Source: a virus
DNA length: 64,000 bases
Virus record (IMG/VR): IMGVR_UViG_3300026680_000001
Location: 7,089 to 71,088 of that record
Direction: 5' to 3' (one strand)
The position numbers were made by a program, and so were the translations under genes. How positions within the stretch are numbered: the stretch's first letter is position 1; each line of letters begins with the position of its first letter. Under the pieces are notes generated by a model. That model had not been told where the DNA came from and ran no database searches. It saw nothing but the letters and a program-made list of their open reading frames with translations. Below are positions 1 to 64,000 of this stretch, one piece after another.

Positions 1-17
1 CCACCGTCGTTGCCACC

Positions 18-455
18 TTGGGGTACGAGGCGAAGCGCGCCGTGTATGACCGGCTCGCGATGGCCGCCGTGCCCGGTGGGGCGCTGGAGGGGGTTCAGGT
101 CTCCTACGAGGCCCCGGCACAGCTGGAGCGACGGTCGATGTACCTGGGTGGGTTCCGGACCGTCCAGGACGAGGCCATGGCTGAGGTGGGGTTGTTACGT
201 GCTGAACGTGTCCGGGTCGCGCTCGTGGTCCGGGTGGCTGAACCGTTCGAGACCGTGCGGGAGGCCGAGCAGGTCGCCGAGGCCCTGGCCAACGTCGTGG
301 CCGGTGAGCTGGCACGGGACCCGAACATGGCTGGACGGCTTACCTGGACCGGGATCGGTGGAGGCGCCAGTGACTACGCCAAGACCGAGGAAGGACCGGT
401 GGTCACCGCCGGGTACCACCTTGACCTGACGGGGTTCGCGGGGTGTTCGCCGTGA
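18..455 (+). CDS. phage virion protein (head-tail connector/adaptor region); may extend 5' beyond window edge
   Basis: ORF in frame from near position 1; lies directly upstream of gp10-like and major tail genes; start overlaps next gene. Confidence 0.4.
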   Translation: MGYEAKRAVYDRLAMAAVPGGALEGVQVSYEAPAQLERRSMYLGGFRTVQDEAMAEVGLLRAERVRVALVVRVAEPFETVREAEQVAEALANVVAGELARDPNMAGRLTWTGIGGGASDYAKTEEGPVVTAGYHLDLTGFAGCSP

Positions 456-754
456 GCTATGAGGTCGCCGTCACGGTCCGGCCAGGCGAGATCACGGACC
501 TGGTGGACGAGCACGAGGTCCGTGATCTCGCCACCGACATCGGCGAACGGGTCGCTCGGACCGCTACTGGGTTGGCTCCACGACGGACGGGCGCGGGCGC
601 GACCAGCATCCACGCGGAAGTAGTCATGGATCATCCCAACTGGGAAGTCCGGGCCGGGTGGGACCGGCTGCATCGGTACATGTACTTCCACGAGGTCGGA
701 ACCGAGCACATGCGTCCGGCCCCGTTCCTGGTCCCGTCCTTGGAGGGTCTCTGA
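443..754 (+). CDS. HK97 gp10-family head-tail joining / tail-completion protein
   Basis: 103 aa; ATGLAPRRTGAGATS segment typical of the HK97 gp10 family; position before major tail gene; stop overlaps next start (TGATG). Confidence 0.55.
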   Translation: MFAVSYEVAVTVRPGEITDLVDEHEVRDLATDIGERVARTATGLAPRRTGAGATSIHAEVVMDHPNWEVRAGWDRLHRYMYFHEVGTEHMRPAPFLVPSLEGL

Positions 755-1104
755 TGGGTGTCTACACCGTGAACGACCCGCCCACGGCATCCAGCGTGGT
801 CATCACCCCGAACAACGCCGCCGCGAGCGACACCTTCCCGGCCCAGGCCGGGGAGACCTACATCATCGACGTGAACAACGCCGGGGGCAGCCCGGACAGC
901 GTGGCCGTGGACGACCCCACCTCGGTGGCGCCCAGCGGGGCCACCGCATTCAACCCTGATCTGACGATCAGCGTCACGAACGGCACCCGACGGCAGATCC
1001 GGGTCGACGGTACCCGGCACCGGGACTCCACCGGGAACATCACCGTCACCCACTCCTTCACCGCGTCCGTGACGGTGGTCGTGACCCGAGCCGGGAGGGT
1101 GTGA
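754..1104 (+). CDS. hypothetical Thr/Val-rich virion protein (tail-terminator position)
   Basis: ATG at 754 overlapping upstream TGA; ends 2 nt before next ORF; tightly packed structural operon. Confidence 0.4.
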   Translation: MGVYTVNDPPTASSVVITPNNAAASDTFPAQAGETYIIDVNNAGGSPDSVAVDDPTSVAPSGATAFNPDLTISVTNGTRRQIRVDGTRHRDSTGNITVTHSFTASVTVVVTRAGRV

Positions 1105-1105
1105 C

Positions 1106-1384
1106 ATGGCCGCGAAGCCGAGCCAGCAGGACCGGCGAGAGCCCCGGCGGGTAGACGGTCGGGCGTTCCTCTCCACTCCACCAGAGGCGCCCCCTGCGGG
1201 CACGGTCGCTGACCGGCTAGCCGCACAGGTCGCGGAGTACGGCCAGTGGGTCGCCGTAGCGGACATCCTCGTCGACGGGGCACTGGCGTATCGGAAGGGG
1301 CACGCCGTGCCCGTGAGCAACGTCGAGCGGCACGGATACGACCGGCTGGGTCTCGTGACCCCCGCCGGGAATGAGGTGAGCTGA
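1106..1384 (+). CDS. hypothetical phage protein
   Basis: 92-aa ORF fitting exactly between neighbours in tail operon. Confidence 0.4.
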   Translation: MAAKPSQQDRREPRRVDGRAFLSTPPEAPPAGTVADRLAAQVAEYGQWVAVADILVDGALAYRKGHAVPVSNVERHGYDRLGLVTPAGNEVS

Positions 1385-1386
1385 CA

Positions 1387-1974
1387 ATGCCAACCACCGC
1401 GGTACCGAACATCCTGGTCGACCCCGGGTACCTGTTCTGGGCTCCGCTGGGCAGCGCTGAGCCGACCAATACCGTGTCCGGTTCCAAGTTCACCGACGCC
1501 TGGCCGGTTGCCTGGTTGAGCCTCGGGGCGACCAAGGACGGCTCTGAGTTCACCCCCGAATTGACCGTCGAGGAGATTCTCGTCGCTGAGTTCTTCGACC
1601 CGGTTGCGTACCGGACGACGAAGCGAACCAACAAGTTCGCGTTCGCCCTGGCGGACATCACGATGAAAAACTGGAGCCGGGCCATGAACGGAGGCGGCGC
1701 GGTGGTCACCGTCTCCGGGTCTGGCGCCACATTACTTTCCTCGTTCGTCCCGACCGCCCCGGGAGCTGAGATCCGGGCCATGCTCGGATGGGAGGCACTC
1801 GGCAACGACCTACGGTTGATCGTGTACCAGACGATCTGCGCGGGGGCGGTGAAGTTGGCCTTCAAGAAGGCGCCTGACTTCGCGACCATCCCCTGTGAGT
1901 TCAGTTGTGAGGTTCCGTCTTCCGGTATCCCCTGGAAGATGTACTCGGCTGGCACGGCGAGGGTGGGTACCTGA
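1387..1974 (+). CDS. major tail protein
   Basis: 195 aa, located immediately upstream of the G/G-T chaperone pair and tape measure gene; size/composition typical of siphovirus major tail subunit. Confidence 0.6.
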   Translation: MPTTAVPNILVDPGYLFWAPLGSAEPTNTVSGSKFTDAWPVAWLSLGATKDGSEFTPELTVEEILVAEFFDPVAYRTTKRTNKFAFALADITMKNWSRAMNGGGAVVTVSGSGATLLSSFVPTAPGAEIRAMLGWEALGNDLRLIVYQTICAGAVKLAFKKAPDFATIPCEFSCEVPSSGIPWKMYSAGTARVGT

Positions 1975-2498
1975 TGGCGAGGCGCAAGGCACGTGGGCGC
2001 TCAAAGGCTCCCTCGGCGTACATCCCGGACCCGGGAACACACCTCGGCTCGTTCGGTTCGCCCCGCGAGGCGCTGGATGTCACCTTCGGATACCTCGGGG
2101 AACAGATTCGGGTCAACCCCGAGCTATCCGAACTTGGTCTCATGGACTGGACCGAGGGGGCCATGGAGATCGGGGAGGACGACCCGCGGGCCGTCACCGC
2201 GGTCAAGGACCAGGTCCGGGAGCTGGTACACCCGGACGACTTCGAACGATTCTGGGCCGCAGCTCGGAGGCATCGGCAACGACTCCCCGACCTGCTTCAG
2301 TTCATGCAGGACCTCATGTCGGCGTTGACACAACGCCCTACTGGGAGGCCCTCCGACTCCTCCGCTGGGCCGCCGTCAACCACCAGCTCATTCGCGGACG
2401 ACTCATCCTCGCGGGCGGTCGCAACGCTGGAGGCACGTGGCCGTCCCGACCTCGCGGTGGTAGTGGACGAGACCGCCAGGAGCCGGGAAGTGGGCTGA
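1974..2498 (+). CDS. tail assembly chaperone (G-like)
   Basis: 174-aa acidic ORF between major tail and tape measure genes; overlapping -1 frame stays open to 2737 (classic G/G-T arrangement). Confidence 0.6.
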   Translation: MARRKARGRSKAPSAYIPDPGTHLGSFGSPREALDVTFGYLGEQIRVNPELSELGLMDWTEGAMEIGEDDPRAVTAVKDQVRELVHPDDFERFWAAARRHRQRLPDLLQFMQDLMSALTQRPTGRPSDSSAGPPSTTSSFADDSSSRAVATLEARGRPDLAVVVDETARSREVG

Positions 2499-2737
2499 CC
2501 GTGGCGCAACTATGCGACCTGTCCTACGTCCTGCAGCGAGATGACATCGTCCGGCGGGTGGAGCTGGTCCAGTTGGCCACTGCCATGGCGGCGGTCAATG
2601 GTGCCCGTGTCACCATCCCGGACCTGGATGAGGAACTCGCCCGGTTCGATGACTGGCTGGCCTCCGAGCCGGCCCAGTCAAAGGACCTGGACCCTGACGT
2701 GGCGGACCTGCGCCAGGCCCTCGACCTCGACGGGTAG
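1974..2737 (+). CDS. tail assembly chaperone -1 frameshift product (G-T-like); exact slip site not determined
   Basis: Frame -1 relative to 1974 ORF is open from 1895 to 2737 and continues about 80 codons past the G stop at 2496-2498; candidate slip region around CCGGGAAG at 2483-2490. Confidence 0.45.
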
Positions 2738-2743
2738 CCGGCC

Positions 2744-2983
2744 ATGGGCTGCCAGGAATGTCCCGGGCCAGGAACCTGGCGTGTCGATCGCCGGGGAGAC
2801 GCGGTGGTCTCGTGGTCCTGTTCGGCGCACCTGGCGCGTGTCTGTGCGGATTTACAGCGGGACTGGGAAGTAACACAGCTTGTGGTCACCCACGCGCGTC
2901 CAAGCTTGCGGAGTGGGCAGGGATCGGGGCCAGGCTTGACGAGATCGCTGAGGGGTTCTAGCCGTGTCCCGCACGCTGGCTGA
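2744..2983 (+). CDS. small Cys-rich hypothetical protein (CxxC...C...C); alternative frame 2758..2961 possible
   Basis: 79-aa ORF between G-T and tape measure; two alternative overlapping small ORFs, neither with clear RBS. Confidence 0.25.
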   Translation: MGCQECPGPGTWRVDRRGDAVVSWSCSAHLARVCADLQRDWEVTQLVVTHARPSLRSGQGSGPGLTRSLRGSSRVPHAG

Positions 2984-5900
2984 CGCCTTCGTCGCGATCC
3001 GACCTCGCGTCCACGAGTCCGCCGTCCAGGACGCCAAGGCCGCGGGGGAGCTGACTGGCCGTGCGTTCGGAGACGCCGCGTCCAAGAACGCGGCGTCAGC
3101 CGGGGAACGAACCGGGAGAGAGTTCGGCGCCGCTGCCGTTACCGGTGCCAAGAAGGCCGCCGACCGGGACGCCAAGGGTATGGGCGTGACGATCGGGGAG
3201 AAGATGGCCCTGGGAGTCGGCGCGGGGCTCTCCGTTGGCCTCCCACTGGTCGGGTCGGCGGCAGCCGTGGGATTGGTGGCTTCCATGGCCGCGGTCGGGG
3301 TCGCCATCGCGGCGCAGAACGAGCAGGTCAAGGCCGGGTTTTCGGTACTCGCGCAGCAGGTCACGACCGGGATGACCACCGCCGCCGCACCGCTGGTCCC
3401 GTTCCTGCTCGACGTGGCCGGTCAGGCGAGTACCGCGTTCGCCACGTTCCTTCCGGCCGTGACCGGTGCGTTCACCGCGCTCGGACCGGCGTTACAGGCG
3501 GGGCTCGCACCGTTCATGGCCGGGCTGACGCAGGCGTTCGTGAGCCTCGCGGAGGCCACCGCCAGATCAGCACCAATGATCACTGACATCATGACCCGGC
3601 TAGGCCAGCTACTGCCCACGGTGGTGGGCCTGGTCGTGGCACTCATCGAGCTTGGTGGTAACGCCATCGACCCGCTACTGGCCGTGATCAACGCACTGGT
3701 CGGTGGTCTCACCACGGTGATTGGGTGGATGGACCGGTACCAAGTCGTCACCATCGCCGTGGCTGCGGCACTGGCAGCGCTTGTGACGGTATCCAAGGTG
3801 CACGCCGCCGTGCTCACCGTCCAGGCCGCCGGGGGGCTCGCCAAGTACCTGGCGGGGCTGAATCTGGTGAAGGCGGCCACCCTGATCTGGACCGGTGTGC
3901 AGTGGGCGTTGAACTTCGCGTTGACCGCCAACCCGATCGGGCTCATCATCGTCGGGATCGCCGCGCTGGTCGCGGGCGTGATCCTGGCTTGGCGGCACAG
4001 CCAGACGTTCCGAACCGTGGTCGTGGGTGCCTGGGACGCGATCAAGGTCGCTGCCCAGTTCATGTGGTCGGTCATCAAAGTCGTGTTCGGGCTCTGGCTG
4101 GACTGCTACAAGCTCATCGGTGGGGCCGCGCTGTGGCTGTGGCGGAACGCTATCCTGCCGGCGTTCGAGGGCGTGGTCACCGCCGTCACGGCCGTGGGGA
4201 GTGCGTTCGTCTGGCTATGGCAGAACATCATCGCACCCGCCGTGTCAGCCATCGCGTCGCAGGTGACCTGGTTGTGGCGCAACATCATCGAGCCGGCCTG
4301 GACCGGGATCTCGTTCATCATCCAGGTCGTCTGGACCGTGATCCAGATCGTGTTCGGACTCTGGATGATTTACTACAAGCTCATCGGCGAGACGGCGCTG
4401 TGGCTGTGGCGGCACGGGGTACAGCCAGCGTTCGAGGGCGTTGCCGCCGTCGTGCTCTGGGCCTGGGACGCCGTCATTCGACCCACGTTCGACGCGTTCG
4501 CCGCCGTCGTCGTCTGGGTCGTGAACCAGGTCATCCGACCGGTCATGGACGCGCTGGTGTGGTTCTGGCGGAACGCCGTGGTCCCTGCCGCGTTGTTCTT
4601 GCGGGACATGGTCCGGGCCGCGATCGAGGCCATGGGACAGGCCATCCAGTTCGTCTCGGAACGGGTCATCCGACCGACCATGGACGCGCTGGTGTGGTTC
4701 TGGCGGAACGCCGTGGTCCCTGCCGCGTTGTTCTTGCGGGACATGGTCCGGGCCGCCATCGAGGCCATGGGTCAGGCCATTCAGTTCACCTGGGACCACA
4801 CTATTCGACCAGTCATGGACGCGATCGCGTTTGTGATCCGGGATGTGGTACCCACGGCGTTCCGGGTCGGAGTCGACGCCATCGCCCGAGCCTGGGACTT
4901 GCTTCGGGAAGCGGCCAAGGTACCGGTCAGGTTCGTGGTCGACGTGGTCATGAACCCCCTGATCCGGGGATACAACAAGATCGCCTCGTCGTTCGGGGTG
5001 AACACCGTCGCTGAGATCGGTCTCCCGTTCGTTACCGGTGGTATCTATCCCGGGTATTCCCCTGGCCGAGACATCGGACTGGCCGCTGTTTCCGGCTATG
5101 AGGCGATCATGCGTCCGGAGTGGACACGGGCCGTGGGGCCGGCGTATGTCCACGGGGCCAACGCCGCCGCGAGAACCGGTGGAGTCCCCGGGGTCCGTGC
5201 CTGGCTGGCTGGGGGGTTCGCTGACGGTGGCATCGTCGGTGACCTGCTCGGGTGGGTCACCGATCCCGTGGGGCGGGCCAGGGACGCGCTGGGTGGGCCT
5301 TTGAACCGGCTCAGGGAGCTTTCCAACACCCCGTTCAGTCAGATGATCGCCGCCATGCCACGGCGGATCTACGAGGCCGCCGTGGCGAAGGTGGAGTCGA
5401 TCGTCAAGGGGTTCGGGTCCAGTCTTGGATTTGGTGGTGGTGGTGTTGAGCGGTGGCGGGGTGTCGCGCTCTCGGCGCTGAGTTTGGCAGGTGCGCCAGC
5501 GTCGTGGATCGGATCATTGTTGCGCCGGATGAACCAGGAGTCCGGTGGAAATCCCATGGCGATCAACTTGTGGGACTCGAACGCGATGCGTGGCACCCCT
5601 TCGAAGGGCCTCATGCAGGTGATCCAACCCACGTTCAATGCCTACGCCGGCCCGTTACGGGATCGAGGGATCTGGGACCCCTTGGCGAACATCTTCGCCG
5701 CGATCCGGTACACGATCGCTCGTTACGGCTCCGGCCCCGCCGGGTGGGACCGGCCCGGTGGTTACGCTCGTGGCGGCATCGTGGGTGACGTGCGGTCATT
5801 GTCCATGGATGGTGGGTTCGGGGTTCTGCGGCCGGGCCCGAACATGGTGTTCAACGGGACCGGGCGGGATGAACCGATCACCTCCGGCCCCGTCGAGGTC

Positions 5901-6023
5901 CGGGTCTACATCGGCGACCGGGAGTTGACCGACATCACCCGTGTCGAGGTCGAACGGATCAACCGGCAGGTGGCCCGTCAACTGGCCGGGAGCCGGACCA
6001 CTGGGAACTACGACATACTATGA
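2964..6023 (+). CDS. tail tape measure protein with C-terminal lytic transglycosylase (SLT-like) domain
   Basis: 1019 aa; GTG start with GAGGGG RBS; N-terminal TM/helical repeats; periodic W-rich repeats (WLWRNAILPAFEGV etc.); C-terminal NQESGGNP...GLMQV...Y motif typical of SLT/lysozyme-like domain. Confidence 0.85.
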   Translation: MSRTLADAFVAIRPRVHESAVQDAKAAGELTGRAFGDAASKNAASAGERTGREFGAAAVTGAKKAADRDAKGMGVTIGEKMALGVGAGLSVGLPLVGSAAAVGLVASMAAVGVAIAAQNEQVKAGFSVLAQQVTTGMTTAAAPLVPFLLDVAGQASTAFATFLPAVTGAFTALGPALQAGLAPFMAGLTQAFVSLAEATARSAPMITDIMTRLGQLLPTVVGLVVALIELGGNAIDPLLAVINALVGGLTTVIGWMDRYQVVTIAVAAALAALVTVSKVHAAVLTVQAAGGLAKYLAGLNLVKAATLIWTGVQWALNFALTANPIGLIIVGIAALVAGVILAWRHSQTFRTVVVGAWDAIKVAAQFMWSVIKVVFGLWLDCYKLIGGAALWLWRNAILPAFEGVVTAVTAVGSAFVWLWQNIIAPAVSAIASQVTWLWRNIIEPAWTGISFIIQVVWTVIQIVFGLWMIYYKLIGETALWLWRHGVQPAFEGVAAVVLWAWDAVIRPTFDAFAAVVVWVVNQVIRPVMDALVWFWRNAVVPAALFLRDMVRAAIEAMGQAIQFVSERVIRPTMDALVWFWRNAVVPAALFLRDMVRAAIEAMGQAIQFTWDHTIRPVMDAIAFVIRDVVPTAFRVGVDAIARAWDLLREAAKVPVRFVVDVVMNPLIRGYNKIASSFGVNTVAEIGLPFVTGGIYPGYSPGRDIGLAAVSGYEAIMRPEWTRAVGPAYVHGANAAARTGGVPGVRAWLAGGFADGGIVGDLLGWVTDPVGRARDALGGPLNRLRELSNTPFSQMIAAMPRRIYEAAVAKVESIVKGFGSSLGFGGGGVERWRGVALSALSLAGAPASWIGSLLRRMNQESGGNPMAINLWDSNAMRGTPSKGLMQVIQPTFNAYAGPLRDRGIWDPLANIFAAIRYTIARYGSGPAGWDRPGGYARGGIVGDVRSLSMDGGFGVLRPGPNMVFNGTGRDEPITSGPVEVRVYIGDRELTDITRVEVERINRQVARQLAGSRTTGNYDIL
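4530..4799. repeat. near-perfect 2 x 135-bp tandem duplication inside tape measure gene (45-aa unit IRPxMDALVWFWRNAVVPAALFLRDMVRAAIEAMGQAIQF), with a partial third copy starting at 4800
   Basis: Copies at 4530-4664 and 4665-4799 differ at only a few positions; in-frame. Confidence 0.85.
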
Positions 6024-6026
6024 GCT

Positions 6027-7100
6027 ATGACGCGACTGATATTGGTCAGGGCCGAAGGTAGCTCCACGATCTGGTTGTCGAATGGCCTGCAACGGCGCCG
6101 GGTAGCCGATGATGAGGTTCGACTGCTCCAACGACTGTTCACCACCACCGAGGTGGTCACGGTCACCGACCTACGGGTCCTCGGTGTACCCATCCCCGAA
6201 CCGCTGCGGCTCGCCCGGACTGTGGACGACCCGACGATCTGGCTTGGGGACGGAATCCTCCGCAGAGTCGTCGACCTGTTAGAGCTTTCCGAGGTCCAGC
6301 GCTGGCTCGCCCGGTCGCAGAACGACACCACGGTTCGGACCTTCGCCGACATCCGGGTCCTGGGCGCCGCGTTCCCTCCCGATGAGGACGTGCCCGAGCC
6401 GGAACCGCCCGCCGGGACCTGCGTCAGTCCATGGTTCACCACGGCTGAGCGCAATGGCGGTATCGCGTTCGGCGATTACTACATTCACAACAACATCTGG
6501 AACCCGGAGGCCCCGGCGAACCAGTCATTGCATGTCTGCTCTCCTGCGTCCTGGTTCGTGAGGTCCGGACCGTACTCGGGTACGGCGGTGAAGACGTTTC
6601 CGAATGTGCACCGGGACATGCCGGACGCCTTCGGGGCCGGCGTGCCATGGTCGGACTACTCCACAGTGTCAGCCCGGTTCGCCAGTTCCGTGGATGCCGA
6701 ACACCAGACGGGCGGGATCTGGAACGTGGCTTTCGACATTTGGCTGAACGGGGTTGGCTGGGGCGGTGGCAGCACTGAGGTCATGATCTGGACAGAGAAC
6801 CGGGGACAGCGCCCGGCTGGTGAACGACTCTCGGCCGACGTGGCCATCGGCGGCACAATCTGGCAACAATGGCACCTCCGCGAGGGGGATGCCAACGTGG
6901 TTACCTTTGTCGCGCTGACACCCGTCAAGGCCGGGACCGTGGACATCAAGGCACTGGTCGACTTCGGTATCCAGCGCGGGCTGATTCCGCAGGGGCCGAC
7001 CGTTCACCAGCTCGGCTACGGGATCGAAATCTGCGACACCGCCGGCACCGTCCTGCGCTATGACGTGACCGACTTCGAGCTGACCATGACGAAGGCATGA
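6027..7100 (+). CDS. tail-associated protein with C-terminal GH12-like glycoside hydrolase domain and internally duplicated N-terminal domain
   Basis: 357 aa directly after tape measure; motifs GDYYIHNNIWNP, AFDIWLNG, STEVMIWTENRG (E-x-MIW nucleophile motif of GH12), GYGIEICDTAG (candidate acid/base Glu); N-term has two TIWL...RVLG repeats. Confidence 0.55.
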   Translation: MTRLILVRAEGSSTIWLSNGLQRRRVADDEVRLLQRLFTTTEVVTVTDLRVLGVPIPEPLRLARTVDDPTIWLGDGILRRVVDLLELSEVQRWLARSQNDTTVRTFADIRVLGAAFPPDEDVPEPEPPAGTCVSPWFTTAERNGGIAFGDYYIHNNIWNPEAPANQSLHVCSPASWFVRSGPYSGTAVKTFPNVHRDMPDAFGAGVPWSDYSTVSARFASSVDAEHQTGGIWNVAFDIWLNGVGWGGGSTEVMIWTENRGQRPAGERLSADVAIGGTIWQQWHLREGDANVVTFVALTPVKAGTVDIKALVDFGIQRGLIPQGPTVHQLGYGIEICDTAGTVLRYDVTDFELTMTKA

Positions 7101-7103
7101 GGT

Positions 7104-7343
7104 GTGATGACCGTCGCTGGCGATTTCTGGTTCCGGGCCTTCGAGGAACCGGATGATCCCAACCGTTTGGAATACCGGTTCGTCATGCCCCACGTGGCCC
7201 TCAGTGGTGATTGTGGCATCATCTGGGACCGCGACGTGAAACAATGGCGTATCACCCCAGGTGGAAGACGGGCGTTCCTGGGAGGTCACCGGGGACGACC
7301 GAGTGACCGCGGTCCTGGCGCTGATAGCTCGCCGATGGGGTAA
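7104..7343 (+). CDS. hypothetical protein
   Basis: 79-aa ORF starting 4 nt after previous stop. Confidence 0.35.
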   Translation: MMTVAGDFWFRAFEEPDDPNRLEYRFVMPHVALSGDCGIIWDRDVKQWRITPGGRRAFLGGHRGRPSDRGPGADSSPMG

Positions 7344-7378
7344 GATGGCCAGTTTCGAGGACATACCGGAGGCGTAAC

Positions 7379-7627
7379 GTGGGAGTAAGTAGGATGGAAT
7401 CCCCAGGTGGGTTCATGAATCGTTGTAGGCACATCCTCGCAGTTGTTCGACTTTACCGTGAGGTTGGGAAGAAGTTGAAGCTTGTTGAGAATGACTCCGA
7501 CGGACAACGTCTAGTCGAATGGACCCGGAATGAACTCAGTCGTATCGACGACAAGTACGGGGTACGTGCACTGGATTTGGGTGACAGCAGGGCCGAAGGG
7601 GGTAGTCATGGCTCGACTGACCAGTGA
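7379..7627 (+). CDS. hypothetical protein in low-GC island (moron candidate)
   Basis: GTG at 7379 preceded by GGAGG (7368-7372); alternative ATG 7394 with GGGAG; local GC clearly lower than flanks. Confidence 0.35.
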   Translation: MGVSRMESPGGFMNRCRHILAVVRLYREVGKKLKLVENDSDGQRLVEWTRNELSRIDDKYGVRALDLGDSRAEGGSHGSTDQ

Positions 7628-7916
7628 CCCGTCCGATCCCGATCTCACCCGTGGCGTGGACGCTGGACCAGCCCCGCAGGCGGACGCGTACCTGGTGTTG
7701 TCCGAAGAGGACCGTGGCCGGAGGTTCGTGCGTCCAGTCCGTTGCCGGTATCGTCACGTGACCTGCGGCACCGTGACGACCATGGCGTTGCCGATCGCCG
7801 AGACGTATGCCCGGCAGCCGTCCTTCTACGGCGCCACCTACTGCGTCGGCTGTCGACGGCACGTGCCGGTCGGGGAGTGCCGTTGGGACGGTACCGATGA
7901 GGTGGTCGGGTCGTGA
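7608..7916 (+). CDS. Cys-rich putative zinc-ribbon protein
   Basis: ATG 7608 with AAGGGGG RBS; RCRYRHVTCG...YCVGCRRH motif. Confidence 0.4.
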   Translation: MARLTSDPSDPDLTRGVDAGPAPQADAYLVLSEEDRGRRFVRPVRCRYRHVTCGTVTTMALPIAETYARQPSFYGATYCVGCRRHVPVGECRWDGTDEVVGS

Positions 7917-8719
7917 GCATCGCGAACTACGACCAGCTGGTCGCCGGTCTGCTCCCACCCAGCAGCTTTGACAAGGCGGCCGGGACGGCGGAGGCGGCCG
8001 GCGAGTACTTCTCCGCCTGGTACCTGACCGGCCGTCCTGGCGCCGGGGTCGCTCCCTCCTCCGGGCTCAACGGCGCCGCGCTGACCGCCACCGTGTCTGG
8101 ACAGCTACCCACGGCGGGCACCGTCACCGGCAAGCAGGCGTACCTGGCGTCCATGCGAGCGGCTCAGGGTGGCAACGTCGGCACGGTCCGGCTCCTGGAC
8201 CGGCTTTATGCCAATTCTGGGTACACGGTGACCTCGACCGGCAGCCAGGCCAGCACCCACGCGGGACTACCCAGCCGGGACTCCAACGGGTCGAACACCG
8301 GGGCCGGCGTCGGGTTGGCCCTGGAGGTGTCCACGGCCACGACCAACGCCGGAGTGGTCACGGCCACGATCTCCTACACCAACGAGTCCGGGGTAGCTGG
8401 TCGGACCGGAACCATCACTGTCCCGATCACGGCAGTGGCAGGGCACTGGGCCGAGATGGACTTGCAGGCCGGGGACTTCGGGGTGCGCTCGTTCCAGTCC
8501 CTGACCCTGTCGGCGTCGCTGGTCACCGGGGCTATTCACCTCGTCCAGTTCCGGGAAATCACCGCCATTGACCAGCCAGCAGACAACCGGGGTGATCGGA
8601 TGTCACCACTAGAGTGTTTCGGGCCGGTGTATGACGGGTCCGTGCTCGCCTTGGTGTACCTGGCCACCGGCACCGCCGTGGGCCGGGTTCGGGGTGGCCT
8701 TCGACTGGCCCAGGGGTGA
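7913..8719 (+). CDS. putative minor tail / virion structural protein
   Basis: 268 aa, GTG start overlapping upstream stop (GTGA); Gly/Thr/Ser-rich beta-type composition. Confidence 0.45.
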   Translation: MSIANYDQLVAGLLPPSSFDKAAGTAEAAGEYFSAWYLTGRPGAGVAPSSGLNGAALTATVSGQLPTAGTVTGKQAYLASMRAAQGGNVGTVRLLDRLYANSGYTVTSTGSQASTHAGLPSRDSNGSNTGAGVGLALEVSTATTNAGVVTATISYTNESGVAGRTGTITVPITAVAGHWAEMDLQAGDFGVRSFQSLTLSASLVTGAIHLVQFREITAIDQPADNRGDRMSPLECFGPVYDGSVLALVYLATGTAVGRVRGGLRLAQG

Positions 8720-9174
8720 GAATGACGACAACCTGGACACCCGATGAGTTCGCGGCGATACTCAAGACCAGGATGCTGGAACAGCACAAGATACGTGGCG
8801 GCCATACCATATCCCGAAGGATGGTCGAGCGAGCCGAGTTTGATACCGTTGAACTGGTTGCGAACCAACTCCACGTCGATTTGCATACTTACGTGTACGC
8901 AGAACAAGCCGCGACCAATGTCGATGAGTTGGTCCTTGACGGCGGGCCGGCCACGTGGTGGCAGCACATAAAGCAGGCGTTCTTCCCGTACGGTGACGAT
9001 CCCGTGGGACGTTGGTTGCTTCGGCGTTGGCCGGTTCGACGCCACCAGATCCGGGTCCCGGTCACGGCTACGCGCTGGGCGGTGTACCCGGACATCGAAG
9101 GGTACCGAGCGTTGCCGGACTGCGGACCCGTGGTCTTCCATGACTACGTTGAGTTTGATCGGCAGGGACAATGA
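8716..9174 (+). CDS. hypothetical protein
   Basis: 152 aa; start overlaps upstream stop. Confidence 0.4.
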   Translation: MRMTTTWTPDEFAAILKTRMLEQHKIRGGHTISRRMVERAEFDTVELVANQLHVDLHTYVYAEQAATNVDELVLDGGPATWWQHIKQAFFPYGDDPVGRWLLRRWPVRRHQIRVPVTATRWAVYPDIEGYRALPDCGPVVFHDYVEFDRQGQ

Positions 9175-9402
9175 ATGAATGAATGGGTTCTCTGGGGGTT
9201 CCACCCCAGATACGCCGACGGCGAACCAATCAAGATAACCGGCGGTGGTATCCGTCGTTGCCGAACAGAGCAACGCTGGCGTATCGACTGCGAGGGTGGT
9301 TGGACCTGTGCGATTCACCGAGCGGGTACGTCGCCGGTCGGATTGCGTATTCAAGCGACGGCCGCACGTACCTATCGTGCCTTGTTGTACATGAGCCCAT
9401 AG
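9175..9402 (+). CDS. small hypothetical Cys-containing protein
   Basis: ATG immediately after upstream TGA (ATGAATG); ends 14 nt before next predicted start. Confidence 0.3.
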   Translation: MNEWVLWGFHPRYADGEPIKITGGGIRRCRTEQRWRIDCEGGWTCAIHRAGTSPVGLRIQATAARTYRALLYMSP

Positions 9403-9416
9403 CGGGGGTTATTACA

Positions 9417-10295
9417 ATGGCCTCGTCCGGACGTGGTGCGTACCCGCTCTGGTCACCACGCCGCCGGCCGCAGCTGGTCGAGCCGTCGATCTTCGCGCCG
9501 GCACAGTCACGGGTGTTGGCCGACCACGTCATCGGGCCCATTCCCACCTTGCGTGCCGAGCCGTGCCGCGGGGCCGTGCTGCTGCGCCTGACCTGGCCGC
9601 AGGTCCGGACGGCACACCTGATTCGGCTGGAACCGGATGGAACGCAGACCACCGTCTCCGCCACCGAGGGGGTCATGGTCTGTGGTACTTGGGTCGGCCT
9701 GGACCACGAGGTTCCTTTAGATCAGGCATGTGTCTGGCGGGCCACGTCGCCCGAGTCACAGGAGGTTCTGACGACCCCGGAGGCCATTGGCGTTCCGTCC
9801 GGGGGCCGTGCCTGGTTGCGTCACCTGAGCCGACCGGGGTTGAGCCGACCGATCCGGGTGGCCATCCGGCCAACCCAGCGCAGGGCCGCTCGACGGGGGA
9901 TCTATTACTTGGCTGGGAGGCCGGACCCGATGGTCGTGACCGATCTCCGGGCCGGTGACGAGGGGTCGATGGGGATCTATGTCGAATCGGACATCGAGAG
10001 CGTAGCCATACGGGCATTGCTCGCTGACGGGTCCGTCCTGCTCCTGTCTTGTCCGGCCGCGTGGACCGGACCCCGCCAGTTGTACATCAGTCCCGGGGAC
10101 GTGGACCTCACCCCGGCCGCCCGGGTGGTCACCGAGGCGGGCGAATATATGACCCTGCCGTATGTGGTGGTGCAACGCCCTGACCTACCGGCGGTGTCCA
10201 CTCCCGGCGCCACCTGGGCCGATGTATCCCGGCTGGGTTCGTGGGACGAGCTGGCCGGGCGACCCTGGGACGACCTACTCGTCCCAGGATGGTGA
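9417..10295 (+). CDS. putative minor tail protein
   Basis: ATG 9417 with GGGGG RBS 8 nt upstream; long ORF in tail operon. Confidence 0.4.
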   Translation: MASSGRGAYPLWSPRRRPQLVEPSIFAPAQSRVLADHVIGPIPTLRAEPCRGAVLLRLTWPQVRTAHLIRLEPDGTQTTVSATEGVMVCGTWVGLDHEVPLDQACVWRATSPESQEVLTTPEAIGVPSGGRAWLRHLSRPGLSRPIRVAIRPTQRRAARRGIYYLAGRPDPMVVTDLRAGDEGSMGIYVESDIESVAIRALLADGSVLLLSCPAAWTGPRQLYISPGDVDLTPAARVVTEAGEYMTLPYVVVQRPDLPAVSTPGATWADVSRLGSWDELAGRPWDDLLVPGW

Positions 10296-10301
10296 ACGAC
10301 G

Positions 10302-11429
10302 ATGCTCACTCCCGGTGGTGACCTGGATCAATTCCTCGGGGCTTTGCGGCGCAGCCACGGCTTCGTGACGCGGGTCACCCCCTACTACGGCGGGGTCCCC
10401 GGTCCGCCGGTTCCACTGGCGTCGGGGGAGATCAGCGTCGCGGCCGGGCAGCGCAGCCGGCGAACCATGACCGCCACCGTGGACCCCCGACTCGTCCCCC
10501 GACAGCCGGGCGACCCCACGAGCCCGTTCGGGACGGAGTGGCGCGTCGAGTGGGGACTGGTCCAGGACCAACGCACGGGCCCGGACCAGTGGGTAGACGT
10601 GTTCTACGGGCGGGTGGTCACCGCCGATGACCTGTCCCCGGGCGGCGAGGTGCGGGTAGAACTCGCGGACAACGCCGCCCGGGTCGTCGAGGGCCGGTTC
10701 CTGTCTCCGGAGTCGTCCCGGGACGGGTACTCCGTCGGCGCGGAGATCAGCCGACTGATCGGCGACATCGACCCGGGCGCGACCGTCACGTTCGACGACC
10801 GGCTTTCGCCGCAGGTCCCGGTCGGGTATCACTTGTGGTTCCCGGACCGGGACCAGGCGGTGGACGACATCTGTGCCGCCATCGGAGCCACGTGGCACGC
10901 ACGGCCCACGGGACCAACCGGGTCATACCACGTGGCTCCGGTCCCGTCCACGGACGGTGACTTGATTCCCTGGGAGATCAATGACGGAGCCGATGGGGTG
11001 GTGGTGTCCACGGCCCGCCGGCAGTCACGGGAGATGACCTACTCCGCAGTGGTCGTGGAAGGTCAGGGGCCGAACAACGAGCCTGTCCGAGGGGTGGCCA
11101 TCGATGACGATCCATCATCACCCACGTTCTACTTTGGCCCCTTCGGGCGTAAGCCCCGGCACGTCAACTCGCCGAGCGTGACGACCACTGAGCAGGCTAG
11201 GGATGCCGCACTCCGGTTCCTTGCCGAGTCTCGATCCATGGTCTGGTCCCGGTCCATCAGCTGCCCCCCGATGCCGCTGCTCGACGTGGATGACGTGGTG
11301 GTCGTGCGAGTCAACGGCGGGTACGAGGTCCACGTCGTAGACGCGATCCGGTCATTGCCGCTCGTGGCCCCGCCCGGTTCCGGCCTGTCCTCGATGACGA
11401 TCGAGACCCGGTCGTTGCGAGCGGGATAG
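10302..11429 (+). CDS. putative minor tail protein
   Basis: 375 aa ORF in tail operon, 6 nt after previous stop. Confidence 0.45.
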   Translation: MLTPGGDLDQFLGALRRSHGFVTRVTPYYGGVPGPPVPLASGEISVAAGQRSRRTMTATVDPRLVPRQPGDPTSPFGTEWRVEWGLVQDQRTGPDQWVDVFYGRVVTADDLSPGGEVRVELADNAARVVEGRFLSPESSRDGYSVGAEISRLIGDIDPGATVTFDDRLSPQVPVGYHLWFPDRDQAVDDICAAIGATWHARPTGPTGSYHVAPVPSTDGDLIPWEINDGADGVVVSTARRQSREMTYSAVVVEGQGPNNEPVRGVAIDDDPSSPTFYFGPFGRKPRHVNSPSVTTTEQARDAALRFLAESRSMVWSRSISCPPMPLLDVDDVVVVRVNGGYEVHVVDAIRSLPLVAPPGSGLSSMTIETRSLRAG

Positions 11430-11438
11430 GATCAAACG

Positions 11439-11684
11439 GTGACCGTCACAGAGGCCCGTGGGCTTCTTCTCCTGCTGCGGGCTAAGCCGACACTGCTCCC
11501 GCCCGCGCCGTTGGGCCTCGACCCACGTGCAATGGACCGTCGAGCCTACGATGAAGTCCATCCCTGCCTGGGTTGTGGGTCACTGGCGCATCTCGCCTAC
11601 GTCGCCGACTGCCAGCTTTACGGGTTCCGGTGGCTGGACCTGTGCTATGACTGCGCCGCCTCGGTTCGGGAGGCGAACAATTGA
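11439..11684 (+). CDS. small Cys-rich protein (HPCLGCGS...CYDC)
   Basis: 81-aa ORF; CxxC pairs; overlaps next start. Confidence 0.4.
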   Translation: MTVTEARGLLLLLRAKPTLLPPAPLGLDPRAMDRRAYDEVHPCLGCGSLAHLAYVADCQLYGFRWLDLCYDCAASVREANN

Positions 11685-12433
11685 CCGGCCCATCCTTGAA
11701 CGACGCCCTGATGCGGTTTATCACAGGGCCACGGATGCGGGTGTTCCGGGGCCGGGTCGTCGAGATCGTAGGCGACACCATCAAGGTCCAGCTCGGTGAT
11801 AACACGGAGATCGTGCGCGCGTACCGGCACATCGGCGTGCTGGCGGTGGGTGATTACGTAGACGTGGTCCAGTCCGGGAATCGTGGATATATCCTCGGCG
11901 TGCTGGACCCACCACAACCAGGCGTGATCGCCAACGGGTCTTTCGAACAAGCGGACGCGGGTGCTCAACCCCGTCACTGGCTGACCTACCACGTCTCGAC
12001 CCCGGCCTTGGTGGACGTACTCGCCACCCAGACCCGTGATGGCCAGCGAGCGCTACGGGTGACTTCAACCGCGTCCGGCGGCACACCGGGCATTGACAGC
12101 TACGTGTACTCAACCCCCGTGGGGGTCGCCCCCGATCAGTCGTATGCGTTGCGCGGCTGGGCGCAAGGTCCCGCTGGTTCCACGCAGACCATGGACGCGT
12201 ACTTGGGTGCGATGTGGTTCGCCACGGTCGAGGACCGGTATCCAACGGTCGTGGCCGCCAACTCGACGGCGGCCAGCGTAATCCCCGTACCCAACGGCGA
12301 GTGGACACCATTGGCCGGGTTTGTCACCGTCCCCGCCGGAGCTACCGGCATGTCCGTGTTCCTGCGTACCGTGTCCTCGACGGGGGAATCCGGCTCGGTG
12401 TTCTGGGATACCGTCGACGGTATCCAAACGTAA
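11681..12433 (+). CDS. minor tail protein with C-terminal carbohydrate-binding module (CBM_4_9-like)
   Basis: NGSFEQADAGAQPRHW motif and beta-sandwich-like C-terminal 150 aa typical of CBM4/9 galactose-binding-like fold. Confidence 0.5.
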   Translation: MTGPSLNDALMRFITGPRMRVFRGRVVEIVGDTIKVQLGDNTEIVRAYRHIGVLAVGDYVDVVQSGNRGYILGVLDPPQPGVIANGSFEQADAGAQPRHWLTYHVSTPALVDVLATQTRDGQRALRVTSTASGGTPGIDSYVYSTPVGVAPDQSYALRGWAQGPAGSTQTMDAYLGAMWFATVEDRYPTVVAANSTAASVIPVPNGEWTPLAGFVTVPAGATGMSVFLRTVSSTGESGSVFWDTVDGIQT

Positions 12434-12445
12434 TCCAAGGGCGGT

Positions 12446-13117
12446 GTGGTGCAGGTGGGATCGACCGGGCAGGGGTTACCGTATCCGACCAACTCGGACC
12501 GTCCAGACTACACCGGGAACTTGTACCAGGCGTTCTCCGCCGCCGAGCGACTGGCCGTGATGCGGTTCCCCAACACCACCACTCGGGCTCGACTGCTCCC
12601 CGAGCCTGCCGAAGGCATGCTCTGCTACCTGGCCGAGGAACGCCGGCTGGAGTCGTTCTGGAGTGGTAGGTGGGTCCCGGCTCCGGTAACCCATGTCGTA
12701 TCTGGTATCTCGCTGGTACAAACTCAGAGTCAGGATTTGCCGTCGGGGACTGATACCCGACTGGAGTGGGACACCGTAGTTAGCGGTTCCTTCACCCCGT
12801 CGATGTGGTCATCCGGGAACCCGTCCGTCGTTACCGTGCCGTACAGGGGGGTCTGGGGAATTTCCTCGTATTTCCGGATCGGCAGAGTCCTGACCGGCCG
12901 CAGGGTCGCCCGAATCAAAATCAACGGCACCGTTCAGGTGGCACGGGTGCGGGACTGGGACCCACGCGGGTACGAACATATGACCATTGGCTTCTCATAT
13001 CCGCTCAACCTGGGTGACCAGGTCGAAATCGAGGCCCGGCAGGCGTCCGGCTCCCCGGCCAAGATTGGCGAGTTCGAACCATCGCGGCTCACGGTCACCC
13101 TGCGGTATCCGGTATAG
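12446..13117 (+). CDS. putative receptor-binding/minor tail protein, paralog 1 of 3
   Basis: 223 aa; shares GLPYP N-terminus, W...W...W spacing and RLT(V/I)xLRYxV C-terminus with next two genes. Confidence 0.5.
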   Translation: MVQVGSTGQGLPYPTNSDRPDYTGNLYQAFSAAERLAVMRFPNTTTRARLLPEPAEGMLCYLAEERRLESFWSGRWVPAPVTHVVSGISLVQTQSQDLPSGTDTRLEWDTVVSGSFTPSMWSSGNPSVVTVPYRGVWGISSYFRIGRVLTGRRVARIKINGTVQVARVRDWDPRGYEHMTIGFSYPLNLGDQVEIEARQASGSPAKIGEFEPSRLTVTLRYPV

Positions 13118-13119
13118 GA

Positions 13120-13815
13120 GTGATACCCCCCATGCCCGAGACCCCCATACTGGGCATCCCAGTCCCGGACCCCGACGACTCAGCCGCCGGCCCTGTGGAC
13201 TTACGGAGGGCACTGGAGGTATTGGAACTGTACCTGGTCGGGGACTGGCCGAACCTCACAGCCCAACAACGCCTGCAACCCGCACCACCTGATGGGGCCA
13301 TAGCATGGTTTGGCAACACCAGTCGGCATGAGCTGCGCCGTGGTGGCGCGTGGGAACACCTCAGCGGCGCTTCGGTGGTCGACGCGCACCTGGTTCGTTC
13401 TCCCGGCCAATTCATCCCTGGATGGCGAACCACGCCCATATCCTGGTCTAGTACCAGTTTCGGCACCCGCGCGGTCCAAGACATGTGGACGGTCACAGCA
13501 CCCACGAAGATCACCATTCCCAGGTCTGGGCTCTACGGGGTTCGGGTCGCCTGCCCGCTAATCCGGTTCTCCGGTTCCGGGTCAGGCCGGGTCCGCCTCG
13601 CGGTTAGAGTCAACGGGGAGTCCAAGTGGCGGGTCGCGGACAGCCGGCAGACTTCTACCGCGGCGGGGGACAACTACGTGTCGGTCACCTACGAGGACAA
13701 CTTGGCTTCGGGTGACTATCTGGTCATCGAGGCATACCACGAGGTCGACACTGGATTGGGTACTGGTAACGGGCCGTTCGCCCGGCTCGCCGTGGTCCTG
13801 CGAGCTACCACATGA
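13120..13815 (+). CDS. putative receptor-binding/minor tail protein, paralog 2 of 3
   Basis: 231 aa; alignable to 12446 and 13837 ORFs. Confidence 0.5.
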   Translation: MIPPMPETPILGIPVPDPDDSAAGPVDLRRALEVLELYLVGDWPNLTAQQRLQPAPPDGAIAWFGNTSRHELRRGGAWEHLSGASVVDAHLVRSPGQFIPGWRTTPISWSSTSFGTRAVQDMWTVTAPTKITIPRSGLYGVRVACPLIRFSGSGSGRVRLAVRVNGESKWRVADSRQTSTAAGDNYVSVTYEDNLASGDYLVIEAYHEVDTGLGTGNGPFARLAVVLRATT

Positions 13816-13836
13816 AACAACGGAGGTATCCACGTC

Positions 13837-14520
13837 GTGGGTGAGACCCCGCTGCTCCGGCTCCCGTATCCAGATGGACCCGAGGGAATCGATCCGGATA
13901 TCGCGTTGCGACGGGCCATGGAGGCCGTCGAGCGCCGATCAGTGATGGTCTTCTCGGACGAGACGGCGAGAGCCGCTGGACTCGTCCATCCCGTGGACGG
14001 GATGGTGACGGGGCTGCGGAACCGTCGGCGGCATGAGGTGTTCCTGAACGGTGCCTGGTCCACGCTGCTGCCCAGCACCGCCGTGGTGCTGTCCCGGGCC
14101 GGGGTCGGGCAGAGTATCCCGCACAATGTCTGGACCCCGGTCCAGTGGGACACCGAGGACCCCACGTTCACGACGGATGCAGTCATATGGTCGGCCGGGG
14201 CACCCAGTGTGGTCGCGATCCCCTGGACAGGGGACTATGGGGTTACGGCGACCCTCGGGCTGGCCGGGAACGTGACCGGCCGCCGGTCCATCGCCGTCGC
14301 CGTGACCCGTGCTGGGGTGACGACCCGTACCCATGTCGATGCCCAGAACCCCCCACCGGCCGGAGCTGACATCGCCCACCTGAACATCGACACGGATATT
14401 GGCCTGTTCGCGGGTGACACCGTAGCCATTCATGTCTTGCAGACCTCGGGGGTTCCGTTGTTGACTGATACATCCGAGACCATTCCGAGACTCACGATCG
14501 ACCTACGGTACGTGGTCTAG
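13837..14520 (+). CDS. putative receptor-binding/minor tail protein, paralog 3 of 3
   Basis: 227 aa; LRLPYPDG N-term, RLTIDLRYVV C-term; alignable to the two upstream genes. Confidence 0.5.
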   Translation: MGETPLLRLPYPDGPEGIDPDIALRRAMEAVERRSVMVFSDETARAAGLVHPVDGMVTGLRNRRRHEVFLNGAWSTLLPSTAVVLSRAGVGQSIPHNVWTPVQWDTEDPTFTTDAVIWSAGAPSVVAIPWTGDYGVTATLGLAGNVTGRRSIAVAVTRAGVTTRTHVDAQNPPPAGADIAHLNIDTDIGLFAGDTVAIHVLQTSGVPLLTDTSETIPRLTIDLRYVV

Positions 14521-14809
14521 GTTAACGGAATAGCTCCCACACCAGGATTACCAGCCGTAACACACCGGTAGTTGGTGGGGTCCGTTATTATCAGTCGTCA
14601 GCATCATCGCACGTCGCGATAGTAGTGGCGTTCCGCATGTCTGTCGCAGCTTGCTCGTATTTCGCCTTCGCTGCCAACCGTTGAAGCTCCATCCGCACCA
14701 TGTCATCGGTCAGCCGCTTCGATGTAACAAGCTGTCAGGGGTGCGGGGCACTTTCGTTTGCCATTTCGGTTACCTCCTGTGTGTTTCTGTATGACAGATA
14801 GTCATTCAT

Positions 14810-14848
14810 GACCACTCGACTACCGACCCGGACGGTAGTCGAGTGGTC
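14810..14848. terminator. strong 16-bp perfect hairpin (GACCACTCGACTACCG / CGGTAGTCGAGTGGTC) at convergence point of rightward tail operon and leftward block; candidate bidirectional terminator
   Basis: Perfect inverted repeat with 7-nt loop in a 390-bp lower-GC non-coding gap. Confidence 0.45.
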
Positions 14849-14912
14849 AGTGTTGACCTCCTAGTACAGGCAATCGCATACTGACACGAGTTCGCGCTTG
14901 TCCCGTCGCCCC

Positions 14913-15170
14913 TCATATCGGTCCATCTTCGTAGAAATGGTTATGGTCGGCTGTCCATTCAAGGGTCCACTTGTCTTGGTAGGCATAGCAGTCATATGGT
15001 GGAATGTATTGGCCCAGGCCATGCCACGTACATACCTTGCCTGGATCGTGCTTCACGAGGTCGGGCCGACAATCGCTTAGCCAGTGCCGGGCACCATCGG
15101 TCTCGTAACCGTTCAGGACGTAGGTTCCACAAAGGCAGCATTGGTGACAGTCATAATCACCTAATCTCAT
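14913..15170 (-). CDS. Cys-rich hypothetical protein
   Basis: ATG at 15170 with GGGGGAG RBS 9 nt upstream; multiple CxxC/CC motifs. Confidence 0.4.
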   Translation of the reverse strand: MRLGDYDCHQCCLCGTYVLNGYETDGARHWLSDCRPDLVKHDPGKVCTWHGLGQYIPPYDCYAYQDKWTLEWTADHNHFYEDGPI

Positions 15171-15172
15171 GG

Positions 15173-15394
15173 TTACTTGCTCCCCCGTCGTCCCCGGATG
15201 ATGATTGCAACCAGGCTTGGCGAGCATCCAACAGCAGCAGCGAGAACGTCATATTTCCATCGGTCCGGGTCCTCGTCACGGAGCTGGCGGATCAACTGGT
15301 CCCGTTGGTCCCGGTGAGCCCTAGCCAACCCATCGGCATCATCTGCCATCCGGTGATGTTTTCGGGCCTCACGGGCTCGTCGGTCACTCATCAC
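15173..15394 (-). CDS. small HTH DNA-binding protein
   Basis: 73 aa; VLAAAVGCSPSLVAIIIRG helix-turn-helix-like segment; start overlaps upstream gene. Confidence 0.4.
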   Translation of the reverse strand: MMSDRRAREARKHHRMADDADGLARAHRDQRDQLIRQLRDEDPDRWKYDVLAAAVGCSPSLVAIIIRGRRGSK

Positions 15395-15858
15395 GCACCA
15401 CCGTCGCTGGTGGTTCGGTAGAGGTGGCCGTGGCGCAAGAGCTGGTCAATGGTGTCGGCCAAGGTTGGGGGCATGAGATCATTGAAACTGTCGGGACAGA
15501 GGATGGAACTGACCAAGATGGAGCACTTCGCGCGCGTGGCACCCGCCAATAGCCTGCGAAAGCCCTCAGCTTCTTCAACTCCAACCTGGACCCCAATACC
15601 GTCGACAACGATGAGATCGGAACTAGCTGTGGTGCTGATAACGTTACCGCTGCGGGTAAACACACCCAGATTTTTCAGGTCGTTCAGGGCAAACCAGAAC
15701 ACGTGCATGCCGGCCTCGGCCGCTTGCTGGCTTAGGCTCCGTAGTATGAACGTCTTGCCGGTGCCACGCGGTCCACAGACCATCAGGTTCTCTCGACGGC
15801 GAATCCATTCTAGTTTGCGTAATGTGTTCACATCAGTGAGGCACCGATTAGTCATCAT
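15391..15858 (-). CDS. IstB/DnaC-like AAA+ ATPase (helicase-loader-like)
   Basis: Walker A GPRGTGKTF and Walker B LIVVDGIG; short 155-aa form; no adjacent istA-like transposase. Confidence 0.6.
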   Translation of the reverse strand: MMTNRCLTDVNTLRKLEWIRRRENLMVCGPRGTGKTFILRSLSQQAAEAGMHVFWFALNDLKNLGVFTRSGNVISTTASSDLIVVDGIGVQVGVEEAEGFRRLLAGATRAKCSILVSSILCPDSFNDLMPPTLADTIDQLLRHGHLYRTTSDGGA

Positions 15859-16092
15859 GATTTGTCTCCAACTCCACGCACTTCCTCGTTACGTCGGCAG
15901 TTTCCCCTGCCATCGTTCGTGACCTCTCCCGTTATGCCAACGTTTCGCCTGACCTGGTGACCCGTACCGATGCTGAACCGGCGTCACCAGCCGGCCTATC
16001 GCTGGATGCCAATGGCCCATGCGATAAGCAACTCGCCAGGTCCCGCATCGGCGCGAGGATCATCCGGTCATCATGGGATGTTAGTTGGTTAG

Positions 16093-17739
16093 TCACAGGT
16101 CACCCCGGGAAAAGTCCGCGATCAGTGACGGGACCGTGGCATCCATACCGGCGATGTCGAGCATCCCGGCGTCGGACGGGTCCGCGATGCTGAACTCAGT
16201 GGCCGTCATCCCGACGACTGCGAGCCGGGCGTCGATCCCGGAAGCGTCCCGGTACTGGGCCAGTGCCTCGTGTGGGTGTATGGCTCCTGCCCAGGTCTCG
16301 TTGTCCGTGTAGATCACAAAGGTGTCAATTTCCAGATTGCGTTTCATGGCATAGATCATCGGCAGGGCACAGTCCGTGCCACCGAACGGCAGGCTGGACA
16401 CCGCACCCACGGCGTCGTCCAGCCGCTGTCGTGGGCTGATCGAGAGTGGGGTCAGTGTTGGACTCCCGCCACCCCACAGCCCACCGCAGTAACCACTGTC
16501 CGCACGGGTAAACCCCAAGATCACGTGCCGGGACTCGGTTGCCGCCGTGACCAGTGCCAGCGCCGCGCTGGCCTCCCGGCACGTGATCGGCATACCGCTG
16601 ATCTGTTGTCCCATGGACCCGGACACGTCCAGCGCCAGCAACATCCGCTCCCCGGATGGTTCCACGGCCCCGAACGATGCATAGAACGCCTCGTCCAGCG
16701 CGTCGACGATGATCCGCGACGGAGTCCAGCTGGTCGCGCCTCGTGCGCTATGCCCAGAGGCGTAGGTCCGCTGCGCCAACAGTACGGAGATCGGATGCAC
16801 GCGCGCCTGACGCAGCCGCTCCGGACTGGTCAATTGCACGGCTACCGCCGTGGCACGGTGCCCAAACGGGTCGAGCAGACCCAGCCTGGTCAGCCGGGGC
16901 AGTTGCCGTATCAGCGCGGTCTGCGGCATGTCGGCGTCTAACAACGCCTCCCACACCACCGGCTCGGCCAGTGCCGAGTCTGGAAGCATCTCCCAGGACA
17001 AGCCAACCCCATCAGTGATCATTCGGGCCACTTCGCGAGGTGAAGCGGTCTGGGCGCGGGTGAACGCCTCAACCAGGTAGAGACCATTCGATGACGTGAA
17101 GTTGCCACACGGCTCACAGATCCAGCTGAACAGCTCGTCTCGTGCCTCGGAGTCGGGTACGGGATGGGCGAGCCGGAGCAGGTCCCGGTGCGTCCAACCC
17201 TCCCGGTTCCGGTACTTGACCACCTGGTATTCCAGGTCATGGACAGACTTGTTCAGGTACCAGTTCGATACCGCTCGACGCATTCCCCGACCCCAGCCAC
17301 GGAACTGCTCGACGTACCTGACGAACGTGAACAGGTGCGTTCCGGTGCGGGCCACGGCAGGCAACGCCACCAGTGCGGCCCTGCGACCGTGGTTGTCGCC
17401 GAGTGAGGCCACAGCCGCGAGCGCGAACAGTGCCGGTCCCTGGCGTGGTGCCCGGCCAGCGATGGATATCTCCACGATCGCACGAACCAGGTCGAGAGGC
17501 CGGTCGCGGGCCATGTCGAGTACGATGCCCGCGTTGTCCTTGGCCAGTTCACTGGCCCCGACGTAGTACGTGCCGCCATCCACGCCGAGGGTCAGGAAGC
17601 GTTGTAGCCGTGCGTCGTCGGTGATTCCGAAGGTGAACCCGCCGGCACTGTTCTTGACCTGGTCAGGGTGGGCCGGTTCGTTCTGTGGGGTCGTGAGGTT
17701 CCGAGTCCGGATCGCTACCAGTGGGTCCGTCTTGGTCAT
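16093..17739 (-). CDS. rsr: Ro60/Rsr ortholog (TROVE domain + C-terminal vWA domain)
   Basis: 549 aa from ATG 17739 (AAGGAG RBS); N-terminal TROVE-like region; C-terminal vWA with MIDAS motif DVSGSM; size and architecture match bacterial Rsr. Confidence 0.75.
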   Translation of the reverse strand: MTKTDPLVAIRTRNLTTPQNEPAHPDQVKNSAGGFTFGITDDARLQRFLTLGVDGGTYYVGASELAKDNAGIVLDMARDRPLDLVRAIVEISIAGRAPRQGPALFALAAVASLGDNHGRRAALVALPAVARTGTHLFTFVRYVEQFRGWGRGMRRAVSNWYLNKSVHDLEYQVVKYRNREGWTHRDLLRLAHPVPDSEARDELFSWICEPCGNFTSSNGLYLVEAFTRAQTASPREVARMITDGVGLSWEMLPDSALAEPVVWEALLDADMPQTALIRQLPRLTRLGLLDPFGHRATAVAVQLTSPERLRQARVHPISVLLAQRTYASGHSARGATSWTPSRIIVDALDEAFYASFGAVEPSGERMLLALDVSGSMGQQISGMPITCREASAALALVTAATESRHVILGFTRADSGYCGGLWGGGSPTLTPLSISPRQRLDDAVGAVSSLPFGGTDCALPMIYAMKRNLEIDTFVIYTDNETWAGAIHPHEALAQYRDASGIDARLAVVGMTATEFSIADPSDAGMLDIAGMDATVPSLIADFSRGDL

Positions 17740-17956
17740 GCAAATCTCCTTCCGGCCCGTTACCGGGCAATGGAAAGACCCCCACGGTCCGGGCGAGAAA
17801 TTCAAGACTGGCCATGGGGGTGGGTAGCCAGTCCTCCGGACCGTGGGGGTCCGTCTGTGGCCTACGGGCAAGTTGGTGGCATCCGGGGATCACCATTCGC
17901 AGAGGTAACCGAACACCGTCCAGCCCGTAGGTCGTGCGGGGCAACAACGATGGAGT

Positions 17957-18093
17957 GAGGCGGACGGGCAAGGTGTGCGTGCCGGGTTTCAGCGCTCTGC
18001 CAGCTGAGCTACACGGTCAATGCCGTGACGGGACTCGAACCCGCGACCTCTCCATTACAAGTGGTAACCGACTCGCTTCGGCCCGTCCGCCTC
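17957..18093 (-). ncRNA. Y-RNA-like (YrlA-like) RNA: 13-bp terminal stem enclosing a circularly permuted tRNA-like domain
   Basis: Perfect inverted repeat GAGGCGGACGGGC (17957-17969) / GCCCGTCCGCCTC (18081-18093); on minus strand T-arm GCGGG-TTCGAGT-CCCGT, then acceptor-like hairpin CACGG-cattga-CCGTG, then D-arm GCTC-AGCTGGCA-GAGC; 218 bp upstream of rsr, same strand. Confidence 0.5.
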
Positions 18094-18238
18094 GCTCTCG
18101 TGTTGTCCAACGATGCCGACTGTAATGGTCTACAGTTGGGCCTGTCAAGCTGCCATCGGCTTACCAAGTCCACCACCCCCGTCGTACGATGGGTGGCGAC
18201 CGTACGAGACCAGCAACGACGGGGAGGGACGATCACTC

Positions 18239-18988
18239 GTGAGCCGTCGTCACATGGTGGTCCTGTTAGCGGTCGCGTCAGGACTGGCCGGCGAGATCCT
18301 CGCAGCCACATCCATGACCCGGATCGCGGGGCCGGTGGACGTGGCCGGGGGCCGACTCGGGTTCCCCGGCGGCGCCGATGGCCTGGACCTTCGATGGACC
18401 CTGTTCGCGGTGGTGTCGATCGCGGGATGGGCCGGGGCCGTGCTCTGGACCAGCAACCGAGCGCGGGACCGTAAGTGGGGCGCCCCGATCAATGTTGGTG
18501 CCGGTGTCTTGGCCGGGATCGCCATCGGCCTGGACCATGTGGTCCACGCGGACCCGGCCCTGGCCTGGCGACTGGTCGCGTTCTTCGTCGGGCTGGCCGT
18601 CCCGCTGTTTTCCTCCCTCATGATCCACACCATTGCCCATGTAGCGTCCGCGGACACCAAGTTGCCCGATCGGCCGAAGAGGCGTGAACGACACCAGCCG
18701 GCCACCCCCGTGCCGCCCCACAACGGTATTCCCATGCCATCCGTGAATGGCACCCCGGTCCCACTACCGGCACCCACACGAGCCATTCGGCCGGTGGCCG
18801 ACGGAACCCAAGACCTGCCAGCGGTCGAGGCCCGGCGAGCGTTCGCCACGCGATGGCTCACGGAACACCTGACCTCCGAGACCCAGCCGAATGATCTCGT
18901 CACCGCAGCGGCGCGGGAAGGCCTGACAATAACCCGTCAGGCCGCCCACAAATGCCTGAAAAGGGCCAGGGACCAGGTTCGCGCATGA
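18239..18988 (+). CDS. integral membrane protein with C-terminal HTH-like segment
   Basis: GTG 18239 with GGGAGGGA RBS; 4-5 hydrophobic helices; C-terminal TAAAREGLTITRQAAHKCLKRARDQV; stop overlaps next start (ATGA). Confidence 0.4.
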   Translation: MSRRHMVVLLAVASGLAGEILAATSMTRIAGPVDVAGGRLGFPGGADGLDLRWTLFAVVSIAGWAGAVLWTSNRARDRKWGAPINVGAGVLAGIAIGLDHVVHADPALAWRLVAFFVGLAVPLFSSLMIHTIAHVASADTKLPDRPKRRERHQPATPVPPHNGIPMPSVNGTPVPLPAPTRAIRPVADGTQDLPAVEARRAFATRWLTEHLTSETQPNDLVTAAAREGLTITRQAAHKCLKRARDQVRA

Positions 18989-20925
18989 CCAATGTGGACG
19001 ACCGACTTCCCGTCATTGTCGAGGATGATGGCGGGACACCTCCTGACCCCATCCCAGATGATGATCGACCATCTCCGGATTCGCCATCACCGAGTGGCAG
19101 GGCCGGTGTCTGGTTGGAGCGGGCCGCCATGTGGCGGTTTCCCACGCCTGCGCGGATGTGGTCGGTATGCCGGTGGTGGATGCTCACCGCGCTGGCCGCC
19201 TCCCCATACATGGCATTACGGCTACCAGTCGCGGCGTGGCGCCATGTACGAGCCATCCTGGTCGGGCTCGGAATGGTTCTCGCCGCATGGGCACGGTGGC
19301 GAATCCGAGAAGACTGGCTCAAGGATGTACAGGCGGCTGACGGTCTCAAGCGCGCCAAGCACCGAGAATACTTCGAGAAGCGTCGTCGAGCCCGGTCACT
19401 GTGGTCGGCGTTCCTGCTCATCGTCGTGTGCGTGGCCATCTTGGCAGCGGTACGGCTCTGGCCCCACTATCTGGCCCTGGTCGTTCTCCTGACGATGATC
19501 GGCCTCGACGCGCTCGGGCATCGCGGGGCTCCGGACCCCGACCTACCTCAGCCACCGTCCTCACCACTTCGCGAGGGTGCTCCGGCACGGGTGATTGTGT
19601 CCCAGGTGCACGACATTCTCACCGGCCGGGGTCACCGGGCGACCGTCGTGGCCCCGGTCGTCGGCCCACATGGTGTCGCGATGGAGGTCCACGACCCAGA
19701 GCGAGCGATTGATGAAGGCGATCTGGACGCCCTGGAACGAGGATTGCAGACCTATCCGGGGGCAGTGTTGCAATCACCGTCCCGGACCAACGCCGCGGTC
19801 ACGGCGCTACGCGTGCACTGGAGTGACCCACTGGCCGAGCACCGCCCACCGCCGGCCAGGGCACCGCTGTCGCGCACCGTGGCCGACCCGGCGGACCTGG
19901 GATATGGCGTTCGCGGGGAAGTGCTGCGACTGGGATTGCTGCGGACCAGTGTCCTGGTCGTGGGTGGTCCGGGGTCAGGCAAGTCCACCACACTGTCCGG
20001 GATGCTGGATTATCTCACCGCGTGCGGTGACGTGGTCGTCGACGCGATCGACCTGTCCGGTGGGGCCACATTCGGGCCCTGGCGGGCTTGCCTGCGTAGC
20101 GTGTCCACCGACCGGGACGAGGCTGAGGAAGTCCTGCGGGACGCGGTGGCGCTGGCCAAACGCCGGACCCGGCAGCTGGAACACCATGACAGTTGGTCTC
20201 CCGGGGATGGTCCGTGCCGGGTCCTGTTCATCGACGAGTTCCCGCTGCTGGCCATGGACGAGACATTGCTCGCGCTGTACGGCGAGCACCTACAGATCGG
20301 GCGCAAGGCCGGGTCCACCTCCGTCGTCGGGGTCACGGACCTGACCAAGGAGACGATGGGTGCCACTCGGATGCGCAAGTACCCGAGTAGCTACATTCTG
20401 CATGCCTGCTCCCGTGAGGACGTGGTGATCGCGCTCGGGGGCGGGATGGTGGCCGCCGGCTGGGCTCCGCACCGACTCGTCCCCGAGCAGGGCGATGAGG
20501 TCATGGACGCGGGTAAGGCATACGTCTGGTCCGGCCGGTACAGGGCCCCCGAGCCGTGGCGGTTCTGGAAGGTCTCCAAGGACGAGGCACGGCGCCGTGC
20601 CGGAGAGCGGGCACGTGCCGGCACACCCCAGCTGGACGAGGACGACGTGATCGACGCTGTGGTGGTGCCGGCGGACCTGGAGATCTTCCGAACCGCGTTC
20701 GCCGACGCGGGCTGGCCGGAGTTCATGGCCACCGACGACATCATCGAACATCGGCGATCGACCAACGGCGACACTCCGACGCGAGAGAACCTGTCTGAGA
20801 TCGCGGCTCGGTACGGATTCGCCCCCGCCGCCTCTCGTCGCCGGCCAGTCGGGGGCGGGAATCCCCGGCGCGGGTACCTCGCTGCGGATGTGCGGCGGGC
20901 ACTGTCTGAGCTTGAGGCAGAATGA
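18985..20925 (+). CDS. FtsK/SpoIIIE-family DNA translocase (TraB-like)
   Basis: N-terminal TM segments, Walker A VVGGPGSGKST, Walker B VLFIDEF; about 646 aa. Confidence 0.7.
   Translation: MTNVDDRLPVIVEDDGGTPPDPIPDDDRPSPDSPSPSGRAGVWLERAAMWRFPTPARMWSVCRWWMLTALAASPYMALRLPVAAWRHVRAILVGLGMVLAAWARWRIREDWLKDVQAADGLKRAKHREYFEKRRRARSLWSAFLLIVVCVAILAAVRLWPHYLALVVLLTMIGLDALGHRGAPDPDLPQPPSSPLREGAPARVIVSQVHDILTGRGHRATVVAPVVGPHGVAMEVHDPERAIDEGDLDALERGLQTYPGAVLQSPSRTNAAVTALRVHWSDPLAEHRPPPARAPLSRTVADPADLGYGVRGEVLRLGLLRTSVLVVGGPGSGKSTTLSGMLDYLTACGDVVVDAIDLSGGATFGPWRACLRSVSTDRDEAEEVLRDAVALAKRRTRQLEHHDSWSPGDGPCRVLFIDEFPLLAMDETLLALYGEHLQIGRKAGSTSVVGVTDLTKETMGATRMRKYPSSYILHACSREDVVIALGGGMVAAGWAPHRLVPEQGDEVMDAGKAYVWSGRYRAPEPWRFWKVSKDEARRRAGERARAGTPQLDEDDVIDAVVVPADLEIFRTAFADAGWPEFMATDDIIEHRRSTNGDTPTRENLSEIAARYGFAPAASRRRPVGGGNPRRGYLAADVRRALSELEAE
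20872..20916. repeat. copy 1 of a 44-bp imperfect direct repeat (3' end of FtsK-like gene); copy 2 at 21695-21737
   Basis: GGGTACCTCGCTGCGGATGTGCGGCGGGCACTGTCTGAGCTTGA vs GGGTACCTCGCTACGGATGTGCGGGACGCACTGTCTAGGCTCGA; both encode GYLA(A/T)DVR(R/D)ALS(E/R)L. Confidence 0.7.
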
Positions 20926-21323
20926 CAGGGAGGTCAACTATGCGAGATCACGACATGGAGGAGCCATCCGAACCACCCGGACGTGACCAAATGAACCGCC
21001 ATCCGGAGATTCACCGATTCCTCGTCACAGCGGATACCAACCGCAAGATACACCACTGGTCAGCAACCGCAACGTTCGTCAACTGGATCGAGGGCCGTGA
21101 CAACGGTGACCGCGAGACATGGCTAGTGACATGTTACGAGCCGCAAGTCAAGTCATTCCTCAATACTGCTAAAACCATCGGTGTCACCGTACAGAAGATC
21201 CATGACGCTGGTGACAGGGAGACGTACGAGTTGCTGGTCGGTAATCCCGGGACCGGATGGCCACCATGTATACGACCCGCACACTTTGACTACCAGCCAG
21301 GTAGCGCATCGAGTCAGAATTAA
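20922..21323 (+). CDS. hypothetical protein
   Basis: 133-aa ORF overlapping FtsK stop (ATGA). Confidence 0.35.
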   Translation: MTGRSTMRDHDMEEPSEPPGRDQMNRHPEIHRFLVTADTNRKIHHWSATATFVNWIEGRDNGDRETWLVTCYEPQVKSFLNTAKTIGVTVQKIHDAGDRETYELLVGNPGTGWPPCIRPAHFDYQPGSASSQN

Positions 21324-21344
21324 GGAAAGTCGGGGTAGGCCACG

Positions 21345-21779
21345 ATGATGTTTCAGGGTCGGGTTCACACTACGGGTAGCGACGACATATTCGACGACGA
21401 GGCATTTAGCGGCCAGATCGGCAAAAATGTCCCACTCACCGTCGGTGGGCAACACGTTGGCTACGTCACGATCGTTGCAGCCGAGGTTGTGGACGGTGGC
21501 CGGGCAGTGCTACTGACCTACACAGCCCCCGGCACTGACCGGTGCGGGAGTCAACCGTCCTCGAATTCCAGTGCCCGTTGTGAGCGGCCGAGTGGCCACA
21601 CATCCAATAACTGTGTCGGCCGGACCCGTGGAGGCTACTGGAAGTCGTGGACGACGCCAGACCCCTCCCTGAACGATGGTGGCACGACCCCCACGGGTAC
21701 CTCGCTACGGATGTGCGGGACGCACTGTCTAGGCTCGACCAACGGGAGTAGTGGCTGGTTATGCGAGATAGCGAGATAG
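21345..21779 (+). CDS. hypothetical protein; 3' half looks degenerate (possible pseudogene/frameshift remnant)
   Basis: N-terminal 65 aa protein-like; remainder Ser/Arg/Gly-rich low-complexity; alternative frame carries duplicated FtsK C-terminus. Confidence 0.2.
   Translation: MMFQGRVHTTGSDDIFDDEAFSGQIGKNVPLTVGGQHVGYVTIVAAEVVDGGRAVLLTYTAPGTDRCGSQPSSNSSARCERPSGHTSNNCVGRTRGGYWKSWTTPDPSLNDGGTTPTGTSLRMCGTHCLGSTNGSSGWLCEIAR
21695..21737. repeat. copy 2 of FtsK 3'-end repeat, in an otherwise non-coding-looking frame
   Basis: See copy 1; lies about 780 bp downstream. Confidence 0.7.
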
Positions 21780-22096
21780 CGCAAGAGTTCCCGTCCGCTG
21801 AGGCGTGGGAGCACTTCGGGGGTGGGAGGCACCGTGCCAGGATCTTACTAGATCCCTGGACGGAAAAACGGTGCTGGCTGCTCGTGGTCGAGCACGAGTA
21901 CCAATATGTAGCTGAACAGGTCAGTGACCTATCCACGACACCCATCAACACATCTGAAACTGAACTGTGGGAGTACCTGTTCCAGCGCCTAGAACAGCTC
22001 ATCAGGCATGGCACGACCCCCGGCACCGACCCGGCACCGAGTGTGCCACGGCACAGCACGTGCCGGCCTGGTGCCGGGGGTGGGTCAGCACCATGA
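21761..22096 (+). CDS. hypothetical protein
   Basis: 111-aa ORF; stop overlaps next start (ATGATG). Confidence 0.35.
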   Translation: MRDSEIAQEFPSAEAWEHFGGGRHRARILLDPWTEKRCWLLVVEHEYQYVAEQVSDLSTTPINTSETELWEYLFQRLEQLIRHGTTPGTDPAPSVPRHSTCRPGAGGGSAP

Positions 22097-22911
22097 TGGG
22101 CCGGACCCACGCCGTGTCAGGGATCTTGTCCGGGGAGTTGACACTGCTCATGGCCAAGTACGTCCCGGTGGTCTCGCCGGTCCCGTTCGAGGTCGCCGTC
22201 CTGTTCGTCCTCGTCATAACAGGCGCCACGCTGCTCCCGGATCTGGATCAACCATCATCTGTCGCGGCCCGGTCCCTGGGACCGGTGACGCGGTGGATGG
22301 CACGCGGGATCGGGGCCGGGTCCGTGTCCCTGTACCACCTGACCCGGGGACCGGGGGACAACCCGGGACGCGAGGGGGGACACCGGCTGGTGACGCATAC
22401 CCCCATCGGCTGTGTCGCCTTTGGTGCCGTCGCCCTCGTGGCCCAGGCGTCCCCGGTGACGGCATGCGTGTCCCTGGGGCTACTTGTCGCACTCGGGTTC
22501 CGGGCCGTCACCGGGGGACGGGGTGATACCGCCGACGCCATCCGTCGCGTCACCCGCACCCTGGGAGTGACGACGTTCGTCGCCCTCGTGGCGGGGACGG
22601 GGTTGGCCTGGTACGTCGTCACTCGTCACCCCGACGCGTCCCTTGTTTGGGGGTTCGCCGTGGTCATTGGCTGTTGGGCACACCGGGAAGGGGACAGGTG
22701 GACGATCGGGGGCGTCCCTCGTGCGACGTGCCCGGTTCGGGTGGGGACGCGGTCCTGGGGACGCACCCGTCCCCTGGGGGACATCAGGACGGGTGGAGCG
22801 GAGGAAGCAGGGGCCGTCCTGCCTGTCCTGTTCATCGCCATCATCGTCGTCACCCTGTCCCTGGTTGGTGTCCTGGGTGACATCGTCACTCTCGTGATGG
22901 GGACACTATGA
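22093..22911 (+). CDS. membrane-bound metal-dependent hydrolase (DUF457/YdjM-like)
   Basis: MMGRTHAVSG start, LLPDLD and GHRLVTHTPIG motifs, multiple TM helices. Confidence 0.55.
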   Translation: MMGRTHAVSGILSGELTLLMAKYVPVVSPVPFEVAVLFVLVITGATLLPDLDQPSSVAARSLGPVTRWMARGIGAGSVSLYHLTRGPGDNPGREGGHRLVTHTPIGCVAFGAVALVAQASPVTACVSLGLLVALGFRAVTGGRGDTADAIRRVTRTLGVTTFVALVAGTGLAWYVVTRHPDASLVWGFAVVIGCWAHREGDRWTIGGVPRATCPVRVGTRSWGRTRPLGDIRTGGAEEAGAVLPVLFIAIIVVTLSLVGVLGDIVTLVMGTL

Positions 22912-23453
22912 GCCGGGTGGGGGAGGGACGGGCGACGTTCCGCGACGCTGCCGCCGAGACGTTGGTGCGACGGAGACGCCGCGGGGACGCCAAGCGTCGC
23001 AAGGTGCGACAGGTGGGACGCCCACGTCCCCGCCACCGTCCCCGACGACGGGGTCACCGCCGACGTGCCAGACCCCGCGGGCTGGTCTTCGGTCTGGTCA
23101 CGATCATTGTCTCGTTGCTCGTCGCGGTCTTGGCCCTGGCCGGCTATCTGGTCACGTGGCTTGCCGTACTAGTCGCCGCTGGGGTGAGCGGGACTGTGGC
23201 GGTGTTCGAGGTGCAACGTGAGTTGCGCGGTGGACCGGCCGCCTACCGGGGGCCGGTGAAGATCTCTGAGCCTCGCCGGCACACGGGACGCAAACGGAGA
23301 TCAACGGGCGGTGTGGAAGGTTCCGGGGGTCCGCGTGCCACCCGCCGCCGAACCTGCTCGGCGCGTTGCCAAACCTCCACCCGGCCAGTGTCGGAATGTG
23401 ACTGCTCATGCGGGGGTTCATCGCACGGCCGGACCACCCGCGAGCGCGTGTAA
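22908..23453 (+). CDS. basic membrane protein
   Basis: Arg-rich N-terminus, two TM helices; ATGA overlap with upstream gene. Confidence 0.4.
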   Translation: MSRVGEGRATFRDAAAETLVRRRRRGDAKRRKVRQVGRPRPRHRPRRRGHRRRARPRGLVFGLVTIIVSLLVAVLALAGYLVTWLAVLVAAGVSGTVAVFEVQRELRGGPAAYRGPVKISEPRRHTGRKRRSTGGVEGSGGPRATRRRTCSARCQTSTRPVSECDCSCGGSSHGRTTRERV

Positions 23454-23468
23454 CCACCACCGAACCGA

Positions 23469-23495
23469 CCCCACGCAAAGAATCTTTGCGTGGGG
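23469..23495 (+). terminator. intrinsic-terminator-like hairpin CCCCACGCAAAGA / TCTTTGCGTGGGG followed by T-rich tract
   Basis: 13-nt perfect arms, 16 nt after stop at 23453, followed by TCTTGACTTGTT. Confidence 0.55.
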
Positions 23496-23497
23496 TC

Positions 23498-23526
23498 TTG
23501 ACTTGTTCCCACCCAGGGGTTAGATT
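23498..23526 (+). promoter_or_regulatory. sigma70/HrdB-type promoter TTGACT-17-TAGATT
   Basis: -35 TTGACT (23498-23503), 17-nt spacer, -10 TAGATT (23521-23526); drives a roughly 370-nt leader before the 23903 gene. Confidence 0.5.
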
Positions 23527-23902
23527 ATATGTAGAAGCAAGAACGAAGATTGAAAACTTCAAAGCGGGAGCCCCACCCGGGTGAGACCACAGGGCCGCGA
23601 CGATCGGACACACAATGTCCAGGAGCGGAAGCCGGAGACGCGGACGGGGGACAACGAACGAAACAAAAGCATTCCACTATCGGCGCTGGAAAAGCCGAGA
23701 GCCCGGCAGGAACCGGGTGACGCATGGGCACGTGCGTCGGTGAGGTTCGAGACCCACTGGTGGAGCACATGGCAGCCATCCCCCGGGGAAAGCCCCGGCG
23801 AGGCAGGGAGACGTGGCCTAGCGAGCCACTACAGGCGCGGTGCGAGTCCGCTGGTTGCCACCCATCCGACACCCCCACATACCAACCCCTGAAGGGTTCA
23901 CA

Positions 23903-24421
23903 ATGACCAAGGTCAAGACCGTCAAGATGGTCGTGCTCGTATACCTCCTCGGAGCCCTGGCTGGCTCGTTCTGCCACATCATCGAAACCGCCCACAAGAT
24001 CGGCCTAGTCGGTCTGGAAGCCTGGACCGTTCCATTCATGATCGACGGCATCGTCGTGATCGCCATGGTCATGCGGTCGGCCAGCTTCGGGCGGTCCACC
24101 CAGCGGATCGGGTTCCGGACGCTACTGCTGTCCGGTGGCCTGTCCCTGACCGCCAACGTCTACGCCGCGGAGACCCTCGGTGGCGTCCTGTTCGGCGTCG
24201 GGATCGTCGTGCTGTACGTGTACGCCGACTGGCTGTCCAGCCGGCTGGAGAGCGCTGAGGCCGAGCGTGCCCGTGAGGCCGCCGAGGCCCGGACGGCCAA
24301 GCGCCGCGAGGCCGCTCGCAAGGGCGCGGCCACCCGCAGGACACGGGCTCGCAGTGCGAAGATCCGGAAGACCCGCGAGGCCAAGGTCTTGGACGAGTTG
24401 GTCCACGGCCACACGGCCTAA
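23903..24421 (+). CDS. DUF2637-like membrane protein with Arg/Ala/Glu-rich C-terminal tail
   Basis: ATG 23903 with GAAGGG RBS; 4 TM helices (HIIETAHKIGLVGLEAWTVPFMIDG...); family resemblance to actinomycete plasmid/ICE-associated DUF2637. Confidence 0.45.
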   Translation: MTKVKTVKMVVLVYLLGALAGSFCHIIETAHKIGLVGLEAWTVPFMIDGIVVIAMVMRSASFGRSTQRIGFRTLLLSGGLSLTANVYAAETLGGVLFGVGIVVLYVYADWLSSRLESAEAERAREAAEARTAKRREAARKGAATRRTRARSAKIRKTREAKVLDELVHGHTA

Positions 24422-24429
24422 TCATGAAG

Positions 24430-24479
24430 CCCGGCCCCCGCGAGGGGACGCGACGTTGGGGATCAGATCCCCGGCCGGG
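24430..24479 (+). repeat. structured element copy 1 (closing stem CCCGGC/GCCGGG; hairpin CCCC-GCGA-GGGG; linker ACGCGACGTT; hairpin GGGGA-TCAGA-TCCCC)
   Basis: Begins 9 nt after stop of 23903 gene; one of three paralogous copies with compensatory changes. Confidence 0.6.
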
Positions 24480-24748
24480 TACGCGGAGAGAGTGAGGAAC
24501 GGGGTACGACCGGGCCGCGGGAGGGTCTGGATCGTCTCGCGCAGGGGGGACTGCCCCCGGACCACCCCCGATAAACCCCGACCATTACTGGATAGGATCA
24601 ACAGGACATAGCTAACTATTTTTTCGTGATGACGGTACAAGGTCCAGTCCACAGTGTGCCGGGTGCACGTTGGACCAGTACAGTATCCGGGACAGTTCAA
24701 GCAACGGGCCATACCCGCACCTCGGTATACAACAATATACTTGGCCAG

Positions 24749-24777
24749 ATCACTGCACAGGCTCGCACTGATAGAAT
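24749..24777 (+). promoter_or_regulatory. candidate extended -10 promoter (TGaTAGAAT) in low-GC gap upstream of repeat-protein gene
   Basis: TG at 24769-70, TAGAAT 24772-24777; weak -35 ATCACT 17 nt upstream; region about 50% GC. Confidence 0.3.
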
Positions 24778-24916
24778 GTGTGGTCCCGACGAGCAACTAG
24801 ATGTGATGTTCTGGTCACTGGAACTGGACGAGCTGACCTAACCTAACGCAGCCTGGAGCTCCATATGACCAATGAAGTTGAGGACTGATCATTACCAAAT
24901 TGGAGTTTTCTGACTC

Positions 24917-25495
24917 ATGAGCACGTCAACGTACTTGACTGTCGAGATGTTAACCAAGGCAAGCGCCTGCGCCAACCAAGTGAGCCGCTTCCACCAGAAA
25001 TACCCGGCGGGTGTCGACATCACTATTGACCTATGCCGTGACAGTTCCGCGGACTGGGACTGGGACTGGGCAGCAAAACAACTACTGCCGCAGTCCGCGT
25101 GGGCTGGATACGAGCGGGTCAAGCAGCCGGCTTGGGCCGAGTACGCGCGGGTCGAGCAGTCGGCTTGGGCCGAGTACGCGCGGGTCCGGCAGCCCTCGCG
25201 AGCCAAGTACGAACGGGTCTGGCGGTCCGCGCGGGCCGAGTACGCGCGGGTCGAGCAGTCGGCTTGGGCCGAGTACGCGCGGGCCGAGTACGCGCGGGCC
25301 GAGTACGAGCAGGCCCGGCAGTCTGCGTCGGCCGAGTATGAGCGGGTCTGGCAGCCCGCGCGGGCCGAGTACGAGCGGGTCCGGCAGTCCGCGCGGGCCG
25401 AGTACGAGCGGGTCCGGCAGTCCGCGCGGGCCGAGTACGAGCAAGCATGTGCCGTAGCGTTCGCAAATGCTGTCTTGGCGTATGGCCTACGCTGA
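24917..25495 (+). CDS. tandem-repeat protein (11-aa AEYARV(E/R)QSAW repeats)
   Basis: 192 aa; GGAG RBS 9 nt upstream; about 10 copies of an 11-residue helical repeat. Confidence 0.5.
   Translation: MSTSTYLTVEMLTKASACANQVSRFHQKYPAGVDITIDLCRDSSADWDWDWAAKQLLPQSAWAGYERVKQPAWAEYARVEQSAWAEYARVRQPSRAKYERVWRSARAEYARVEQSAWAEYARAEYARAEYEQARQSASAEYERVWQPARAEYERVRQSARAEYERVRQSARAEYEQACAVAFANAVLAYGLR
25094..25446. repeat. 33-bp tandem repeat array (about 10 units of GCTTGGGCCGAGTACGCGCGGGTCGAGCAGTCG), coding
   Basis: Visible periodicity of 33 bp with unit variants including truncated 24-bp units. Confidence 0.85.
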
Positions 25496-25505
25496 CCGAC
25501 GCCTG

Positions 25506-25556
25506 CCTGGTCCCCCCGCAAGGGATGTGACGTTGGGGGTCGAATCCCCGGCCGGG
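25506..25556 (+). repeat. structured element copy 2 (CCTGGT/GCCGGG closing stem with G-U pairs; CCC-GCAA-GGG; linker TGTGACGTT; GGGGG-TCGAA-TCCCC)
   Basis: Begins 11 nt after stop of repeat-protein gene. Confidence 0.6.
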
Positions 25557-25591
25557 TACTTCAACAACAAGAATCAACGATTGGAACCACG

Positions 25592-26866
25592 ATGACCAGT
25601 ACCACCATTCGCAATGCCACCATCCTCGACCTCAACGCACTACTTCTGGACCGGCAGGCTCGTAAGGTCGATGCCGTTGTTCCGGCCACGGCCATGTCAT
25701 TCCGTGACGGGGTGGCGCACTTGCGGGGCGTCGTGCCACTGCTCAACGATGACGGTGTCACCGATGTGAACGGCGACTACCGGCCCACCAACGTCGCCGA
25801 TGAGCACCTCGGTCAAAAGCTTGGCATTCCGGTGCCCTACCTGCGGAAGCTGCGTTCGGAGCGCCCCCACCTCTACGACGCCAACGTCAACGCCTGGCTG
25901 CACGGTCGCCGTGTTCGTCGTGATGGCGAGGTCGAGACCGTTCACCCGGCCGATGACAGGTCCTTCCTGTTGCGCATGTTCCGTGCCGACGCTGGTGAGG
26001 GTGTCCTGCGCGGGGTGTTGTCCACCGGTTACGGCCTCATCGACGACTTCGATGTCCTGACCGCCACCCTGGAGGGGGTGCGGGAATCCGGTGCCGAGGT
26101 CAGCATCGACAGCTGTGACCTCACCGAACGCACGATGCGGGTCCGGCTTGTCGCGCCCGGTGTCGCAGCACTGGCACCCGTGCTGTTGACCGACTACCGG
26201 TCGCCGTTCACGTCTGGTGGGGCCAAGCGAGCCGGTAGTGGTAATGGTCTTGACCTCGACACCCACACCAACCGGTGGCGTGCCCTGGCTGAGCGTGAGG
26301 GTACGTCATACCCACCTGGACAGGAACCCGTCGTGTTCGCCGGGTTTGAGATCAGTAACAGCGAGCTTGGTGCTGGTGCGTTCACCCTGACTCCACGACT
26401 GGTCGTGAAGATCTGTCGCAATGGGCTCACCGTCACCGCCGACGCACTTCGTCGCGTCCACCTCGGTAGCAAGCTCGACGATGGTGTTGTGGCCTGGTCG
26501 GACAACACCCGGAACAAGTACCTGGAATTGATCAAGTCGAAGGCCACCGATGCCGTCCGGACCTTCCTGTCACCCGGATACGTGACCAGCAAGGTCACCG
26601 AGATCGAGCGAAAGGCCGGTGCCCGACTGCCCGAGCCGGAGAAGCAGGTCAAGATCCTCGGTAAGCGGCTCGGGTTGTCAAAGGAACGAACTGAACAGGT
26701 TCTCGCGCATTTCATCATGGGTGGCAGCCTGACCGCTGGCGGGTTCCTCAACGCGGTCACGTCAGTCGCGCAGGTATGCGAAGACGGTGACGAGGCCGCC
26801 GATCTTGAAGGACGTGGTCTCGACGCGCTCGACGCGGCAACCGCGCTGGCACACGCTACCAGGTAG
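25592..26866 (+). CDS. DUF932-like phage/plasmid-associated protein
   Basis: 424 aa; segments YLRKLRSERPHLYDANVNAWLHG and FAGFEISNSELGAGAF resemble the DUF932 family; assignment from memory of family features. Confidence 0.45.
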   Translation: MTSTTIRNATILDLNALLLDRQARKVDAVVPATAMSFRDGVAHLRGVVPLLNDDGVTDVNGDYRPTNVADEHLGQKLGIPVPYLRKLRSERPHLYDANVNAWLHGRRVRRDGEVETVHPADDRSFLLRMFRADAGEGVLRGVLSTGYGLIDDFDVLTATLEGVRESGAEVSIDSCDLTERTMRVRLVAPGVAALAPVLLTDYRSPFTSGGAKRAGSGNGLDLDTHTNRWRALAEREGTSYPPGQEPVVFAGFEISNSELGAGAFTLTPRLVVKICRNGLTVTADALRRVHLGSKLDDGVVAWSDNTRNKYLELIKSKATDAVRTFLSPGYVTSKVTEIERKAGARLPEPEKQVKILGKRLGLSKERTEQVLAHFIMGGSLTAGGFLNAVTSVAQVCEDGDEAADLEGRGLDALDAATALAHATR

Positions 26867-26873
26867 CAACAAA

Positions 26874-26921
26874 GCCCGGTCCCGTGAGGGACGTGACGTT
26901 GGGGACCGAATCCTCGACCGG
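26874..26921 (+). repeat. structured element copy 3 (CCCGGT/ACCGGG closing stem; CCC-GTGA-GGG; linker CGTGACGTT; GGGGA-CCGAA-TCCTC)
   Basis: Begins 8 nt after stop of DUF932-like gene. Confidence 0.6.
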
Positions 26922-26964
26922 GCACTTCCAACGAAATGACCATTACTTGAGTGGAGCCAGACCT

Positions 26965-27111
26965 ATGGCCGACTGCCCGAACCATGACAGCGGGAATCAC
27001 GACGACAATGGGGACCAGGAGCAACGGGGGGACAAGCTGTTCACGAAATGCACCTGCGGCGCCACTGTCTCCGTCGACGACGTGACCATCGACTACGACG
27101 ACCAGGCTTAA
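26965..27111 (+). CDS. small acidic Cys/His-containing protein
   Basis: ATG 26965 with GGAG RBS 8 nt upstream; 48 aa. Confidence 0.3.
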   Translation: MADCPNHDSGNHDDNGDQEQRGDKLFTKCTCGATVSVDDVTIDYDDQA

Positions 27112-27194
27112 CATGAAAGGAGCGTGGGGGTTCGCGAACTTCAACGTCGACCGGATCGTCAGATTGGCGGCTGATACCGACGCGCTCAGGAGCG

Positions 27195-27725
27195 GTGGCG
27201 AGGTCAATGACACATGACTGGCGACAGCAAATCACCGAACTGGCGCGGCAACTAGCCGAGTTCGCGCGAACGAAAGATCCCGCGGCACGCGTCGCCCAGG
27301 CACCGGGCCTTACCCTTGACTGCCAGGCCGTGCTGGCCCAGGCCAGGGCCGCGAGCCTGGCTGAGCTGGTCGACCGGGGGATGACCCTAGCCCAGGCCGC
27401 CGAGACAGCAGGCCTCACCCCCGAACGTGCCGACCAACTGATCCGCCGACTGTTCATCGCTTACGGTGGGGCTGGTCGCCGGATCTCTCCCGAGGTCCGG
27501 GGTGACCTGCTCGACCTGTTCGAGCGGGCTGGCGTGCTCGACCCCGATGGCCGGGACCGGGTGGCCACGGCATTGCTCGGCCGTCCGGTCGAGAGCGCCG
27601 TTACCACGATCTCATTGGATGAAGGCCGACTTCTTCGTGACCGGCTACGGGCCATGTCCGCAAGCAACGACTACGCAATAGTGGTCGCGGAACTTATCAA
27701 ACAAGGGAAGGATCAGACATCATGA
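27195..27725 (+). CDS. putative HTH DNA-binding protein
   Basis: GMTLAQAAETAGLTPERADQLIRR helix-turn-helix-like segment; stop overlaps next start. Confidence 0.4.
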   Translation: MARSMTHDWRQQITELARQLAEFARTKDPAARVAQAPGLTLDCQAVLAQARAASLAELVDRGMTLAQAAETAGLTPERADQLIRRLFIAYGGAGRRISPEVRGDLLDLFERAGVLDPDGRDRVATALLGRPVESAVTTISLDEGRLLRDRLRAMSASNDYAIVVAELIKQGKDQTS

Positions 27726-28183
27726 CACACGCAACCACTACGGCACCGGTAGAGTCCCAGTACGAGGAGAGATTCGTCAGGGTCATCGTCGCCTCGTTCG
27801 GATTCCTTCATGGCCCGCCGCCTGAGGGCCAACACCTGGTCGTCGACGTACGCACAATACTGTGTGACCCACACGTCGACCCCAGGATGCGGGAACTGAC
27901 CGGGCTCAATCTCATCGTTCGGCGACATGTACTGAACACACCCGGTGCGTCAACGCTGGTCGCCAACCTAGTCCCCGTGGTCCTCGGGATCGCAGCCATT
28001 ATCAGCACGCCCAGCCCACAATGGGAGGTTACGAAAATCGCCATCGGGTGCGCGGGTGGTCGCCACCGGTCTGTCGTCCTAGCGAACGAACTCACACAGC
28101 GGCTGATCGACGGTGGCATCGGTGCCGAGGTCAGTCATCGAGATATCCAGCAGCCCGTCATCGACCGTGTGACCGAAGAGTAA
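27722..28183 (+). CDS. RapZ C-terminal-domain-like protein
   Basis: SFGFLHGPPP, VVDVRTILCDPH, RELTGLN segments resemble RapZ C-terminal RNA-binding domain motifs (SFGFKYG / DVRFLPNPH / LTG). Confidence 0.45.
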   Translation: MTHATTTAPVESQYEERFVRVIVASFGFLHGPPPEGQHLVVDVRTILCDPHVDPRMRELTGLNLIVRRHVLNTPGASTLVANLVPVVLGIAAIISTPSPQWEVTKIAIGCAGGRHRSVVLANELTQRLIDGGIGAEVSHRDIQQPVIDRVTEE

Positions 28184-28185
28184 CC

Positions 28186-28872
28186 ATGAACGGACCAACG
28201 CTGGCCGAGCGTGAGAAGGCACTGTTCGAGGACCTGGACATGTTGGCGCAGGCCCTCGACCCGGACAACTGTGAACGGCTCGCCGAGTGCCTGCGCCGAG
28301 CACGACATGACGATATGGGCAACGTGATCCGCCGCTGGCGTGAGGCGCAGGGTCTAACCACTCAACGACGCTCTATGAAGCCCGGACCTTATTGCAACCG
28401 GCACTGCCGATGCTTCGTCCCCGGTGGGCGGGCAGCACACCTAGTCGTGATCGACATAGATGGTATCGCGGACCGGGCAGCGCTGTGTGGAGCGCGAGCC
28501 CAGCTTGGGCGAGTCACCGAGGCTGAACGACGCTTCGTCGCTACGCTCCCGATCTGCCAGGAATGCGAACACCGACACTGGATGGTCCATCGGGACGGTG
28601 TCCAGTCCGCGAGGCCTCGGGGGGCCGAGGAGTGTGGTCACCACGGCCGGCGCTACACCCATGGCGGGCGGGTCGCTCATTTACTCGACGTGCACTCCTA
28701 CACGTTCTCGGCCACCGCGCTGTGCGGTCAGGACACGGGCATGCTCAGCATATCCGGGTGGCTCGGGACCGGCTCGCAGCGGGAGTACGAGCGAGCCGAG
28801 GCATTACCACTGTGCCGCGCCTGCGAACGTCGACATGTCCGTGAGCACCCACTACCGGAGATGGCCGGCTGA
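28186..28872 (+). CDS. Cys/His-rich putative zinc-binding protein
   Basis: ATG 28186 just after upstream stop; PICQECEHRH and PLCRACERRH repeats. Confidence 0.4.
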   Translation: MNGPTLAEREKALFEDLDMLAQALDPDNCERLAECLRRARHDDMGNVIRRWREAQGLTTQRRSMKPGPYCNRHCRCFVPGGRAAHLVVIDIDGIADRAALCGARAQLGRVTEAERRFVATLPICQECEHRHWMVHRDGVQSARPRGAEECGHHGRRYTHGGRVAHLLDVHSYTFSATALCGQDTGMLSISGWLGTGSQREYERAEALPLCRACERRHVREHPLPEMAG

Positions 28873-29111
28873 TGCCTGTGCTCGCCGTTTCAATCCATGC
28901 GGCACGCTGGGACCTCGTCGACGCGATGCGTGCCGCGGGTGTGGACACCGCGCTACTCGATGCATACGACGAGGTCCGTGCCCATGAAGATGACGTGGAC
29001 AGCATGATTGAGGCCGCCTGCGAGCGAGGTTACGAGGAGGGGTTCGCAGCTGGTGAAAGGGCCGCCAAAGCGGCCATGCGCAAGAAAGCGAAAACAGGAG
29101 TCAAACCATGA
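28872..29111 (+). CDS. hypothetical protein
   Basis: 79-aa ORF, overlapping stop/start on both sides. Confidence 0.35.
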   Translation: MPVLAVSIHAARWDLVDAMRAAGVDTALLDAYDEVRAHEDDVDSMIEAACERGYEEGFAAGERAAKAAMRKKAKTGVKP

Positions 29112-29494
29112 CGAATCAGCACGACAGCAAGGAGCTAGTCAACCTTGACCAGCTCGACGGCGTCCGTGATCTTTGCGTCGGGGTGGTCGCCAGTGCGCCG
29201 TTCTGGCATTACGGACTCAGTACACAGCACGTGGACGTGAGCCGGGAGACCATCCAGCTCCGGACCGCTTCCTATGGTAGGTCCTACCCAGCACAGGAAG
29301 TTCGGGAGCGGGTCTGTGAAATGATCCGCCTGACGGTCGTCGAGCTGGACGTTGTGATCAAAGAGCTGACCCGTCACCGTGACCGACTGATCGACCAAGT
29401 CCTGAAACAGGGTCAGCGCGAGGACTGGGTCACCCACGATCCCACACTCGGACCTGACGATCGCCCGACCTGTCGTCGGAAGATTGACTCATGA
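29108..29494 (+). CDS. hypothetical protein
   Basis: 128-aa ORF with overlapping stop/start coupling. Confidence 0.35.
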   Translation: MTNQHDSKELVNLDQLDGVRDLCVGVVASAPFWHYGLSTQHVDVSRETIQLRTASYGRSYPAQEVRERVCEMIRLTVVELDVVIKELTRHRDRLIDQVLKQGQREDWVTHDPTLGPDDRPTCRRKIDS

Positions 29495-30234
29495 ACATAT
29501 GCTACCGGGTGATGATCGTACTGGTCACCACCTTCGCTTGGGTGATCCCCGGCTGCAACGCGGGCCAGTACACCTCCGAACCGGTCCCGACCCCCGGCGA
29601 CCAGCAGGTCACCACCGTTCCGCCCTACGCGGTACCAGCCGGGACCTTGCCGCGTGACGACGCATTATCTGCGCTCAACGGCCTGGTGATCGCCCCGGAG
29701 GGAACTCAGGCTGGCTATGACCGGGATTGCGGGTCTGGCCATGCCTGTTCGTTCGGCCCGGCATGGTCCGACGATGTGCGGGTGGCCGGCGGGCATAACG
29801 GGTGCCGGACCCGCGATGACATCCTGCGCCGGGACCTGACCGACGTGCGATCACCCGATGGGTGTGTGGTCACGGCGGGGGAGCTGCTGGACCCCTACAC
29901 TGGGCAGACCATCGCCTACCAGCGCGGCGAGTCGGACGTGGACATCGACCACGTGGTAGCCCTGGCACAGGCGTGGCGCTCGGGTGCGGCCGGATGGGAC
30001 CCGGACCAGCGCCGGGACCTGGCCAACGACCCCCGTAACCTGCTCGCCGTCGAGGCCGGCGTCAACCGGAGCAAGGGCGACGACGACGCCGGCCAATGGT
30101 TGCCGCCCAACGCGGAGTACCGCTGTACTTATGCGCTGATCGTCACCACGGTCAAGGCCCTGTACAGGTTGACCGTGGACGCCCAAGAAATGTCGATGCT
30201 AAGGAGTGAGGTGGAGACGTGTCCAAGAGGTTAA
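29491..30234 (+). CDS. secreted lipoprotein with DUF1524/HNH-like nuclease domain
   Basis: N-terminal signal plus lipobox-like VIPGC; DIDHVVALAQAW...NLLAVEAGVNRSKGD motif typical of DUF1524 (GmrSD C-terminal-like) nucleases. Confidence 0.55.
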   Translation: MNICYRVMIVLVTTFAWVIPGCNAGQYTSEPVPTPGDQQVTTVPPYAVPAGTLPRDDALSALNGLVIAPEGTQAGYDRDCGSGHACSFGPAWSDDVRVAGGHNGCRTRDDILRRDLTDVRSPDGCVVTAGELLDPYTGQTIAYQRGESDVDIDHVVALAQAWRSGAAGWDPDQRRDLANDPRNLLAVEAGVNRSKGDDDAGQWLPPNAEYRCTYALIVTTVKALYRLTVDAQEMSMLRSEVETCPRG

Positions 30235-30581
30235 TCGATGACCAGGGAAGGCTCACGGACGAAGGCCGTCGACGATGGGAAACGCCACGTGAACAACCAC
30301 CGCCGACCCCGAGTAGCGGGCCGTGCATCCAAGACCTCGTGATCGAGGACATCCGCGAGCGGACCCGGCTGGGTATCGAACGGTACGGGACGGTGCTCCG
30401 GCCACACAATGGCCGGGACGCACTCCGTGATGCGTATGAGGAGGCCATGGACCTAGTGATCTACCTCCGCCAGGTCATCGCCGAGTTCGGCGACACCGAG
30501 GGGCTCCAGGTCCGGCTCCGTGGCTGGTGCGAACACTGCGGTCAGGAGTCCACACCGGCCCCGGTGATGGACAATGGCTGA
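30219..30581 (+). CDS. hypothetical protein
   Basis: 120-aa ORF overlapping previous gene end. Confidence 0.35.
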   Translation: MSKRLIDDQGRLTDEGRRRWETPREQPPPTPSSGPCIQDLVIEDIRERTRLGIERYGTVLRPHNGRDALRDAYEEAMDLVIYLRQVIAEFGDTEGLQVRLRGWCEHCGQESTPAPVMDNG

Positions 30582-30704
30582 GCGGCTGTTTCACACCATG
30601 GAAGCCAGCGCAATATTCACCCTCACCGTTGTCCATGGCACCGTCGAAGGTGACCGGTACTGGTACTTCGGATCGCTGAACGCACAAAGGGCGGTGACAA
30701 AGTA

Positions 30705-31415
30705 ATGCAATACCTGGGTGGTAAGGCCAGGGCGGGACTTTGGGTGGCCAAAGCACTACTTGCGGACACCCCGAGACGGAGTACGTACCTGGAACCATTT
30801 GTCGGGGCTGGTTGGGTTTTGTGGCGGGTCGCCCCTGGTTTCCGGCGCGTGGAGGCAGGTGACTACCATCAGGACCTTTGTCTGCTCTGGGATGCCATTC
30901 TGAACGGATGGGAGCCACCTCAGGAGGTCACACGAGCAGAATACACGCAACTCCGCGACGCCGAACCAAGCGCCCTTCGGGCCTTCGCTGGTTTCGGCCT
31001 GTCCTTTGGGGGCAAGTGGTTCGGTGGATACGCAAGCAATGATCGTGGTGACGACTACTGTAGGGCGGCCCGCAGAGGACTGCTCCGTAAGGCAACCGGC
31101 ATGGTCGGGGTAAAAGTTGAGCACCGTGATTACCGATCATGGTCACCAGGTTCGGACCACCTTGTCTACTGCGATCCGCCCTACCAAGGCACTACGCAGT
31201 ACCGAGGGGGCAATGTTGATGGATTTGACCACGACGAGTTCTGGGACGTGATGACCCGGTGGTCCACTTCAGGCGCTCAAGTGTACGTGTCCGAGTACAC
31301 AGCTCCTACGAACCTCGCGGAGGTGGTCTGGGAACAACCTGTAAAGGGGTCGCTGGAGCGACGGTCCAACAACCGGACTGTGATAGAACGCTTGTACCGG
31401 GTCACGTCGCACTAA
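30705..31415 (+). CDS. Dam-family N6-adenine DNA methyltransferase (D12 class)
   Basis: Motif I YLEPFVGAGWVLW and motif IV DPPY (VYCDPPYQG) in alpha-class order. Confidence 0.8.
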   Translation: MQYLGGKARAGLWVAKALLADTPRRSTYLEPFVGAGWVLWRVAPGFRRVEAGDYHQDLCLLWDAILNGWEPPQEVTRAEYTQLRDAEPSALRAFAGFGLSFGGKWFGGYASNDRGDDYCRAARRGLLRKATGMVGVKVEHRDYRSWSPGSDHLVYCDPPYQGTTQYRGGNVDGFDHDEFWDVMTRWSTSGAQVYVSEYTAPTNLAEVVWEQPVKGSLERRSNNRTVIERLYRVTSH

Positions 31416-31460
31416 GGAAACCCTTACCTTGCACCCCCGTCTTCCGTGTCCTGGAAATAG

Positions 31461-32261
31461 TCATAGCCCCTTAGACGCCAACCACTCGCGAGCCGCAGCC
31501 GCAAACAGCACATCCGGCGAGTCTGCCGGTTCTGGGGCGGGACGGTTCCACGGCGTGAACACGGTCACGTCACCGTCCTGCCCTAGCAACTGACCGTAGT
31601 CGTCCCAGCTCATCCAGAACCGGCCACCCACACCCCAACCTGGCCCCCACGAGTTCGAGAACCAAATACGCGAGTTCTCCACGTCCAGCTCGTCAGCCAC
31701 ATACTCGTGGCCACCGGCGATGTTCCCCGTTGGGGACACCCGACCACTCACGTCGGGTTCGAACATTGCCGTGTACCAGTACGTCCCGGTGATGAAGGGA
31801 GTAACGGTCAACGCCGCGAACGCGGCAGCCGTGCTGAATGTGTGTTGGTAGCCAGCGATTTCCCCGGACGACCTGAGCACCTTGGCAATCGTCAACCCAT
31901 CGGAGCCGGTGTCGGTGGGTGGGTACTCGCCGGGATAGGGGTCGATCTGTGTGGCATCACCATAGAGCCGTACCGCTCCGGCCTTGTCAAGTGAGTACCA
32001 GTGGTTGCCTCGCAACCACTCCCGGTAGAACCCACCCGTGGCAAGGCAGCCGATGCCGGCCGAGCCGGTGCAACTCCCCAGGCTACGGCCCGTGGTGGGG
32101 TCGACCTGATCAAACACGGGCACATGTCGTTCATGACGGATGGAGACCAGCGTCAACCCCTCGGTGGGGAACTCGTAGCGCCGGGACCGGTCGTCGTGGT
32201 TGATGTGCCGGCCGAGTCGTGGGTCGGTGGCAACGATGCGTTCACGGGTGATCAACGTCAC
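31461..32261 (-). CDS. papain-like (C1 family) cysteine peptidase-like protein
   Basis: GSCTGSAG candidate catalytic Cys; C-terminal GGHEYV...NSWGPGWGVGGRFWM matching the C1 His/Asn-Trp region. Confidence 0.55.
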   Translation of the reverse strand: MTLITRERIVATDPRLGRHINHDDRSRRYEFPTEGLTLVSIRHERHVPVFDQVDPTTGRSLGSCTGSAGIGCLATGGFYREWLRGNHWYSLDKAGAVRLYGDATQIDPYPGEYPPTDTGSDGLTIAKVLRSSGEIAGYQHTFSTAAAFAALTVTPFITGTYWYTAMFEPDVSGRVSPTGNIAGGHEYVADELDVENSRIWFSNSWGPGWGVGGRFWMSWDDYGQLLGQDGDVTVFTPWNRPAPEPADSPDVLFAAAAREWLASKGL

Positions 32262-32322
32262 TGTGGGTTCTCCTCACGGGGCTGGGTCATTCAGTGCTGG
32301 CAGCCGCTGGCGGCATCGGCTC

Positions 32323-32553
32323 TCACGAGCGTTCCGGTGTCCATCCAGTGACTTCACGGATCTGCTCGATCCGCTCCGCAGGCGTACACCTTGTCTCATA
32401 TTCACGCACCGTGTCAATCAGACCAAAGATGAACTCCTGATCGGCTTTGGTCATCTCGAACGGATTCACAATCACTGACAGAGTGACAGCACCGGCCTGC
32501 CCCACTGGAATGTGCTTACTAAAAAGGTGCTGAGTATCACTCATCGTAGTCAT
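32323..32553 (-). CDS. hypothetical protein
   Basis: 76-aa ORF, start overlaps next gene. Confidence 0.35.
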   Translation of the reverse strand: MTTMSDTQHLFSKHIPVGQAGAVTLSVIVNPFEMTKADQEFIFGLIDTVREYETRCTPAERIEQIREVTGWTPERS

Positions 32554-32792
32554 TCACTGTTCCGGCTTGGAAGTGTGTCCCTAGGCCGCTCGGGGCCGTG
32601 CCAGACGCCGTCCATCAGGCGAAGTGGACCCCGCAGTGTTTGTGGGTCACGGCACGCACCGTGATTGCCGAACCCCACCCGATGCGCGTCGAAGAGCGAA
32701 ACCCCACTAAAGGTTTGATGGCAGGCGGTGCAGTGAGCTGTGGCGAGCCCGGTCCACTGGGCCGGGCAGCGCCCGCATACGATCGTGGTCAT
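32550..32792 (-). CDS. FDXHR-family putative zinc-binding phage protein
   Basis: CGRCPAQW...CTACHQTFSGVSLFDAHR with the FDxHR signature; ATG chosen at 32792 (M46 of longer ORF). Confidence 0.5.
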   Translation of the reverse strand: MTTIVCGRCPAQWTGLATAHCTACHQTFSGVSLFDAHRVGFGNHGACRDPQTLRGPLRLMDGVWHGPERPRDTLPSRNSE

Positions 32793-32808
32793 TGGTTTTG
32801 CGCCGTCC

Positions 32809-33153
32809 TCAGTTTCGATACCGGGAGCGAAGTCGGGAGCCGAACCGAAGCACGTGCCCACTCCCGTCACATCGCCAGCAGAACCGGTGGTTGTGCCCGT
32901 CCCGTACCACCTTGCCATTGCCACCACACCACGAGCAGTCGGTACGTGGGTATAACATCACCGACGTAACGTAGGCCAGCGCCACCATGGCCACGCCAGC
33001 TATGTTGGCCAGCGCTACCGACCCCTGCCAGGCCCCTACGGTCACCCAGGCCATGATCCCTGCGATGGCAGGCCATGCCAGCTTGGTCACGGCTCGCAAG
33101 GTCAGGTACCCGATCGGGAAGACCAACAACGCCACAATGAGTCTCCAGTCCAC
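32809..33153 (-). CDS. membrane protein with C-terminal zinc ribbon (DCSWCGGNGK...FCWRCDGSG)
   Basis: GTG 33153 with GAGAGA upstream; two TM helices then CxxC...CxxC. Confidence 0.4.
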   Translation of the reverse strand: MDWRLIVALLVFPIGYLTLRAVTKLAWPAIAGIMAWVTVGAWQGSVALANIAGVAMVALAYVTSVMLYPRTDCSWCGGNGKVVRDGHNHRFCWRCDGSGHVLRFGSRLRSRYRN

Positions 33154-33158
33154 ATCGG

Positions 33159-33407
33159 CTAGTCTCTCACGGACCAGCGTCGGCGTCGTCTGCCGATGGC
33201 ATCCGTGGGGACCGGGTCCACGTCCGGGTCGTTGACGAGTCCGAGAGCCTGAAGCAAAAACCGAGCGTCCTCGACGGACCTGGCCCGCGAGCACACTGCT
33301 AGGGCCGCCCGTTGAGCCACGGCGGGGTCAACCTGGGCTAAGGCGGATGACAGGCCACGGCCGAGATCCAGGTCCTGGTACTTTCCCCCTCGCGCATCCA
33401 TGGTCAT
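33159..33407 (-). CDS. hypothetical protein
   Basis: 82-aa ORF, overlapping coupling. Confidence 0.35.
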   Translation of the reverse strand: MTMDARGGKYQDLDLGRGLSSALAQVDPAVAQRAALAVCSRARSVEDARFLLQALGLVNDPDVDPVPTDAIGRRRRRWSVRD

Positions 33408-34084
33408 CCGATATCCTGTTCATCTTCGTTAGCAACTGGCCACTTCACTACCGCAAGGCACGATTCATGCCTGGCCAGTCGGGGCACGTCCCAGCCAAGG
33501 TGTTGGGCGCCAATCGTGGCCAGGGCAAGCGCGTCGGCACAATCGGAACAGTCCAGCTCGATGAGTGGCCAAAGTCGGGCAACCGCAGCCGACACAGCGG
33601 CCTTGTCGCTCCGACCGGTACCGGTAGCCCATTTGGCCCGGGTAGCCGGCACGCAGGTGGCAACCCGGTCAACGGCCACCTTGTTGACCAGCTCCCACCA
33701 GAGGTACGCACGGTCCCAGGCGGAACCGCCCCGTGAGCCATGCGACGGGGCCTCGATCACGGTCAGAACCGGTAGTGTCTCCCCCATTGAATTGACCGCC
33801 AGGCCCCAACAGTTCGCTCCGTAGATCCACCCGGTTACCGATTGCATGATGAAACGCACGCGGGCAGCGCGGTCAATGAGGGTCTCGTTACGGCGCCCCT
33901 TGCGCCCGAAGTGGTTGACGAAGACAGTACCGTCCTTATAGATCCGAGCAACGCCCGTACCGGTAAGACTCGGATCAATGCCGAGCACGTAAGGTATTGG
34001 TTCATATGGTTCATGTGTGTCCATGTGCTCAGAGGTGTCACCACGGCTAAGGTTGGCCACGCCGTACTGTTCATCGACGGTCAT
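33404..34084 (-). CDS. RuvC-like Holliday junction resolvase
   Basis: VLGIDPSLTGTGVA N-terminal catalytic motif; ATG 34084 overlaps upstream stop (ATGA). Confidence 0.65.
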   Translation of the reverse strand: MTVDEQYGVANLSRGDTSEHMDTHEPYEPIPYVLGIDPSLTGTGVARIYKDGTVFVNHFGRKGRRNETLIDRAARVRFIMQSVTGWIYGANCWGLAVNSMGETLPVLTVIEAPSHGSRGGSAWDRAYLWWELVNKVAVDRVATCVPATRAKWATGTGRSDKAAVSAAVARLWPLIELDCSDCADALALATIGAQHLGWDVPRLARHESCLAVVKWPVANEDEQDIG

Positions 34085-35052
34085 CGAGCTACCTGCACCA
34101 ATGGCGTCACCGAACCCGCGGAACCCAAGCCACAGTCCGGCATCACCTGCGGTTTGACCTCTCGTACCACGGCCAAACACTCACGGGTCAGTGCCTCGGG
34201 GGTAAGGCCGACCTGCCTCGCCTGGGCTGCGGCTCGTTCCGCATTCGCCAGTTCAAGATCCTTGTTCGCCGCGGCGATTTCGGCATCCTTCTGCTTCTGC
34301 CGCAGCTCGGTATCCTTTTCCGCGGCGCGAATCGCCGTGTCCTTGTTCAACAAATCATTAACTTGGGTTTGCGCCTCGGTGGACAGGTACACCGCACCCA
34401 GCGTCACTGAGTCGAGGTCAATACCCTTCTCGTCCAGGGCGCGGCGGAGACGACTAGTCAGATCGTCGGTGATCACCTGCCGCTTAGACCCGTCCACAGC
34501 ATCGAACGGCGGTTGCTGACCAAAGGTGTACCCTGCCGCGTCGTCGGTGCTCCGGTTGACCAGATCGGTGTTGAGACGCTCGAACGACCCCCACCCGCGC
34601 CACAGCGTCTCGGCGTTGACCGCATCGATGCGGTACAGCACCGTGAGGTCGACGCAGCCAGTGGCGCCCGAGCGGAACTTGACAGGCACACAGTCGTACT
34701 CGCCCTTGTCGCCCCGGTCCCGGTCGGACTTCTGAATACGGGTAGGGAACGTGTCGACTCGTGTCCAGGGCAGGGTGATATGCCACCCAGAGGACAACGT
34801 CCCGGACCAACGGCCGAAGTTCGTGGCCACTCCGACGGAGTTGGCCGGCACGACAGTCACGGCGGACATCACCGGGAGCACGACGGCACCGAGGACCAGC
34901 CCGCTCGCAGCCACACGCCGGCAGAACCGGCCAATCGACGGAGCATCGGGATCGTCAGACTTGGCCGCTACCGGAACAAGCGCGCCTGCGATGGCACCAA
35001 CGGTGAGGCAAACAATGGCGATATACAGGATAAATGGCATTGTGTGGGTCAA
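34081..35052 (-). CDS. SPFH/band-7 domain membrane protein
   Basis: N-terminal TM anchor; ITLPWTRVDTFPTRIQ and following region typical of SPFH (HflK/C, prohibitin) fold; C-terminal coiled coil. Confidence 0.65.
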   Translation of the reverse strand: MTHTMPFILYIAIVCLTVGAIAGALVPVAAKSDDPDAPSIGRFCRRVAASGLVLGAVVLPVMSAVTVVPANSVGVATNFGRWSGTLSSGWHITLPWTRVDTFPTRIQKSDRDRGDKGEYDCVPVKFRSGATGCVDLTVLYRIDAVNAETLWRGWGSFERLNTDLVNRSTDDAAGYTFGQQPPFDAVDGSKRQVITDDLTSRLRRALDEKGIDLDSVTLGAVYLSTEAQTQVNDLLNKDTAIRAAEKDTELRQKQKDAEIAAANKDLELANAERAAAQARQVGLTPEALTRECLAVVREVKPQVMPDCGLGSAGSVTPLVQVAR

Positions 35053-35091
35053 CTTCCAATCTATGCCGATGATAAGTTATGGAGTGCACAT

Positions 35092-35451
35092 TTACGGCTT
35101 CCAGTCCTTCATCCAGGGATACACCTTTACCACCTCGACAACAATACCGTCATCGGTGACGGTGACCCCAGGAAATCGTTCTCCCAACCGGTTGTTGAGT
35201 TGGTCTGCCTGGACCGTCAGCTCATCAAGATAGTCCGACAGGCTCACGACCCCCGACCGGACGAGCAGCTCAGTCAGTGCGCTCACCTCGGCCCGGAGCA
35301 GAAGCGTGGCCTCACGATGATCCCGGACCGCGTCTGACTCTGGATCACCCTTGGCGCGAGTCCCGAGCTGCCAACCGGCTAGGATCGTTCGCCACTTCGC
35401 GAGCCGGTCCAATGCTCGGTCGGTCCGCTTGGCCCGTTCATCCTCACTCAT
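35092..35451 (-). CDS. hypothetical protein
   Basis: 119-aa ORF. Confidence 0.35.
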
Positions 35452-36218
35452 GACCCCATCACCTCCGCGTGGGCGTACGGACTGTGCGCGGTCTCCGGAG
35501 GCCCTGGTCGGATCTCGAAGTCCCCGAACGAGTTCGGCGCCACCTCGCGCAGCCGGCGCAGGACGTGCACGGCCAGCTCACGGATCTCGGCGTCGGCAGC
35601 CTCGGTGGCGCGGGCCGCGATGAAGTGGCGCCAGGCCCGGTAGTTCCCGGTGACCACAATCCGGGTAGCCGCCGCGTTGGGCAGTGCGGCCCTGGCCGCG
35701 CCAAGCCGGACCTTACGGGCACGACTACCCAAGACCCGCTGGATGCCCTCGTACTCGTTCGTGGCATCGTCGACGATCTGGCCAATGACCTGGCCACCCA
35801 TGAGATGCGTGTCCGCATACCGGTCGTGCATCTCAGGCGGTACAACGTAGTCACCGTCGTACGGCACGTACCGCTGCGACTCCTGGGAGAACGATAGGTG
35901 CCGGTGCCGGACCAGCTCGTGGGTCAACGCCCGCGACACGCCCGTGATGTAAAACGTGGCGCTGGCATGTTCAAGCACGGACAGGTGGCCCACCCGGACG
36001 ATGTGAGCGACGTAACCAGCGTTGCTGGCCGTCGCCGGGTTGGGCCGGTGCCAGGACCGGTAACAGGCCCGGCCTGCGAACTCGACGAGGTCATCTCCAC
36101 CATCGCTCTCAGACACCCAGGGATGGGTGTCTGAGGATTCGAGATCTGAAGCCCACATGAGACCATCGAAGGTCGTATGTGCGATAAGTGTGACGTTCAA
36201 CCGACGCTCTACACCCAT
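35448..36218 (-). CDS. thyX: flavin-dependent thymidylate synthase ThyX
   Basis: ThyX signature [14 protein letters not shown] (RHRx7-8S..RY); start taken at M33 ([11 protein letters not shown]). Confidence 0.8.
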
Positions 36219-36234
36219 TGAGTTACTTCCTCTT

Positions 36235-36420
36235 TCAGTAATCGTACGCCCCACACGTACACGGCGTGTTACCACATCGGTCACAGATTCGTGCCTTGGC
36301 AATCTCAGTGTCAACTGTTGCAGTACAGGAACACTCGCTCACCTTGTTCCCGCACTTACCACACTTCGACTCGTGGTTACTGCCCATCACGCTTGACCCA
36401 CTCACTGGCCACCCAGACAT
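36235..36420 (-). CDS. small Cys-rich protein (CGKCGN...CSC...[11 protein letters not shown])
   Basis: 61-aa ORF overlapping 3' end of next gene; may be spurious. Confidence 0.25.
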
Positions 36421-36808
36421 CGTCGGGCGTGACCGGCACCTCGCCAGACGCGAAGTACAGGACGAACTCGTCCCACGTCATCCCCGTCCGGGACCCAGTG
36501 GTGCCCGTGAGGTACCACTGACCATTGGCCACCTTGATGGCTGCGTACGAGTACGCCCGGGCGTCGGGTGTGGACGAGAATCGCTTCTCAAACTTGACAA
36601 CGGTCCCCGCCGGGTATATGTCCGCACCGAACGAGTCGACGATGGCCAGCCGCCGTGCGACCTCGACATCCACGGACTGGGCTCGCACCTGCTCGGCTAC
36701 CTGAACGTTAATAGACCGCCGCACCGTTCGGTTTTCAGATCGTCTAGCGGCACGATCTGCGGCAATATCACACGGCCAGATTTCCGCATCCCACTCGAAG
36801 TCGCCCAT
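36377..36808 (-). CDS. hypothetical protein
   Basis: 143-aa ORF. Confidence 0.4.
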   Translation of the reverse strand: MGDFEWDAEIWPCDIAADRAARRSENRTVRRSINVQVAEQVRAQSVDVEVARRLAIVDSFGADIYPAGTVVKFEKRFSSTPDARAYSYAAIKVANGQWYLTGTTGSRTGMTWDEFVLYFASGEVPVTPDDVWVASEWVKRDGQ

Positions 36809-36821
36809 GACTCACTCCAAC

Positions 36822-37238
36822 TCATCGTTTCTCAGTGGACGGAGCGGGACCGCACTTGGACGCGTGCCGGTACACGGCCCCCGGCGACGCCGGGTACACA
36901 GCGTAAACACTGACCGTCACTGGTTCCTCATCCGGAAAGCCCAGTCGTCTAACAGACAACACGTCGCCGTCACGGGCCAGGACCACGAACTCAGGATTCC
37001 AGCGCTCAGCGTGAAGTGCGCCTACCCCGGCCACTCCCTGCGGTGGGGCCGGCGGGTCGATGAATTTCACTCGTTGGTCCGTCCCACCCTGACCGTAAGG
37101 CTGTGGGTCGAACCCACGCATCAATGACCACTGACGAAGCGGGCACAGGAACTGGCCCCCAAATGACTTCGAGTTATGCCCGAGCCAGAAGCCCTCACCA
37201 GCTGAACACGATCGCAACGGACTCGCGTATGTCATCAT
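36822..37238 (-). CDS. hypothetical protein
   Basis: ATGATG start at 37238 preceded by AGGAGAG. Confidence 0.4.
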   Translation of the reverse strand: MMTYASPLRSCSAGEGFWLGHNSKSFGGQFLCPLRQWSLMRGFDPQPYGQGGTDQRVKFIDPPAPPQGVAGVGALHAERWNPEFVVLARDGDVLSVRRLGFPDEEPVTVSVYAVYPASPGAVYRHASKCGPAPSTEKR

Positions 37239-37377
37239 GACTCTCCTCTGTCGCTCCTGGTCTCTCCCTGACCTTACCACAAAGTTTCGTACGGCGAGAG
37301 TGGACTGAACAGTTGACTCCGAACAGGTAAGGTTTGGTGTAGAGACCCAAACCCCCTCACCCACGTAGGAGATCACA

Positions 37378-38262
37378 ATGGCGGTGATGCCCGGAGTCGC
37401 CTACCGACCAATCAACTACGACAGTGTGGACCGGATGGCCCGTTACGACGTGGTCTGCCTACACACCATCGTCGGGCACGACCCGGCCCCGGCGGCGCAC
37501 TTCTCAGTAGGCGCTGGTGGAGAGATCACCCAAAACCGTGACACCGTATACCAGTCCGCCGCCAACTACACAGGCAACTACCGAGTGATCGCCATCGAGA
37601 CCGAGGACATGGGTCCGGAGTTCGGGTCATGGAACGTCAACGACGGCCATGCCGTACCCGCCTGGACCGACGCACAGTGTGAGGCCATCGCGCGAATCCT
37701 GGTCTGGTGCCATCGGACCCACGGCGTGCCGCTGAGTATGGCACCGAACTCGTGCCCGGCAAGCCGAGGTGTCGGGTACCACCGGATGGGTATCGACGGG
37801 AACTGGGCCGGTTACGCCTACGGCGGTCGGGTGGCCGGATGTGAGGTCTGGACGAGGTCACCGGGCAAGGTCTGCCCGGGGGACCGCCGAATTCGACAAC
37901 TCATTGAACGCGTCCTCCCTCGGGCCGGGGCGCTCGTAGCACCTGGTGGAGGTGTCCGAAACGTGATGCACCAAGAGCCGCTACTCGGTAGCGACGGTGG
38001 ATACATCTCACGAACCCTGCCGATGGCCGTGGGCAGTAACTCCGGCTGTTACAGCCGGGTCTGGCTGTCAATAGCGGGTGACCTGGAAGTACGCGCGACC
38101 GTCTGGTTCCAGGGCGGTCCAAACCCTGCACAGTACGTGGACCAAGTCATCGCAAACGATGACCGGTGGTACCGAGAGATTCCGAGCGGGACAGAGTCCG
38201 TCATCATCCATGCGGCAAGCACCGGGAGTATGGGTCTCATGTTAGAAGGCCAACCGAAGTAA
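37378..38262 (+). CDS. endolysin, N-acetylmuramoyl-L-alanine amidase (Amidase_2/PGRP-like) with C-terminal putative wall-binding region
   Basis: HTIVGH, WCHRTHGVP, GYHRMG and C-x-G motifs of zinc amidase_2 fold. Confidence 0.7.
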   Translation: MAVMPGVAYRPINYDSVDRMARYDVVCLHTIVGHDPAPAAHFSVGAGGEITQNRDTVYQSAANYTGNYRVIAIETEDMGPEFGSWNVNDGHAVPAWTDAQCEAIARILVWCHRTHGVPLSMAPNSCPASRGVGYHRMGIDGNWAGYAYGGRVAGCEVWTRSPGKVCPGDRRIRQLIERVLPRAGALVAPGGGVRNVMHQEPLLGSDGGYISRTLPMAVGSNSGCYSRVWLSIAGDLEVRATVWFQGGPNPAQYVDQVIANDDRWYREIPSGTESVIIHAASTGSMGLMLEGQPK

Positions 38263-38410
38263 CCATGCCACAGCCCCAACCAACCACGGAGCGGGACCAC
38301 CCCCAGATGTACTGGTATGTGGTCCCGCTCCGCAACGACTGCTACAGGGTAGCCGGCTCGGTCACTGGCCGTACACTTATCATCTGGCCCATTACTTGAC
38401 CTCCCCCCTA

Positions 38411-38917
38411 CTACCAGGTCTTGATCCATGCCGTGGCGATCGGGCGGGCCAGGTCCTTGTCGGCTCCGTTGGGCTTTTCGAGGACCCACGCGTCCCCGAA
38501 CCCCTTGGTCTGGCTCGGCTGTTGACCAACGACACCGAGGCAGATTGGCTTCACACGGTCGCCGATATGACGCTTGAGCTGCGACGTGATCACCGTACCT
38601 GAGAAGAACATGCCCCTGACCTCGAAGGGGATCTCGGGAATCGTCTCCGTGACCGCCCCAGAACATACCATCACGTCAGCGGTGATGGACTCGTACTTCT
38701 TCCCCACCGAGCCGGGGAGTCGGCTCTCCCGCTCCTCGATCCGCAGTGGTCGGACTAGGACCAACCGGCCAACCAGATCGTCTGTCTTGACGAACGTGCT
38801 GCTGGCTTCGGTGAACGGGTCGCTACCACCAACATCCAGGTCGAGGTCCGTGTCCTCCGGAGCCGGGACACCCACAGATCGTGGTGTGGTCATTGCTTTC
38901 CTGAACGGGTTGGTCAT
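38411..38917 (-). CDS. hypothetical protein
   Basis: ATG 38917 overlapping upstream stop (ATGA). Confidence 0.4.
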   Translation of the reverse strand: MTNPFRKAMTTPRSVGVPAPEDTDLDLDVGGSDPFTEASSTFVKTDDLVGRLVLVRPLRIEERESRLPGSVGKKYESITADVMVCSGAVTETIPEIPFEVRGMFFSGTVITSQLKRHIGDRVKPICLGVVGQQPSQTKGFGDAWVLEKPNGADKDLARPIATAWIKTW

Positions 38918-39546
38918 GCTGTCAACTCCTCTGTTCTCCACTCGATATCAGTGTTGCGTGGGTCATCGCCGAGGCCCCCGAGCCCGGCCGCCCACCGTAC
39001 GGCCTCACCGGCTAGCTGACGGTACCGGGGACTGTCATACAACGGGTTCCGCCCGCTCGGGTGCGGGATGGCGCAGAACCGGCCACGGCGCTCGAACCAG
39101 TCGAGGTCAGTCAGGCCAAAGCTGGCCCGGACGTGCGCGCCGAGCAGTAGCATACGGGTCTCCGGGCCAACCTCGACTATCAGCTCGCCCCGCCGCCGCT
39201 GCGCCTCCACTTCTGACCACCCACCCTTGGTCTGGAGAAGGTTCACCCGTCTCAGCCTCGCCAGATACTGCTCGATCGAAAGCTCCGACATGGTATGGAG
39301 ACGCGCGCCTGCGGAACCGCTCGGGTATGGGAACAAGGTGCAGGTCTCCCACCCGGCACTGCCTGGCATCTCCCCGACGATTACTCCAACGGCCGGTACG
39401 TCAGGCAGTTCACCGACACGGGCCAGCCACGCGAGAACCCGCTCTCGTGAGTTCAACGTGACTCGTCCACGCTCGTCAACAGTTGTGATCAGCAATCGAT
39501 TTCCAGTCTCACTGGTCACTGTCACGATCAGGGCTGGCCAGTTCAT
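38914..39546 (-). CDS. uracil-DNA glycosylase superfamily protein (family 4/5-like)
   Basis: GEMPGSAGWETCTLFPYPSGSAGARL (GE-x-PG...F-x-G-x-AG) and C-terminal AIPHPSGRN (HPS) motifs. Confidence 0.55.
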   Translation of the reverse strand: MNWPALIVTVTSETGNRLLITTVDERGRVTLNSRERVLAWLARVGELPDVPAVGVIVGEMPGSAGWETCTLFPYPSGSAGARLHTMSELSIEQYLARLRRVNLLQTKGGWSEVEAQRRRGELIVEVGPETRMLLLGAHVRASFGLTDLDWFERRGRFCAIPHPSGRNPLYDSPRYRQLAGEAVRWAAGLGGLGDDPRNTDIEWRTEELTA

Positions 39547-40832
39547 CGGTCCTCATCACTCTCAGCTATCCATTCCCACCGACATATAAATGAGTCCCGA
39601 ACCTGCTCGGTAAGAACACCATGTTGCTCTGCGACATCCCAGAGAACGGCGAGTTCTTCGACATAGCCGGCAACCTTGATACCCGCCAAAATGGTACCTT
39701 CGGTGACCTGTTCCAGCACAGTCCCACCCGTATCACCGATAATGTCTGTCGGCGTCGCACTATCATGGGTCGGCCACGGCTCTACCTCATTCCCCCGGCC
39801 CATAAGGGCGTTCTTCACGTCCTCAGTGAGCAGTCCATGCCGATCCGCGATGTCCCAGAGCGTAGCTAGCTCTTCAACGCTCTGTGCGGCTATCACATCC
39901 TTGATAATGCCGTCTGTGGTGGCCACACAGTCATCCCATGGCACCTCCTCATCGTCAGGACCACCCGCACCAGCCGCCAGCGACGCACCATCATGGGTCG
40001 GCCACGGTTCCACCAGCCCGCCCGCTTTGGCCACCCGTCGCATCTCCCGGACTTCGCTGGCCTTCTCGGCGGCGATGCGACCACCCACCAGGTTGAGTTT
40101 GTGCACCTCACCATGACCGCTGCCGGCTGGTACGTGAATCACGGCACCGACCTCCTGGTCGAACTCAGGCATCGGCTGGAACTCGCCCGTCCGCCAGTCC
40201 CAAACGTGGGTCGCGCTGGCATACAAGTAGATCTGGACCGCGATCTCCAGCCAGTTGTAGTCCAGGTTCTGACCCGACTTGAAGTCGCCCACGACGAGTC
40301 CGGGGCGGTGCGCGGTCCACAATCCCCGATCTAGTCGGCCGACCACCCCGTAGTCCAGGTTGAGCACACACACCTCGACCATGCCATCTGCCACGGCCAG
40401 CCCATGGCGTTCCAGGGCCTCGTAATAGGCGGCCACGTCACTGGCCAGGATGTGCGGGACGTGTACATCCTGGCCGAGGTCACGATATTCCAGGATCTTA
40501 TGCAGGGCACTGCCCAGCTCTGCCCCGGCAAAGGCCCCGGCAGACTCCTTCGCGGCCTCAGCGATGGCCTGGATCTCGTCCCGGTTGTCATTGCGGGCCA
40601 GTGCGGCTACGGCCTTCGCCCTCAGCTCGTTCTGGGTGGCCATCCCTTCGACGACCTTCCGCTGTCGCCACTGGTCGAGCGCGTACGAGTCCGCCAGTAT
40701 CTTCGCGAAGTTGGTCACGCGCTGCCATGTCCGTATCCGGCCCGTATTCGGGTCGGGGACCACGTACCGTCCACCCCGGATCTCCGGGCCGTCGTGACCG
40801 CTGGACGGAGTACTGAAAGGATCACCGCTCAT
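39543..40832 (-). CDS. PD-(D/E)XK-family nuclease (Cas4/RecB-like) with duplicated C-terminal about 60-aa module
   Basis: GRLDRG...LVVGDFKSGQ motif; two C-terminal repeats VEPWPTHD...ELAxLWDxAxxHGxLTExV; N-terminus MSGDPFSTPSSGHDG identical to next gene. Confidence 0.5.
   Translation of the reverse strand: MSGDPFSTPSSGHDGPEIRGGRYVVPDPNTGRIRTWQRVTNFAKILADSYALDQWRQRKVVEGMATQNELRAKAVAALARNDNRDEIQAIAEAAKESAGAFAGAELGSALHKILEYRDLGQDVHVPHILASDVAAYYEALERHGLAVADGMVEVCVLNLDYGVVGRLDRGLWTAHRPGLVVGDFKSGQNLDYNWLEIAVQIYLYASATHVWDWRTGEFQPMPEFDQEVGAVIHVPAGSGHGEVHKLNLVGGRIAAEKASEVREMRRVAKAGGLVEPWPTHDGASLAAGAGGPDDEEVPWDDCVATTDGIIKDVIAAQSVEELATLWDIADRHGLLTEDVKNALMGRGNEVEPWPTHDSATPTDIIGDTGGTVLEQVTEGTILAGIKVAGYVEELAVLWDVAEQHGVLTEQVRDSFICRWEWIAESDEDR
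40789..40832. repeat. copy 1 of exact 44-bp direct repeat at the 5' ends of two adjacent leftward genes; copy 2 at 41438-41481
   Basis: GCCGTCGTGACCGCTGGACGGAGTACTGAAAGGATCACCGCTCA identical at both sites; encodes (M/V)SGDPFSTPSSGHDG on minus strand. Confidence 0.85.
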
Positions 40833-41488
40833 GGTTGCCTCACCTCCGGCAACGGTGTGTACGTCGCCACATCAGACAGCGTTTTAGCATCCAGGCCAGC
40901 AGCGGCAAACTCTTGTACTGCACTGGTCAGTAACGTGAAACCCCGACTTGGAGTGAGTATGGACAGACCTTCATCACGGGTATCGATTCCATTCTCCCGC
41001 GCCGCAAGGAACTCAACAGCGCAACCTGCACTGTATTGCCATCCGTCAGCGAACACGACGGTTTGGACAAACTGTTCGATGATAGCCGTCCAGAACTGGT
41101 GATAGTCTGACTGATCCCAGCCATCGATACCAACGAACAGTGTTGGATCGATGACGGGGCCGGTGACCTGCCGACGTACCCGCGCAATGACATCTCGCGC
41201 ATTGTCCAAATTCACCCTGACAACGTTCTCCTGGTGAGCACCCTGGTATTCGGGGTGTGATTCTTCCAGTTGCGGGTTTTGTCGTCTCCACGACAAGTAT
41301 GACCGTCCAGTGGTGATTGGCACACTGACGTAGGTAACGTCACGATCAGTAATGCCGCAGCACCGTATCATAGACAGTAACGTGTCTTGAACTTGGCCAC
41401 CCATTAACTCATCCTCCTGAACCCGCGAACCGGTCGAGCCGTCGTGACCGCTGGACGGAGTACTGAAAGGATCACCGCTCACCACCAC
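40829..41488 (-). CDS. DUF4406 (nucleoside 2-deoxyribosyltransferase-like) protein
   Basis: YVSVPITTG, VIDPTLF, ADGWQYSAGCAVEFLAARENGIDT resemble the DUF4406 family; GTG start; N-terminus SGDPFSTPSSGHDG shared with upstream nuclease. Confidence 0.5.
   Translation of the reverse strand: MVVSGDPFSTPSSGHDGSTGSRVQEDELMGGQVQDTLLSMIRCCGITDRDVTYVSVPITTGRSYLSWRRQNPQLEESHPEYQGAHQENVVRVNLDNARDVIARVRRQVTGPVIDPTLFVGIDGWDQSDYHQFWTAIIEQFVQTVVFADGWQYSAGCAVEFLAARENGIDTRDEGLSILTPSRGFTLLTSAVQEFAAAGLDAKTLSDVATYTPLPEVRQP
41438..41481. repeat. copy 2 of exact 44-bp direct repeat
   Basis: See copy 1. Confidence 0.85.
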
Positions 41489-41817
41489 ACCTCCGGTGGT
41501 TTAGCAGCCTCGACCTGTTCCACAGAAGCGGCCGCTATGCGCAGTTTACTCTCGGTCACAGATCTGGTAGCCACCATGTCAAGCGCCTCTGCGGCGCTCG
41601 ACTCGACCATGGGGCCACGATGACGAACAAGCTCTGGCCATTGCTCCATCACCGGAATCGACCAGTCAGCGTGGTCTACGGATACGTGTACCCATTTATC
41701 GCAAGTTCTGGAAACGACCCACGGCTCGCCGTCCCGGTCCAGCACAACTTCCACACCGTCATCAGCCGGTATGCCGGCATCATTCTTCCACCAACATCTC
41801 CGAGTCACGCCCCTCAT
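41479..41817 (-). CDS. hypothetical protein
   Basis: 112-aa ORF. Confidence 0.35.
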   Translation of the reverse strand: MRGVTRRCWWKNDAGIPADDGVEVVLDRDGEPWVVSRTCDKWVHVSVDHADWSIPVMEQWPELVRHRGPMVESSAAEALDMVATRSVTESKLRIAAASVEQVEAAKPPEVWW

Positions 41818-43445
41818 CTCCCATCCACAAACCGGTCGAGCCGTCGTGACACCAGCTCGGTACTGATCATGTCACTGATCTCTCCCTGACGACGGTCACC
41901 AGGATCGATCCCAAGGGCCTGCGCGAACGCAAGCTGACGTGGCTTCGGCCTGGCCCGTCGCCAGCTCGACGACCGTGAGCTGTACGTGCCGTTCTCACGG
42001 GCGTACCCATCGGCCCAGGCCATGGCGTAGCCGACGGTGGTGCCATGGTGGAGCCGCTGCGCCACACCTGGCCCCGCCCCCAGCGAGACCCGGCCGACAG
42101 TGAACACCGCGTCACCGCTACCGTCAGTCTCCGGCCAGATGAAGAAGGCATCATCGGCGCTCGGGATAAACCAAACACCACCATGAGTTCGTAGCCAGGT
42201 CGACGACGACTGGTCCAGGACCTGGAATGCCTCCGAACCCAGCTCACCGGCCAGTGCTACCGGCTCGAATCCGGAGTCCGGGTCACGAACCTTACCCACC
42301 CGGCGGATTGACTCCATGAGGCTCTCGCCATCGCCGGTATGGTCCAGCCCCGGGGCCAGGTCCGCCATCGTGGCGACCTGGTGTCGCCGCGACACCCCGG
42401 TCAGGTCGATCACGATAGCCTCGACCTTGCCAGGGTGTGGTCGCAGCACTCGCCCGACAATCTGGGCGTAAGTGCCGCTGAACAGCACAGGCCGAGCAAC
42501 GATCACCACTGTGGCCGCCGGCTCATCGAATCCCTCGGCCAGGACCATGCAGGTAACCAGGCACCGTGTCTTCCCGGTCCGGAACCGCGCGTAGAGCCGT
42601 TGCCGCTCGTCCAACGGCGTGTCCCCGACAATCACACCCACGGGCACGCCGGCTTGCTCCATGGACTCGGCCCATGCCCGCGCCGTGGCCACCGTTGGCG
42701 TGAACATGATCGCGGGTTGGTCGTCGCTGTGTCTCCGGTACGCCCGCGCGGCGGCCTCCCCAGCGCCGGCCGCGTGCATCGCCTCACCGAGCGGGCCGTC
42801 CCGGAACTCCCCGCCAGATGTGGGGCAGCGTCCCAAGTCCAGGCCGTCCACGGTGACCCGGTGCCCACGCGCGTCGACGAGCCAGCCAGGTGGGATGAAG
42901 TACGGGATGTCACGGTGGTAGGCGACGCCGTCCCAAACAGTGTCGAGCCCCCGGCCGTCAGCCCGTGCCAGCGTCGCGGAGAACCCCACGGACCGGGTCC
43001 GGCCGTCCATGACGCCGAAATGGTCCAGGACCGCCACGTACGATTTGGCCGCCGCATGGTGGGCCTCGTCGACGACCACGAGGTTGAACTGGTCTCGGGG
43101 GACACGGTCTCGGCGAGCCTTCCGGGCAAGGGTCTGCACCGAGGCGACAACCACCCGCCGGTCCCAGTCGTCCCGCGCGGCCTTGACCACGCCGATGTCG
43201 TCACTAAGGTCCGGGTTCGCTCCTGCGATCTTCCGGACGGTCTGCCGAAGCAGCTCATCCCGGTGGACCAGCACAAGCGCCCGGCCACGCTGCTCGACCT
43301 CGCGCCGCACGTGCTCGGCGAAGCAGACCGTCTTGCCGGTGCCGGTTGGCAGGCTCACGGCTGGACGGGTCGTTCCCGCCATCCAGTCACGCTCTACGGC
43401 GTCAATGGCCTCTTCCTGGTATGGACGCAAGGGCAGGGCGGTCAC
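41814..43445 (-). CDS. SF2 DEAD/DEAH-box-type DNA helicase
   Basis: RPYQEEAID, Walker A LPTGTGKT, DEAH box VVVDEAHH; GTG 43445 with AGGAG RBS and GTGA overlap with upstream gene. Confidence 0.75.
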   Translation of the reverse strand: MTALPLRPYQEEAIDAVERDWMAGTTRPAVSLPTGTGKTVCFAEHVRREVEQRGRALVLVHRDELLRQTVRKIAGANPDLSDDIGVVKAARDDWDRRVVVASVQTLARKARRDRVPRDQFNLVVVDEAHHAAAKSYVAVLDHFGVMDGRTRSVGFSATLARADGRGLDTVWDGVAYHRDIPYFIPPGWLVDARGHRVTVDGLDLGRCPTSGGEFRDGPLGEAMHAAGAGEAAARAYRRHSDDQPAIMFTPTVATARAWAESMEQAGVPVGVIVGDTPLDERQRLYARFRTGKTRCLVTCMVLAEGFDEPAATVVIVARPVLFSGTYAQIVGRVLRPHPGKVEAIVIDLTGVSRRHQVATMADLAPGLDHTGDGESLMESIRRVGKVRDPDSGFEPVALAGELGSEAFQVLDQSSSTWLRTHGGVWFIPSADDAFFIWPETDGSGDAVFTVGRVSLGAGPGVAQRLHHGTTVGYAMAWADGYARENGTYSSRSSSWRRARPKPRQLAFAQALGIDPGDRRQGEISDMISTELVSRRLDRFVDGR

Positions 43446-43759
43446 GACAGCTCCTGAGCAGTCCGGGGACCTGTTTGGACGGCCTCTGAGGATAAATCTA
43501 TGGCTGCTAGGCCACCGCCACCCATCGCACGGACAAAATCCGCCGTTGCATCGCACACGTCCGCGTTAGTCCAGCCTCGTTGGACTCCAAATGGCAACTG
43601 ACCGTCACGGAGAAGCTGGCGCTTCCCCCAGCTTCTCCCGACAGTGAGACAAAAAATGTCAGCCCAGGACCCGTCACGAGCGACCCTGGTTACCTCGATG
43701 AAGACCCGCACACAGGGTCGCTGATCCGCATGTACCACATAACGATCACCTCGTTTCAT
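43442..43759 (-). CDS. hypothetical protein
   Basis: 105-aa ORF; translationally coupled to helicase. Confidence 0.35.
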   Translation of the reverse strand: MKRGDRYVVHADQRPCVRVFIEVTRVARDGSWADIFCLTVGRSWGKRQLLRDGQLPFGVQRGWTNADVCDATADFVRAMGGGGLAAIDLSSEAVQTGPRTAQELS

Positions 43760-44544
43760 ACCGACCTTGCAGCGTCAGGTGGTTCAGGGTCACCCGACTG
43801 GCCACAGAGCCAGACTTGGACAGCACCGGGGGTTCCAGCGGCGACATACTCCCACCGGGGATCGTCAGGCCCCGGTTCCCAGTCGTCCGGTGGGTCGAGT
43901 GGCGGGTCCGGTGCTGGACCTCCACACGGGTAGTTCTGATCAACCCAATGCAAGGAACCCCAGTCAGCCCAGATCTCACGGACAGTCAACGGTCGGATAT
44001 GACGTTCCCAGACACGAACATCATTCCACTGGAGACCCCGTGCGCTCGCGTACGCATCAGCGGCAGCATTCTGTGACTGTGACGTGGTCAGCGTCGAGGT
44101 CCAGCCTGGCATGACCCACTCCGCACGTCGCACACAGCCGGGTGGATCGCATCGGTGACCACCGTGCCAGCAGTAACCGTCTACGTGGTCATCGTAGGGC
44201 TCGTCGAATGGGTGAGTCATGAGCTGGAACGTTACCTTGCAGTGTTGATGGCCCAGCGGACGCACGAGCTGGCCAACCTCGGACAGCATCACCCAGCTTC
44301 CAAGTGTCCGCGTCCCGCAGCACAACTCCGTAACCGCCTTCACTGACCCTCCTGCTGCCAGTTGGGACGCTAGCAACCCATCACTGTCACACATCACTGG
44401 CTTGTTCTCCCGTCCCGCGACCAGAAGCGTCTGGTAGGGACAGTAGCAGTCAAGGAGGTCCATGAGCAACGGTCGCGCCGTGTTACGGTAGCCGGGAGTT
44501 TTCCTTGGCCCTGGGCCACAGAGTTGGAGGAGATCCGGTGACAA
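43756..44544 (-). CDS. hypothetical Cys/His-rich protein (first gene of leftward operon; true start may be internal)
   Basis: 262-aa ORF divergent from the excisionase-like gene. Confidence 0.35.
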   Translation of the reverse strand: MSPDLLQLCGPGPRKTPGYRNTARPLLMDLLDCYCPYQTLLVAGRENKPVMCDSDGLLASQLAAGGSVKAVTELCCGTRTLGSWVMLSEVGQLVRPLGHQHCKVTFQLMTHPFDEPYDDHVDGYCWHGGHRCDPPGCVRRAEWVMPGWTSTLTTSQSQNAAADAYASARGLQWNDVRVWERHIRPLTVREIWADWGSLHWVDQNYPCGGPAPDPPLDPPDDWEPGPDDPRWEYVAAGTPGAVQVWLCGQSGDPEPPDAARSV

Positions 44545-44768
44545 GTGTCAACGACAAGCTGGTCGCCGGGGGAGAGGAACTCCTCACCCGGGCACAGGCT
44601 GCAGACTATCTCAAGGTTTCGCTCCGAACGATCGACCGGCTCGCCCGGTCAGGGGATCTGACAAAGCTCTATGTGACCCGATGGTCACCTCGGATCAGGC
44701 AGGGCGACCTTGAGGGGCTCCTGAGAGCTGTGAGACCAGCAAGACCCAACCAACCGATCGTCGAGTGA
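44538..44768 (+). CDS. excisionase/AlpA-like HTH DNA-binding protein
   Basis: GTG 44538 with GGAGGA RBS; LTRAQAADYLKVSLRTIDRLARSGDL HTH typical of excisionase-family regulators. Confidence 0.5.
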   Translation: MTSVNDKLVAGGEELLTRAQAADYLKVSLRTIDRLARSGDLTKLYVTRWSPRIRQGDLEGLLRAVRPARPNQPIVE

Positions 44769-44794
44769 CGGCTCTGCGTTGACGGGAGTCGGTC

Positions 44795-47700
44795 ATGCCC
44801 AACACAGCAGAGCCGTCACTGTCCCCTGAACACGCCGAGCTGCTTCGTCATCACGCCGTGGACTTGGGGGTAGCCGCCGCCGCAGGGGTCCGCTCGGTCC
44901 TGACCCGGGAGGACCTTCCCGAGCCACTTCGTGAGATCGGCTGGATAGCCGACCTGGTTCCCGGGATCGTGTACGTGTGGCGTCACCAAGGGATCACCGA
45001 GTACCAGTTCGCCACTGACGACCGGTCAGACGACCGGCCCAAGTACGCCTTTCGGCCCGGGGCCACACCGGTCCCCAACCAGGTCCGTGAGACCGGCGAC
45101 GGTGGACCGGTGCTCCTTGTGGAGGGCACCAAGCAGCAGTTGGCCGCCGCGTCCTGGGTTGACCAATCATGGTCCGTCTACGGGATCGCCGGGTGTTGGA
45201 GCTGGACCACTGCGGACCTGTCGTTCGTGTCCGACCGTAAAGTGGTGGTCATCTACGACGGGGACGTGACCATCAACCGTCACGTCTGGGACGCGGGAGA
45301 GCGGCTCGCCGAGACACTCCACCTCTACGGTGCTGATATGGTCACCTTCGTCAGGGTTCCGACCACGGGGTCCGACGGCCTCGACGACCTGTTGGGCCGG
45401 ATACCACCCACGCAGCGTGGCTCAGCACTCAAGCGGTTGCTCGACAAGGCCGGCAAGTTGCCCAAGCGGCCGCCACGCCGGCCGGCTGAGTCCGGCAACG
45501 CCTACATCGACCCGGCCAACGGCGGGTTCCAGGTCCGGCGACTGGCCGCAGCGGTCTACGAGCGGTGGCCGATGGCCCTGACCCGGGAGCGCCGGCCGGC
45601 GGTGTACCAGCGCGGCACCTACCGGATGGACGGCACGGCGCTGGTCTCGGCGGTGACCCAGCTCATGGGTGAGCAGTACCGGCCAGCACAGCTGTCGGCC
45701 GTGACCGATGTCCTGGTCGGCACCCTGTACGACGAGGGGATCTTTTTACCGGATCATCTCGACAAACCATTGCTGAACTGCCGGAACGGAATGCTGGATC
45801 TGGAAACCGGAACGCTCTACCCACACGCGCCCAGCTATCTGTCCAGTCTCCAGATCCCCCTTTGCTGGACTCCTGATGCCGAGGCGCCCGTCTACAACGA
45901 ATGGCTGGACCAGGTCCTCGGGGACCAGGCCGAGGATCTGGAAGAAGTCACGGCGTCAATGTTGGACCCGTCCCGAACACCGTCCAAGGCAGTGTTTTTG
46001 TTCGGTCCGTCGAAGTCTGGTAAGTCAACGTACCTACGCCTGATGCGGGCTGTTGCCGGCTCGGCCAATGTCTCGGCTGTGGGACTTCACCAACTGGTCG
46101 TCAACCGGTTCATGGCCGCGATGGTGTACGGCATGATGCTGAACGCCCACGCCGACCTGTCCGCCGCGCATGTCGAGGATGTGTCACTGTTCAAGATGAT
46201 GATCGGTGATGACCTCATCCCAGCCGATCGAAAGTACGGCGGCACGTTCAACTTCGTCAACCAGGCCCTCTTTGCGTTCTCCGCCAATGACCCACCCACG
46301 GTCGGAGAATCCTCGCGGGCCTACGCCGAACGCATCAAGCCGTTCAAGTTCCCGTTCTCGTTCGCCGGTCGGGAGGACCCCACGATCGAGGACCACATCA
46401 TGGCCCATGAACTGGAGGGGGTCCTGGTGCGCTGGGTGGCCGCCTGGCAGCGCCGCCAGCAACGGGGCAGCTGGCACCCCACGGCGCCCGAGGTCCAGCA
46501 CGAGTTCGAGGTGCGCTCGGACCGGGTGCGCCAATGGGTTGACGAGGAAATGATCGTATGGCCGGTCAACGGGACCTACCAGAACCGGGACGAGTGCACC
46601 GTCCCCAGGGACCTGGCCCGTGCGTTCAACCGGTGGGCCGAGGACAACGCCGGCAGCAAGATGGGCGAACGGAAGATCATCGATCGGCTTCGGACCATGC
46701 CCGACGTGGCTGAGGTCCGGCAGCGAGAGACACGGGCGAGGGCACTCAACCTCACCAAGCGACCCCCCGGTGAGAGCGGGGGCAGTTTGCTCGGGCAAAC
46801 TGCCCCCCGATCCGAGCAAACTGCCCACGAATCAGGCCAGGTCACGCCGGATGGGGCAGAAGGGGCAGTTTCGGCCCACCCTACCTATACACTATGTAAA
46901 AAACATGGCCCGGAAGGTCAGGTATTAGAACAAGTAGAAAATACAGAGACCATAGGTAGGGGTGGGCCGAAACTGCCCCTTCTGCCCACGCCCGATCCCG
47001 GCGAACCCGTTAACGATGTTGAAACTGCCCCCGGCCAACGTGTTGATGATGTTGAACCTGCTGCCTCCGCCGACCAACATGACGATCTTGGTCCCGCCCT
47101 GATCGGCCCTGAGTTCACCGCACCCGTTGGGTCAGTCCTTGACTTCGACCTTGAGACCTACGATGCTGGAGACATCTGGCACAGAGGACCAGACTTTGTG
47201 TTCGCCGCCGGCTATCGGGGATCTCAAGATCCCGAGGCACTCCTTACCACTGACATCGATGCCCTGACCCACCAGCTCGCCGCTCCCGGAACGACCGTTC
47301 GTGGACATAACGTCCTGAACTTTGATCTCGTCGCCCTCGCCAGGTATCACGGCCTCGATCAACTTTCGTTGACTTGGCGTGGTGGGGTGGTCGACACCAA
47401 GCTCTTGGCGTTCCTCGCGGACCCACCACCTGCTCGAATGGGATCGGGCGAGTGCGAGAAGCACTACAAGCTCGATGCTGTTGGGCAGCGACTGTTCGGG
47501 GTCGGCAAGCAGGGCACCTTCGCTGACTTGCTTGCCAAGCATAACGGTGACCGGCTGTCACTCCGCCACGACCCTGAATTCGTCGAATATCTCCGGCAGG
47601 ACGTTGCGCTCACGGGTCGGCTTGCGCGGCACTTTGGTACATGGCCATATGCTGAGCGAGAGCATCGAGTGCTTGCTGTGCTATCCCAGATGAGTTTGAA

Positions 47701-48877
47701 TGGATTCCGGGTCGATACCGGACTGCTCAATCAAAGGTATGCCGAGGGTGAGGCGACCAAGGCGCGACTTCAGGAACGACTCGTCACCGAGTATGGGATG
47801 CCAACCGACACCGCGGCCGGGAAACCGGCAAAGTCACCATGGACCACCGCGAAGGGTAAGGCCGCGATCAGCGCCGCGTTCCAGGCCGCGGGTGGACCTC
47901 CGTTGCCGATAAGTCCTAAGGGAAACACCCTTACGAGCAAAACCGTGATGGAAGCACTCGTCGTGCGGTACGAGGATGAGGTACCCGAGGTCGCTCAGCT
48001 CGCTCGGGTCGTGATGGAGTTGCAGGGTGTGCGGTCAATTTATGGAACGGTGTTGGACCATCTCGTGGGTGACCGGGTTCACCCGAAGTTCGACGCCCGT
48101 CAGGCGTCCGGGCGTATCTCCACCATCAACCCCGGCCTGACCGTGATCGGCAAACGGGACGGCCGGGTCCGTGAACGGGAAATTTTCTTACCCGAAGAGG
48201 GTCACGTGATCATCACCGCTGACCTGGCCCAGTGTGACGCGCGTGTCGTGGCGGCACTCTCCCAGGACCACGCGTACATGGACCTGTTCGAGCCTGACGG
48301 GTCCGGGCTCGACCTGTGGTCCCGGTTCGCACTGCGGTTGTTCGGGACCGTGGACAAGCGGGAGTGGGCCAAGTGGATCGGGCACGGGTCCAACTACGGC
48401 CAGGGCGCCGCAGCCATCTCCACAACGTACGGGGTTCCCCGTGACGAGGTGGATCGGTACCTGGCTGAGCGGGCCGAGCAGTTCCCGCGGCTCGCGCGGT
48501 GGACCAACGAGGTCCGGGAACGGGCACGCGCCGGGGACCTGTTGGACAACGGGTGGGGTCGGCTGATGCGCCCCGACCCGCATCGCTACTACACGCAGGG
48601 GCCGGCCCTGATGGGTCAGGGCGGTACCCGTGACGTGATGGCGGAGGGCATGCTTCGGCTCGTGACCGCCGTACCCGAGGTGGCCCCGTTGCTGCGGGCA
48701 ACCGTTCACGACGAGCTGGTCCTATCCGTCCCCGTGGACTGGGCCGACGATGTGGAACGGGTGCTGGTCGAGTGCATGTCGTTCGAGTGGTGCCCACCAG
48801 GCGGCAGCCGACCTATCAAGATCATGGCAGACGTGGGCCAGCGTGGTCAGACCTGGGCGGGGGCATACGCGAAATGA
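44795..48877 (+). CDS. fused replicase: TOPRIM primase-like N-terminus, SF3/D5-like helicase P-loop, family A DNA polymerase C-terminus
   Basis: VLLVEGTKQQ + VIYDGD (TOPRIM E and DxD); Walker A FLFGPSKSGKST; PolA-like motifs IITADLAQCDARV, YGQGAAAIS, VHDELVL; 1360 aa. Confidence 0.8.
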   Translation: MPNTAEPSLSPEHAELLRHHAVDLGVAAAAGVRSVLTREDLPEPLREIGWIADLVPGIVYVWRHQGITEYQFATDDRSDDRPKYAFRPGATPVPNQVRETGDGGPVLLVEGTKQQLAAASWVDQSWSVYGIAGCWSWTTADLSFVSDRKVVVIYDGDVTINRHVWDAGERLAETLHLYGADMVTFVRVPTTGSDGLDDLLGRIPPTQRGSALKRLLDKAGKLPKRPPRRPAESGNAYIDPANGGFQVRRLAAAVYERWPMALTRERRPAVYQRGTYRMDGTALVSAVTQLMGEQYRPAQLSAVTDVLVGTLYDEGIFLPDHLDKPLLNCRNGMLDLETGTLYPHAPSYLSSLQIPLCWTPDAEAPVYNEWLDQVLGDQAEDLEEVTASMLDPSRTPSKAVFLFGPSKSGKSTYLRLMRAVAGSANVSAVGLHQLVVNRFMAAMVYGMMLNAHADLSAAHVEDVSLFKMMIGDDLIPADRKYGGTFNFVNQALFAFSANDPPTVGESSRAYAERIKPFKFPFSFAGREDPTIEDHIMAHELEGVLVRWVAAWQRRQQRGSWHPTAPEVQHEFEVRSDRVRQWVDEEMIVWPVNGTYQNRDECTVPRDLARAFNRWAEDNAGSKMGERKIIDRLRTMPDVAEVRQRETRARALNLTKRPPGESGGSLLGQTAPRSEQTAHESGQVTPDGAEGAVSAHPTYTLCKKHGPEGQVLEQVENTETIGRGGPKLPLLPTPDPGEPVNDVETAPGQRVDDVEPAASADQHDDLGPALIGPEFTAPVGSVLDFDLETYDAGDIWHRGPDFVFAAGYRGSQDPEALLTTDIDALTHQLAAPGTTVRGHNVLNFDLVALARYHGLDQLSLTWRGGVVDTKLLAFLADPPPARMGSGECEKHYKLDAVGQRLFGVGKQGTFADLLAKHNGDRLSLRHDPEFVEYLRQDVALTGRLARHFGTWPYAEREHRVLAVLSQMSLNGFRVDTGLLNQRYAEGEATKARLQERLVTEYGMPTDTAAGKPAKSPWTTAKGKAAISAAFQAAGGPPLPISPKGNTLTSKTVMEALVVRYEDEVPEVAQLARVVMELQGVRSIYGTVLDHLVGDRVHPKFDARQASGRISTINPGLTVIGKRDGRVREREIFLPEEGHVIITADLAQCDARVVAALSQDHAYMDLFEPDGSGLDLWSRFALRLFGTVDKREWAKWIGHGSNYGQGAAAISTTYGVPRDEVDRYLAERAEQFPRLARWTNEVRERARAGDLLDNGWGRLMRPDPHRYYTQGPALMGQGGTRDVMAEGMLRLVTAVPEVAPLLRATVHDELVLSVPVDWADDVERVLVECMSFEWCPPGGSRPIKIMADVGQRGQTWAGAYAK
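46777..47032. other. putative origin of replication embedded in replicase ORF: six copies of GGGCAGTTT/AAACTGCCC, a 12-bp-arm palindrome, and an about 36-bp near-perfect inverted repeat flanking a 62-bp AT-rich spacer
   Basis: Palindrome 46777-46806; inverted-repeat arms 46854-46889 and 46952-46987; AT-rich core 46890-46951; falls in a low-complexity inter-domain linker of the protein. Confidence 0.5.
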
Positions 48878-49020
48878 CGAGTTCAACCAAACCAACCCGA
48901 GCCCAGCTTGTGTCCATGGCCACGTACGGGGATCTGGTCAGAGAGCAGCAAGATCTTGTACGGAGGGCCTGTGCGTGGCGTTGCCACCCACGACAGATCA
49001 TAACAGTGCGCTTACCTTGA
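48874..49020 (+). CDS. small hypothetical protein
   Basis: ATG overlapping replicase stop (ATGA); 48 aa. Confidence 0.25.
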   Translation: MTSSTKPTRAQLVSMATYGDLVREQQDLVRRACAWRCHPRQIITVRLP

Positions 49021-49045
49021 CAATGGGCGACCCGTGTGCAAGGAT
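49017..49045 (+). promoter_or_regulatory. candidate promoter TTGACA-17-AAGGAT giving a leaderless transcript for the 49053 gene
   Basis: Perfect -35 TTGACA (49017-49022); weak -10 (49040-49045); predicted TSS at or next to ATG 49053. Confidence 0.3.
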
Positions 49046-49052
49046 CTTTCCT

Positions 49053-49403
49053 ATGCCAGAGCCAACGTTCGGGGGGATTCACCCCGACAAGGAATCGAAT
49101 GGGTGTGAGTGTGCGATTCTGATGTGCCGGAGGTGTAAGCAGCAGTACGACATCGATGGTGGTATCCGTGCACTTGTCGATCCTGCGGACCTGGTGGGAT
49201 TTAGTGAGGCGGCTGACCTTCTCAAGGTGGCTTATCACACGGTGACCTCGTGGCAGGCTCGCAGTCTGCGCAACGGCTTCCCCGAACCGGTCGTGCACTT
49301 ACGGAACGGTCCCCTGTTTTCACGGAAGGCTATCCGTGCATGGCGAAAACAGTATCAGCCTCGGCGCGGTCGTAAAGTGGCCGTGCGGGAAACGAAGGAG
49401 TAG
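49053..49403 (+). CDS. HTH DNA-binding protein (excisionase/MerR-like)
   Basis: LVGFSEAADLLKVAYHTVTSWQAR HTH; N-terminal CxxC...CxxC. Confidence 0.45.
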   Translation: MPEPTFGGIHPDKESNGCECAILMCRRCKQQYDIDGGIRALVDPADLVGFSEAADLLKVAYHTVTSWQARSLRNGFPEPVVHLRNGPLFSRKAIRAWRKQYQPRRGRKVAVRETKE

Positions 49404-49485
49404 TCGAGCAGGGACGCAAGGGTGAGGCGCAGGAGAGTCCACCAAGCAAGGCAGCGGGCTCAGATATTAGGAGGGCGACGTAACC

Positions 49486-49647
49486 ATGAAACTCTTCGGT
49501 GATCCGCAAGCTGTGGCGGATCACAAAGCAGCCAGAGAAGAACTGGATCGGGTAAGTAGGCGTGACCGCGCTGAGACGGACGATGTCCTGGCGGCCAATC
49601 GTCGAGTGGTTGAAACAGAGCAGAACGTACCATGGTGGCGTCGTTAA
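49486..49647 (+). CDS. small hypothetical protein (53 aa)
   Basis: Strong RBS AGGAGGG 9 nt upstream of ATG; lower-GC region; below ORF-track length cutoff. Confidence 0.4.
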   Translation: MKLFGDPQAVADHKAAREELDRVSRRDRAETDDVLAANRRVVETEQNVPWWRR

Positions 49648-49705
49648 TGCCTCGCGACATGTCGACCTGCTGTTCAAGCGAGCTGGGTAGGGAGGGTGTG
49701 TAGCC

Positions 49706-50239
49706 ATGTATCGGATCATCGGCCCAGCGTCGGCTAGCCGCGAGGCGGTGTGGGCGGCTCTAGCAGATCCGGCACGGAACGTGACACCACTGTTCTTGGA
49801 GCAGATGTTCCCCGTGCTGTGGGTCGTCGCGGAGGACTACGGCATCGACCCCGTGGGGGTCGTGGCCCAGTCCGGCAAAGAGACCGGGTGGGGCAGGTTC
49901 GCGGGCCTCGTCCGCCCGGCGTTCCACAATACGTGCGCGCTCAAGCTGGCCGAGGACCAGCAGGCGATGTTCCCCGGAATCACCGACGGGGACCGCCCAC
50001 TCGCGCACGCGATCTTCCCGAGCTGGTGGGTGGGGGCCGAGGCTCATGTCCAGCACTTGCGGGCCTACGCGGGCTGGCCAGTGTCGTCGACGATCGTTGA
50101 CCCGAGGTACGAGCTGGCACTGTCCCGTACCCCGGACCGGTGGGTCGAGCAGTTCTCCGGGCTCGGTGGTCGGTGGGCGCCGAGCACGACGTACGGCACG
50201 CAGATTGAGACGATCATGGATGAGATCGGCAGAAGGTGA
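49706..50239 (+). CDS. glucosaminidase-family (GH73/FlgJ-like) peptidoglycan hydrolase
   Basis: AQSGKETGWGRFAGLVRPAFHNTCALK resembles the glucosaminidase ESGWG...N-x-FGIK motif. Confidence 0.5.
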   Translation: MYRIIGPASASREAVWAALADPARNVTPLFLEQMFPVLWVVAEDYGIDPVGVVAQSGKETGWGRFAGLVRPAFHNTCALKLAEDQQAMFPGITDGDRPLAHAIFPSWWVGAEAHVQHLRAYAGWPVSSTIVDPRYELALSRTPDRWVEQFSGLGGRWAPSTTYGTQIETIMDEIGRR

Positions 50240-50245
50240 CTGGCC

Positions 50246-51013
50246 GTGTTCGATCGCGTCAACGAGCTGACCAGGCGGCACCTGGCCATCCTCGCGGACG
50301 TGGCCCGTGGCGGCGCCCGGATGACGACCGGAGCGGAGCCAAGCCTGTATGTGGGTACCCGCACGTGCTGTGACCAGGAGGCATTCCGGGTCCTGGTACG
50401 GCTCCACCTGGTGGACGCCTCGGGAATACCGGTTCGTGGCCTGGTGGATGCCCACGTCACCTTGGCGGGGCTGGACGTGATCCTTGACGCGGGTGAGGTT
50501 CGGGTAGCGCGGCAACCGGAGGTGAGGTGGGTGACCGTGGACGGGCTACCATACCCGGCCCCTGACTGGGACTCGTTGGCCCGGCGCTACCGGGCCACGG
50601 TCGGGGCGATGCTGCATGAGGGTCGCGTCGACCCGAGCAAGGACGCATTCCACGCTGAGGCACTCCGGCGGGTGTTCTGTGGAAGTGACGGGCACGTCAT
50701 TCCATCCACCGGGCTGGTCACCGCCGTGGACGCGCATCGGGTGCTGTCCGCGAGCATTGCCTGCGAACGGCAACGACAGGAGCGACTTCAGCTCGATCTC
50801 GCCGAGGCCCGGGCAGTGGCACGCGGTGTGGCGTTGAACACCGCCCGGTGGGTGGTTGAGATCCTTCGTAGGCGGTCCGATGAGGTACGGGCCAAGGTAC
50901 GTCGCGAGGGGGTGCTACTCGCAGCCGGCTGGGTGGAACAGACTGCCCTGGATGGCGGGGATTTGGGCATCGTCAGGCAGGTCGCCAGTCAGCATAGCGG
51001 AGAGGTCAAGTGA
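50246..51013 (+). CDS. hypothetical protein
   Basis: 255-aa ORF. Confidence 0.4.
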   Translation: MFDRVNELTRRHLAILADVARGGARMTTGAEPSLYVGTRTCCDQEAFRVLVRLHLVDASGIPVRGLVDAHVTLAGLDVILDAGEVRVARQPEVRWVTVDGLPYPAPDWDSLARRYRATVGAMLHEGRVDPSKDAFHAEALRRVFCGSDGHVIPSTGLVTAVDAHRVLSASIACERQRQERLQLDLAEARAVARGVALNTARWVVEILRRRSDEVRAKVRREGVLLAAGWVEQTALDGGDLGIVRQVASQHSGEVK

Positions 51014-51204
51014 CCTATGAGAACTGTACGACCACCCCGGTTGGAGCACAAACCGAAACAGCCACGAGAACAAGCAGGACGTGTGGCGAGGAGCATACAG
51101 ACTGTCAATGGCATTCTGAACCGGCAAGCGATGCAGGCGAACGCAAAGGCTCGCCGCCGTGTCCAGAACAAGATGGCGCGACGATCTCGAAGGATGAACC
51201 GGCG

Positions 51205-51810
51205 ATGAGCCTGTTGGCGGACACGGATATCAGGCGGGAATTGGCTTACCCGGACGGACTGTTCCAGGTAGACCCGTTCGAGCCGGCGAACCTACAACCG
51301 GCCAGTCTTGACGTGCGGCTCGCTCCCGGGTTCATCAGTCTGTTGCCCGTAACTAGCGTTCTTGACCTTGATCGGTCAGAGGATGGGTTCTGTGAAATGT
51401 TCTATAGTTCATGTGAGACGCAATGGGTGCTCCATCCAGGAGAGTTCGTGCTCGGGTCCACGGTTGAACAGATAAAGCTGGGCCCTGCCATGGCCGCGCG
51501 GTTGGAGGGCCGGTCGAGTCTAGGCCGGGTGGGGTTGCTCGTCCACTCCACCGCCGGGTGGGTTGATCCGGGCTTCAGGGGAACGCTGACCTTGGAAATC
51601 TTCAACGCCTCACCACGGCCCGTGCGGCTGCGTGCCGGCATGCGCATCGGCCAGTTGTGCTTCTTCCGGTTGGAGTCCCCAGCCAGCCGCCCATACGGGT
51701 CGCCTGGCCTCGGGTCCAAGTATCAGGGCCAGAGCGGTGTCACCCCACGACGAACCAGGGAAGGTACCGATGAAGGTGTATCTCGCGTCCCGGTACAGCC
51801 GCCATGCTGA
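51205..51810 (+). CDS. dcd: dCTP deaminase
   Basis: MSLLADTDIRR start; SLDVRL and GWVDPGFRGTLTLEIFN motifs; C-terminal GSKYQGQSG. Confidence 0.75.
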   Translation: MSLLADTDIRRELAYPDGLFQVDPFEPANLQPASLDVRLAPGFISLLPVTSVLDLDRSEDGFCEMFYSSCETQWVLHPGEFVLGSTVEQIKLGPAMAARLEGRSSLGRVGLLVHSTAGWVDPGFRGTLTLEIFNASPRPVRLRAGMRIGQLCFFRLESPASRPYGSPGLGSKYQGQSGVTPRRTREGTDEGVSRVPVQPPC

Positions 51811-52231
51811 GATGCAGTATATCCGTGACCGGTTGCGGGACTTGGGTCATCATGTCACGTCTCGGTGGATCGATTGCCACACTGACGTGGCTGGGGATTT
51901 CACAGAATCATTCACGAAGGGGTTTCTGAATGAGCACCCCGAGCGTTGTGCGTTACTTGGCCAGCATGACATCGACGACCTCATGGCCGCTGATACTGTC
52001 ATCTCTTTCACTGGACAGGGCGGTAAGGGCGGGCGTCACGTCGAGTTCGGGATCGGTCTGGCAACCGGGAAACGTATGATCATCGTGGGGTCACGGGAGA
52101 ACGTGTTTCACACGCTTCCGCAGGTGGTGTGGTACCGGTCCTGGCCGGAGCTGTTCGCCGATCTGAATGTGCCAGCGACGCCGTGGGACGAGAAGCAGGC
52201 GAGTGTTCCGGGCCAGGAGCACCCGTCGTGA
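51770..52231 (+). CDS. nucleoside 2-deoxyribosyltransferase-like protein
   Basis: MKVYLASRYS start with GGGAAGG RBS; ADTVISFTGQGG...GRHVEFGIGLATGKRMII resembles the Nuc_deoxyrib_tr fold. Confidence 0.5.
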   Translation: MKVYLASRYSRHAEMQYIRDRLRDLGHHVTSRWIDCHTDVAGDFTESFTKGFLNEHPERCALLGQHDIDDLMAADTVISFTGQGGKGGRHVEFGIGLATGKRMIIVGSRENVFHTLPQVVWYRSWPELFADLNVPATPWDEKQASVPGQEHPS

Positions 52232-52575
52232 GTGCGGTCGACATGCTCTCTCCGGAGGCCGCGGGCGCGCTTCGCGACGAGCACGAGAACCCCGGGTGCT
52301 GCGCGTTCTTCGCCTGTCCCGGTCCGGACGTGGAGCCGATCCCGATGGCGACGTGCTCGTTCTGCGGGCTCATGGCTGAGCTTGCGAAGCGTGCTGGCCG
52401 CGAGGTCAAGTCGGCGGACGCGTACTACGCGCGCCTTGATGCTCAGGACGAGAAGCACGAGGGTGAGCCGACACCGGTCCGGGGTGGGCCAGTTGATGTC
52501 CGCTGGGACACTAAGTTGGGGACGTATCGCTGGTGTTACCCGGTACTCACCCCTGATGTGATCAAGTACCGGTGA
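52228..52575 (+). CDS. hypothetical Cys-containing protein
   Basis: GTG overlapping upstream stop (GTGA). Confidence 0.35.
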   Translation: MSAVDMLSPEAAGALRDEHENPGCCAFFACPGPDVEPIPMATCSFCGLMAELAKRAGREVKSADAYYARLDAQDEKHEGEPTPVRGGPVDVRWDTKLGTYRWCYPVLTPDVIKYR

Positions 52576-52579
52576 TGGC

Positions 52580-52843
52580 GTGGCGTACCTGATCCGTACA
52601 CTTCATCGTCACGGCATTGCCCGAGTTCTCAATGTCCGCACCGACAGCACGAGCCGTGAGGGCCACGCACTCATCCAGGTCAAGGCCCACGCTCGTTGGC
52701 TGGCCGGGCGTCTCGCGGTGTGGCGTCTCCGTCACGACACTGTGCATACACCAGTCGTATGGGACAGCGTTCGACCGGTGACCATCGAGCGCCATAGTCG
52801 GTGGACCTGGCACGTTGACCTGTCATTTAAGCGGGGTAGGTGA
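52580..52843 (+). CDS. hypothetical protein
   Basis: 87-aa ORF, GTG start. Confidence 0.3.
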   Translation: MAYLIRTLHRHGIARVLNVRTDSTSREGHALIQVKAHARWLAGRLAVWRLRHDTVHTPVVWDSVRPVTIERHSRWTWHVDLSFKRGR

Positions 52844-53104
52844 AGTAGTGTCAACATCGGATGGGATGTCGGATTCTGATCGGGCGCTGGTCGAGGTGTC
52901 GCTGGCACGGCATGAGGACAGGATGTGCAAGGCCGGGCGATCTTTTTCAGCCGCCCACATCCGGACAGCTGCCGCTGTCCACGGTTTTGTGTGTATGGAG
53001 CCGATCATAGAGTTGATCTAGATGGCTGGCCGTAGGGTCATGAGCGCTGAGCTGGCCGCTGCACTGGAGGCCCCCAAACGGCTAGATATGGAGGGCCGGA
53101 CATC

Positions 53105-53302
53105 GTGATTGAGATAAACGTTGAGGAGACCAACCGGCGGCGGCGGGTGGGCGAGCACGCGTACCTGAGGTGGCACTGTCCAGAGGATGGCCGGGAGCTG
53201 GACGACGCGGCGACCGTTGGCCGGCTCGGGTGTGTGGGGTGTGGCCGTGAGTTCCGGCTCGATGGTAGCCCGGTCCCGGCCTGTGAGGCGGCGTGGCAAT
53301 GA
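53105..53302 (+). CDS. small Cys-rich protein
   Basis: 65-aa ORF; WHCPEDG...CVGCGREF...C. Confidence 0.3.
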   Translation: MIEINVEETNRRRRVGEHAYLRWHCPEDGRELDDAATVGRLGCVGCGREFRLDGSPVPACEAAWQ

Positions 53303-53327
53303 CCGCTCATGTTCGGGGCACCGAAGG

Positions 53328-53963
53328 ATGACGCGGGGGTGTGCCAACACCAGGGTGGGCTGTTCGCGGCCGACGTGCCAGCGTGACGCGCAGACTCGGG
53401 GGATGTGCGAGCAGCACTACCGTCGCCGGGTACGAATGGGGCACTTCCGTTACCGACCGGCGGCACCGGTCCGAGAGCACGTGGACGGGTTGCGGGCCCT
53501 GGGATGGACCTGGCAGCAGACCGCCGACGCCGCTGGGGTCTCGGCTTGGGTGGCGTACCACGTGAGCACTGGACGGACCCACCAAGTGCTGACCGAGTCC
53601 CGAGACGCCCTGCTCGCCGTTCCCCTCGTGCCGAGGGAATCGCATCGTGGTGTCGACTCGACTGGTACCCGGCGCCGGGTCCAGGCATTGGCGTGGATGG
53701 GGTGGCCTGTCAGGGAGGTCGCTGCCATGGCCGGTACCACCGCAGCGACACTGCGGACACTCATTCTCCCCACCAGGCGACCCTCGTACTCACTGGCACG
53801 GCGGGTGGTGGACGTGTACGAGCGGATCTCGCACGTTCCAGGCCCGTCGCGGATCACGGCCGGGAAGGCGCGGGGTCTCGGGTTCGCTCCGCCGTTGGCC
53901 TGGGATGACGAGACCATCGACGACCCGAAGGCAAGGCCGGCAGGTGTCCGTCGTAGTGCGTGA
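53328..53963 (+). CDS. DNA-binding protein with N-terminal Cys motif and two HTH-like repeats
   Basis: ATG 53328 with GAAGG; CANTRVGCSRPTCQRDAQTRGMCEQHYRR; GWTWQQTADAAGVS and GWPVREVAAMAGTT repeats. Confidence 0.4.
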   Translation: MTRGCANTRVGCSRPTCQRDAQTRGMCEQHYRRRVRMGHFRYRPAAPVREHVDGLRALGWTWQQTADAAGVSAWVAYHVSTGRTHQVLTESRDALLAVPLVPRESHRGVDSTGTRRRVQALAWMGWPVREVAAMAGTTAATLRTLILPTRRPSYSLARRVVDVYERISHVPGPSRITAGKARGLGFAPPLAWDDETIDDPKARPAGVRRSA

Positions 53964-54125
53964 CATTACAGCTAACCAGTGGTAGTGTCATGTACATGAC
54001 AAAGAACGAGCGTAAGTCAGAAGCGGACCGGAAGTTCTGGTGCCGACCGGGTGTTACCACCCGGACCCAACCGACTTCGACGAGGCACGGGCAGTAGCTG
54101 TCCAGGACGAGGCGGTGAATGGCTG

Positions 54126-54326
54126 ATGCCCCGCCCAGGACCACGGAAGCCGAACGTCGTGTTGCGGCTCGATCAGGACGACATTGATTGGTTCGATCGG
54201 CGGGCACTGATCGAAGAGTTTACTATCCGCCACGGTGAGCCCAATCGGTCGGAGGTCATGCGCCTTGCCCTGTGCTATGCCCGTCGGCATATGCCGGTGG
54301 GGTGGCGGCCGGGTCGCGGTGTGTGA
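54126..54326 (+). CDS. ribbon-helix-helix (CopG-like) protein
   Basis: VVLRLDQDDIDWFDRRA...SEVMRLAL pattern of RHH fold; GAGG RBS. Confidence 0.45.
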   Translation: MPRPGPRKPNVVLRLDQDDIDWFDRRALIEEFTIRHGEPNRSEVMRLALCYARRHMPVGWRPGRGV

Positions 54327-54509
54327 GGGGTGCGACGTGACGAAAGCGTGGAAGGCCACACCCGTGGCTACGGGTGTGGGGCTATGACTGAGGACGAGCC
54401 GTACTCAGTAGCTCAGACGAGCCATCCCCGGCTACGCTCGATGCCGCCGAACGGACACTGATCGCCGGTCGGTTCGTTGCCCGGTAGGTGCTGGTAGGGG
54501 TGGTGTTCC

Positions 54510-54959
54510 ATGGTAGATACCTGGCTTGTGTTTGGTGCCGTGGTCGTCACTTCCATCGTTGCCCCGGTCGTGCTCACCTTCTTCACTGGCCATCAGCGCA
54601 GGGAGGACAAGCGGGAGGACTGGGCGCGGCAGGACCAGGTCAAAGCGGACCTGATGGCCGAGAACAAGCGGGTTGCGGATGTTCTACAGGCCGAGAACCG
54701 AAAGGTCATGGAGTCCTCACAGCTGACCCAGGAGAAGTTGAACGAGGTTCACACGCTCGTCAACAGCAACCTGACGGCCGAGCTGCGGGACGGTCGGGAC
54801 TCAACGCAACGGATCTTGGCTTTGATGGGCGAGGTCATCGAGTTGCGGCGCGCGTCCGGTAAGGAACCAACCGCCGAGACCCTGGCCGTGTACGAGTCGA
54901 CGCGGCGCAAGCTCGCGGAGCAGGACGCGGTACTGGCTGATCGCACTCCGGCTGGGTAG
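54510..54959 (+). CDS. single-pass membrane protein with long coiled-coil
   Basis: N-terminal TM helix then heptad-like KADLMAENKRVADVLQAENRKV... Confidence 0.45.
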   Translation: MVDTWLVFGAVVVTSIVAPVVLTFFTGHQRREDKREDWARQDQVKADLMAENKRVADVLQAENRKVMESSQLTQEKLNEVHTLVNSNLTAELRDGRDSTQRILALMGEVIELRRASGKEPTAETLAVYESTRRKLAEQDAVLADRTPAG

Positions 54960-55020
54960 CGGTCACGGATCACTCGTAGCTATCCTGACGGGAGTATCCA
55001 AGCTACAGGGAGCGTGGCAA

Positions 55021-55224
55021 GTGGGAATTTCCGGGATGTGGAAGGCCGTCGTCGCTGGTGTGACTGGTATAGCGCTGCTGGCTACCGACATACTCGCTGA
55101 TGACGTGTTCACCCTCGATGAGGGCACCTCACTGCTCACGAAGGTCATCGTGACCGTCGTGGGTGTCTGGAGCGTGTGGCGGGTACGCAACGCGACGCCG
55201 GTCGAGTCTCGCCAGGGGATGTAG
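55021..55224 (+). CDS. small two-TM membrane protein (holin-like)
   Basis: 67 aa with two hydrophobic helices. Confidence 0.4.
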   Translation: MGISGMWKAVVAGVTGIALLATDILADDVFTLDEGTSLLTKVIVTVVGVWSVWRVRNATPVESRQGM

Positions 55225-55543
55225 ATGGCCGAAATCGTGGGGCCTGGGCAGGCATTCTGGACCACGTGCAACGGATCTGGACACCTTGCATGGAGGATCA
55301 CCGAGTTCGGTGGCTGGGCTGCCACGTGGGTGAATATCGGTACAGTGGTGGACACGGCCAATCTCGTATCGAGCGTGACCGCGTCGGGTTTGTGACTTCC
55401 GATGGGGAGCGTAGGTGAGCCGTGGAAAACATCGCCGACGCTGGACAGATCGGCGCTTCCCGCACCAGCACAGCAGTCGACCTGTGCGACGCACAGTGAG
55501 ATTATGTCGATGTGGTCCGTCCCGTAGCCGGTAGGGAGCCTGG

Positions 55544-56185
55544 ATGTCCGCCGTTCTGACCGACGTTTGTGTCCATGCGATGCTTGACAGCGCCGTGTCC
55601 GGGGCACCTGGCACGGCGCTGTTCGTGGGTGCGCACACGGCGCTGGGCATCGCCGGGGCGGAAGTGGCTGGTGGGTCCCCGGCCTATGCGCGGAAGGCGA
55701 TCACCTGGCAGGCTGCGGGCACTCCCACTGCGCGGTCCAAGTCCATCACCGCTCCGGTAATCTTCGACATTCCCGCCGGGACCACGGTTCGTGGGATCGT
55801 GCTGTGGTCGGCATTGACGGCGGGCACGGCGCGGGCATGGGCTCCTGCGGGCGCTTCGGCGCGTCGCGCGTTCTCGGTGGACACCACTGGCCTGACCAAC
55901 AACGACATCTTCTCGCCCGCGCATGGCCTGGTCGCCGGGAACTCGGTGTGCTTCTGGCCCACCATCGGGGCTGTGCTCCCAACCCCGCTCGCCGAGGACA
56001 CCGAGTACTTCGTGATCGCCGCTGGGCTGACCACCGACGCGTTCCGGGTGTCGGCTACGCTGGGTGGCGCGTCGATTGACATCACCGCTATCGGTGACGG
56101 CGATGTGCAGAAGTTCACCCCCGAGGTGTATGGCGGCCAGGGCACTTACCAGGCGACCGACTTCCCGATCAGCCTGCCGGGGTAA
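55544..56185 (+). CDS. putative minor tail / fibre-associated protein
   Basis: GGGAG RBS; Ala/Gly/Thr-rich beta composition. Confidence 0.4.
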   Translation: MSAVLTDVCVHAMLDSAVSGAPGTALFVGAHTALGIAGAEVAGGSPAYARKAITWQAAGTPTARSKSITAPVIFDIPAGTTVRGIVLWSALTAGTARAWAPAGASARRAFSVDTTGLTNNDIFSPAHGLVAGNSVCFWPTIGAVLPTPLAEDTEYFVIAAGLTTDAFRVSATLGGASIDITAIGDGDVQKFTPEVYGGQGTYQATDFPISLPG

Positions 56186-56205
56186 CCCTGAGGGAGAAAG
56201 AGTTC

Positions 56206-56979
56206 ATGCGCTCACTGTTGTTTGTCTTGCCACTACTAGCGGGTTTGCTGTTGTTCCCGGACACCGCGACGGCGACACCACCGAAGACGATTGTGCAAAC
56301 CAACCAGGGTTCGTCGGTCGGCGCGACGTTCACTGCCTCGCTGGCTCGTAGCCCGAAGGCGGGAAACTCGATCGTGATCGTCACCGGGTTGGATAACGCG
56401 TCCACCGTCGGAGTGCTGGAGCCGGACGACGTAGCGAACGTGATCGACGCCTCCGAGAGTGTCGCGGCGTGGCAGGTGCCGGGTGCACCGTACGCGATCG
56501 TGTGGGTGGCCAAGGCCGATCCAGCAGTGCGCACCTGGGGATTCCATGGGGTGGCGCAGCCGCATACCTGGCTGGTGGCCGAGGTCGCCGGCCTACAGAC
56601 GTTTCAGCCGTCTGGGGTCCCGATCTGGGATGGCCCGGCCTCCCATTCCAGTGTCGAGGTCGGCACAGGCGGGACGACCCAAGGTACCGGGACTGGCAGT
56701 CCCACGGCGGTGCCACGTGAGGTGATGATCGCTTCGTTCGTGGCTCGCGTTCCGTCCGGCAGCCCACCCACGGTGACCGGGTTCACGAATTCGTGGCCTC
56801 AGGAAGGTACCTGGTCCCGTCTCGGAACCAGCGTGGCAACTGCCGGTGGCGGCGCGAATCACCGGTTGGATGTGGCGTTCAAGGTAGTCACCACATCCGG
56901 AAGTTACGCCTGTGACGCCACCTACACGGCCGCCCCGTCGGGGATGGCCGCGCTGCTCACCGGTTTGTACGCAGTCTGA
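56206..56979 (+). CDS. secreted protein, paralog family member 1
   Basis: Clear signal peptide MRSLLFVLPLLAGLLLF...ATA; shares N-terminal LxVxxG...W domain pattern with next three large genes. Confidence 0.45.
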   Translation: MRSLLFVLPLLAGLLLFPDTATATPPKTIVQTNQGSSVGATFTASLARSPKAGNSIVIVTGLDNASTVGVLEPDDVANVIDASESVAAWQVPGAPYAIVWVAKADPAVRTWGFHGVAQPHTWLVAEVAGLQTFQPSGVPIWDGPASHSSVEVGTGGTTQGTGTGSPTAVPREVMIASFVARVPSGSPPTVTGFTNSWPQEGTWSRLGTSVATAGGGANHRLDVAFKVVTTSGSYACDATYTAAPSGMAALLTGLYAV

Positions 56980-59141
56980 TGGGGTTGTCGCCAGACGACT
57001 TGGTACAGGTCGCTACCGGATCGTTTACCGGAACGTCCGGATCGGTAACACTAAACGCTACCACCGCTGGGAATGCTGTGCTGATCCTGGCCGGGCTCGG
57101 AGCGGACGGTACGAACCTGTTCGATCTCTCTGCGTCCGGATTCACGGAGCCGATCAGTCTTGGTGATTCAGGGTTCAATGGCGCCTTGTACGCGTTCATC
57201 AAGTCGGGTGTCTCAGCCGGGGAGGCATCGTGGACGCTCACGGTGACCGGTGGCTCGCAGCAGGTGGCGTGGGCGGCATTCGAGCTATCCGGTATCGATG
57301 TCGACTGGCCCGGCAAGGTGTACATCACCAACTTGTACAAGTCACCAACCACTCCTACTGCTGTCGCATCACACACCTGTGATACGGGTGGAGCTACGTC
57401 CGAGACGTTTTCGGGCCTGACCCTGGCGGGGTTCTTCGCTGAGAACGCAGCCGGTACTACCCCCACGATCAACGGTTACACCAACGGGTTCGAGGAGATC
57501 GCCAACCAGACGGTAACAGGAACGCGAGCGCATCGGCTCGCGGTGGCAGTCAAGGTACAGCAACAGGTCGAGGCTCCGTCCTGTACGGCGTCGATCAGTC
57601 CAGACTCGTACGCCAGCTCGTTCATGCTCGTGTTCACCGGGGTGGACAGCCTGCACGTACCCGACGTGTACGCGTGCTTCGGCGCGGAGATCGGCACCGC
57701 GACCAACCTCACCACCAGTACCCTGCTTGAGAGTGTGATCGCTCCCTGGGACGAGGTCGTCGGTACTCCGGAGATCGTGACGACCAATGCCAGGTCCGGC
57801 GTGTACTGCATGAAGTTCTCGTCCACGTCGGCGGCCGAGAACGTGGCATGGGCGCGGCGCACCAGCCCGGCTGGCGGCACCCTCGGCACAGACCCGACGA
57901 CTGACTTGCCCACGGTGTGGGTGGACCGGTTGCACGTGTACTTCGACTCATTGCCCGGTATCGACGTGGACCTCGCCTCATGGGAGGTCGGATCACTCGC
58001 GAACGGCGCGGTGCTGTGGTACCGAACCGCCACCCAAAAACTCGGGATAAAGATCGGGACTGGTACCGAGATCGCCTCCGACGCGGTCATCGTCGCCGGT
58101 CAGCACATCGGCGTTGACGTACGCTATGACCCACGCACCACCACGCACGTCGTGGACTGGGCTGTGGACTACAACGCCAATCCCACCGACACCACCGCAG
58201 GTGTGTTCCAAACCCAGGCCACCACCGCGGGAATGACCGCAGGTGGAATCAGTAAGATCCGTAAGGGCCATACCAGCGCGGTCACCGTCACCTACTACAT
58301 GGACGACCTGGTCGGTTCCAAGAGCCGCAAGACCTTCCCGCTCGGTGACCTCCGGATCTTTCCGTTGCAGGCAGACCCCGCAGGCACGCCCACCGTGTTC
58401 GGCACGGCGGGGAATTTCCGGACGTTCACGAACAACGGCACGCTTGCGACGTGGACTGCCGCCGCCACTGTTGCCAACCTAACTGGTGTCCCGCCGATCG
58501 TTGGTGCCGCCGCGAAGGGATTTACGCAGATCACGACCGCTACCGGCGACTACGTCGAGGTCCCGATGGCACCGTTCACCTGCGCACCGGACTACGTGCC
58601 GGTGGGGGGCCGCTGGTACTGGGCCGGCTGGGCTGCGTCTGGGAACCCAGCACAATTCGGGTTCGCCGCCTATGACGGTGACTCGCAATTTGCGTTCGTG
58701 AACCCAGCTGACGCGGAGTTCGACAATTCGACACTGCGTTGGGTAACGAAGATGCACCGGAACAATCCAGCCGCCTACTACCCGTTCCCACAATCGAAAC
58801 TCGACGCACTGGCGTTTCGTGGTGGATTCTCCAATGACGCCAACCCAGACGCCGGGGTGCTGTTCGCGCTGTTCGAGCTGGTGGTGTTCAAGGCCACGGC
58901 GCAGACATTGTTCGGGAGTCTCGCGTCCACTACTGTGGACCCGTTCAGCCGGGGTATCGTTGGGATCTCGGTCAGCGCACCCACTGACTACGACACCAAC
59001 CTGTACTACGAAACCGACGGCACTCCGATCACGGTCCCCGTCACTGGCGGCACTACCCACGACGAGACGCTCAACGCGCTGGACGCGCCCACCACCAACT
59101 ACGTCGCTGCCTATCCAGCAGCTGAGCCACATCCAACGTAG
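56979..59141 (+). CDS. large fibre-like protein, paralog family member 2
   Basis: 720 aa; ATG overlaps upstream TGA; Gly/Thr/Ala-rich. Confidence 0.45.
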   Translation: MGLSPDDLVQVATGSFTGTSGSVTLNATTAGNAVLILAGLGADGTNLFDLSASGFTEPISLGDSGFNGALYAFIKSGVSAGEASWTLTVTGGSQQVAWAAFELSGIDVDWPGKVYITNLYKSPTTPTAVASHTCDTGGATSETFSGLTLAGFFAENAAGTTPTINGYTNGFEEIANQTVTGTRAHRLAVAVKVQQQVEAPSCTASISPDSYASSFMLVFTGVDSLHVPDVYACFGAEIGTATNLTTSTLLESVIAPWDEVVGTPEIVTTNARSGVYCMKFSSTSAAENVAWARRTSPAGGTLGTDPTTDLPTVWVDRLHVYFDSLPGIDVDLASWEVGSLANGAVLWYRTATQKLGIKIGTGTEIASDAVIVAGQHIGVDVRYDPRTTTHVVDWAVDYNANPTDTTAGVFQTQATTAGMTAGGISKIRKGHTSAVTVTYYMDDLVGSKSRKTFPLGDLRIFPLQADPAGTPTVFGTAGNFRTFTNNGTLATWTAAATVANLTGVPPIVGAAAKGFTQITTATGDYVEVPMAPFTCAPDYVPVGGRWYWAGWAASGNPAQFGFAAYDGDSQFAFVNPADAEFDNSTLRWVTKMHRNNPAAYYPFPQSKLDALAFRGGFSNDANPDAGVLFALFELVVFKATAQTLFGSLASTTVDPFSRGIVGISVSAPTDYDTNLYYETDGTPITVPVTGGTTHDETLNALDAPTTNYVAAYPAAEPHPT

Positions 59142-59839
59142 TGGCACCCACGGTGGTCGCGGTGGGGGCGGTGGACTCCGTTACCCCATGGGTGCCCGGC
59201 CTGCCCATTGGCTGGGCGGAGAATGACATTCTCTTGATCGTCGGTGAGAACATCGGTGGCGAGGCGCAGATGGCCGCCACCGGGTACGCCCACGCCGCCA
59301 CCGACGGCTCACCTGTCTCACCAGTCGTACAGGGCGTCAACACCCAATTGAACGTGTTGTGGAAGCGGGCCACCGCGTCCGAGTCGGCGCCCACCGTGAC
59401 CGGTCCATCGAACCACGCCGTGACACGGATGATCGCCATCCGTGGTTGTCCACTCACCGGGAATCCGTGGAACATCGTGTCCGTGGCGTCGTCGGCCGTC
59501 TCCGACGTGAACGCGGCCTGGCCCGGCGTTACGACCACGCTGGCCGACTGCCTGATCCTGGAGATCATCGCCACCGGCACGGACGTGGCCTCGACCGCCC
59601 AACTCGGCGCGCTCACGAACGGCACATACACGAGCATCACCGAGCAGATGGACAACTGGGCCGCCACCGGTACCGGTGGCGGCATCGCCCTCGTGTCCGG
59701 GGTCAAGGCCATTGCGGGGGCCACCGGGTCCAGTACCGCTACCCTCGTCACTGCGGCGACCAAGGCGTACATGACGTTGGCGATGGCTCCGGCGCCTGCG
59801 GGCACGGCTGTTCCGACGCTTGTCATGGCACCGATGTAG
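59141..59839 (+). CDS. paralog family member 3
   Basis: GTG overlapping upstream TAG; NDILLIVGENIGG...W pattern. Confidence 0.4.
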   Translation: MAPTVVAVGAVDSVTPWVPGLPIGWAENDILLIVGENIGGEAQMAATGYAHAATDGSPVSPVVQGVNTQLNVLWKRATASESAPTVTGPSNHAVTRMIAIRGCPLTGNPWNIVSVASSAVSDVNAAWPGVTTTLADCLILEIIATGTDVASTAQLGALTNGTYTSITEQMDNWAATGTGGGIALVSGVKAIAGATGSSTATLVTAATKAYMTLAMAPAPAGTAVPTLVMAPM

Positions 59840-59854
59840 GAGGAGGGCTGTTGG

Positions 59855-60295
59855 ATGGGTGAGTTCTCCGGCGGGTTCCGCACGGCGGGCGCAGGGTCGA
59901 CGACACTCCCGATCGCCAGCCTGTACGCGGTCGCCGGCACCACGTTCTCGCTGCGGGAAGTGGCCGTGTTCAACACGACAGCAGTAGCCGTCGTACTCGC
60001 GTTGCGGTTCCTTACCTCGACCGGAACACAGGGCACCGGGCGGGACGAGCTGAACCGGAACGCAGGCGTCGGTGGTACCCCGCAATGCACGCTGTTCGAT
60101 ACCCACACGGGTGGCCCGACGATTACGGCCGGGAACCTCGCGTTGTTCCCGTTGGGTGGCGTCATCGGCTCCGGTGTGATCCGTACCTTCAAGGGCATCG
60201 TAGTACCGAAAGGCACTACGAACGGGGTGGGCTTGGTTGTACTGACTGGTACCGGTCAGATTTGTGACGTGGATTGGGATTGGGACGAGATCTGA
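59855..60295 (+). CDS. hypothetical protein
   Basis: 146-aa ORF. Confidence 0.35.
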   Translation: MGEFSGGFRTAGAGSTTLPIASLYAVAGTTFSLREVAVFNTTAVAVVLALRFLTSTGTQGTGRDELNRNAGVGGTPQCTLFDTHTGGPTITAGNLALFPLGGVIGSGVIRTFKGIVVPKGTTNGVGLVVLTGTGQICDVDWDWDEI

Positions 60296-60319
60296 CACTG
60301 AGACCCCGGTGAGTCGGCT

Positions 60320-61930
60320 ATGAGTAGCCTCGTCCGGTACCCGGTACCGCAAGCGCCCACGGTTCGATGGCCGCAGTCGCGGATCATCGCCCCGCCGCAG
60401 GTTCCCGGTGGTTCCACCATCGCGGTGTTTCAATCGAGCTGGGCCACCACCACCACCCCCAAAACGGTGGTCGTCCCAGGGTGTCTCATCGGGGATCACT
60501 TGCTTGTCCTCGGTGGTGGGGACATGTCCACCGGGAACACCGTTGCCAGCGTTACCACCACGACCTCAGCCGGACCGGGCACCACTGGCTCCTGGACCGA
60601 ACCCGCCGAGGTCCTCACCGGTACCACCGATGACTGGCTGACCAGCGCTATCGCCACTGTCACCGGGGATGGGGACATCACCGTTCAGATGGCCCGCACC
60701 GTCGGCACCGGGGCACCCGGCGAGTGGGGTTTCTGGGTGCTCCGGGCCCGTGACAGTGCCGGGTTCGGTGCCCCGGTCACTCAGCTCACCAGTGGCTCCG
60801 GCCAGGTTGTGTCCGTCACCACCACAGCGGACTCCGTGGTGGCGTACCTGTCGGTGGACTGGGATGCCGCGTCTGTCGGTACCTTCACGCCTGGTGGTGC
60901 GGTGGAGGTGGAACGCGCGGCCATTGGTGGGGTGTACACAGTCCATGCCGCCTACTGGCCTTCCCAGGCCGCGGGCACCCGCGACTATGGGCATACCGGT
61001 GGTGGCGGTACCAAGTACCGCATCGTCGCAGTCGAGGTTCTCGGCCCATCCAGCGGAGTCAGCGGTGCCGGCAACATCGCACAGCGCAGTAGCACTGCGA
61101 GTGCCGCTACCAAATCGGTGGCCGGGGCCGGTACCGCACAGGCACGAACGACTTCGACCGTAACCGCCAGTAAGGCGGCTACCGGTGCCGCAATCACGAT
61201 GGGGCGGGTCAATACAGCCGCCGTGGGGCGCAAACTGTCCGCCAGCCTTGCCGGTCCAGCTCAACGTATGTCGACAAGCACCATTGCCGCCAAACAGGCT
61301 GCCGGGACGGCCACATCGGTCACCCATGTCATCACGAGGGCGGGATTCACCTCACCGGGGCCCAGCGGCGCCACGTCGGTTCCTCAACACGCCGTTACCG
61401 GCGCCGTGGGTCTCAAGCGGGTAGCCACACCGGCCAGTGCCTCAACACGTCCCAGCGTCGTGGCCAGCGGCCGCAAACAGGTCTCAGCGGGAGCACTGGC
61501 CGTCCAGCACATCACAACCAGAGCAACGTTCACACCCGCCGGTCCAGTGGGTACCACGGCAATCGTTCAGCGCTCCATTGTCGTCGCCGTTGGTGCCAAA
61601 CGGATCGTCGCGCTAACCGGTGCCGTGACGCATACGTACACCATGACGGGTGGCCGCAAGCAGGCCATGGTAACCGGCCCCGTAACCGGGCACAGTGTCA
61701 CTGCCACGACCGGGGCCAAGCTGACCGCAGGCGGAACTAGTGTGGCCCAGCGTACGGTGACCGTCGCCTCGATGTTCGTTGTTTCCCCATACGTACCGGC
61801 CCTCGTAGGTGTGGATGCCAATGGGTCGGTCGGTGGTGTGGACGCCAGTGGGTCGGTCGGTGGTGTGGGTGCCAACGGGTCGGTCGGTGGTGTGGACGCC
61901 GATGCCACCGTGGCGGGTAACTTGGGGTGA
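60320..61930 (+). CDS. fibre-like protein, paralog family member 4, with C-terminal Gly-rich 9-aa tandem repeats
   Basis: 536 aa; GDHLLVLGGG...W pattern; three 27-bp repeats encoding (A/D)NGSVGGVD at 61807-61890. Confidence 0.45.
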   Translation: MSSLVRYPVPQAPTVRWPQSRIIAPPQVPGGSTIAVFQSSWATTTTPKTVVVPGCLIGDHLLVLGGGDMSTGNTVASVTTTTSAGPGTTGSWTEPAEVLTGTTDDWLTSAIATVTGDGDITVQMARTVGTGAPGEWGFWVLRARDSAGFGAPVTQLTSGSGQVVSVTTTADSVVAYLSVDWDAASVGTFTPGGAVEVERAAIGGVYTVHAAYWPSQAAGTRDYGHTGGGGTKYRIVAVEVLGPSSGVSGAGNIAQRSSTASAATKSVAGAGTAQARTTSTVTASKAATGAAITMGRVNTAAVGRKLSASLAGPAQRMSTSTIAAKQAAGTATSVTHVITRAGFTSPGPSGATSVPQHAVTGAVGLKRVATPASASTRPSVVASGRKQVSAGALAVQHITTRATFTPAGPVGTTAIVQRSIVVAVGAKRIVALTGAVTHTYTMTGGRKQAMVTGPVTGHSVTATTGAKLTAGGTSVAQRTVTVASMFVVSPYVPALVGVDANGSVGGVDASGSVGGVGANGSVGGVDADATVAGNLG

Positions 61931-62184
61931 TGGCCAGGCCGAAACCACGCGTGACGTGCGACCGCCGTACCGGCAGGTGGACGGTGAGCAGGCCGACGCT
62001 GGGCTTCACCGGTCATGAGCTGCGTAGTTTCAGCACATGGCGTGAGGCGATGGAGTGGCTATCCGATGATGTCACCCGTCGTCAGGGCGTTTCTGCTGGG
62101 CAGCTGGAACGGTCAGCAACACCAACCCCGGTGGCGTGGCCGTACCAGCGCATGATGCATGTGGTCGCCGAGTCATTGACGTGA
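61927..62184 (+). CDS. hypothetical protein
   Basis: 85-aa ORF. Confidence 0.3.
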   Translation: MMARPKPRVTCDRRTGRWTVSRPTLGFTGHELRSFSTWREAMEWLSDDVTRRQGVSAGQLERSATPTPVAWPYQRMMHVVAESLT

Positions 62185-62185
62185 C

Positions 62186-62488
62186 ATGGCTGGATCAGGG
62201 CGTAACCTTGGTCGTCGCTACCGCCGGTCGAGGGCGCTGGTCCTGGCCGAGAGTGACCTGTGTTGGTTGTGCGGCCACCATGGGGCCAGGACGGCCGACC
62301 ACGTGGTACAGCCGAGGCACTGGCCAGTGGGCGTCCCAGGTCTTGACGACCCGGGCAATCTGCGACCCGCGCACGGGACCATGGGCGCCGGGGGTGCGCT
62401 GAACCGGTGCCCAACCTGCGGGTTACTGTGTAATCAGGTCCGGGGCGGTAGACAACCCCCGCCATCCCCGAGATCGGAGGCGTGGTGA
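62186..62488 (+). CDS. HNH endonuclease
   Basis: CWLCGHHG...DHVVQ...NLRPAH...CPTCGLLCN HNH-type arrangement; location just upstream of terminase. Confidence 0.6.
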   Translation: MAGSGRNLGRRYRRSRALVLAESDLCWLCGHHGARTADHVVQPRHWPVGVPGLDDPGNLRPAHGTMGAGGALNRCPTCGLLCNQVRGGRQPPPSPRSEAW

Positions 62489-62763
62489 TCCCGGAACCGG
62501 GTGAGATCGAGGCAGCGACACGAGCCGCTCTGGACCATCACGCGGCCACTACGGAGCCGGGGTTCAGGGCGTTGTGCGCGGTGATGGCGATACGGCTGGC
62601 CCACGCGTACGACGCTTGGGACGGAGCGGACGTGGCCACGGGGGTCCGGTTGAACGCGGAGCTGCTGCGTACGGTGTCAGCCGCGTGCGGTGAGGCGGAC
62701 CCGTGGGCCGGGGCTGAAGCCGAACATCTGTCAACCCCGGTAGGCCCCGACGACGGTGCATGA
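62482..62763 (+). CDS. hypothetical protein (small-terminase position)
   Basis: 93-aa ORF between HNH and terminase large subunit. Confidence 0.3.
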   Translation: MVIPEPGEIEAATRAALDHHAATTEPGFRALCAVMAIRLAHAYDAWDGADVATGVRLNAELLRTVSAACGEADPWAGAEAEHLSTPVGPDDGA

Positions 62764-63002
62764 TCGGTACATGTACTGGAGAATGTCACTGTGCGGGCTG
62801 GAGATCACCATACGGTACCGGCGTCACCCACGGGTGATGGTCACGTCCTCGACGGTTGACCGGTGCCGGAGCTGCCGCCGGCCACTTCACCGGCTGCCCG
62901 ATGTCGGGTGGCTGCACGGGGAGTACGCGCGGTACGCCAGCGAACCACCGGTTGAGTGTGCGGACCCGCACCCGACCTGGTGCCGTCTCAGAGGGGGCCA
63001 CA

Positions 63003-64000
63003 GTGGTGACTGCTCTCCCATGCCCACCACTGTACGGAACCCCCCGAACCCTTGACCGGCCCACCCTCGGCCCACGAGTCGCCGAGGTGCACCGTGCACT
63101 CGGCTGCGACCCGTTGCCGCACCAGCGCTACATCTATGACGTGGCGTTCGAGCTGGACCCCGATACCGGGTATCTCGCCTATGACGAGGTGGTGGTCATC
63201 GGCCCCCGGCAGGCCACGGGTAAGACCGAGATCATGCTTCCGGTGTGCACGTACCGGTGCGTGGCTTTCGACGATGAGCTGGCCAAGTGGTCGTTCGAGC
63301 ATCTCGGGCGCGAGGTTCGGTCCCCTGGTAAGCAGCGAGTGGTGTATACAGCTCAGACGGCAGATGATGCCCGTCTCAAGTGGCGCCAGACACATCTTCC
63401 GCGCTTGCGAGCGTCCAGGTACCGGCGGCAGTTCCGATCAACGTTACAGCGCAACTGGGAGACGTTGACGTGGCGGGACGGGTCGACGTGGTCACCGGCC
63501 AGCACCACCGCACGGACAGGTGGTACGGGTGACACCATCGACTTGCCCGTGATCGATGAGGCGTGGTCCCGGCCAGATGACCGGACCGAGCTGTCGATGC
63601 GACCAGCGAGGCTGACCCGGTGGTGGTCGCAGCTGTGGGTGCTGAGCATGGTTCCCGGGATATCGCGGGCCCAGCCCGGTACCTGGCCGTACTTGGACCG
63701 GAAGCGGGAGCTGGGCAGAGCCGCGGTCCGGGCTGGGGTCCGGACCGGAACCGCGTTCTTCGATTTCGCAGCCCCTGATGGTTCAGATCCGGCCGATCCG
63801 AAGACTTGGCGGGCCGCGATGCCAGGTTTGGGTGTCCTGGTCCCCGAGCGGTTCGTGCGCAAGGACCAGCAGGATATGAACCCGATCGATTTCGGGGCCG
63901 AGTACCTGGGTTGGAAACCAGAGGCTAAGGCGCCGCGGTGGACGCTGGTGCCCCGTGACGAGTGGCGGTCCCTGTTCGACCCGGGTTCGCGAATCGCGGG
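63003..64000 (+). CDS. terminase large subunit, N-terminal ATPase part (continues beyond window)
   Basis: Frame open from 62838 to window end; GTG 63003 with GAGGGGG RBS; Walker A VVVIGPRQATGKT, Walker B DLPVIDEAW. Confidence 0.75.
   Translation, partial: MVTALPCPPLYGTPRTLDRPTLGPRVAEVHRALGCDPLPHQRYIYDVAFELDPDTGYLAYDEVVVIGPRQATGKTEIMLPVCTYRCVAFDDELAKWSFEHLGREVRSPGKQRVVYTAQTADDARLKWRQTHLPRLRASRYRRQFRSTLQRNWETLTWRDGSTWSPASTTARTGGTGDTIDLPVIDEAWSRPDDRTELSMRPARLTRWWSQLWVLSMVPGISRAQPGTWPYLDRKRELGRAAVRAGVRTGTAFFDFAAPDGSDPADPKTWRAAMPGLGVLVPERFVRKDQQDMNPIDFGAEYLGWKPEAKAPRWTLVPRDEWRSLFDPGSRIA

Follow-up and report, generated by a model that had tools for sequence, protein, structure and literature searches.

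A Ro60–Y RNA cassette in an uncultured, probably lytic phage of an actinobacterium

Introduction

In D. radiodurans, the Ro60 protein Rsr, a Y RNA and polynucleotide phosphorylase (PNPase) form the RYPER complex, in which the decay of structured RNA is stimulated. Y RNAs lie upstream of rsr in this organism. The tRNA-like module of D. radiodurans Yrn1 is arranged otherwise than in YrlA RNAs, which are the form described in actinobacteria: in M. smegmatis, YrlA and YrlB are cut from one precursor upstream of rsr, G. polyisoprenivorans is a species in which a YrlA-like RNA has been shown, and YrlA was reported in mycobacteriophages (ET08) in 2014 (PMC4201824).

Of the deposited phage genomes, 355 have a Ro-like protein among their annotations, and carriers of the family PHROG 850 include cluster C mycobacteriophages (ScottMcG, Spud and Cali) and phages of Streptomyces, Gordonia and Microbacterium. 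To our knowledge, Thermus phage phiLo is the only phage whose Ro60 has been characterised biochemically, and we know of no published infection phenotype. The phiLo protein has the ring and vWA fold; two Y-like RNAs (Yrl1 and Yrl2) are encoded immediately upstream of its gene, and Ro60 binds both of them together with host PNPase, attenuating the latter (Hu et al. 2025, PMC12135203; 9KOP, 9L5Y).

Here we describe a Ro60–Y RNA cassette in a 64,000-nucleotide stretch of viral DNA (the window; positions 7,089 to 71,088 of IMG/VR record IMGVR_UViG_3300026680_000001). A sequence-only reading of this DNA had picked out a Ro60/Rsr orthologue in a phage accessory block. The call is correct but ordinary, because hundreds of phages carry the module and it is already in the literature; with phage Y RNAs published in 2014 (PMC4201824), the implied novelty was overstated.

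Results

The phage

The source is an uncultured phage of an actinobacterium with a novel genome of approximately 71 kb. Its phage nature, assumed by the sequence-only reading, is borne out by the ORF annotation of the window (tape measure, tail proteins, an FtsK-like protein, helicase and primase/polymerase) and by portal and protease genes just beyond its edge on the same contig, where called genes also include terminase-sized and capsid-sized ones. None of 50,697 deposited phages is related to it at the nucleotide level; when 50 kb of the window was compared with deposited phages by megablast, the only matches were the 100-nt YrlA module and a fragment of ThyX. ARAGORN found no tRNA genes in the window. 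With a primase/PolA, ThyX and dCTP deaminase of its own, the phage has genes typical of lytic phages, and no integrase or repressor is present among the window ORFs scanned or the called genes outside the window. We consider the phage to be probably lytic. The RapZ-C-like protein that had been suggested at 27722–28183 (plus strand) was recovered as well, with a match to PapZ_C at E = 3.5e-27.

The Ro60/Rsr protein

The rsr open reading frame spans 16093–17871 on the minus strand; the ATG at 17739, preceded by a ribosome-binding site (GGAAGGAG, 17746–17753), yields a full-length product of 548 aa (16093–17739), and the identical protein is present in public gene calls. Local GC content is 61–68%. 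Both domains proposed from the sequence were recovered with Pfam: TROVE (PF05731, E = 1.8e-44) in 2 stretches, of which the best covers aa 28–207, and vWA_Ro60 (PF25045, E = 2.3e-60) at aa 365–543 (16111–16647). Pfam, PDB alignments and the structural model discussed below together place the TROVE/HEAT-repeat ring portion at approximately aa 28–364 (16648–17658). The product matches PHROG 850 with E = 7.9e-101 and aligns continuously, end to end, with D. radiodurans Rsr (2nvo, E = 2.8e-109) and Xenopus Ro60 (1yvp, E = 4.2e-104). The NCBIfam Rsr profile (NF041674) gives 507 bits over profile positions 11–531 of 531 and does not reach its equivalog cutoff of 900; since this cutoff is far above the score obtained here over the full length, missing it is no argument against membership of the Ro60 family. 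The domain matches of this ORF, like those of the RapZ-C ORF and of the IstB-like ORF described below, are far beyond chance.

In the C-terminal vWA domain of Ro60, the MIDAS is defined as DxSxS...T...D (PMC11277228). The DVSGSM string noted in the sequence-only reading lies at aa 371–376 (nt 16612–16629), and the complete motif consists of D371-x-S373-x-S375, T455 and D479, which align with DVSGS/DVSAS, GGTDCA/GSTDCA and YTDNET/FTDCET of 2nvo and 1yvp. These residues are invariant in 156/156 homologues (77 viral and 79 bacterial) whose ORFs were picked by BLASTP; choosing the longest ORF gives spurious ORFs at approximately 15–20% of these high-GC loci and thereby false MIDAS variants. K175, R179 and H192 align with K170, R174 and H187 of the Xenopus protein and are kept in 156, 155 and 143 of the 156 homologues, respectively. 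K170 and R174 presumably take part in the binding of misfolded RNA. The H187S mutant of Xenopus/mouse Ro60 lacks Y RNA binding (PMC11277228).

An AlphaFold model of the 548-aa protein (pLDDT 84.5, pTM 0.81) predicts the Ro60 ring fold, with aa 41–358 all-helical, and superposes on Ro60/Rsr structures with TM scores of 0.72–0.80 over 514–549 alignment columns. The structure comparison also matches the Thermus phage Ro60 (9kop/9l5y), at TM 0.53–0.62. As judged from alignments and model, the protein has the complete Ro60 architecture of ring and vWA/MIDAS, with the known RNA-binding positions retained. Its nearest named homologues are the chromosomal Rsr proteins of Nocardia and Actinophytocola (63–66% identity), within a range of 56–66% for mycobacterial, Nocardia, Gordonia and Actinophytocola Rsr. 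It is thus closer to these than to any protein from an isolated phage (at most 61%), the actinobacteriophage members of PHROG 850 being 38–61% identical over their full length. The phiLo protein is very distant, at 17–18% identity; D. radiodurans Rsr, which is homologous over the full length, and metazoan Ro60 are both far closer to the protein described here.

Two Y RNAs and a long hairpin upstream of rsr

The sequence-only reading had suspected a Y RNA belonging to the phage; we find two, both upstream of rsr and on the same (minus) strand. The first is a YrlA-type RNA (17956–18093), identified by Rfam, folding and covariation, which ends 217 nt before the start codon of rsr. Its terminal stem of 13 bp (18081–18093 paired with 17957–17969) covaries and carries GCCGAAG (18076–18082), an instance of the GNCGAAN0-1G motif. 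An internal stem is also present, and the tRNA-like module consists of a T-arm (GGUUCGAGUCC in the T-loop), a 5-bp acceptor-like stem and a D-arm (GUAGCUCAGCUGGCAGAGC), the stem between them covarying. In actinobacterial YrlA RNAs, a GNCGAA-type motif in the terminal stem is likewise combined with a T-arm/acceptor-like stem/D-arm module. A sigma-70-like promoter candidate, TTGACA-18 nt-TACAGT (18119–18148, minus strand), precedes the 5' stem of YrlA by approximately 25 nt; it is a consensus match only (10/12 hexamer positions).

At gathering thresholds, Rfam reports nothing in the window, and the Y RNAs emerge only in E-value mode and with a purpose-built Y RNA model (R1). The YrlA model RF02553 gives 43.1 bits (E = 1.9e-7), short of the gathering threshold of 69 bits. 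The other actinobacterial and phage loci scanned score 36–46.5 bits, and G. polyisoprenivorans, with its known YrlA-like RNA, also reaches no more than 45.2 bits, so that the Rfam model under-scores the whole group. The minimum free energy of the RNA is -65 kcal/mol (z = -3.3), and compensatory changes occur at 15/34 pairs in an 8-sequence alignment. R1 gives 134.6 bits for a sequence that was itself in the R1 seed. Across 113 distinct sequences of the viral set, pairing is 91.8%, with a covariation score of 0.528 versus 0.05–0.08 for slid controls; the underlying alignment was fitted to the model, and such counts are thereby biased towards the structure.

The second RNA is a short Y RNA without tRNA-like module (17856–17935), supported by Rfam, R1 and alignment. 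It has in common with YrlA the terminal stem, a CUGGA/CCGGA-type bulge and CGGUUACC. It scores 34.6 bits (E = 1.6e-4) against the nematode stem-bulge RNA RF01656, a Y RNA homologue, and 33.9 bits (E = 6.6e-5) with R1; the z-score of its folding energy is -2.9. It aligns to 22 short elements at the equivalent position of other rsr loci, and the short class keeps GCGGGCCGGA...CGGTTAYC...CCGG...CACGCCCGC as well as a covarying terminal stem.

With R1, Y RNA arrays upstream of rsr and on the same strand were found at 49/80 IMG/VR loci and 75/80 bacterial loci, and they are also present in Gordonia phage Cashline and prophiGD43A-5. The order YrlA, short Y RNA, rsr is kept in the closest phage relatives (L165–L167). 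Order and strand are likewise as in M. smegmatis, where YrlA is followed by a second Y RNA and then rsr. According to these alignments, both RNAs are members of conserved, covarying Y RNA classes that accompany rsr throughout actinobacteria and their phages. The locus differs from those of actinobacterial Rsr in being phage-encoded, in an extra long hairpin before rsr and in an IstB-like gene after it.

The long hairpin was identified by folding (17776–17852, minus strand) and has a pyrimidine-rich apical loop (CCCACCCCC); the segment 17740–17860 folds with -67 kcal/mol (z = -5.8). R1 run with filters off gives 16.3 bits, compared to 12.7 bits for the reverse strand, and no relatives of the hairpin were found at the other rsr loci. 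A terminator scan flags its inner stem together with TCTTTCCATT. It could represent a third Y RNA that has degenerated, or a hairpin for attenuation or processing.

Genes downstream of rsr

The sequence-only reading had placed an IstB/DnaC-like ATPase next to the Ro60 gene. Such an ORF is indeed present between rsr and a small helix-turn-helix (HTH) gene (15391–15858, minus strand, 155 aa), but it is truncated: the Pfam IstB_IS21 match (E = 6e-15) covers only profile positions 80–226 of 238, and the NCBIfam match, at 62.9 bits versus a cutoff of 200, positions 77–224 of 232. Walker A reads GPRGTGKT, and Walker B (LIVVDG) has no acidic residue after the Asp. No transposase (IstA) match was obtained among the neighbouring ORFs scanned. 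Local GC is 55–60%, versus 61–68% for rsr. In a tblastn search, none of 164 other rsr loci had a homologue; the ORF is an incidental, truncated insertion specific to this phage, and the idea of a conserved Ro60 partner is ruled out.

The HTH gene (15173–15394, minus strand, 73 aa) behaves differently. Homologues with 44–61% identity are found by tblastn downstream of rsr, on the same strand, at 57 loci (19 viral and 38 bacterial), and 27/57 start between -13 and +11 nt from the rsr stop codon. By this measure, it is the usual gene immediately downstream of rsr and a frequent, tightly linked partner. Its Pfam matches (HTH_31 and MRP-L20) are weak, NCBIfam has no family for it, and a word-indexed protein search gave a single match; we found no description in the literature of this gene following rsr. 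The minus-strand cassette ends with an 85-aa ORF (14913–15170) that is called in public assemblies and has no Pfam or PHROG match and no homologue at other rsr loci. Where the plus-strand tail operon meets the cassette, a near-perfect 20-bp hairpin (inverted repeat I3, 14809–14849; 95% complementary, 1-nt loop) is, from its position, a candidate bidirectional terminator.

We tentatively suggest, while regarding it as rather doubtful, that the 73-aa HTH protein is a dedicated third component, so far undescribed, of Ro60–Y RNA modules in actinobacteria and their phages, and that the hairpin at 17776–17852 is a new, divergent type of Y RNA. The HTH protein might autoregulate the Y RNA-rsr operon or serve the RNP as an adaptor. 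A still weaker possibility is that the AAA+ fragment cooperates with the MIDAS-bearing vWA domain, as MoxR-type ATPases do with vWA proteins.

Discussion

The reading that we favour, with a probability of roughly 0.6, is that the cassette is a self-contained Ro60–Y RNA RNP module with which a probably lytic actinobacterial phage of approximately 71 kb redirects or dampens host RNA decay. The cassette would be transcribed as a single minus-strand unit starting at the candidate promoter near 18119–18148, in the order YrlA-type Y RNA, short Y RNA, hairpin, rsr mRNA, IstB-like fragment and small HTH protein. By homology, each Y RNA would be bound through its conserved terminal stem by the outer face of the Ro60 ring, and 3' ends of structured or misfolded RNAs would be threaded through the central hole. 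Host polynucleotide phosphorylase may be tethered by the opposite end of the Y RNA, which in YrlA is the tRNA-like module, as in the RYPER and phiLo complexes, a compatible enzyme in the host being presumed. The likely net effect during infection would be that host 3'-5' RNA decay is redirected or dampened to the benefit of the phage. That the phage manipulates host RNA surveillance, as the sequence-only reading proposed, is what we infer by analogy for the role of the module during infection. Two observations count against the proposal: the effects on PNPase in the described systems are opposite, namely stimulation in D. radiodurans and attenuation in phiLo (PMC12135203), and the YrlA score of 43.1 bits is below the Rfam gathering score of 69.

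An unlikely alternative is that the module is a moron, i.e. cargo for stress fitness or lysogenic conversion that would provide Rsr-type protection of the host, and not a means of lytic takeover. Its own promoter would then drive it while the phage is in a carrier or lysogenic state, and it would support rRNA quality control and decay following UV exposure, oxidative stress or starvation. The orientation of the cassette, opposed to the flanking operons and with its own promoter-like site, fits this picture, and so does the company that rsr keeps elsewhere: in Cashline it adjoins integrase and repressor genes, a serine recombinase lies approximately 5.4 kb from it in one of the closest phage relatives (L166), and it occurs in M. 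abscessus prophages. Moreover, chromosomal proteins are its nearest named homologues. However, the window ORFs scanned and the called genes outside include no integrase or repressor, and the primase/PolA, ThyX and dCTP deaminase genes are of a kind typical of lytic phages.

We give similarly little credence to counter-defence by RNA mimicry, with Ro60 mainly stabilising a decoy. Host tRNA-directed nucleases, or tRNA-modifying or -sensing enzymes, would meet a decoy or sponge in the tRNA-like module of YrlA; alternatively, the RNP would sequester the PNPase needed for type III CRISPR crRNA maturation, an idea put forward for CRISPR and PNPase in PMC12135203. The module is the most conserved part of YrlA (85–86% identity to M. 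abscessus prophages across 100 nt, with an annotation there as tRNA-Thr), and the phage itself lacks tRNA genes. Nevertheless, the argument is wholly inferential, no defence-related partner adjoins the cassette, and identical RNA types flank chromosomal rsr in 75/80 bacterial loci, so that the module is not phage-specific.

Finally, it is very improbable that the phage has recently captured a host rsr locus that is now decaying or neutral, with no role in infection: the odd composition downstream of rsr (51–60% GC) and the truncated IstB-like insertion, a sign of local rearrangement, would fit, but the rsr ORF is intact and full length with all MIDAS residues and all three RNA-binding positions checked retained, pairing is maintained in both Y RNAs, the closest relatives are also on phage contigs with the same layout, and 355 deposited phages keep rsr.

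The Ro60–Y RNA module belongs to a kind of system that is already known, and the general picture is unchanged; the locus is a confirmation and not a surprise. Its value is that of a compact example with clean parts, namely a candidate promoter, YrlA, a short Y RNA, rsr and a small HTH gene. The phage is probably lytic, and its Ro60 is much nearer than that of phiLo to the proteins of D. radiodurans and metazoans, which are well studied. The survey of loci also shows that the Rfam YrlA threshold (69 bits) misses all actinobacterial and phage Y RNAs scanned (36–46.5 bits).

As a side observation on annotation, the YrlA module is labelled as tRNA-Thr in a deposited M. abscessus prophage.

The rsr gene encodes an intact Ro60 protein

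The minus-strand rsr gene at 16093-17739 encodes a 548-residue Ro60/Rsr orthologue. Its ATG, at position 17739 inside the open reading frame 16093..17871, is preceded by a ribosome binding site (GGAAGGAG at 17746-17753), and public gene callers predict an identical protein. Pfam searches recovered both domains expected from the sequence-only reading, TROVE (E=1.8e-44) and the Ro60-specific vWA domain (E=2.3e-60, aa 365-543), while PHROGs assigns the ORF to phrog_850, "RNA-binding protein" (E=7.9e-101). With phmmer against PDB sequences, full-length alignments were obtained to D. radiodurans Rsr (2nvo, E=2.8e-109) as well as to Xenopus and human Ro60 (1yvp and 9nen, E approximately 1e-104). The proposed orthologue is confirmed at its exact interval. 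The whole of the NCBIfam Rsr equivalog profile is covered by its alignment, which scores 507 bits, under the strict 900-bit cutoff.

An AlphaFold2 model generated with 30 homologues as input (mean pLDDT 84.5, pTM 0.81) predicts an all-helical region (aa 41-358) followed by an alpha/beta domain. The top PDB matches in Foldseek are exclusively Ro60/Rsr structures (TM 0.72-0.80 over 514-549 alignment columns), in agreement with the anticipated ring fold; ranking next are Ro60 of the Thermus phage phiLo (TM 0.53-0.62, 17-18% identity) and, after it, vWA domains on their own. The DVSGSM motif that had been read as a MIDAS occupies aa 371-376, and the MIDAS residues D371, S373, S375, T455, and D479 are invariant in 77 viral and 79 bacterial homologues. 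Among the same 156 proteins, K175 (aligned with K170) is kept in all, R179 (R174) in 155, and H192, which aligns with Xenopus H187, in 143; the H187S mutant has been described as lacking Y RNA binding (PMC11277228).

Identity is at most 61% to proteins of isolated phages, 63-66% to the Rsr encoded on Nocardia and Actinophytocola chromosomes, and 65-69% to metagenomic proteins. The contigs of 2 of these metagenomic proteins were looked up, and both are phage-like with the same RNA layout. The identical protein is encoded by one metagenomic contig of 71,097 bp and one Logan contig of 20 kb.

Two Y RNAs precede rsr

Rfam at gathering thresholds and ARAGORN gave no match in the window. When Rfam was run in E-value mode on the 370 nt preceding rsr, 2 matches appeared on the rsr strand: YrlA (RF02553; 17962-18085, 43.1 bits, E=1.9e-7) and RF01656, nematode stem-bulge RNA, a family of Y RNA homologues (17861-17932, 34.6 bits, E=1.6e-4). 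YrlA scores under the threshold are usual in this clade, with 45.2 bits for Gordonia polyisoprenivorans, a species in which a YrlA-like RNA has been shown (Chen et al. 2014, PMC4201824), 46.2 bits for M. wolinskyi, and 42.2 bits for Gordonia phage Cashline. All actinobacterial and phage examples scanned, at 36-46.5 bits, fall short of the 69-bit gathering score.

In an 8-sequence alignment, YrlA folds into a terminal stem, internal stem, T-arm, acceptor-like stem, and D-arm, with compensatory changes in 15 of 34 pairs and all helices satisfied by the window sequence. The window YrlA (17956-18093, minus strand) has a 13-bp terminal stem, the GNCGAAN0-1G motif as GCCGAAG (18076-18082), GGUUCGAGUCC in its T-loop, and GUAGCUCAGCUGGCAGAGC in its D-arm. 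The short Y RNA (17856-17935, minus strand; 33.9 bits, E=6.6e-5) could be aligned to 22 short elements from other loci, where they fill the slot between YrlA and rsr. The terminal stem, a CCGGA-type bulge, and CGGTTAYC are shared features of this element, and the tRNA-like module is missing from it. The prediction that the phage carries its own Y RNA was borne out, by 2 covarying RNAs. A sigma-70-like promoter candidate (TTGACA-18-TACAGT; 18148 to 18119, minus strand) lies approximately 25 nt upstream of YrlA, and the Y RNAs and rsr form a single apparent transcription unit. This layout matches that of M. smegmatis, in which a single precursor encoded ahead of rsr yields both YrlA and YrlB (PMC4201824).

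We built a covariance model from the 8-sequence alignment and ran it on 160 related IMG/VR and GTDB loci. Y RNAs were found at 49 of 80 viral and 75 of 80 bacterial loci, often with 2 to 5 in tandem. All bacterial matches, and all but three viral ones, lie upstream of rsr on the rsr strand. The viral alignment was fitted to the model; within it, 91.8% of cells are paired, double-sided changes affect 37 of 38 pairs, and covariation scores 0.528, versus 0.05-0.08 with partners slid. Arrays of tandem paralogues, with five at most, precede rsr at many loci (e.g., L014, L019, L012, L086, and L122).

In the Mycobacterium prophage prophiGD43A-5, an annotated "tRNA-Thr (tgt)" (L004:3547-3625, i.e., MW584167.1 26001-26079) sits upstream of the Ro-like gene. 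It coincides with a YrlA match (124 bits with our model) that is 86% identical to the window YrlA, at a locus with four tandem Y RNA matches, and is probably a mis-annotated tRNA-like module of YrlA. That standard thresholds miss, and annotation sometimes mislabels, such Y RNAs is a modestly new point.

An additional hairpin upstream of rsr

A long and highly stable minus-strand hairpin (17776-17852), likewise modestly new, separates the short Y RNA from the ribosome binding site, in a region (17740-17860) that folds at -67 kcal/mol (z=-5.8). Its apical loop is pyrimidine-rich (CCCACCCCC) and its 5' strand, CACGGUCCGGAGG, resembles the Y RNA 5' motif. Some second Y RNAs described by Chen et al. 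2014 (PMC4201824) form long hairpins capped by small loops rich in pyrimidines, and this element may be a degenerate third Y RNA, although the Y RNA model gives it only 16.3 bits, and 12.7 bits on the reverse strand. Alternatively, since a terminator scan flags the inner stem plus TCTTTCC, the hairpin may serve attenuation or processing. No relatives were found in other rsr loci, the closest phage relatives having only approximately 24 nt at this position, and the hairpin is specific to this phage.

A conserved HTH gene and an inserted IstB-like ORF downstream

Three ORFs downstream of rsr were compared by tblastn with 164 other rsr loci. Homologues of the 73-aa HTH gene (15173-15394, minus strand) occur downstream of rsr at 57 loci (19 viral and 38 bacterial; 44-61% identity), always on the rsr strand. 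At 27 loci the start lies -13 to +11 nt from the rsr stop, and overlap with the stop codon is frequent. The gene is absent from the rsr loci of Nocardia, Gordonia, and M. wolinskyi. The HTH protein falls into no curated family of Pfam or NCBIfam and has no description in the literature searched; the rsr-linked gene is another modestly new feature. Examples among these loci, of approximately 70 aa and directly downstream of rsr, are L003:4583-4798 and L165:7592-7804.

In the window, the rsr-to-HTH gap is 699 nt and is occupied by an IstB-like ORF (15391-15858, minus strand), whose stop overlaps the HTH start. The adjacent IstB/DnaC-like ATPase of the sequence-only reading does match Pfam IstB_IS21 (E=6e-15), in the C-terminal AAA+ region of that profile only. 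In NCBIfam, too, it is truncated (profile positions 77-224 of 232; 62.9 bits versus a cutoff of 200). Its Walker B lacks the acidic residue after Asp, no IstA adjoins it, and neither this ORF nor the 85-aa ORF has a counterpart at the 164 other loci. GC content is 51-60% at 14300-16100 versus 61-70% on both flanks, which suggests mosaic acquisition; this stretch holds the IstB-like ORF, the HTH gene, the 85-aa ORF, and a 20-bp hairpin (14809-14849) at the point of convergence with the tail operon. Because it is truncated, defective in Walker B, without IstA, low in GC, and absent at other loci, the IstB-like ORF is rejected as a functional Ro60 partner: it is an incidental insertion that interrupts a conserved unit of Y RNAs, rsr, and HTH gene.

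Relation to known Ro60 modules and possible function

The locus is one more member of a well-populated, published class and not a discovery. According to PMC4201824, which cites Pedulla et al. 2003, mycobacteriophage Ro60 has been known since that study. PMC4201824 itself (Chen et al. 2014) describes likely Y RNAs close to Ro60 from over 250 species of bacteria and phages, with a YrlA of a mycobacteriophage among them. We found homologues in 355 deposited phage records (including 212 Mycobacterium, 115 Streptomyces, 11 Gordonia, and 10 Microbacterium), with nearly all of the 40 records listed annotated as "Ro-like RNA binding protein" or "RNA-binding protein".

The phage carries an intact Ro60 ring complete with a vWA/MIDAS domain, together with two Y RNAs that are conserved and covary; the sequence-only reading was right on what is there and reasonable on possible function. 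Judging from homologues, the ring would bind the Y RNA terminal stem, its cavity would accept 3' ends of structured RNAs, and the distal Y RNA module would tether host polynucleotide phosphorylase (PNPase). The phiLo Ro60, the structure of which has been solved, was shown to bind host PNPase along with two Y-like RNAs encoded upstream, and to attenuate PNPase activity (Hu et al. 2025, PMC12135203), whereas the effect on RNA decay in D. radiodurans is stimulation. In M. smegmatis, overexpressing the Ro-like protein LeBron gp53 has a toxic effect (PMC13148394). As rival readings, the module might instead be a moron that benefits host fitness, or might serve counter-defence through tRNA mimicry or PNPase sequestration. 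A third rival, neutral cargo, is disfavoured by complete conservation.

Phage genome context

The Ro60 cassette runs opposite to both flanking operons. On one side, a membrane-protein-like ORF (18113-18988, plus strand) precedes an FtsK/SpoIIIE-like ATPase (18952-20925, plus strand; PHROG 12531, E=1.1e-39), both adjoining the cassette and divergently transcribed. The window also encodes a tape measure protein (2964-6023) and tail proteins, a helicase, a primase/PolA fusion, ThyX, lysins, and a 247-aa GmrSD_C protein with a restriction-endonuclease C-terminal domain (29491-30234, plus strand; E=7.8e-13); portal, S78 protease, and terminase- and capsid-sized ORFs lie on the contig outside it. 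Since no integrase or repressor was seen among the scanned subset of window ORFs or among the genes called on the contig outside the window, the phage is probably lytic. At the nucleotide level, 50,697 deposited phages include no relatives except for a ThyX fragment and the 100-nt YrlA module, which is 85-86% identical to M. abscessus prophages.

The RapZ-C-like protein noted earlier was recovered as a stand-alone RapZ C-terminal domain (27722-28183, plus strand; PapZ_C E=3.5e-27, PHROG 18111), a second RNA-binding-type accessory gene in this phage. At the end of the tail module, three tandem plus-strand ORFs of approximately 225 aa (12446-13117, 13120-13815, and 13837-14520) are paralogues with a similar LPYP / P..D N-terminal motif, and are probably minor tail or receptor-binding variants.

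Follow-up and report, generated by a model that had tools for sequence, protein, structure and literature searches.

A YrlA-type Y RNA gene upstream of a phage-encoded Ro60 ortholog, with a second, YrlB-like element between the two

Y RNAs dock on Ro60/Rsr via a conserved stem, gate its cavity and tether an effector; in Deinococcus radiodurans and Salmonella the effector is PNPase, and the particle is known as RYPER (10.1101/312249). Those that carry tRNA-like domains and lie beside Ro60 genes have been on record since 2014 from more than 250 bacteria and from 22 phages, and one crystal structure has been solved. The closest experimentally studied homolog of the RNA described here is YrlA of Mycobacterium smegmatis, reported together with YrlB by Chen et al. 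(2014, RNA 20:1715; PMC4201824). According to that paper, YrlA RNA is stable and bound to Rsr in vivo, serves as a substrate of TruB, DusA and RNase P, and has as a defining feature the sequence GNCGAAN0-1G near its 5' end, which is the proposed Rsr contact. The same definition lists almost invariant T and D stem-loops, with D downstream of T and UA just before it, a hairpin between the two whose sequence varies (the closed acceptor stem), a less conserved V stem-loop ahead of T that starts after a conserved YUAY, and a compensatory 15:48 Levitt pair (G:C or A:U) along with the tertiary-contact nucleotides of tRNA. In M. smegmatis, YrlA receives CCA after cleavage by RNase P, and the cleavage was attributed to its 7-bp acceptor stem (PMC4201824). 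The 22 phages with YrlA-type RNAs come from the same report, which shows phage ET08 in its Fig. 1D.

Two further systems frame the comparison. The crystal structure (6CU1) is that of YrlA from Salmonella Typhimurium (Wang et al., 2018, 10.1101/312249). In Thermus phage phiLo, two Y-like RNAs from upstream of the Ro60 gene bind phage Ro60 and host PNPase in vitro, and recruitment of host PNPase into a RYPER-like complex was proposed (NAR 2025, PMC12135203).

The window analyzed here is a 64,000-nt stretch of viral DNA (IMG/VR record IMGVR_UViG_3300026680_000001, positions 7,089 to 71,088). On its minus strand, we find the following features, given from right to left:

18119-18148, minus strand: putative sigma-70-like promoter, with TTGACA (18148-18143), an 18-nt spacer and TACAGT (18124-18119); 10/12 consensus positions
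17957-18093, minus strand: YrlA-type Y RNA gene, 137 nt (Rfam RF02553, covariance model R1, homologs, covariation)
17857-17935, minus strand (core 17931-17861): probable minimal YrlB-like Y RNA (R1, RF01656, fold, alignment)
17777-17851, minus strand: very stable hairpin, with a 16-bp outer stem (17851-17836 / 17792-17777) and an inner hairpin, then UCUUUCC
17746-17753, minus strand: ribosome-binding site GGAAGGAG, recognized by sequence, 6 nt ahead of the rsr ATG
16093-17739, minus strand: rsr (Ro60 ortholog), 548 aa, apparently intact (Pfam TROVE, 1.8e-44; vWA_Ro60, 2.3e-60)

The order yrlA-yrlB-rsr on one strand is that of M. smegmatis, where YrlA measures ~147 nt against 137 nt here. The 3' end of YrlA (17957) lies 218 nt ahead of the rsr ATG (17739), inside the distance of ~4 kb to a Ro60 ortholog on the same strand that Chen et al. 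(2014) used for spacing. Over its full length, the encoded protein can be aligned to D. radiodurans Rsr (2NVO, E 2.8e-109) and to Xenopus laevis Ro60 (1YVP, E 4e-104), and its metal-site motif, DVSGSM, is conserved. Homologs of this Rsr occur in 355 phage records, the best phage match being 61% identical, and an identical protein is encoded on two contigs of Logan assembly SRR3984670.

Whereas the M. smegmatis locus is bacterial, the present one is phage-borne. Among the proteins encoded in the window are a tape measure protein and tail proteins, a primase-polymerase, a helicase and an FtsK-like protein, as well as ThyX, a dCTP deaminase, an amidase and a Band 7 protein. Because phage-type genes flank the locus on both sides, it can be called phage-encoded whether the DNA belongs to a free phage or a prophage. 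Matches to the polymerase of this phage reach 39% identity at most and, judged by sequence, the phage is new to the collections searched. Among the ~40 larger ORFs of the window, we found no PNPase, RtcB or other RNA-repair partner.

A gene caller run on one of the SRR3984670 contigs leaves the interval corresponding to 17740-18238 free of genes, and two candidate coding ORFs, 18009-18311 (minus strand) and 17934-18125 (plus strand), were rejected on this independent call. A scan of the whole window at Rfam gathering thresholds gave no match, and ARAGORN found neither a tRNA nor a tmRNA in it.

Read on the minus strand, 18093-17957 is GAGGCGGACGGGC CGAAGCGAGUCGGUUACCACUUGUAAUGGAGAGGUC GCGGGUUCGAGUCCCGU CACGGCAUUGACCGUG UA GCUCAGCUGGCAGAGC GCUGAAACCCGGCACGCACACCUU GCCCGUCCGCCUC. 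Its 137 nt fold at -63.5 kcal/mol (z = -3.0) into a closing stem, an internal loop and a second stem, followed by a multiloop that bears four hairpins. Ordered after Chen et al. (PMC4201824) and Wang et al. (10.1101/312249), its parts are:

18081-18093, minus strand: terminal stem, 5' arm GAGGCGGACGGGC, predicted to bind Rsr; perfect 13-bp pairing with 17957-17969
18076-18082, minus strand: GCCGAAG, proposed Rsr contact motif, fitting GNCGAAN0-1G, at the edge of the internal loop
18068-18076, minus strand: connecting stem, 5' strand G-CG-A-GUCGG, pairing with CCGGC-A-CG-C at 17977-17985; anticodon-stem equivalent
18052-18064, minus strand: V arm CCA-CUUGUAA-UGG, with an anticodon-like 7-nt loop and UUAC (YUAY) just 5' (fold, R1)
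18028-18044, minus strand: T arm GCGGG-UUCGAGU-CCCGU (direct sequence, Rfam, covariation)
18012-18027, minus strand: acceptor-like hairpin CACGG-CAUUGA-CCGUG, loop-closed, 5 bp (sequence; 6/6 family pairs compensatory)
17994-18009, minus strand: D arm GCUC-AGCUGGCA-GAGC, with UA (U8/A9 equivalents, 18011-18010) directly 5'
17957-17969, minus strand: terminal stem, 3' arm GCCCGUCCGCCUC, perfect complement of 18093-18081

An earlier, sequence-only reading of this DNA had proposed that a perfect 13-bp inverted repeat (17957-17969/18081-18093) closes an element of ~137 nt, and the repeat is indeed present at these positions. A repeat search extends it imperfectly to 26 nt, and the flanking sequences ACAAC (18106-18102) and GUUGU (17948-17944) could lengthen the stem in a precursor. 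The T arm, acceptor-like hairpin and D arm lie on the minus strand exactly as that reading described them (18044-17994), in the permuted order it recognized, with T (18044-18028) before D (18009-17994). A composite T-then-D motif, GGTTCGANTCC-N12-40-TAGCTCA-N2-5-GGNAGAGC, has one match in the window and none in 100 shuffles. The statement that there is no anticodon arm was right only in part, as it overlooked the V arm (18064-18052) with its anticodon-like loop and the covarying connecting stem. The same reader also passed over the YrlB-like RNA (17935-17857), the sigma-70-like promoter and the stable hairpin before the rsr ribosome-binding site. We also considered whether the 13-bp repeat is a terminator of a neighboring gene and rejected this because its two arms lie 111 nt apart.

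In a permissive scan of 17600-18500, YrlA (RF02553) was the top family, with a full-length match at 17962-18085 on the minus strand (E 4e-8) whose 43.1 bits fall below the gathering score of 69 that defines operational Rfam membership. The Rfam alignment contains a 12-nt insertion relative to the YrlA model, which corresponds to the extra V hairpin. When nine related loci were scanned likewise, seven matching homologs scored 39-46 bits, all sub-threshold, and one of these came from Gordonia polyisoprenivorans, a species with YrlA in Chen et al. (2014), although our copy was matched to theirs by species and not by coordinates. Since seven homologs score equally low, we ascribe the sub-threshold value to the limit of a model that lacks the V arm. 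An additional link to M. smegmatis comes from the 5' northern probe for its YrlA (UUACCACUUCUAAUGGAAUGGUC; Chen et al., 2014, PMC4201824), whose complement matches the window at 20 of 23 positions (18045-18067, from V arm to T stem).

To place the RNA in a family, the Rsr protein was used as query and 80 actinobacterial genome loci and 80 viral contig loci were fetched; in all, 162 loci were compared, 82 of them bacterial or prophage and 80 viral. A single-sequence nhmmer search with YrlA located homologs in most of the 80 actinobacterial loci; they share the strand of rsr and precede it by 150-500 nt. We aligned 35 full-length copies from the bacterial set (alignment A1), derived a consensus structure and built the covariance model R1 from it. 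At E <= 0.01, R1 has 214 matches in the bacterial and prophage set (82 loci) and 143 in the viral set (80 loci). Almost all of them precede rsr by ~1 kb or less and nearly always share its orientation, and they occur in most of the 162 loci. The window YrlA scores 135.3 bits with R1, a value to be read with the knowledge that its sequence is part of the R1 training set. By a sequence-only profile, at least one Y-like element is present in 133 of 162 loci and at least two in 113, with a maximum of six, so that actinophage and actinobacterial rsr loci commonly have 2-6 Y-like RNAs in tandem.

Among phages, blastn ties the element to 231 records. Most of them are cluster C-like mycobacteriophages, and ET08, Cali, Sparky and Gordonia phage Cashline are among the 231. 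For Cali and Cashline, the blastn match lies 40-300 nt upstream of the Ro-like gene, as judged from its coordinates against those of the Ro-gene matches. These actinophages resemble the window in having a phage Ro60 gene with a YrlA-like RNA immediately upstream, and differ from it in sequence: Rsr is at most 61% identical, the polymerase at most 39%, and the nearest homologous RNAs 74-86%. A megablast search of phage genomes with the locus returned only two 100-nt matches, both in Mycobacterium abscessus prophages.

The helices of the family covary. In A1, 92.9% of cells are standard pairs compared to 37-46% with slid partners, and 25 of 39 pairs show compensatory change; none of 500 shuffles attains any of these measures. 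Compensatory change is found in all helices of A1 but the D stem. A second alignment, A2, holds 55 copies taken from viral contigs and prophages; in it, 90.7% of cells are paired compared to 37-43% with slid partners and 37 of 39 pairs are compensatory, although A2 leans towards the structure because the alignment was fitted to R1. In the terminal stem, the inner 10 bp covary family-wide and the three outermost pairs are unconserved, and so the family stem is ~10 bp long.

The individual parts can be compared with those of tRNA. The Rsr stem (RNA positions 1-13 with 125-137) is followed by the contact motif GCCGAAG at 18082-18076, the form that GNCGAAN0-1G takes here; the family consensus of this region is GGGCCG(G/A)AG, with GGGCCGGAG in 23 of 35 A1 sequences and GGGCCGAAG in 7 of 35. 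The pattern GGGCYGRA...YGGTTAYC has two matches in the window, both in the rsr-upstream intergenic region, and none in shuffles. The connecting stem (positions 18-26 with 109-117; helix 2 in A1) has 96.4% of its cells paired and four pairs with compensatory change, and it covaries in A2 as well. By its position in the sequence, this stem, which leads to the Rsr-binding stem, stands in place of the anticodon stem. A hairpin after the conserved YUAY and upstream of the T arm, the V stem, is present here as UUAC plus hairpin (18067-18052). All 3 pairs of the V arm covary in the viral set, and its loop is most commonly 7 nt in the family, with CU at the start and AA at the end.

The tRNA-like module comprises the remaining arms, and the order along the RNA is V arm, T arm, closed acceptor hairpin, D arm. 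All T-arm cells in A1 are paired (100%), 4 of 5 pairs are compensatory, and UUCGAGU is the most frequent loop. The acceptor-like stem has 5 bp here, followed by a C-A mismatch; in the family it has mostly 5-9 bp, with a mode of 7. The D stem is invariant in A1, whereas in the viral set 3 of its 4 pairs show compensatory change, and the UA on its 5' side is found in 32 of 35 A1 sequences. A Levitt pair is formed here by G15 (18004) and C48 (18045), and position 15:48 covaries in A1 (19 A:U, 15 G:C, 1 other). The tertiary-contact nucleotides of tRNA are present: U8/A14, G15:C48, G18G19 with U55C56, and U54/A58.

Taken together, RF02553 as top family, membership in the R1 family, the covariation, the Levitt pair and the probe match (20/23) confirm, at the level of sequence comparison, that the element is a member of the YrlA family, of the actinobacterial type that M. 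smegmatis YrlA exemplifies. The YrlA-type identity put forward in the sequence-only reading is thereby borne out, and so is its placement of the RNA 218 bp upstream of, and co-oriented with, a TROVE+vWA Ro60 gene (ATG at 17739) in phage DNA. The computational tests of it came out in its favor: the YrlA covariance model aligns over its full length, if below threshold; relatives conserve the inner 10 bp of the terminal stem and the T and D arms, with 25/39 and 37/39 pairs compensatory; and the rsr gene is intact. Its remark that ORF-only annotation would miss the element agrees with the blank gene call over 17740-18238 and the empty Rfam gathering scan.

The likeness to described systems extends to the parts. 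The RNA shares with M. smegmatis YrlA the V arm, a GNCGAAG-type motif and the T, acceptor and D arms. With Salmonella YrlA it shares an Rsr-binding stem, T, D and closed acceptor arms and identical tertiary-contact nucleotides, whereas the window RNA has an extra V hairpin. The gene arrangement also differs, since Salmonella has an rsr-yrlBA-rtcBA operon under the RtcR activator and the window RNA lies upstream of rsr behind a sigma-70-like promoter. Like the window, phiLo has two Y-like RNAs (Yrl1 and Yrl2) upstream of its Ro60 gene, with a CGAA motif in the internal loop of the 5'-3' stem. However, the phiLo RNAs are stem-bulge-stem hairpins from an unrelated host lineage, and the term 'tRNA-like' is absent from the available part of the text (PMC12135203). 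D. radiodurans Yrn1/RYPER, metazoan Y RNAs and nematode sbRNAs (RF01656) have in common with our RNAs the Ro-binding bulged stem, both strands of which remain recognizable in the window RNAs (ACGGGCCGAAG...CACCUUGCCCGU), and a short-RNA homolog in one compared locus (L027) surpasses the RF01656 gathering score. By analogy, the window RNAs probably work as Yrn1 and Y RNAs do, tethering and gating the Ro60 ring. Yrn1 and metazoan Y RNAs have other effector modules, however, and metazoan Y RNAs have no tRNA-like domain; the link is one of functional analogy and partial stem homology, not of membership.

Between YrlA and rsr, 21 nt beyond the YrlA end, lies the second element, which keeps a YrlA-type terminal stem, the connecting stem and the GGUUACC motif. 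A 15-19-nt apical hairpin replaces the T, acceptor and D arms. In a search of the whole window, R1 assigns it 29.0 bits (E 2e-4); the model of the nematode Y-RNA homolog, RF01656 (gathering score 38), gives it 34.6 bits, and its folding energy is -36.6 kcal/mol (z -3.96). In other loci, 37 short elements that lie between YrlA and rsr can be aligned with it, and 12 of 16 pairs are compensatory. These relatives surfaced via the covariance model only; a single-sequence nhmmer search with the second element gave no homologs. Its contact motif, GGGCUGGAC, differs both from GNCGAAG and from the consensus GGGCCGGAG. M. smegmatis YrlB has a T arm, whereas the window's second RNA is without one, and the complement of the M. 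smegmatis YrlB probe has no match in it. Some of the 37 short elements do carry a T arm, and in two loci outside the alignment (L054 and L079) short elements with a T arm match the probe complement at 18-20 of 25 positions.

The best explanation for the homology, structure, covariation, synteny and intact rsr described above is that 17957-18093 is a YrlA-type Y RNA gene, the first of two Y RNA genes preceding a phage rsr, and we put its probability at about 0.88. From D. radiodurans, Salmonella and Thermus phage phiLo, we infer how it might work. The putative promoter at 18148-18119 is the one promoter-like site in 17600-18400, where 0.1 is expected from shuffles, and so YrlA, YrlB and rsr are probably co-transcribed. 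Its sequence would place the transcription start near 18112, ~19 nt before the YrlA stem, and a single leftward transcript would then carry YrlA, the YrlB-like RNA, the strong hairpin and rsr. The small RNAs would be trimmed from this precursor, as in M. smegmatis yrlA-yrlB-rsr. By homology, the long stem formed by the 5' and 3' ends, with GCCGAAG at the internal loop, would be the docking site for the Rsr ring. Bound to phage Rsr, the RNA would gate the central cavity of the ring, and the tRNA-like end, its second module, may tether Rsr to an effector. No PNPase was found among the larger ORFs of the window, and the most likely effector is therefore that of the host. The outcome would be an RNA-degradation or RNA-surveillance particle during infection.

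The maturation of the RNA could also take another course: cleavage by RNase P at the acceptor-like stem, followed by CCA addition to the 5' piece, would leave a two-piece RNA with a free tRNA-like end. M. smegmatis YrlA matures in this way, and its architecture and V-arm sequence are nearly identical to those seen here. However, Chen et al. ascribed the cleavage to a 7-bp acceptor stem, and the stem here stops at 5 bp before the C-A mismatch. Because it is so short, we expect the RNA to stay closed, and by analogy predict that RNase P leaves it uncleaved; a split YrlA is unlikely. A purely cis-acting role, as a structured 5' leader of rsr mRNA (an autoregulatory Rsr site or an attenuator) that yields no stable trans-acting RNA, would suit the sole promoter-like site lying upstream of YrlA and the strong hairpin and short U tract just before the rsr ribosome-binding site. 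Yet M. smegmatis, with the same gene order, processes one precursor into stable, Rsr-bound YrlA and YrlB. Such a leader would need neither the tRNA tertiary-contact nucleotides nor a covarying Levitt pair, and elsewhere the elements form arrays of 2-6 at variable distance from rsr. We regard this role as very unlikely.

The canonical T and D arms could suggest instead a tRNA gene that is degenerate or mis-assembled, or else the remnant of a tRNA-derived phage attachment site, unconnected to Rsr. The Rfam tRNA model aligns weakly to 18028-18082 (18 bits, E 0.92; gathering score 29). In the M. abscessus prophage prophiGD43A-5, moreover, ARAGORN calls the homologous V hairpin the anticodon arm of a tRNA-Thr(UGU), as does GenBank; this 'tRNA-Thr' sits within a 104-bit R1 match. 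ARAGORN finds no tRNA in the window, however, and the arms run T, acceptor, D with a loop-closed acceptor, which is not a cloverleaf. Conservation and covariation extend to the flanking Rsr-type stem and the GNCGAAG motif, and the linkage to rsr holds across most of the 162 loci. On arm order, closed acceptor and rsr linkage we dismissed tRNA, pseudo-tRNA and attachment-site remnant alike, and consider them extremely improbable. Nor is the 13-bp repeat remarkable in itself, as the GC-rich window holds 18 inverted repeats that are 13 nt or longer within 200 nt, and by that count it could be a chance repeat without function. But the composite T/D motif is unique in the window, and hundreds of syntenic homologs show compensatory changes; these comparative data refute a chance origin, whose probability we take to be negligible.

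Phage YrlA RNAs were published in 2014 (PMC4201824), so the RNA described here does not represent new biology, and its contribution to biology is small; the value is practical and concerns annotation. YrlA RNAs escape routine annotation, in that the RF02553 gathering score missed the window's YrlA and all actinobacterial and phage homologs tested. In the public phage records examined, the site is blank, covered by small 'hypothetical protein' ORFs or, once, labeled tRNA-Thr. R1 and the alignments could be used to annotate hundreds of actinophage and actinobacterial rsr loci, and the present locus provides a further system for testing how phages benefit from Ro60 and Y RNAs.

As a more speculative possibility, the particle of Rsr with YrlA and YrlB could be a phage device for host takeover or counter-defence, its tRNA-shaped end capturing host PNPase, as proposed for phiLo, or serving to divert or sense host enzymes that cleave or modify tRNAs in the course of infection. 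We think this unlikely. It draws on the conserved anticodon-like V loop (CU...AA), the hairpin read as a tRNA-Thr anticodon arm in the prophage homolog. In a milder variant, the hairpin at 17777-17851 could be a third, highly diverged Y RNA, and phages could carry graded sets of Y RNAs that differ in their effector ends. This hairpin folds at -52.7 kcal/mol (z -6.85), and a weak terminator-like prediction overlaps its 3' arm; it could terminate transcription, act as a barrier to processing or be a third Y-like stem that has degenerated. The sequence GGUCCGGAG is part of its 5' strand, and with filters off R1 scores its minus strand at 21.4 bits and its plus strand at 16.6.

Loci encoding the Ro60 ortholog Rsr in actinobacteria and their phages often have two to six tandem Y-like elements upstream of rsr. 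These arrays are made up of full copies of YrlA, the Y RNA with a tRNA-like domain, plus shorter elements (L083, L090, L094, L107, L139, L001 and many other loci), and a sequence-profile count gave at least two Y-like elements in 113 of the 162 rsr loci compared. In the window, the interval between YrlA and rsr contains:

17857-17935 (-), minimal YrlB-like Y RNA between YrlA and rsr
17777-17851 (-), exceptionally stable hairpin just 5' of the rsr ribosome-binding site

The minimal Y RNA, which the sequence-only reading had not described, has its stems and the GGUUACC motif in common with YrlA, but no T, acceptor or D arm. RF01656, the Rfam model of nematode stem-bulge RNAs, which are Y RNA homologs, matches the short Y RNAs of bacteria and phages:

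17861-17932 (-) of the window, RF01656 match
1112-1178 of L027, RF01656 match
2870-2972 of L008, RF01656 match

One match, that in L027, exceeds the gathering score of the model (40.6 versus 38). Because of these matches, the Ro-binding helix of metazoan type seems to be recognisable, in both its strands, in these actinobacterial RNAs.

The hairpin has a predicted folding energy of -52.7 kcal/mol (z -6.85), and its 5' strand carries GGUCCGGAG, which is similar to the Ro-binding motif of Y RNAs. The structure may serve as a terminator or barrier; alternatively, it may be a third Y RNA that has degenerated. In the nearest related loci examined (L076, L149 and L084), only about 25-35 nt separate the last Y-like element from the rsr start, which is too short for a hairpin like that in the window.

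Standard Rfam annotation does not see the YrlA subfamily with a V arm, since with RF02553, the Rfam YrlA model, whose gathering score is 69, the seven actinobacterial and prophage homologs scored (L076, L054, L008, L027, L071, L036 and L001) reach just 39-46 bits. In prophage prophiGD43A-5 of Mycobacterium (L001; MW584167.1), the RNA has been read as something else. GenBank lists gene 51 as 'tRNA-Thr (tgt)', and ARAGORN makes the same call. Because this 'tRNA' falls within a 104-bit match to our family covariance model for YrlA (3984-4125, minus strand) and adjoins the Ro-like gene, gene 51 very probably encodes a YrlA that was misannotated, its V arm having been taken for an anticodon arm. 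The Ro-binding motif of this RNA has diverged, with GCAGGACGCAG in place of GGGCCGRAG.

In many deposited phage genomes, among them cluster C-like mycobacteriophage records (PQ184821, MF919527 and MK112548, for example), one or two annotated 'hypothetical protein' ORFs overlap the YrlA homolog, which lies upstream of the Ro-like gene. These ORFs are probably spurious calls on an RNA gene.

Downstream of rsr, window 14500-16090 has lower GC (58.6% over 14001-16000 versus about 64% elsewhere) and small minus-strand ORFs. A 155-aa protein encoded there matches only positions 80-226 of a 238-position IstB/DnaC-like ATPase profile.

A repeat-rich region lies within the primase-polymerase ORF:

46779-47035 (+), repeat-rich region inside ORF 44795-48877

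The two arms of a perfect 28-nt inverted repeat (46854-46881 / 46960-46987) enclose a 78-nt AT-rich core, and GGGGCAGTTT(G/C) recurs about six times, in both orientations, across the region. The whole arrangement falls in the linker that joins the primase domain to the polymerase domain in the 1360-aa product, and the reading frame stays open across it. The region resembles an iteron-containing replication origin or else an inserted element.

Follow-up and report, generated by a model that had tools for sequence, protein, structure and literature searches.

At the 3' end of MALAT1, recognition of the small tRNA-like mascRNA by RNase P creates the 3' end of the upstream RNA. In plant mitochondria, tRNA-like structures called t-elements direct the cleavage of mRNAs by RNase P and RNase Z (PMC1920247). 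Prophages carry arrays of hammerhead ribozymes that flank single genes, and it has been proposed that these arrays divide long phage transcripts into mRNAs of one gene each (PMC3088659). In actinobacteria, a Y RNA of Mycobacterium smegmatis with a 7-bp acceptor stem is a substrate of RNase P (PMC4201824).

The 64-kb stretch of DNA analysed here (the window), from an uncultured actinobacterial phage, contains three copies of a short repeat that lie just after stop codons. The most reasonable reading of their sequence is a cis-acting structured RNA on the coding strand. As a tentative proposal, we suggest that this RNA could serve as an intercistronic mRNA processing and stability signal through tRNA mimicry, probably involving RNase P or RNase Z.

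Architecture and placement of the three copies

The initial annotation described three paralogous elements of about 50 nt. All three are present, and their bounds extend further by one 5' G in copies 1 and 2 and by a 3' A-C tail (Table 1). Mean column identity among the copies is 81-88%. A covariance model built from the three copies (R1) and run on the window with filters off recovered them at 73-81.5 bits, with the next-best match at 15.7 bits. A dispersed repeat of the REP or MITE type was rejected, as there are only three copies within 2.5 kb, in a single orientation, and no other above 15.7 bits in the 64-kb window.

Each copy can fold as a three-way junction with strands of 0-3 nt, 9 nt (ACGYGACGU) and 0 nt. 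The GNRA loops first described for hairpin 1 (GCGA, GCAA and GUGA in copies 1, 2 and 3) are there, as are a conserved linker, A-Y-G-Y-GACGU-U in all three copies, and the GGGG...CCYC hairpin 2.

Table 1. Features of the window and of related phage loci (the latter under their L numbers, with positions in those loci)
Feature	Positions	Strand	Details
Copy 1	24429-24482	+	covariance model 77 bits
Copy 1 closing stem			GCCCGGC/GCCGGGU, 7 bp
Copy 1 hairpin 1			CCCC-GCGA-GGGG
Copy 1 linker			ACGCGACGU
Copy 1 hairpin 2			stem UGGGG/CCCCG, loop AUCAGAU; then A-C
Copy 2	25505-25559	+	covariance model 81.5 bits
Copy 2 closing stem			GCCUGGU/GCCGGGU, 7 bp including three G·U pairs; then spacer CCC
Copy 2 hairpin 1			CCC-GCAA-GGG
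Copy 2 linker			AUGUGACGU
Copy 2 hairpin 2			stem UGGGG/CCCCG, near-canonical T-loop GUCGAAU; then A-C
Copy 3	26874-26925	+	covariance model 73 bits
Copy 3 closing stem			GCCCGGU/ACCGGGC, 7 bp
Copy 3 hairpin 1			CCC-GUGA-GGG
Copy 3 linker			ACGUGACGU
Copy 3 hairpin 2			stem UGGGG/CCUCG, loop ACCGAAU; then A-C
DUF2637-like membrane protein gene	23903-24421	+	172 aa in the gene call of the source contig; last gene before copy 1
Lower-G+C non-coding region	24483-24916	+	between copy 1 and the repeat-protein gene
Repeat-protein gene	24917-25495	+	192 aa; between copies 1 and 2
DUF932-like gene	25592-26866	+	424 aa; between copies 2 and 3; matches PHROG 1362
RapZ_C domain protein	27722-28183		~0.8 kb downstream of copy 3
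YrlA candidate	17962-18085	-	
L042 junction	3124-3191		7 nt after stop codon, 35 nt before ATG
L065 junction	about 1401-1455		9 nt after stop codon, upstream of DUF932-like gene
L119 junction	1290-1346		
L094 anticodon-less tRNA-like RNA	2759-2824		ACCA encoded; tRNA model 42-50 bits (range with L079)
L079 anticodon-less tRNA-like RNAs	2800-2883, 3105-3188		tRNA model 42-50 bits (range with L094)

The placement originally reported, just past stop codons, also holds, with offsets of 7, 9 and 7 nt from stops at 24419-24421, 25493-25495 and 26864-26866. All copies are co-oriented with the genes, and their spacing from the stop codons is constant. The closing stem of copy 2 ends at 25557, 34 nt before the ATG of the DUF932-like gene, and that of copy 3 ends at 26923, 41 nt before the next ATG at 26965, which is preceded by a GGAG ribosome-binding site; copy 1 is followed by a lower-G+C region of 435 nt. 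The order of stop codon, 7-9 nt, element and then, for copies 2 and 3, 34-41 nt with a ribosome-binding site marks the elements as intercistronic rather than as promoter-terminator modules. Another promoter would not fit into 34 and 41 nt that include the ribosome-binding site. The operon containing copies 2 and 3 probably has its promoter in the region after copy 1. An extended -10-like TGATAGAAT near 24770 was spotted there by eye only, and a promoter consensus scan gave no 9/12 match within 24483-24916.

The names given earlier to the flanking genes fare differently. The DUF2637-like gene upstream of copy 1 barely passes, with a Pfam score of 22.9 bits against a cut-off of 22.8, and the repeat protein is confirmed by 10.8 tandem 33-nt units, or about eleven 11-aa repeats. 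For the 424-aa DUF932-like protein, Pfam makes no DUF932 call, whereas NCBI does name its homologs DUF932.

The main rival to tRNA mimicry is that the elements are plain U-tract-less hairpins, a type common among actinobacteria and their phages, which at cistron ends either terminate or attenuate transcription in part or block 3' exonucleases. The branched, tRNA-like shape would then be incidental, perhaps the relic of an insertion into a hairpin loop. We consider this explanation possible but doubtful. Copy 1 suits it, lying at a real operon end before a promoter-type gap of 435 nt. An intrinsic terminator was rejected, because the stem is present but the tails (UACGCGG, UACUUCA and CACUUCC) form no U-tract, and a scan of 21000-31500 found 0 terminator-like sites. 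A terminator was among the roles suggested by the initial annotation; efficient termination is unlikely at copies 2 and 3, which have no U-tract and lie only 34 and 41 nt from a start codon, and where strong termination would strand the next genes without a promoter. Plain hairpins also leave unexplained why the linker ACGYGACGU, the GNRA loops and the junction layout were kept in three copies, and the same phage has ordinary hairpins elsewhere (e.g. 23467-23497).

Pairing, strand bias and resemblance to tRNA

In a padded alignment of the three copies, standard pairs fill 45/45 pair cells. Compensatory changes had been put forward as an argument for function, but a double-sided change occurs at one pair only (7-66: C-G, U-G and U-A), and 331 of 500 column shuffles match the observed covariation. 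That pair is also explained by an alternative register, with a 5-bp closing stem and a 7-bp hairpin 2 in which U48 pairs with R66, which is 100% paired with zero double-sided changes. With only three paralogs, covariation is statistically unsupported. Fold energies are unexceptional for the G+C content (z = -1.8, -0.3 and -2.5 for copies 1, 2 and 3), and a sliding-window MFE scan of the window was non-discriminating in DNA of 64% G+C.

All 13 of the variable positions are transitions, and the five that are stem changes all retain pairing through G·U on the + strand; on the - strand, the same five changes give A·C mismatches. These pairing-preserving transitions support a structure specific to the + strand, at roughly p = 0.03 by our own estimate. 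They also bear on the idea that the copies are repeats with no RNA function of their own, whether pseudogenes decayed from tRNAs or tRNA-like RNAs or repeats that recombination has spread, which at most promote shuffling of the genes they flank. We think this unlikely, given that the stem changes preserve pairing in 5/5 cases and on the coding strand only, that three nested helices are intact in all copies, and that the spacing from stop codons is constant and the orientation the same as that of the genes. What such inert repeats would account for is the narrow distribution of the element, which is missing from the closest relative (L003) and for which the patterns we tried gave no homolog in viral, metagenome and genome collections, together with degenerate T-loops and the differing gene content between such elements among relatives.

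The searches behind this distribution were of several kinds. No Rfam 15 family matched the elements, either in a whole-window search at the gathering score or in E-value searches of 14 kb and of 121-nt stretches, apart from a flavivirus 3'UTR repeat at an insignificant E = 1.8. A strict T-arm plus acceptor pattern had 0 matches in viral and genome collections. A relaxed T-arm pattern had 34 metagenome matches and 1 viral match, and a pattern of hairpin 1 plus linker had 1 viral match and 44 genome matches; rescored with R1, none of the pattern matches exceeded 23 bits, so they are due to chance. Copy 2 had no blastn match among 50,697 phage records, and the 3.4-kb region has distant protein-level echoes only, in phages and Streptomyces plasmids. 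The covariance-model search of related phages proposed in the initial annotation, carried out with R1, found no copy of the element, and hence no ortholog, in L003 (the closest relative), in 2 + 70 viral loci that have the DUF932-like gene or in loci with DUF2637-like homologs. Judged by these searches, only this phage, itself seen in three samples, has the element.

In all three copies, the 7-bp closing stem runs directly on from a 5-bp stem capped by a T-like loop of 7 nt, with A-C after it, and the two helices together have 36/36 cells paired. This tRNA-like geometry is absent from the initial annotation. An acceptor/T-arm scanner picked up all three copies. Each has a 12-bp stack, a 7-nt loop and an unpaired discriminator position, although the 5 + 7-bp register fits equally well. 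The A-C tail occupies the place of the discriminator base and C74, and a single 3-4-bp GNRA hairpin replaces the D and anticodon arms. The T-like loops keep C56, R57 and the last two bases; U54 is replaced in 3/3, and copy 1 has G for A58. The element lacks a D arm, and hence a tRNA elbow, and encodes no CCA.

ARAGORN found 0 tRNA genes in the window in standard mode and only noise in its relaxed and mitochondrial modes (23-85 calls in 2.8 kb). The Rfam tRNA model RF00005 had no match at the elements at the gathering score, nor at E <= 10 on 14 kb or on the 121-nt stretches of copies 1 and 2. A canonical tRNA was rejected, as neither ARAGORN nor RF00005 recognises one and a cloverleaf with D and anticodon arms is missing. 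An attP site or tRNA-3'-end remnant was ruled out because every copy has its own 5' closing strand. The degenerate T-loops, the missing D arm and CCA, the lack of a tRNA-model match and the equally good 5 + 7 register all count against tRNA mimicry, and the first of these is in keeping with plain hairpins.

A shape that mimics an anticodon-less tRNA might also attract a protein. The elements could be binding sites or decoys for an RNA-binding protein such as the phage Ro60, the RapZ_C protein, or a tRNA-targeting defence or toxin of the host that recognises the acceptor and T-arm. Beside the Ro60 gene of the window are its YrlA-like and Y-like (sbRNA) RNAs, at 17861-18085 (-), the gene for the RapZ_C protein is close to copy 3 (Table 1), and the linker and loops are conserved. 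A decoy would, however, require an excised stable RNA, and we regard this role as very unlikely. The Ro60 decoy raised in the initial annotation finds no sequence support, as the elements have no Ro-binding helix motif and the Y RNA and YrlA models match only 17861-18090 (-), with nothing at the elements.

The equivalent position in related phages

The DUF932-like gene, which about 700 phages carry, provided an anchor for comparison with about 75 related phage loci. At the equivalent position, relatives have simple U-tract-less hairpins, hammerhead type II arrays, reduced tRNA-like junctions or real tRNAs, and the gene content between such elements varies. This range lends comparative support to the mRNA-stability or processing role listed among the first candidates.

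A strong simple hairpin follows the DUF932-like gene in L003, L041, L042, L044, L001 and most of 69 viral loci. L003, the closest relative (81% amino-acid identity in the neighbouring protein), has nothing at the position of copy 2 and a plain 16-bp hairpin, GCCCCGGTCGG...CCGACCGGGGCAC, at that of copy 3, with which it shares the outer stem and the CAC tail. The hairpin GCCCGGCCGC...GCGGCCGGGCAC of L097 resembles copy 1. Given the plain hairpins of L003 and of most of the 69 relatives, a generic hairpin function may suffice, although it would not explain the ribozymes and T-arm junctions that other relatives have at the equivalent position.

At least three hammerhead type II ribozymes, scoring 52-57 bits against a gathering score of 37, are found in L094. 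Each follows a stop codon by 0-5 nt and precedes the next ATG by 17-48 nt, and the last immediately precedes the DUF932-like gene, as copy 2 does in the window. L082 also has a hammerhead upstream of this gene (35.7 bits, E = 6.5e-4). The elements of the window could accordingly be imagined as a new small self-cleaving ribozyme filling the hammerhead position of related phages. Their placement matches the arrays of L094 and L082, and their topology, a three-way junction in which a short GNRA hairpin comes first and one junction strand is conserved, is like that of a type II hammerhead (cf. the candidate in L105, CGAAAC-GCC-GUGA-GGC-GUC...). Triple arrangements around single genes are, moreover, characteristic of the hammerheads of prophages (PMC3088659). 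Reading the sequence nevertheless reveals no hammerhead core (CUGANGA, GAAA, UH) in any permutation, no Rfam 15 ribozyme family matches at E <= 10, and junction strands of 0-3, 9 and 0 nt offer little room for an active site, whose essential nucleotides are not deducible from three paralogs. A new ribozyme is thus highly improbable in our view. The hammerhead itself was rejected, with no model match in Rfam clan CL00010 at E <= 10, a negative regex core scan of the window and a failed by-hand mapping in three permutations. If the copies were ribozymes, actinophages would use interchangeable RNA 'scissors' between early genes, comprising hammerheads, tRNA mimics cut by RNase P and the present motif.

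L042, L065 and L119 have reduced tRNA-like junctions made up of a closing stem, a single hairpin and a canonical T-arm, L094 and L079 have anticodon-less tRNA-like RNAs (Table 1), and real tRNAs occupy the equivalent position in L097 and L110. A T-loop stem with a contiguous 7-bp closing stem occurs 15 times in 410 kb of phage loci, copy 2 included, against 1.1 in shuffles; 4/5 of the 'GTC...' loop matches in that scan look like chance, and the geometry alone is weak evidence.

A possible processing signal and its known counterparts

Under the tRNA-mimic proposal, the three elements would be cis-acting RNA structures in early-operon transcripts of an actinobacterial phage, where they would punctuate the polycistronic RNA. 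Each would be a three-way junction pared to the part of a tRNA recognised by tRNA-processing enzymes. We infer that the elements are transcribed, recognised by RNase P or RNase Z and cleaved: the cut at G1 would be made by host RNase P, a further one after A73 might come from RNase Z or an equivalent enzyme, and the structure could then also shield the newly made ends. The repeat protein and the DUF932-like protein would thereby each have an mRNA of its own. In related phages, this task at the same position appears to fall to hammerhead ribozymes.

If this is true, the early polycistronic transcripts of some actinobacterial phages are punctuated by RNA modules that can replace one another at the same position beside the same gene, namely plain hairpins, hammerhead ribozymes, anticodon-less tRNA-like RNAs and a minimal acceptor-T-arm junction. 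The tRNA-punctuation logic of mitochondria would be extended to bacterial viruses, and the element would provide actinobacterial RNase P and RNase Z with a minimal substrate of natural origin. Why ribozymes flank prophage genes, a question standing since 2011, could also be tested directly. The position is itself a search handle, and unknown structured RNAs found there in other phages would be candidate processing signals or ribozymes.

Several known systems resemble the elements in part. The YrlA Y RNA (PMC4201824; RF02553) is likewise a tRNA mimic from a Ro60-encoding actinobacterial phage, but its tRNA-like module has permuted D- and T-arms and a Ro60-binding helix, none of which the elements have, and it is a separate small RNA gene beside rsr. 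mascRNA shares the arrangement of a small tRNA-like module at the 3' end of a longer transcript; it is eukaryotic, with a full cloverleaf-like fold, and its upstream RNA has a triple helix that is not seen here. Actinobacterial U-tract-less ('I-shaped') hairpins and intercistronic REP-type stabilisers also place G+C-rich stems a few nt past the stop codon, and exactly such hairpins, some with the same outer stem, occur at the orthologous positions of relatives. The element of the window differs in its branching, as it contains two internal hairpins and a conserved single strand of 9 nt, and in forming repeats of 81-88% identity.

Plant mitochondrial t-elements (PMC1920247) keep the GGTTCRANYCC T-arm motif and are usually cloverleaf-shaped, whereas the phage copies have degenerate T-loops and no D or anticodon arm, and belong to a bacterial virus. 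Both are non-canonical tRNA-like folds beside coding regions, with a T-arm and an acceptor-like stem. The t-elements lie at sites where mRNA 5' or 3' ends form, a role predicted for the phage elements, and in both systems simple stem-loops can substitute at other genes. The type II hammerhead arrays of prophages (PMC3088659; RF02276) have a catalytic core and an Rfam hammerhead match that the elements of the window lack, but the two are alike in comprising several paralogous three-way junctions of ~50-70 nt in one orientation, which flank individual accessory genes and fit between a stop codon, immediately upstream, and the next start, a short distance downstream.

Position, copy number and source phage

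The initial annotation had described three paralogous elements, each shortly 3' of a gene, and this description was borne out. A covariance model built from the three copies (R1) scores them at 73-81.5 bits, while the best other match in the window, with filters off, reaches 15.7 bits; the window therefore holds exactly three copies. In the alignment their column identity is 81% with flanks and 86-88% when trimmed, a similarity far beyond chance. Copies 1, 2 and 3 begin 7, 9 and 7 nt past the stop codons of, respectively, a DUF2637-like gene (a marginal Pfam pass, 22.9 bits against a cut-off of 22.8), a gene composed of a 33-nt unit repeated in tandem 10.8 times, and a gene for a 424-aa protein. 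DUF932 is the NCBI name for homologs of the last, and the protein itself has no DUF932 match in Pfam.

Copies 2 and 3 are intercistronic. The next start codon lies 34 nt and 41 nt away, respectively, ribosome binding site included, and neither sequence reading nor a terminator scan found a U-tract after them; efficient termination at either place would shut off the genes that follow. Copy 1 closes the operon before it; between this copy and the repeat gene is a non-coding, lower-G+C gap of 435 nt (24483-24916) that probably holds the promoter. The gap gave no Rfam match and, as alternatives to a promoter, could contain a regulatory region or a small RNA that is not recognised as such. Near 24770 its sequence shows an extended -10-like TGATAGAAT. 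Farther upstream, an ordinary 14-bp hairpin, GACCCCACGCAAAGA...TCTTTGCGTGGGGTC, sits just past the gene ending at 23453 and is directly followed by a promoter-like TTGACT-17-TAGATT (both within 23467-23526, +); by its sequence this is a classic terminator-promoter module, unlike the three branched elements.

By gene content the source is an actinobacterial-type phage, with a tape-measure protein carrying an SLT domain, a DUF5047 tail protein, a primase-PolA fusion and ThyX; PolA identity to Streptomyces phages is only ~39%. This phage is present in three samples (an ENA 71-kb contig, Logan and JGI), its elements identical in all of them, and one 33-nt unit in the repeat gene is the sole difference. 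The repeat protein thus has 192 aa in the window and, with one unit fewer, 181 aa on the ENA contig, the only change across 21 kb. The fusion is a single 1360-aa ORF (44795-48877, +) whose two parts, a D5_N/DUF5906 primase-helicase region and a family A DNA polymerase, are annotated as separate adjacent genes in the nearest Streptomyces phages. About 0.8 kb 3' of copy 3, a stand-alone RapZ C-terminal domain protein is encoded (27722-28183, +; Pfam PF22740, E = 3.5e-27); the ligand of this domain in bacteria is the small RNA GlmZ. Two Y-RNA-like candidates lie directly upstream of a Ro60 gene, and the span 16093-18090 looks like a module of rsr and two Y RNAs, as described for mycobacteriophages.

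Features of the window and of related phage loci (L handles; positions are those of the respective sequence)
Feature	Positions	Strand	Evidence or remarks
Copy 1	24429-24482	+	Sequence reading, alignment, R1
Copy 2	25505-25559	+	Sequence reading, alignment, R1
Copy 3	26874-26925	+	Sequence reading, alignment, R1
Tandem repeat region	25090-25442	+	10.8 x 33-nt units; 11-aa repeats such as AEYERVRQSAR
Ro60 homolog	16093-17871	-	TROVE and Ro60 vWA domains
YrlA-like RNA (candidate)	17962-18085	-	43 bits, E = 6.6e-7; below gathering score 69
Second Y-RNA-like stem (candidate)	17861-17932	-	Nematode sbRNA model, 34.6 bits
L094 hammerhead type II ribozymes, at least three	268-338, 533-599, 1385-1455		52-57 bits; gathering score 37
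L082 hammerhead	1377-1445		35.7 bits; same place as last L094 hammerhead
L094 tRNA-like RNA	2759-2824 (2759-2827)		tRNA model match; no anticodon loop
L079 tRNA-like RNA	2800-2883		tRNA model match; no anticodon loop
L079 tRNA-like RNA	3105-3188		tRNA model match; no anticodon loop; 8 nt past stop codon
L042 reduced junction	3124-3191		7 nt past stop codon, 35 nt ahead of ATG
L065 reduced junction	about 1401-1455		9 nt past stop codon, upstream of DUF932-like gene
L119 reduced junction	1290-1346
L109 reduced tRNA-like RNA	2780-2881		Canonical T-arm; intergenic gap

Fold and structural evidence

Every copy opens with the 7-nt 5' strand of a closing stem (GCCYGGY) and a spacer of 0-3 nt, followed by a 3-4-bp hairpin that carries the GNRA tetraloop previously noted, one per copy (GCGA, GCAA, GUGA). 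A 9-nt strand, A-Y-G-Y-G-A-C-G-U, leads to a T-like stem of 5 bp (UGGGG/CCYCG) with a 7-nt loop (AUCAGAU, GUCGAAU or ACCGAAU). The 3' closing strand (RCCGGGY, 7 nt) abuts this stem with 0 nt between, pairs with GCCYGGY and is followed by a final A-C. As modelled, this layout is the geometry of a tRNA acceptor stem and T-arm: 7 + 5 bp share a continuous 3' strand, the loop has 7 nt, and a discriminator-like A then C follows. The loops depart from the canonical form; that of copy 2 differs from UUCGAAU in the first base only. With MFE folding, each copy forms the three-way junction on the + strand; the - strand gives worse folds that differ among copies. The fold energies (z = -1.8, -0.3 and -2.5) are ordinary at this G+C content.

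Covariation had been put forward as an argument for function, and here the statistics gave no support. In an N-padded alignment of the three paralogs, all from one phage lineage and with helices brought into line, all 45 pair cells hold standard pairs, and a change on both sides is seen at a single pair, 7-66 (C-G, U-G, U-A). The argument fails statistically because this double-sided change was matched in 331 of 500 column shuffles, and because an alternative register (a 5-bp closing stem and a 7-bp second hairpin, with U48 paired with R66) is also 100% paired and has no double change. That the copies are functionless repeats or relics is improbable in our estimation. The variable positions are all transitions (13/13), and on the + strand each of the five stem substitutions keeps a pair, G·U or Watson-Crick, where the opposite strand would have an A·C mismatch. 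We estimate the chance of this at ~1 in 32; it is suggestive of a + strand RNA, short of proof.

The element appears to lie outside known RNA families. Rfam 15 gave no match at gathering score or at E <= 10, ARAGORN found no tRNA at the elements (only noise in relaxed modes), and blastn against phage records found no match. Pattern scans of viral, metagenome and genome collections yielded chance matches (R1 <= 23 bits) or nothing; these searches recovered no orthologs.

Occupants of the same position in related phages

The 424-aa protein has ~700 homologs, mostly on metagenomic phage contigs. The locus of the closest (L003, 81% identity) has a plain 16-bp hairpin, GCCCCGGTCGG...CCGACCGGGGCAC, at the copy 3 position, sharing an outer stem and CAC tail with copy 3, and no structure at the copy 2 position. 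In nearly all of 69 viral loci a strong simple hairpin begins 0-20 nt past the stop codon, and the space before the next gene is too small for a promoter. Hairpins are exonuclease barriers. The main rival explanation, which we consider slightly less likely than the reading proposed below, gives a role to the closing hairpin alone, the elements being ordinary U-tract-less barriers or attenuators. The phage L048, which encodes a DUF2637-like homolog, has a repeated module between many short early genes (5961-10258), made up of a strong hairpin, TTGACA, a small C5...G5 hairpin within the promoter spacer and a TAnnCT -10 element. L048 also has a tRNA-Trp at 9004-9077.

A minority of relatives have something other than a simple hairpin in the flanking gaps. 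Positions 1-1455 of L094 (IMGVR_UViG_3300036805_000098) hold an array of at least three, probably four, hammerheads, each between stop codon and next ribosome binding site and each with one and the same conserved CGGACAUAGGAGCCGAUCAUG leader after it. The three listed in the table lie 0-5 nt past a stop codon and 17-48 nt ahead of the next ATG; the last of them immediately precedes the DUF932-like gene and has the position of copy 2. A further candidate, in L105, has a complete core and no Rfam call.

Other loci have tRNA-like RNAs. The one in L094 encodes ACCA and keeps only 4 bp and a triloop of the anticodon arm, and the junctions of L042, L065 and L119, called by neither ARAGORN nor the Rfam tRNA model, comprise a closing stem, one hairpin and a canonical T-arm. 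Most of those in L094, L079, L042, L065, L119 and L109 have no ARAGORN call and several no Rfam tRNA match; taken together, these intergenic RNAs with canonical T-arms have the look of a set of phage tRNA mimics not described before. Real tRNAs occupy the corresponding place in L097 and L110. In L097, a tRNA-Ser called by ARAGORN (anticodon UGA; 2673-2744) comes directly past the DUF932-like gene's hairpin. The long variable arm that a tRNA-Ser should have is missing, and Rfam reports nothing there at gathering score. A geometry scanner (T-loop, 5-bp stem and contiguous 7-bp closing stem) found 15 cases in 410 kb of related phage loci, copy 2 among them, against 1.1 in shuffles. Since four other matches with a 'GTC' loop look like chance, geometry alone is weak evidence.

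Possible transcript punctuation and known systems

The common denominator of these occupants is that they define or protect RNA ends. For this reason we tentatively propose that the three elements may be mRNA punctuation and stability signals that would act as minimal mimics of tRNA. We consider a binding site for a protein, or a decoy, very unlikely.

Hammerhead ribozymes self-cleave, and the elements resemble them in position and topology; the hammerhead core is missing, however, and a new self-cleaving ribozyme is just as unlikely as a decoy. For hammerhead arrays around single prophage genes, the proposed role is to divide long transcripts into mRNAs of one gene each (PMC3088659). RNase P and RNase Z cleave tRNAs and tRNA-like folds, examples of the latter being plant mitochondrial t-elements (PMC1920247), MALAT1/mascRNA (PMC4919922) and Mycobacterium smegmatis YrlA, whose acceptor stem has 7 bp (PMC4201824).
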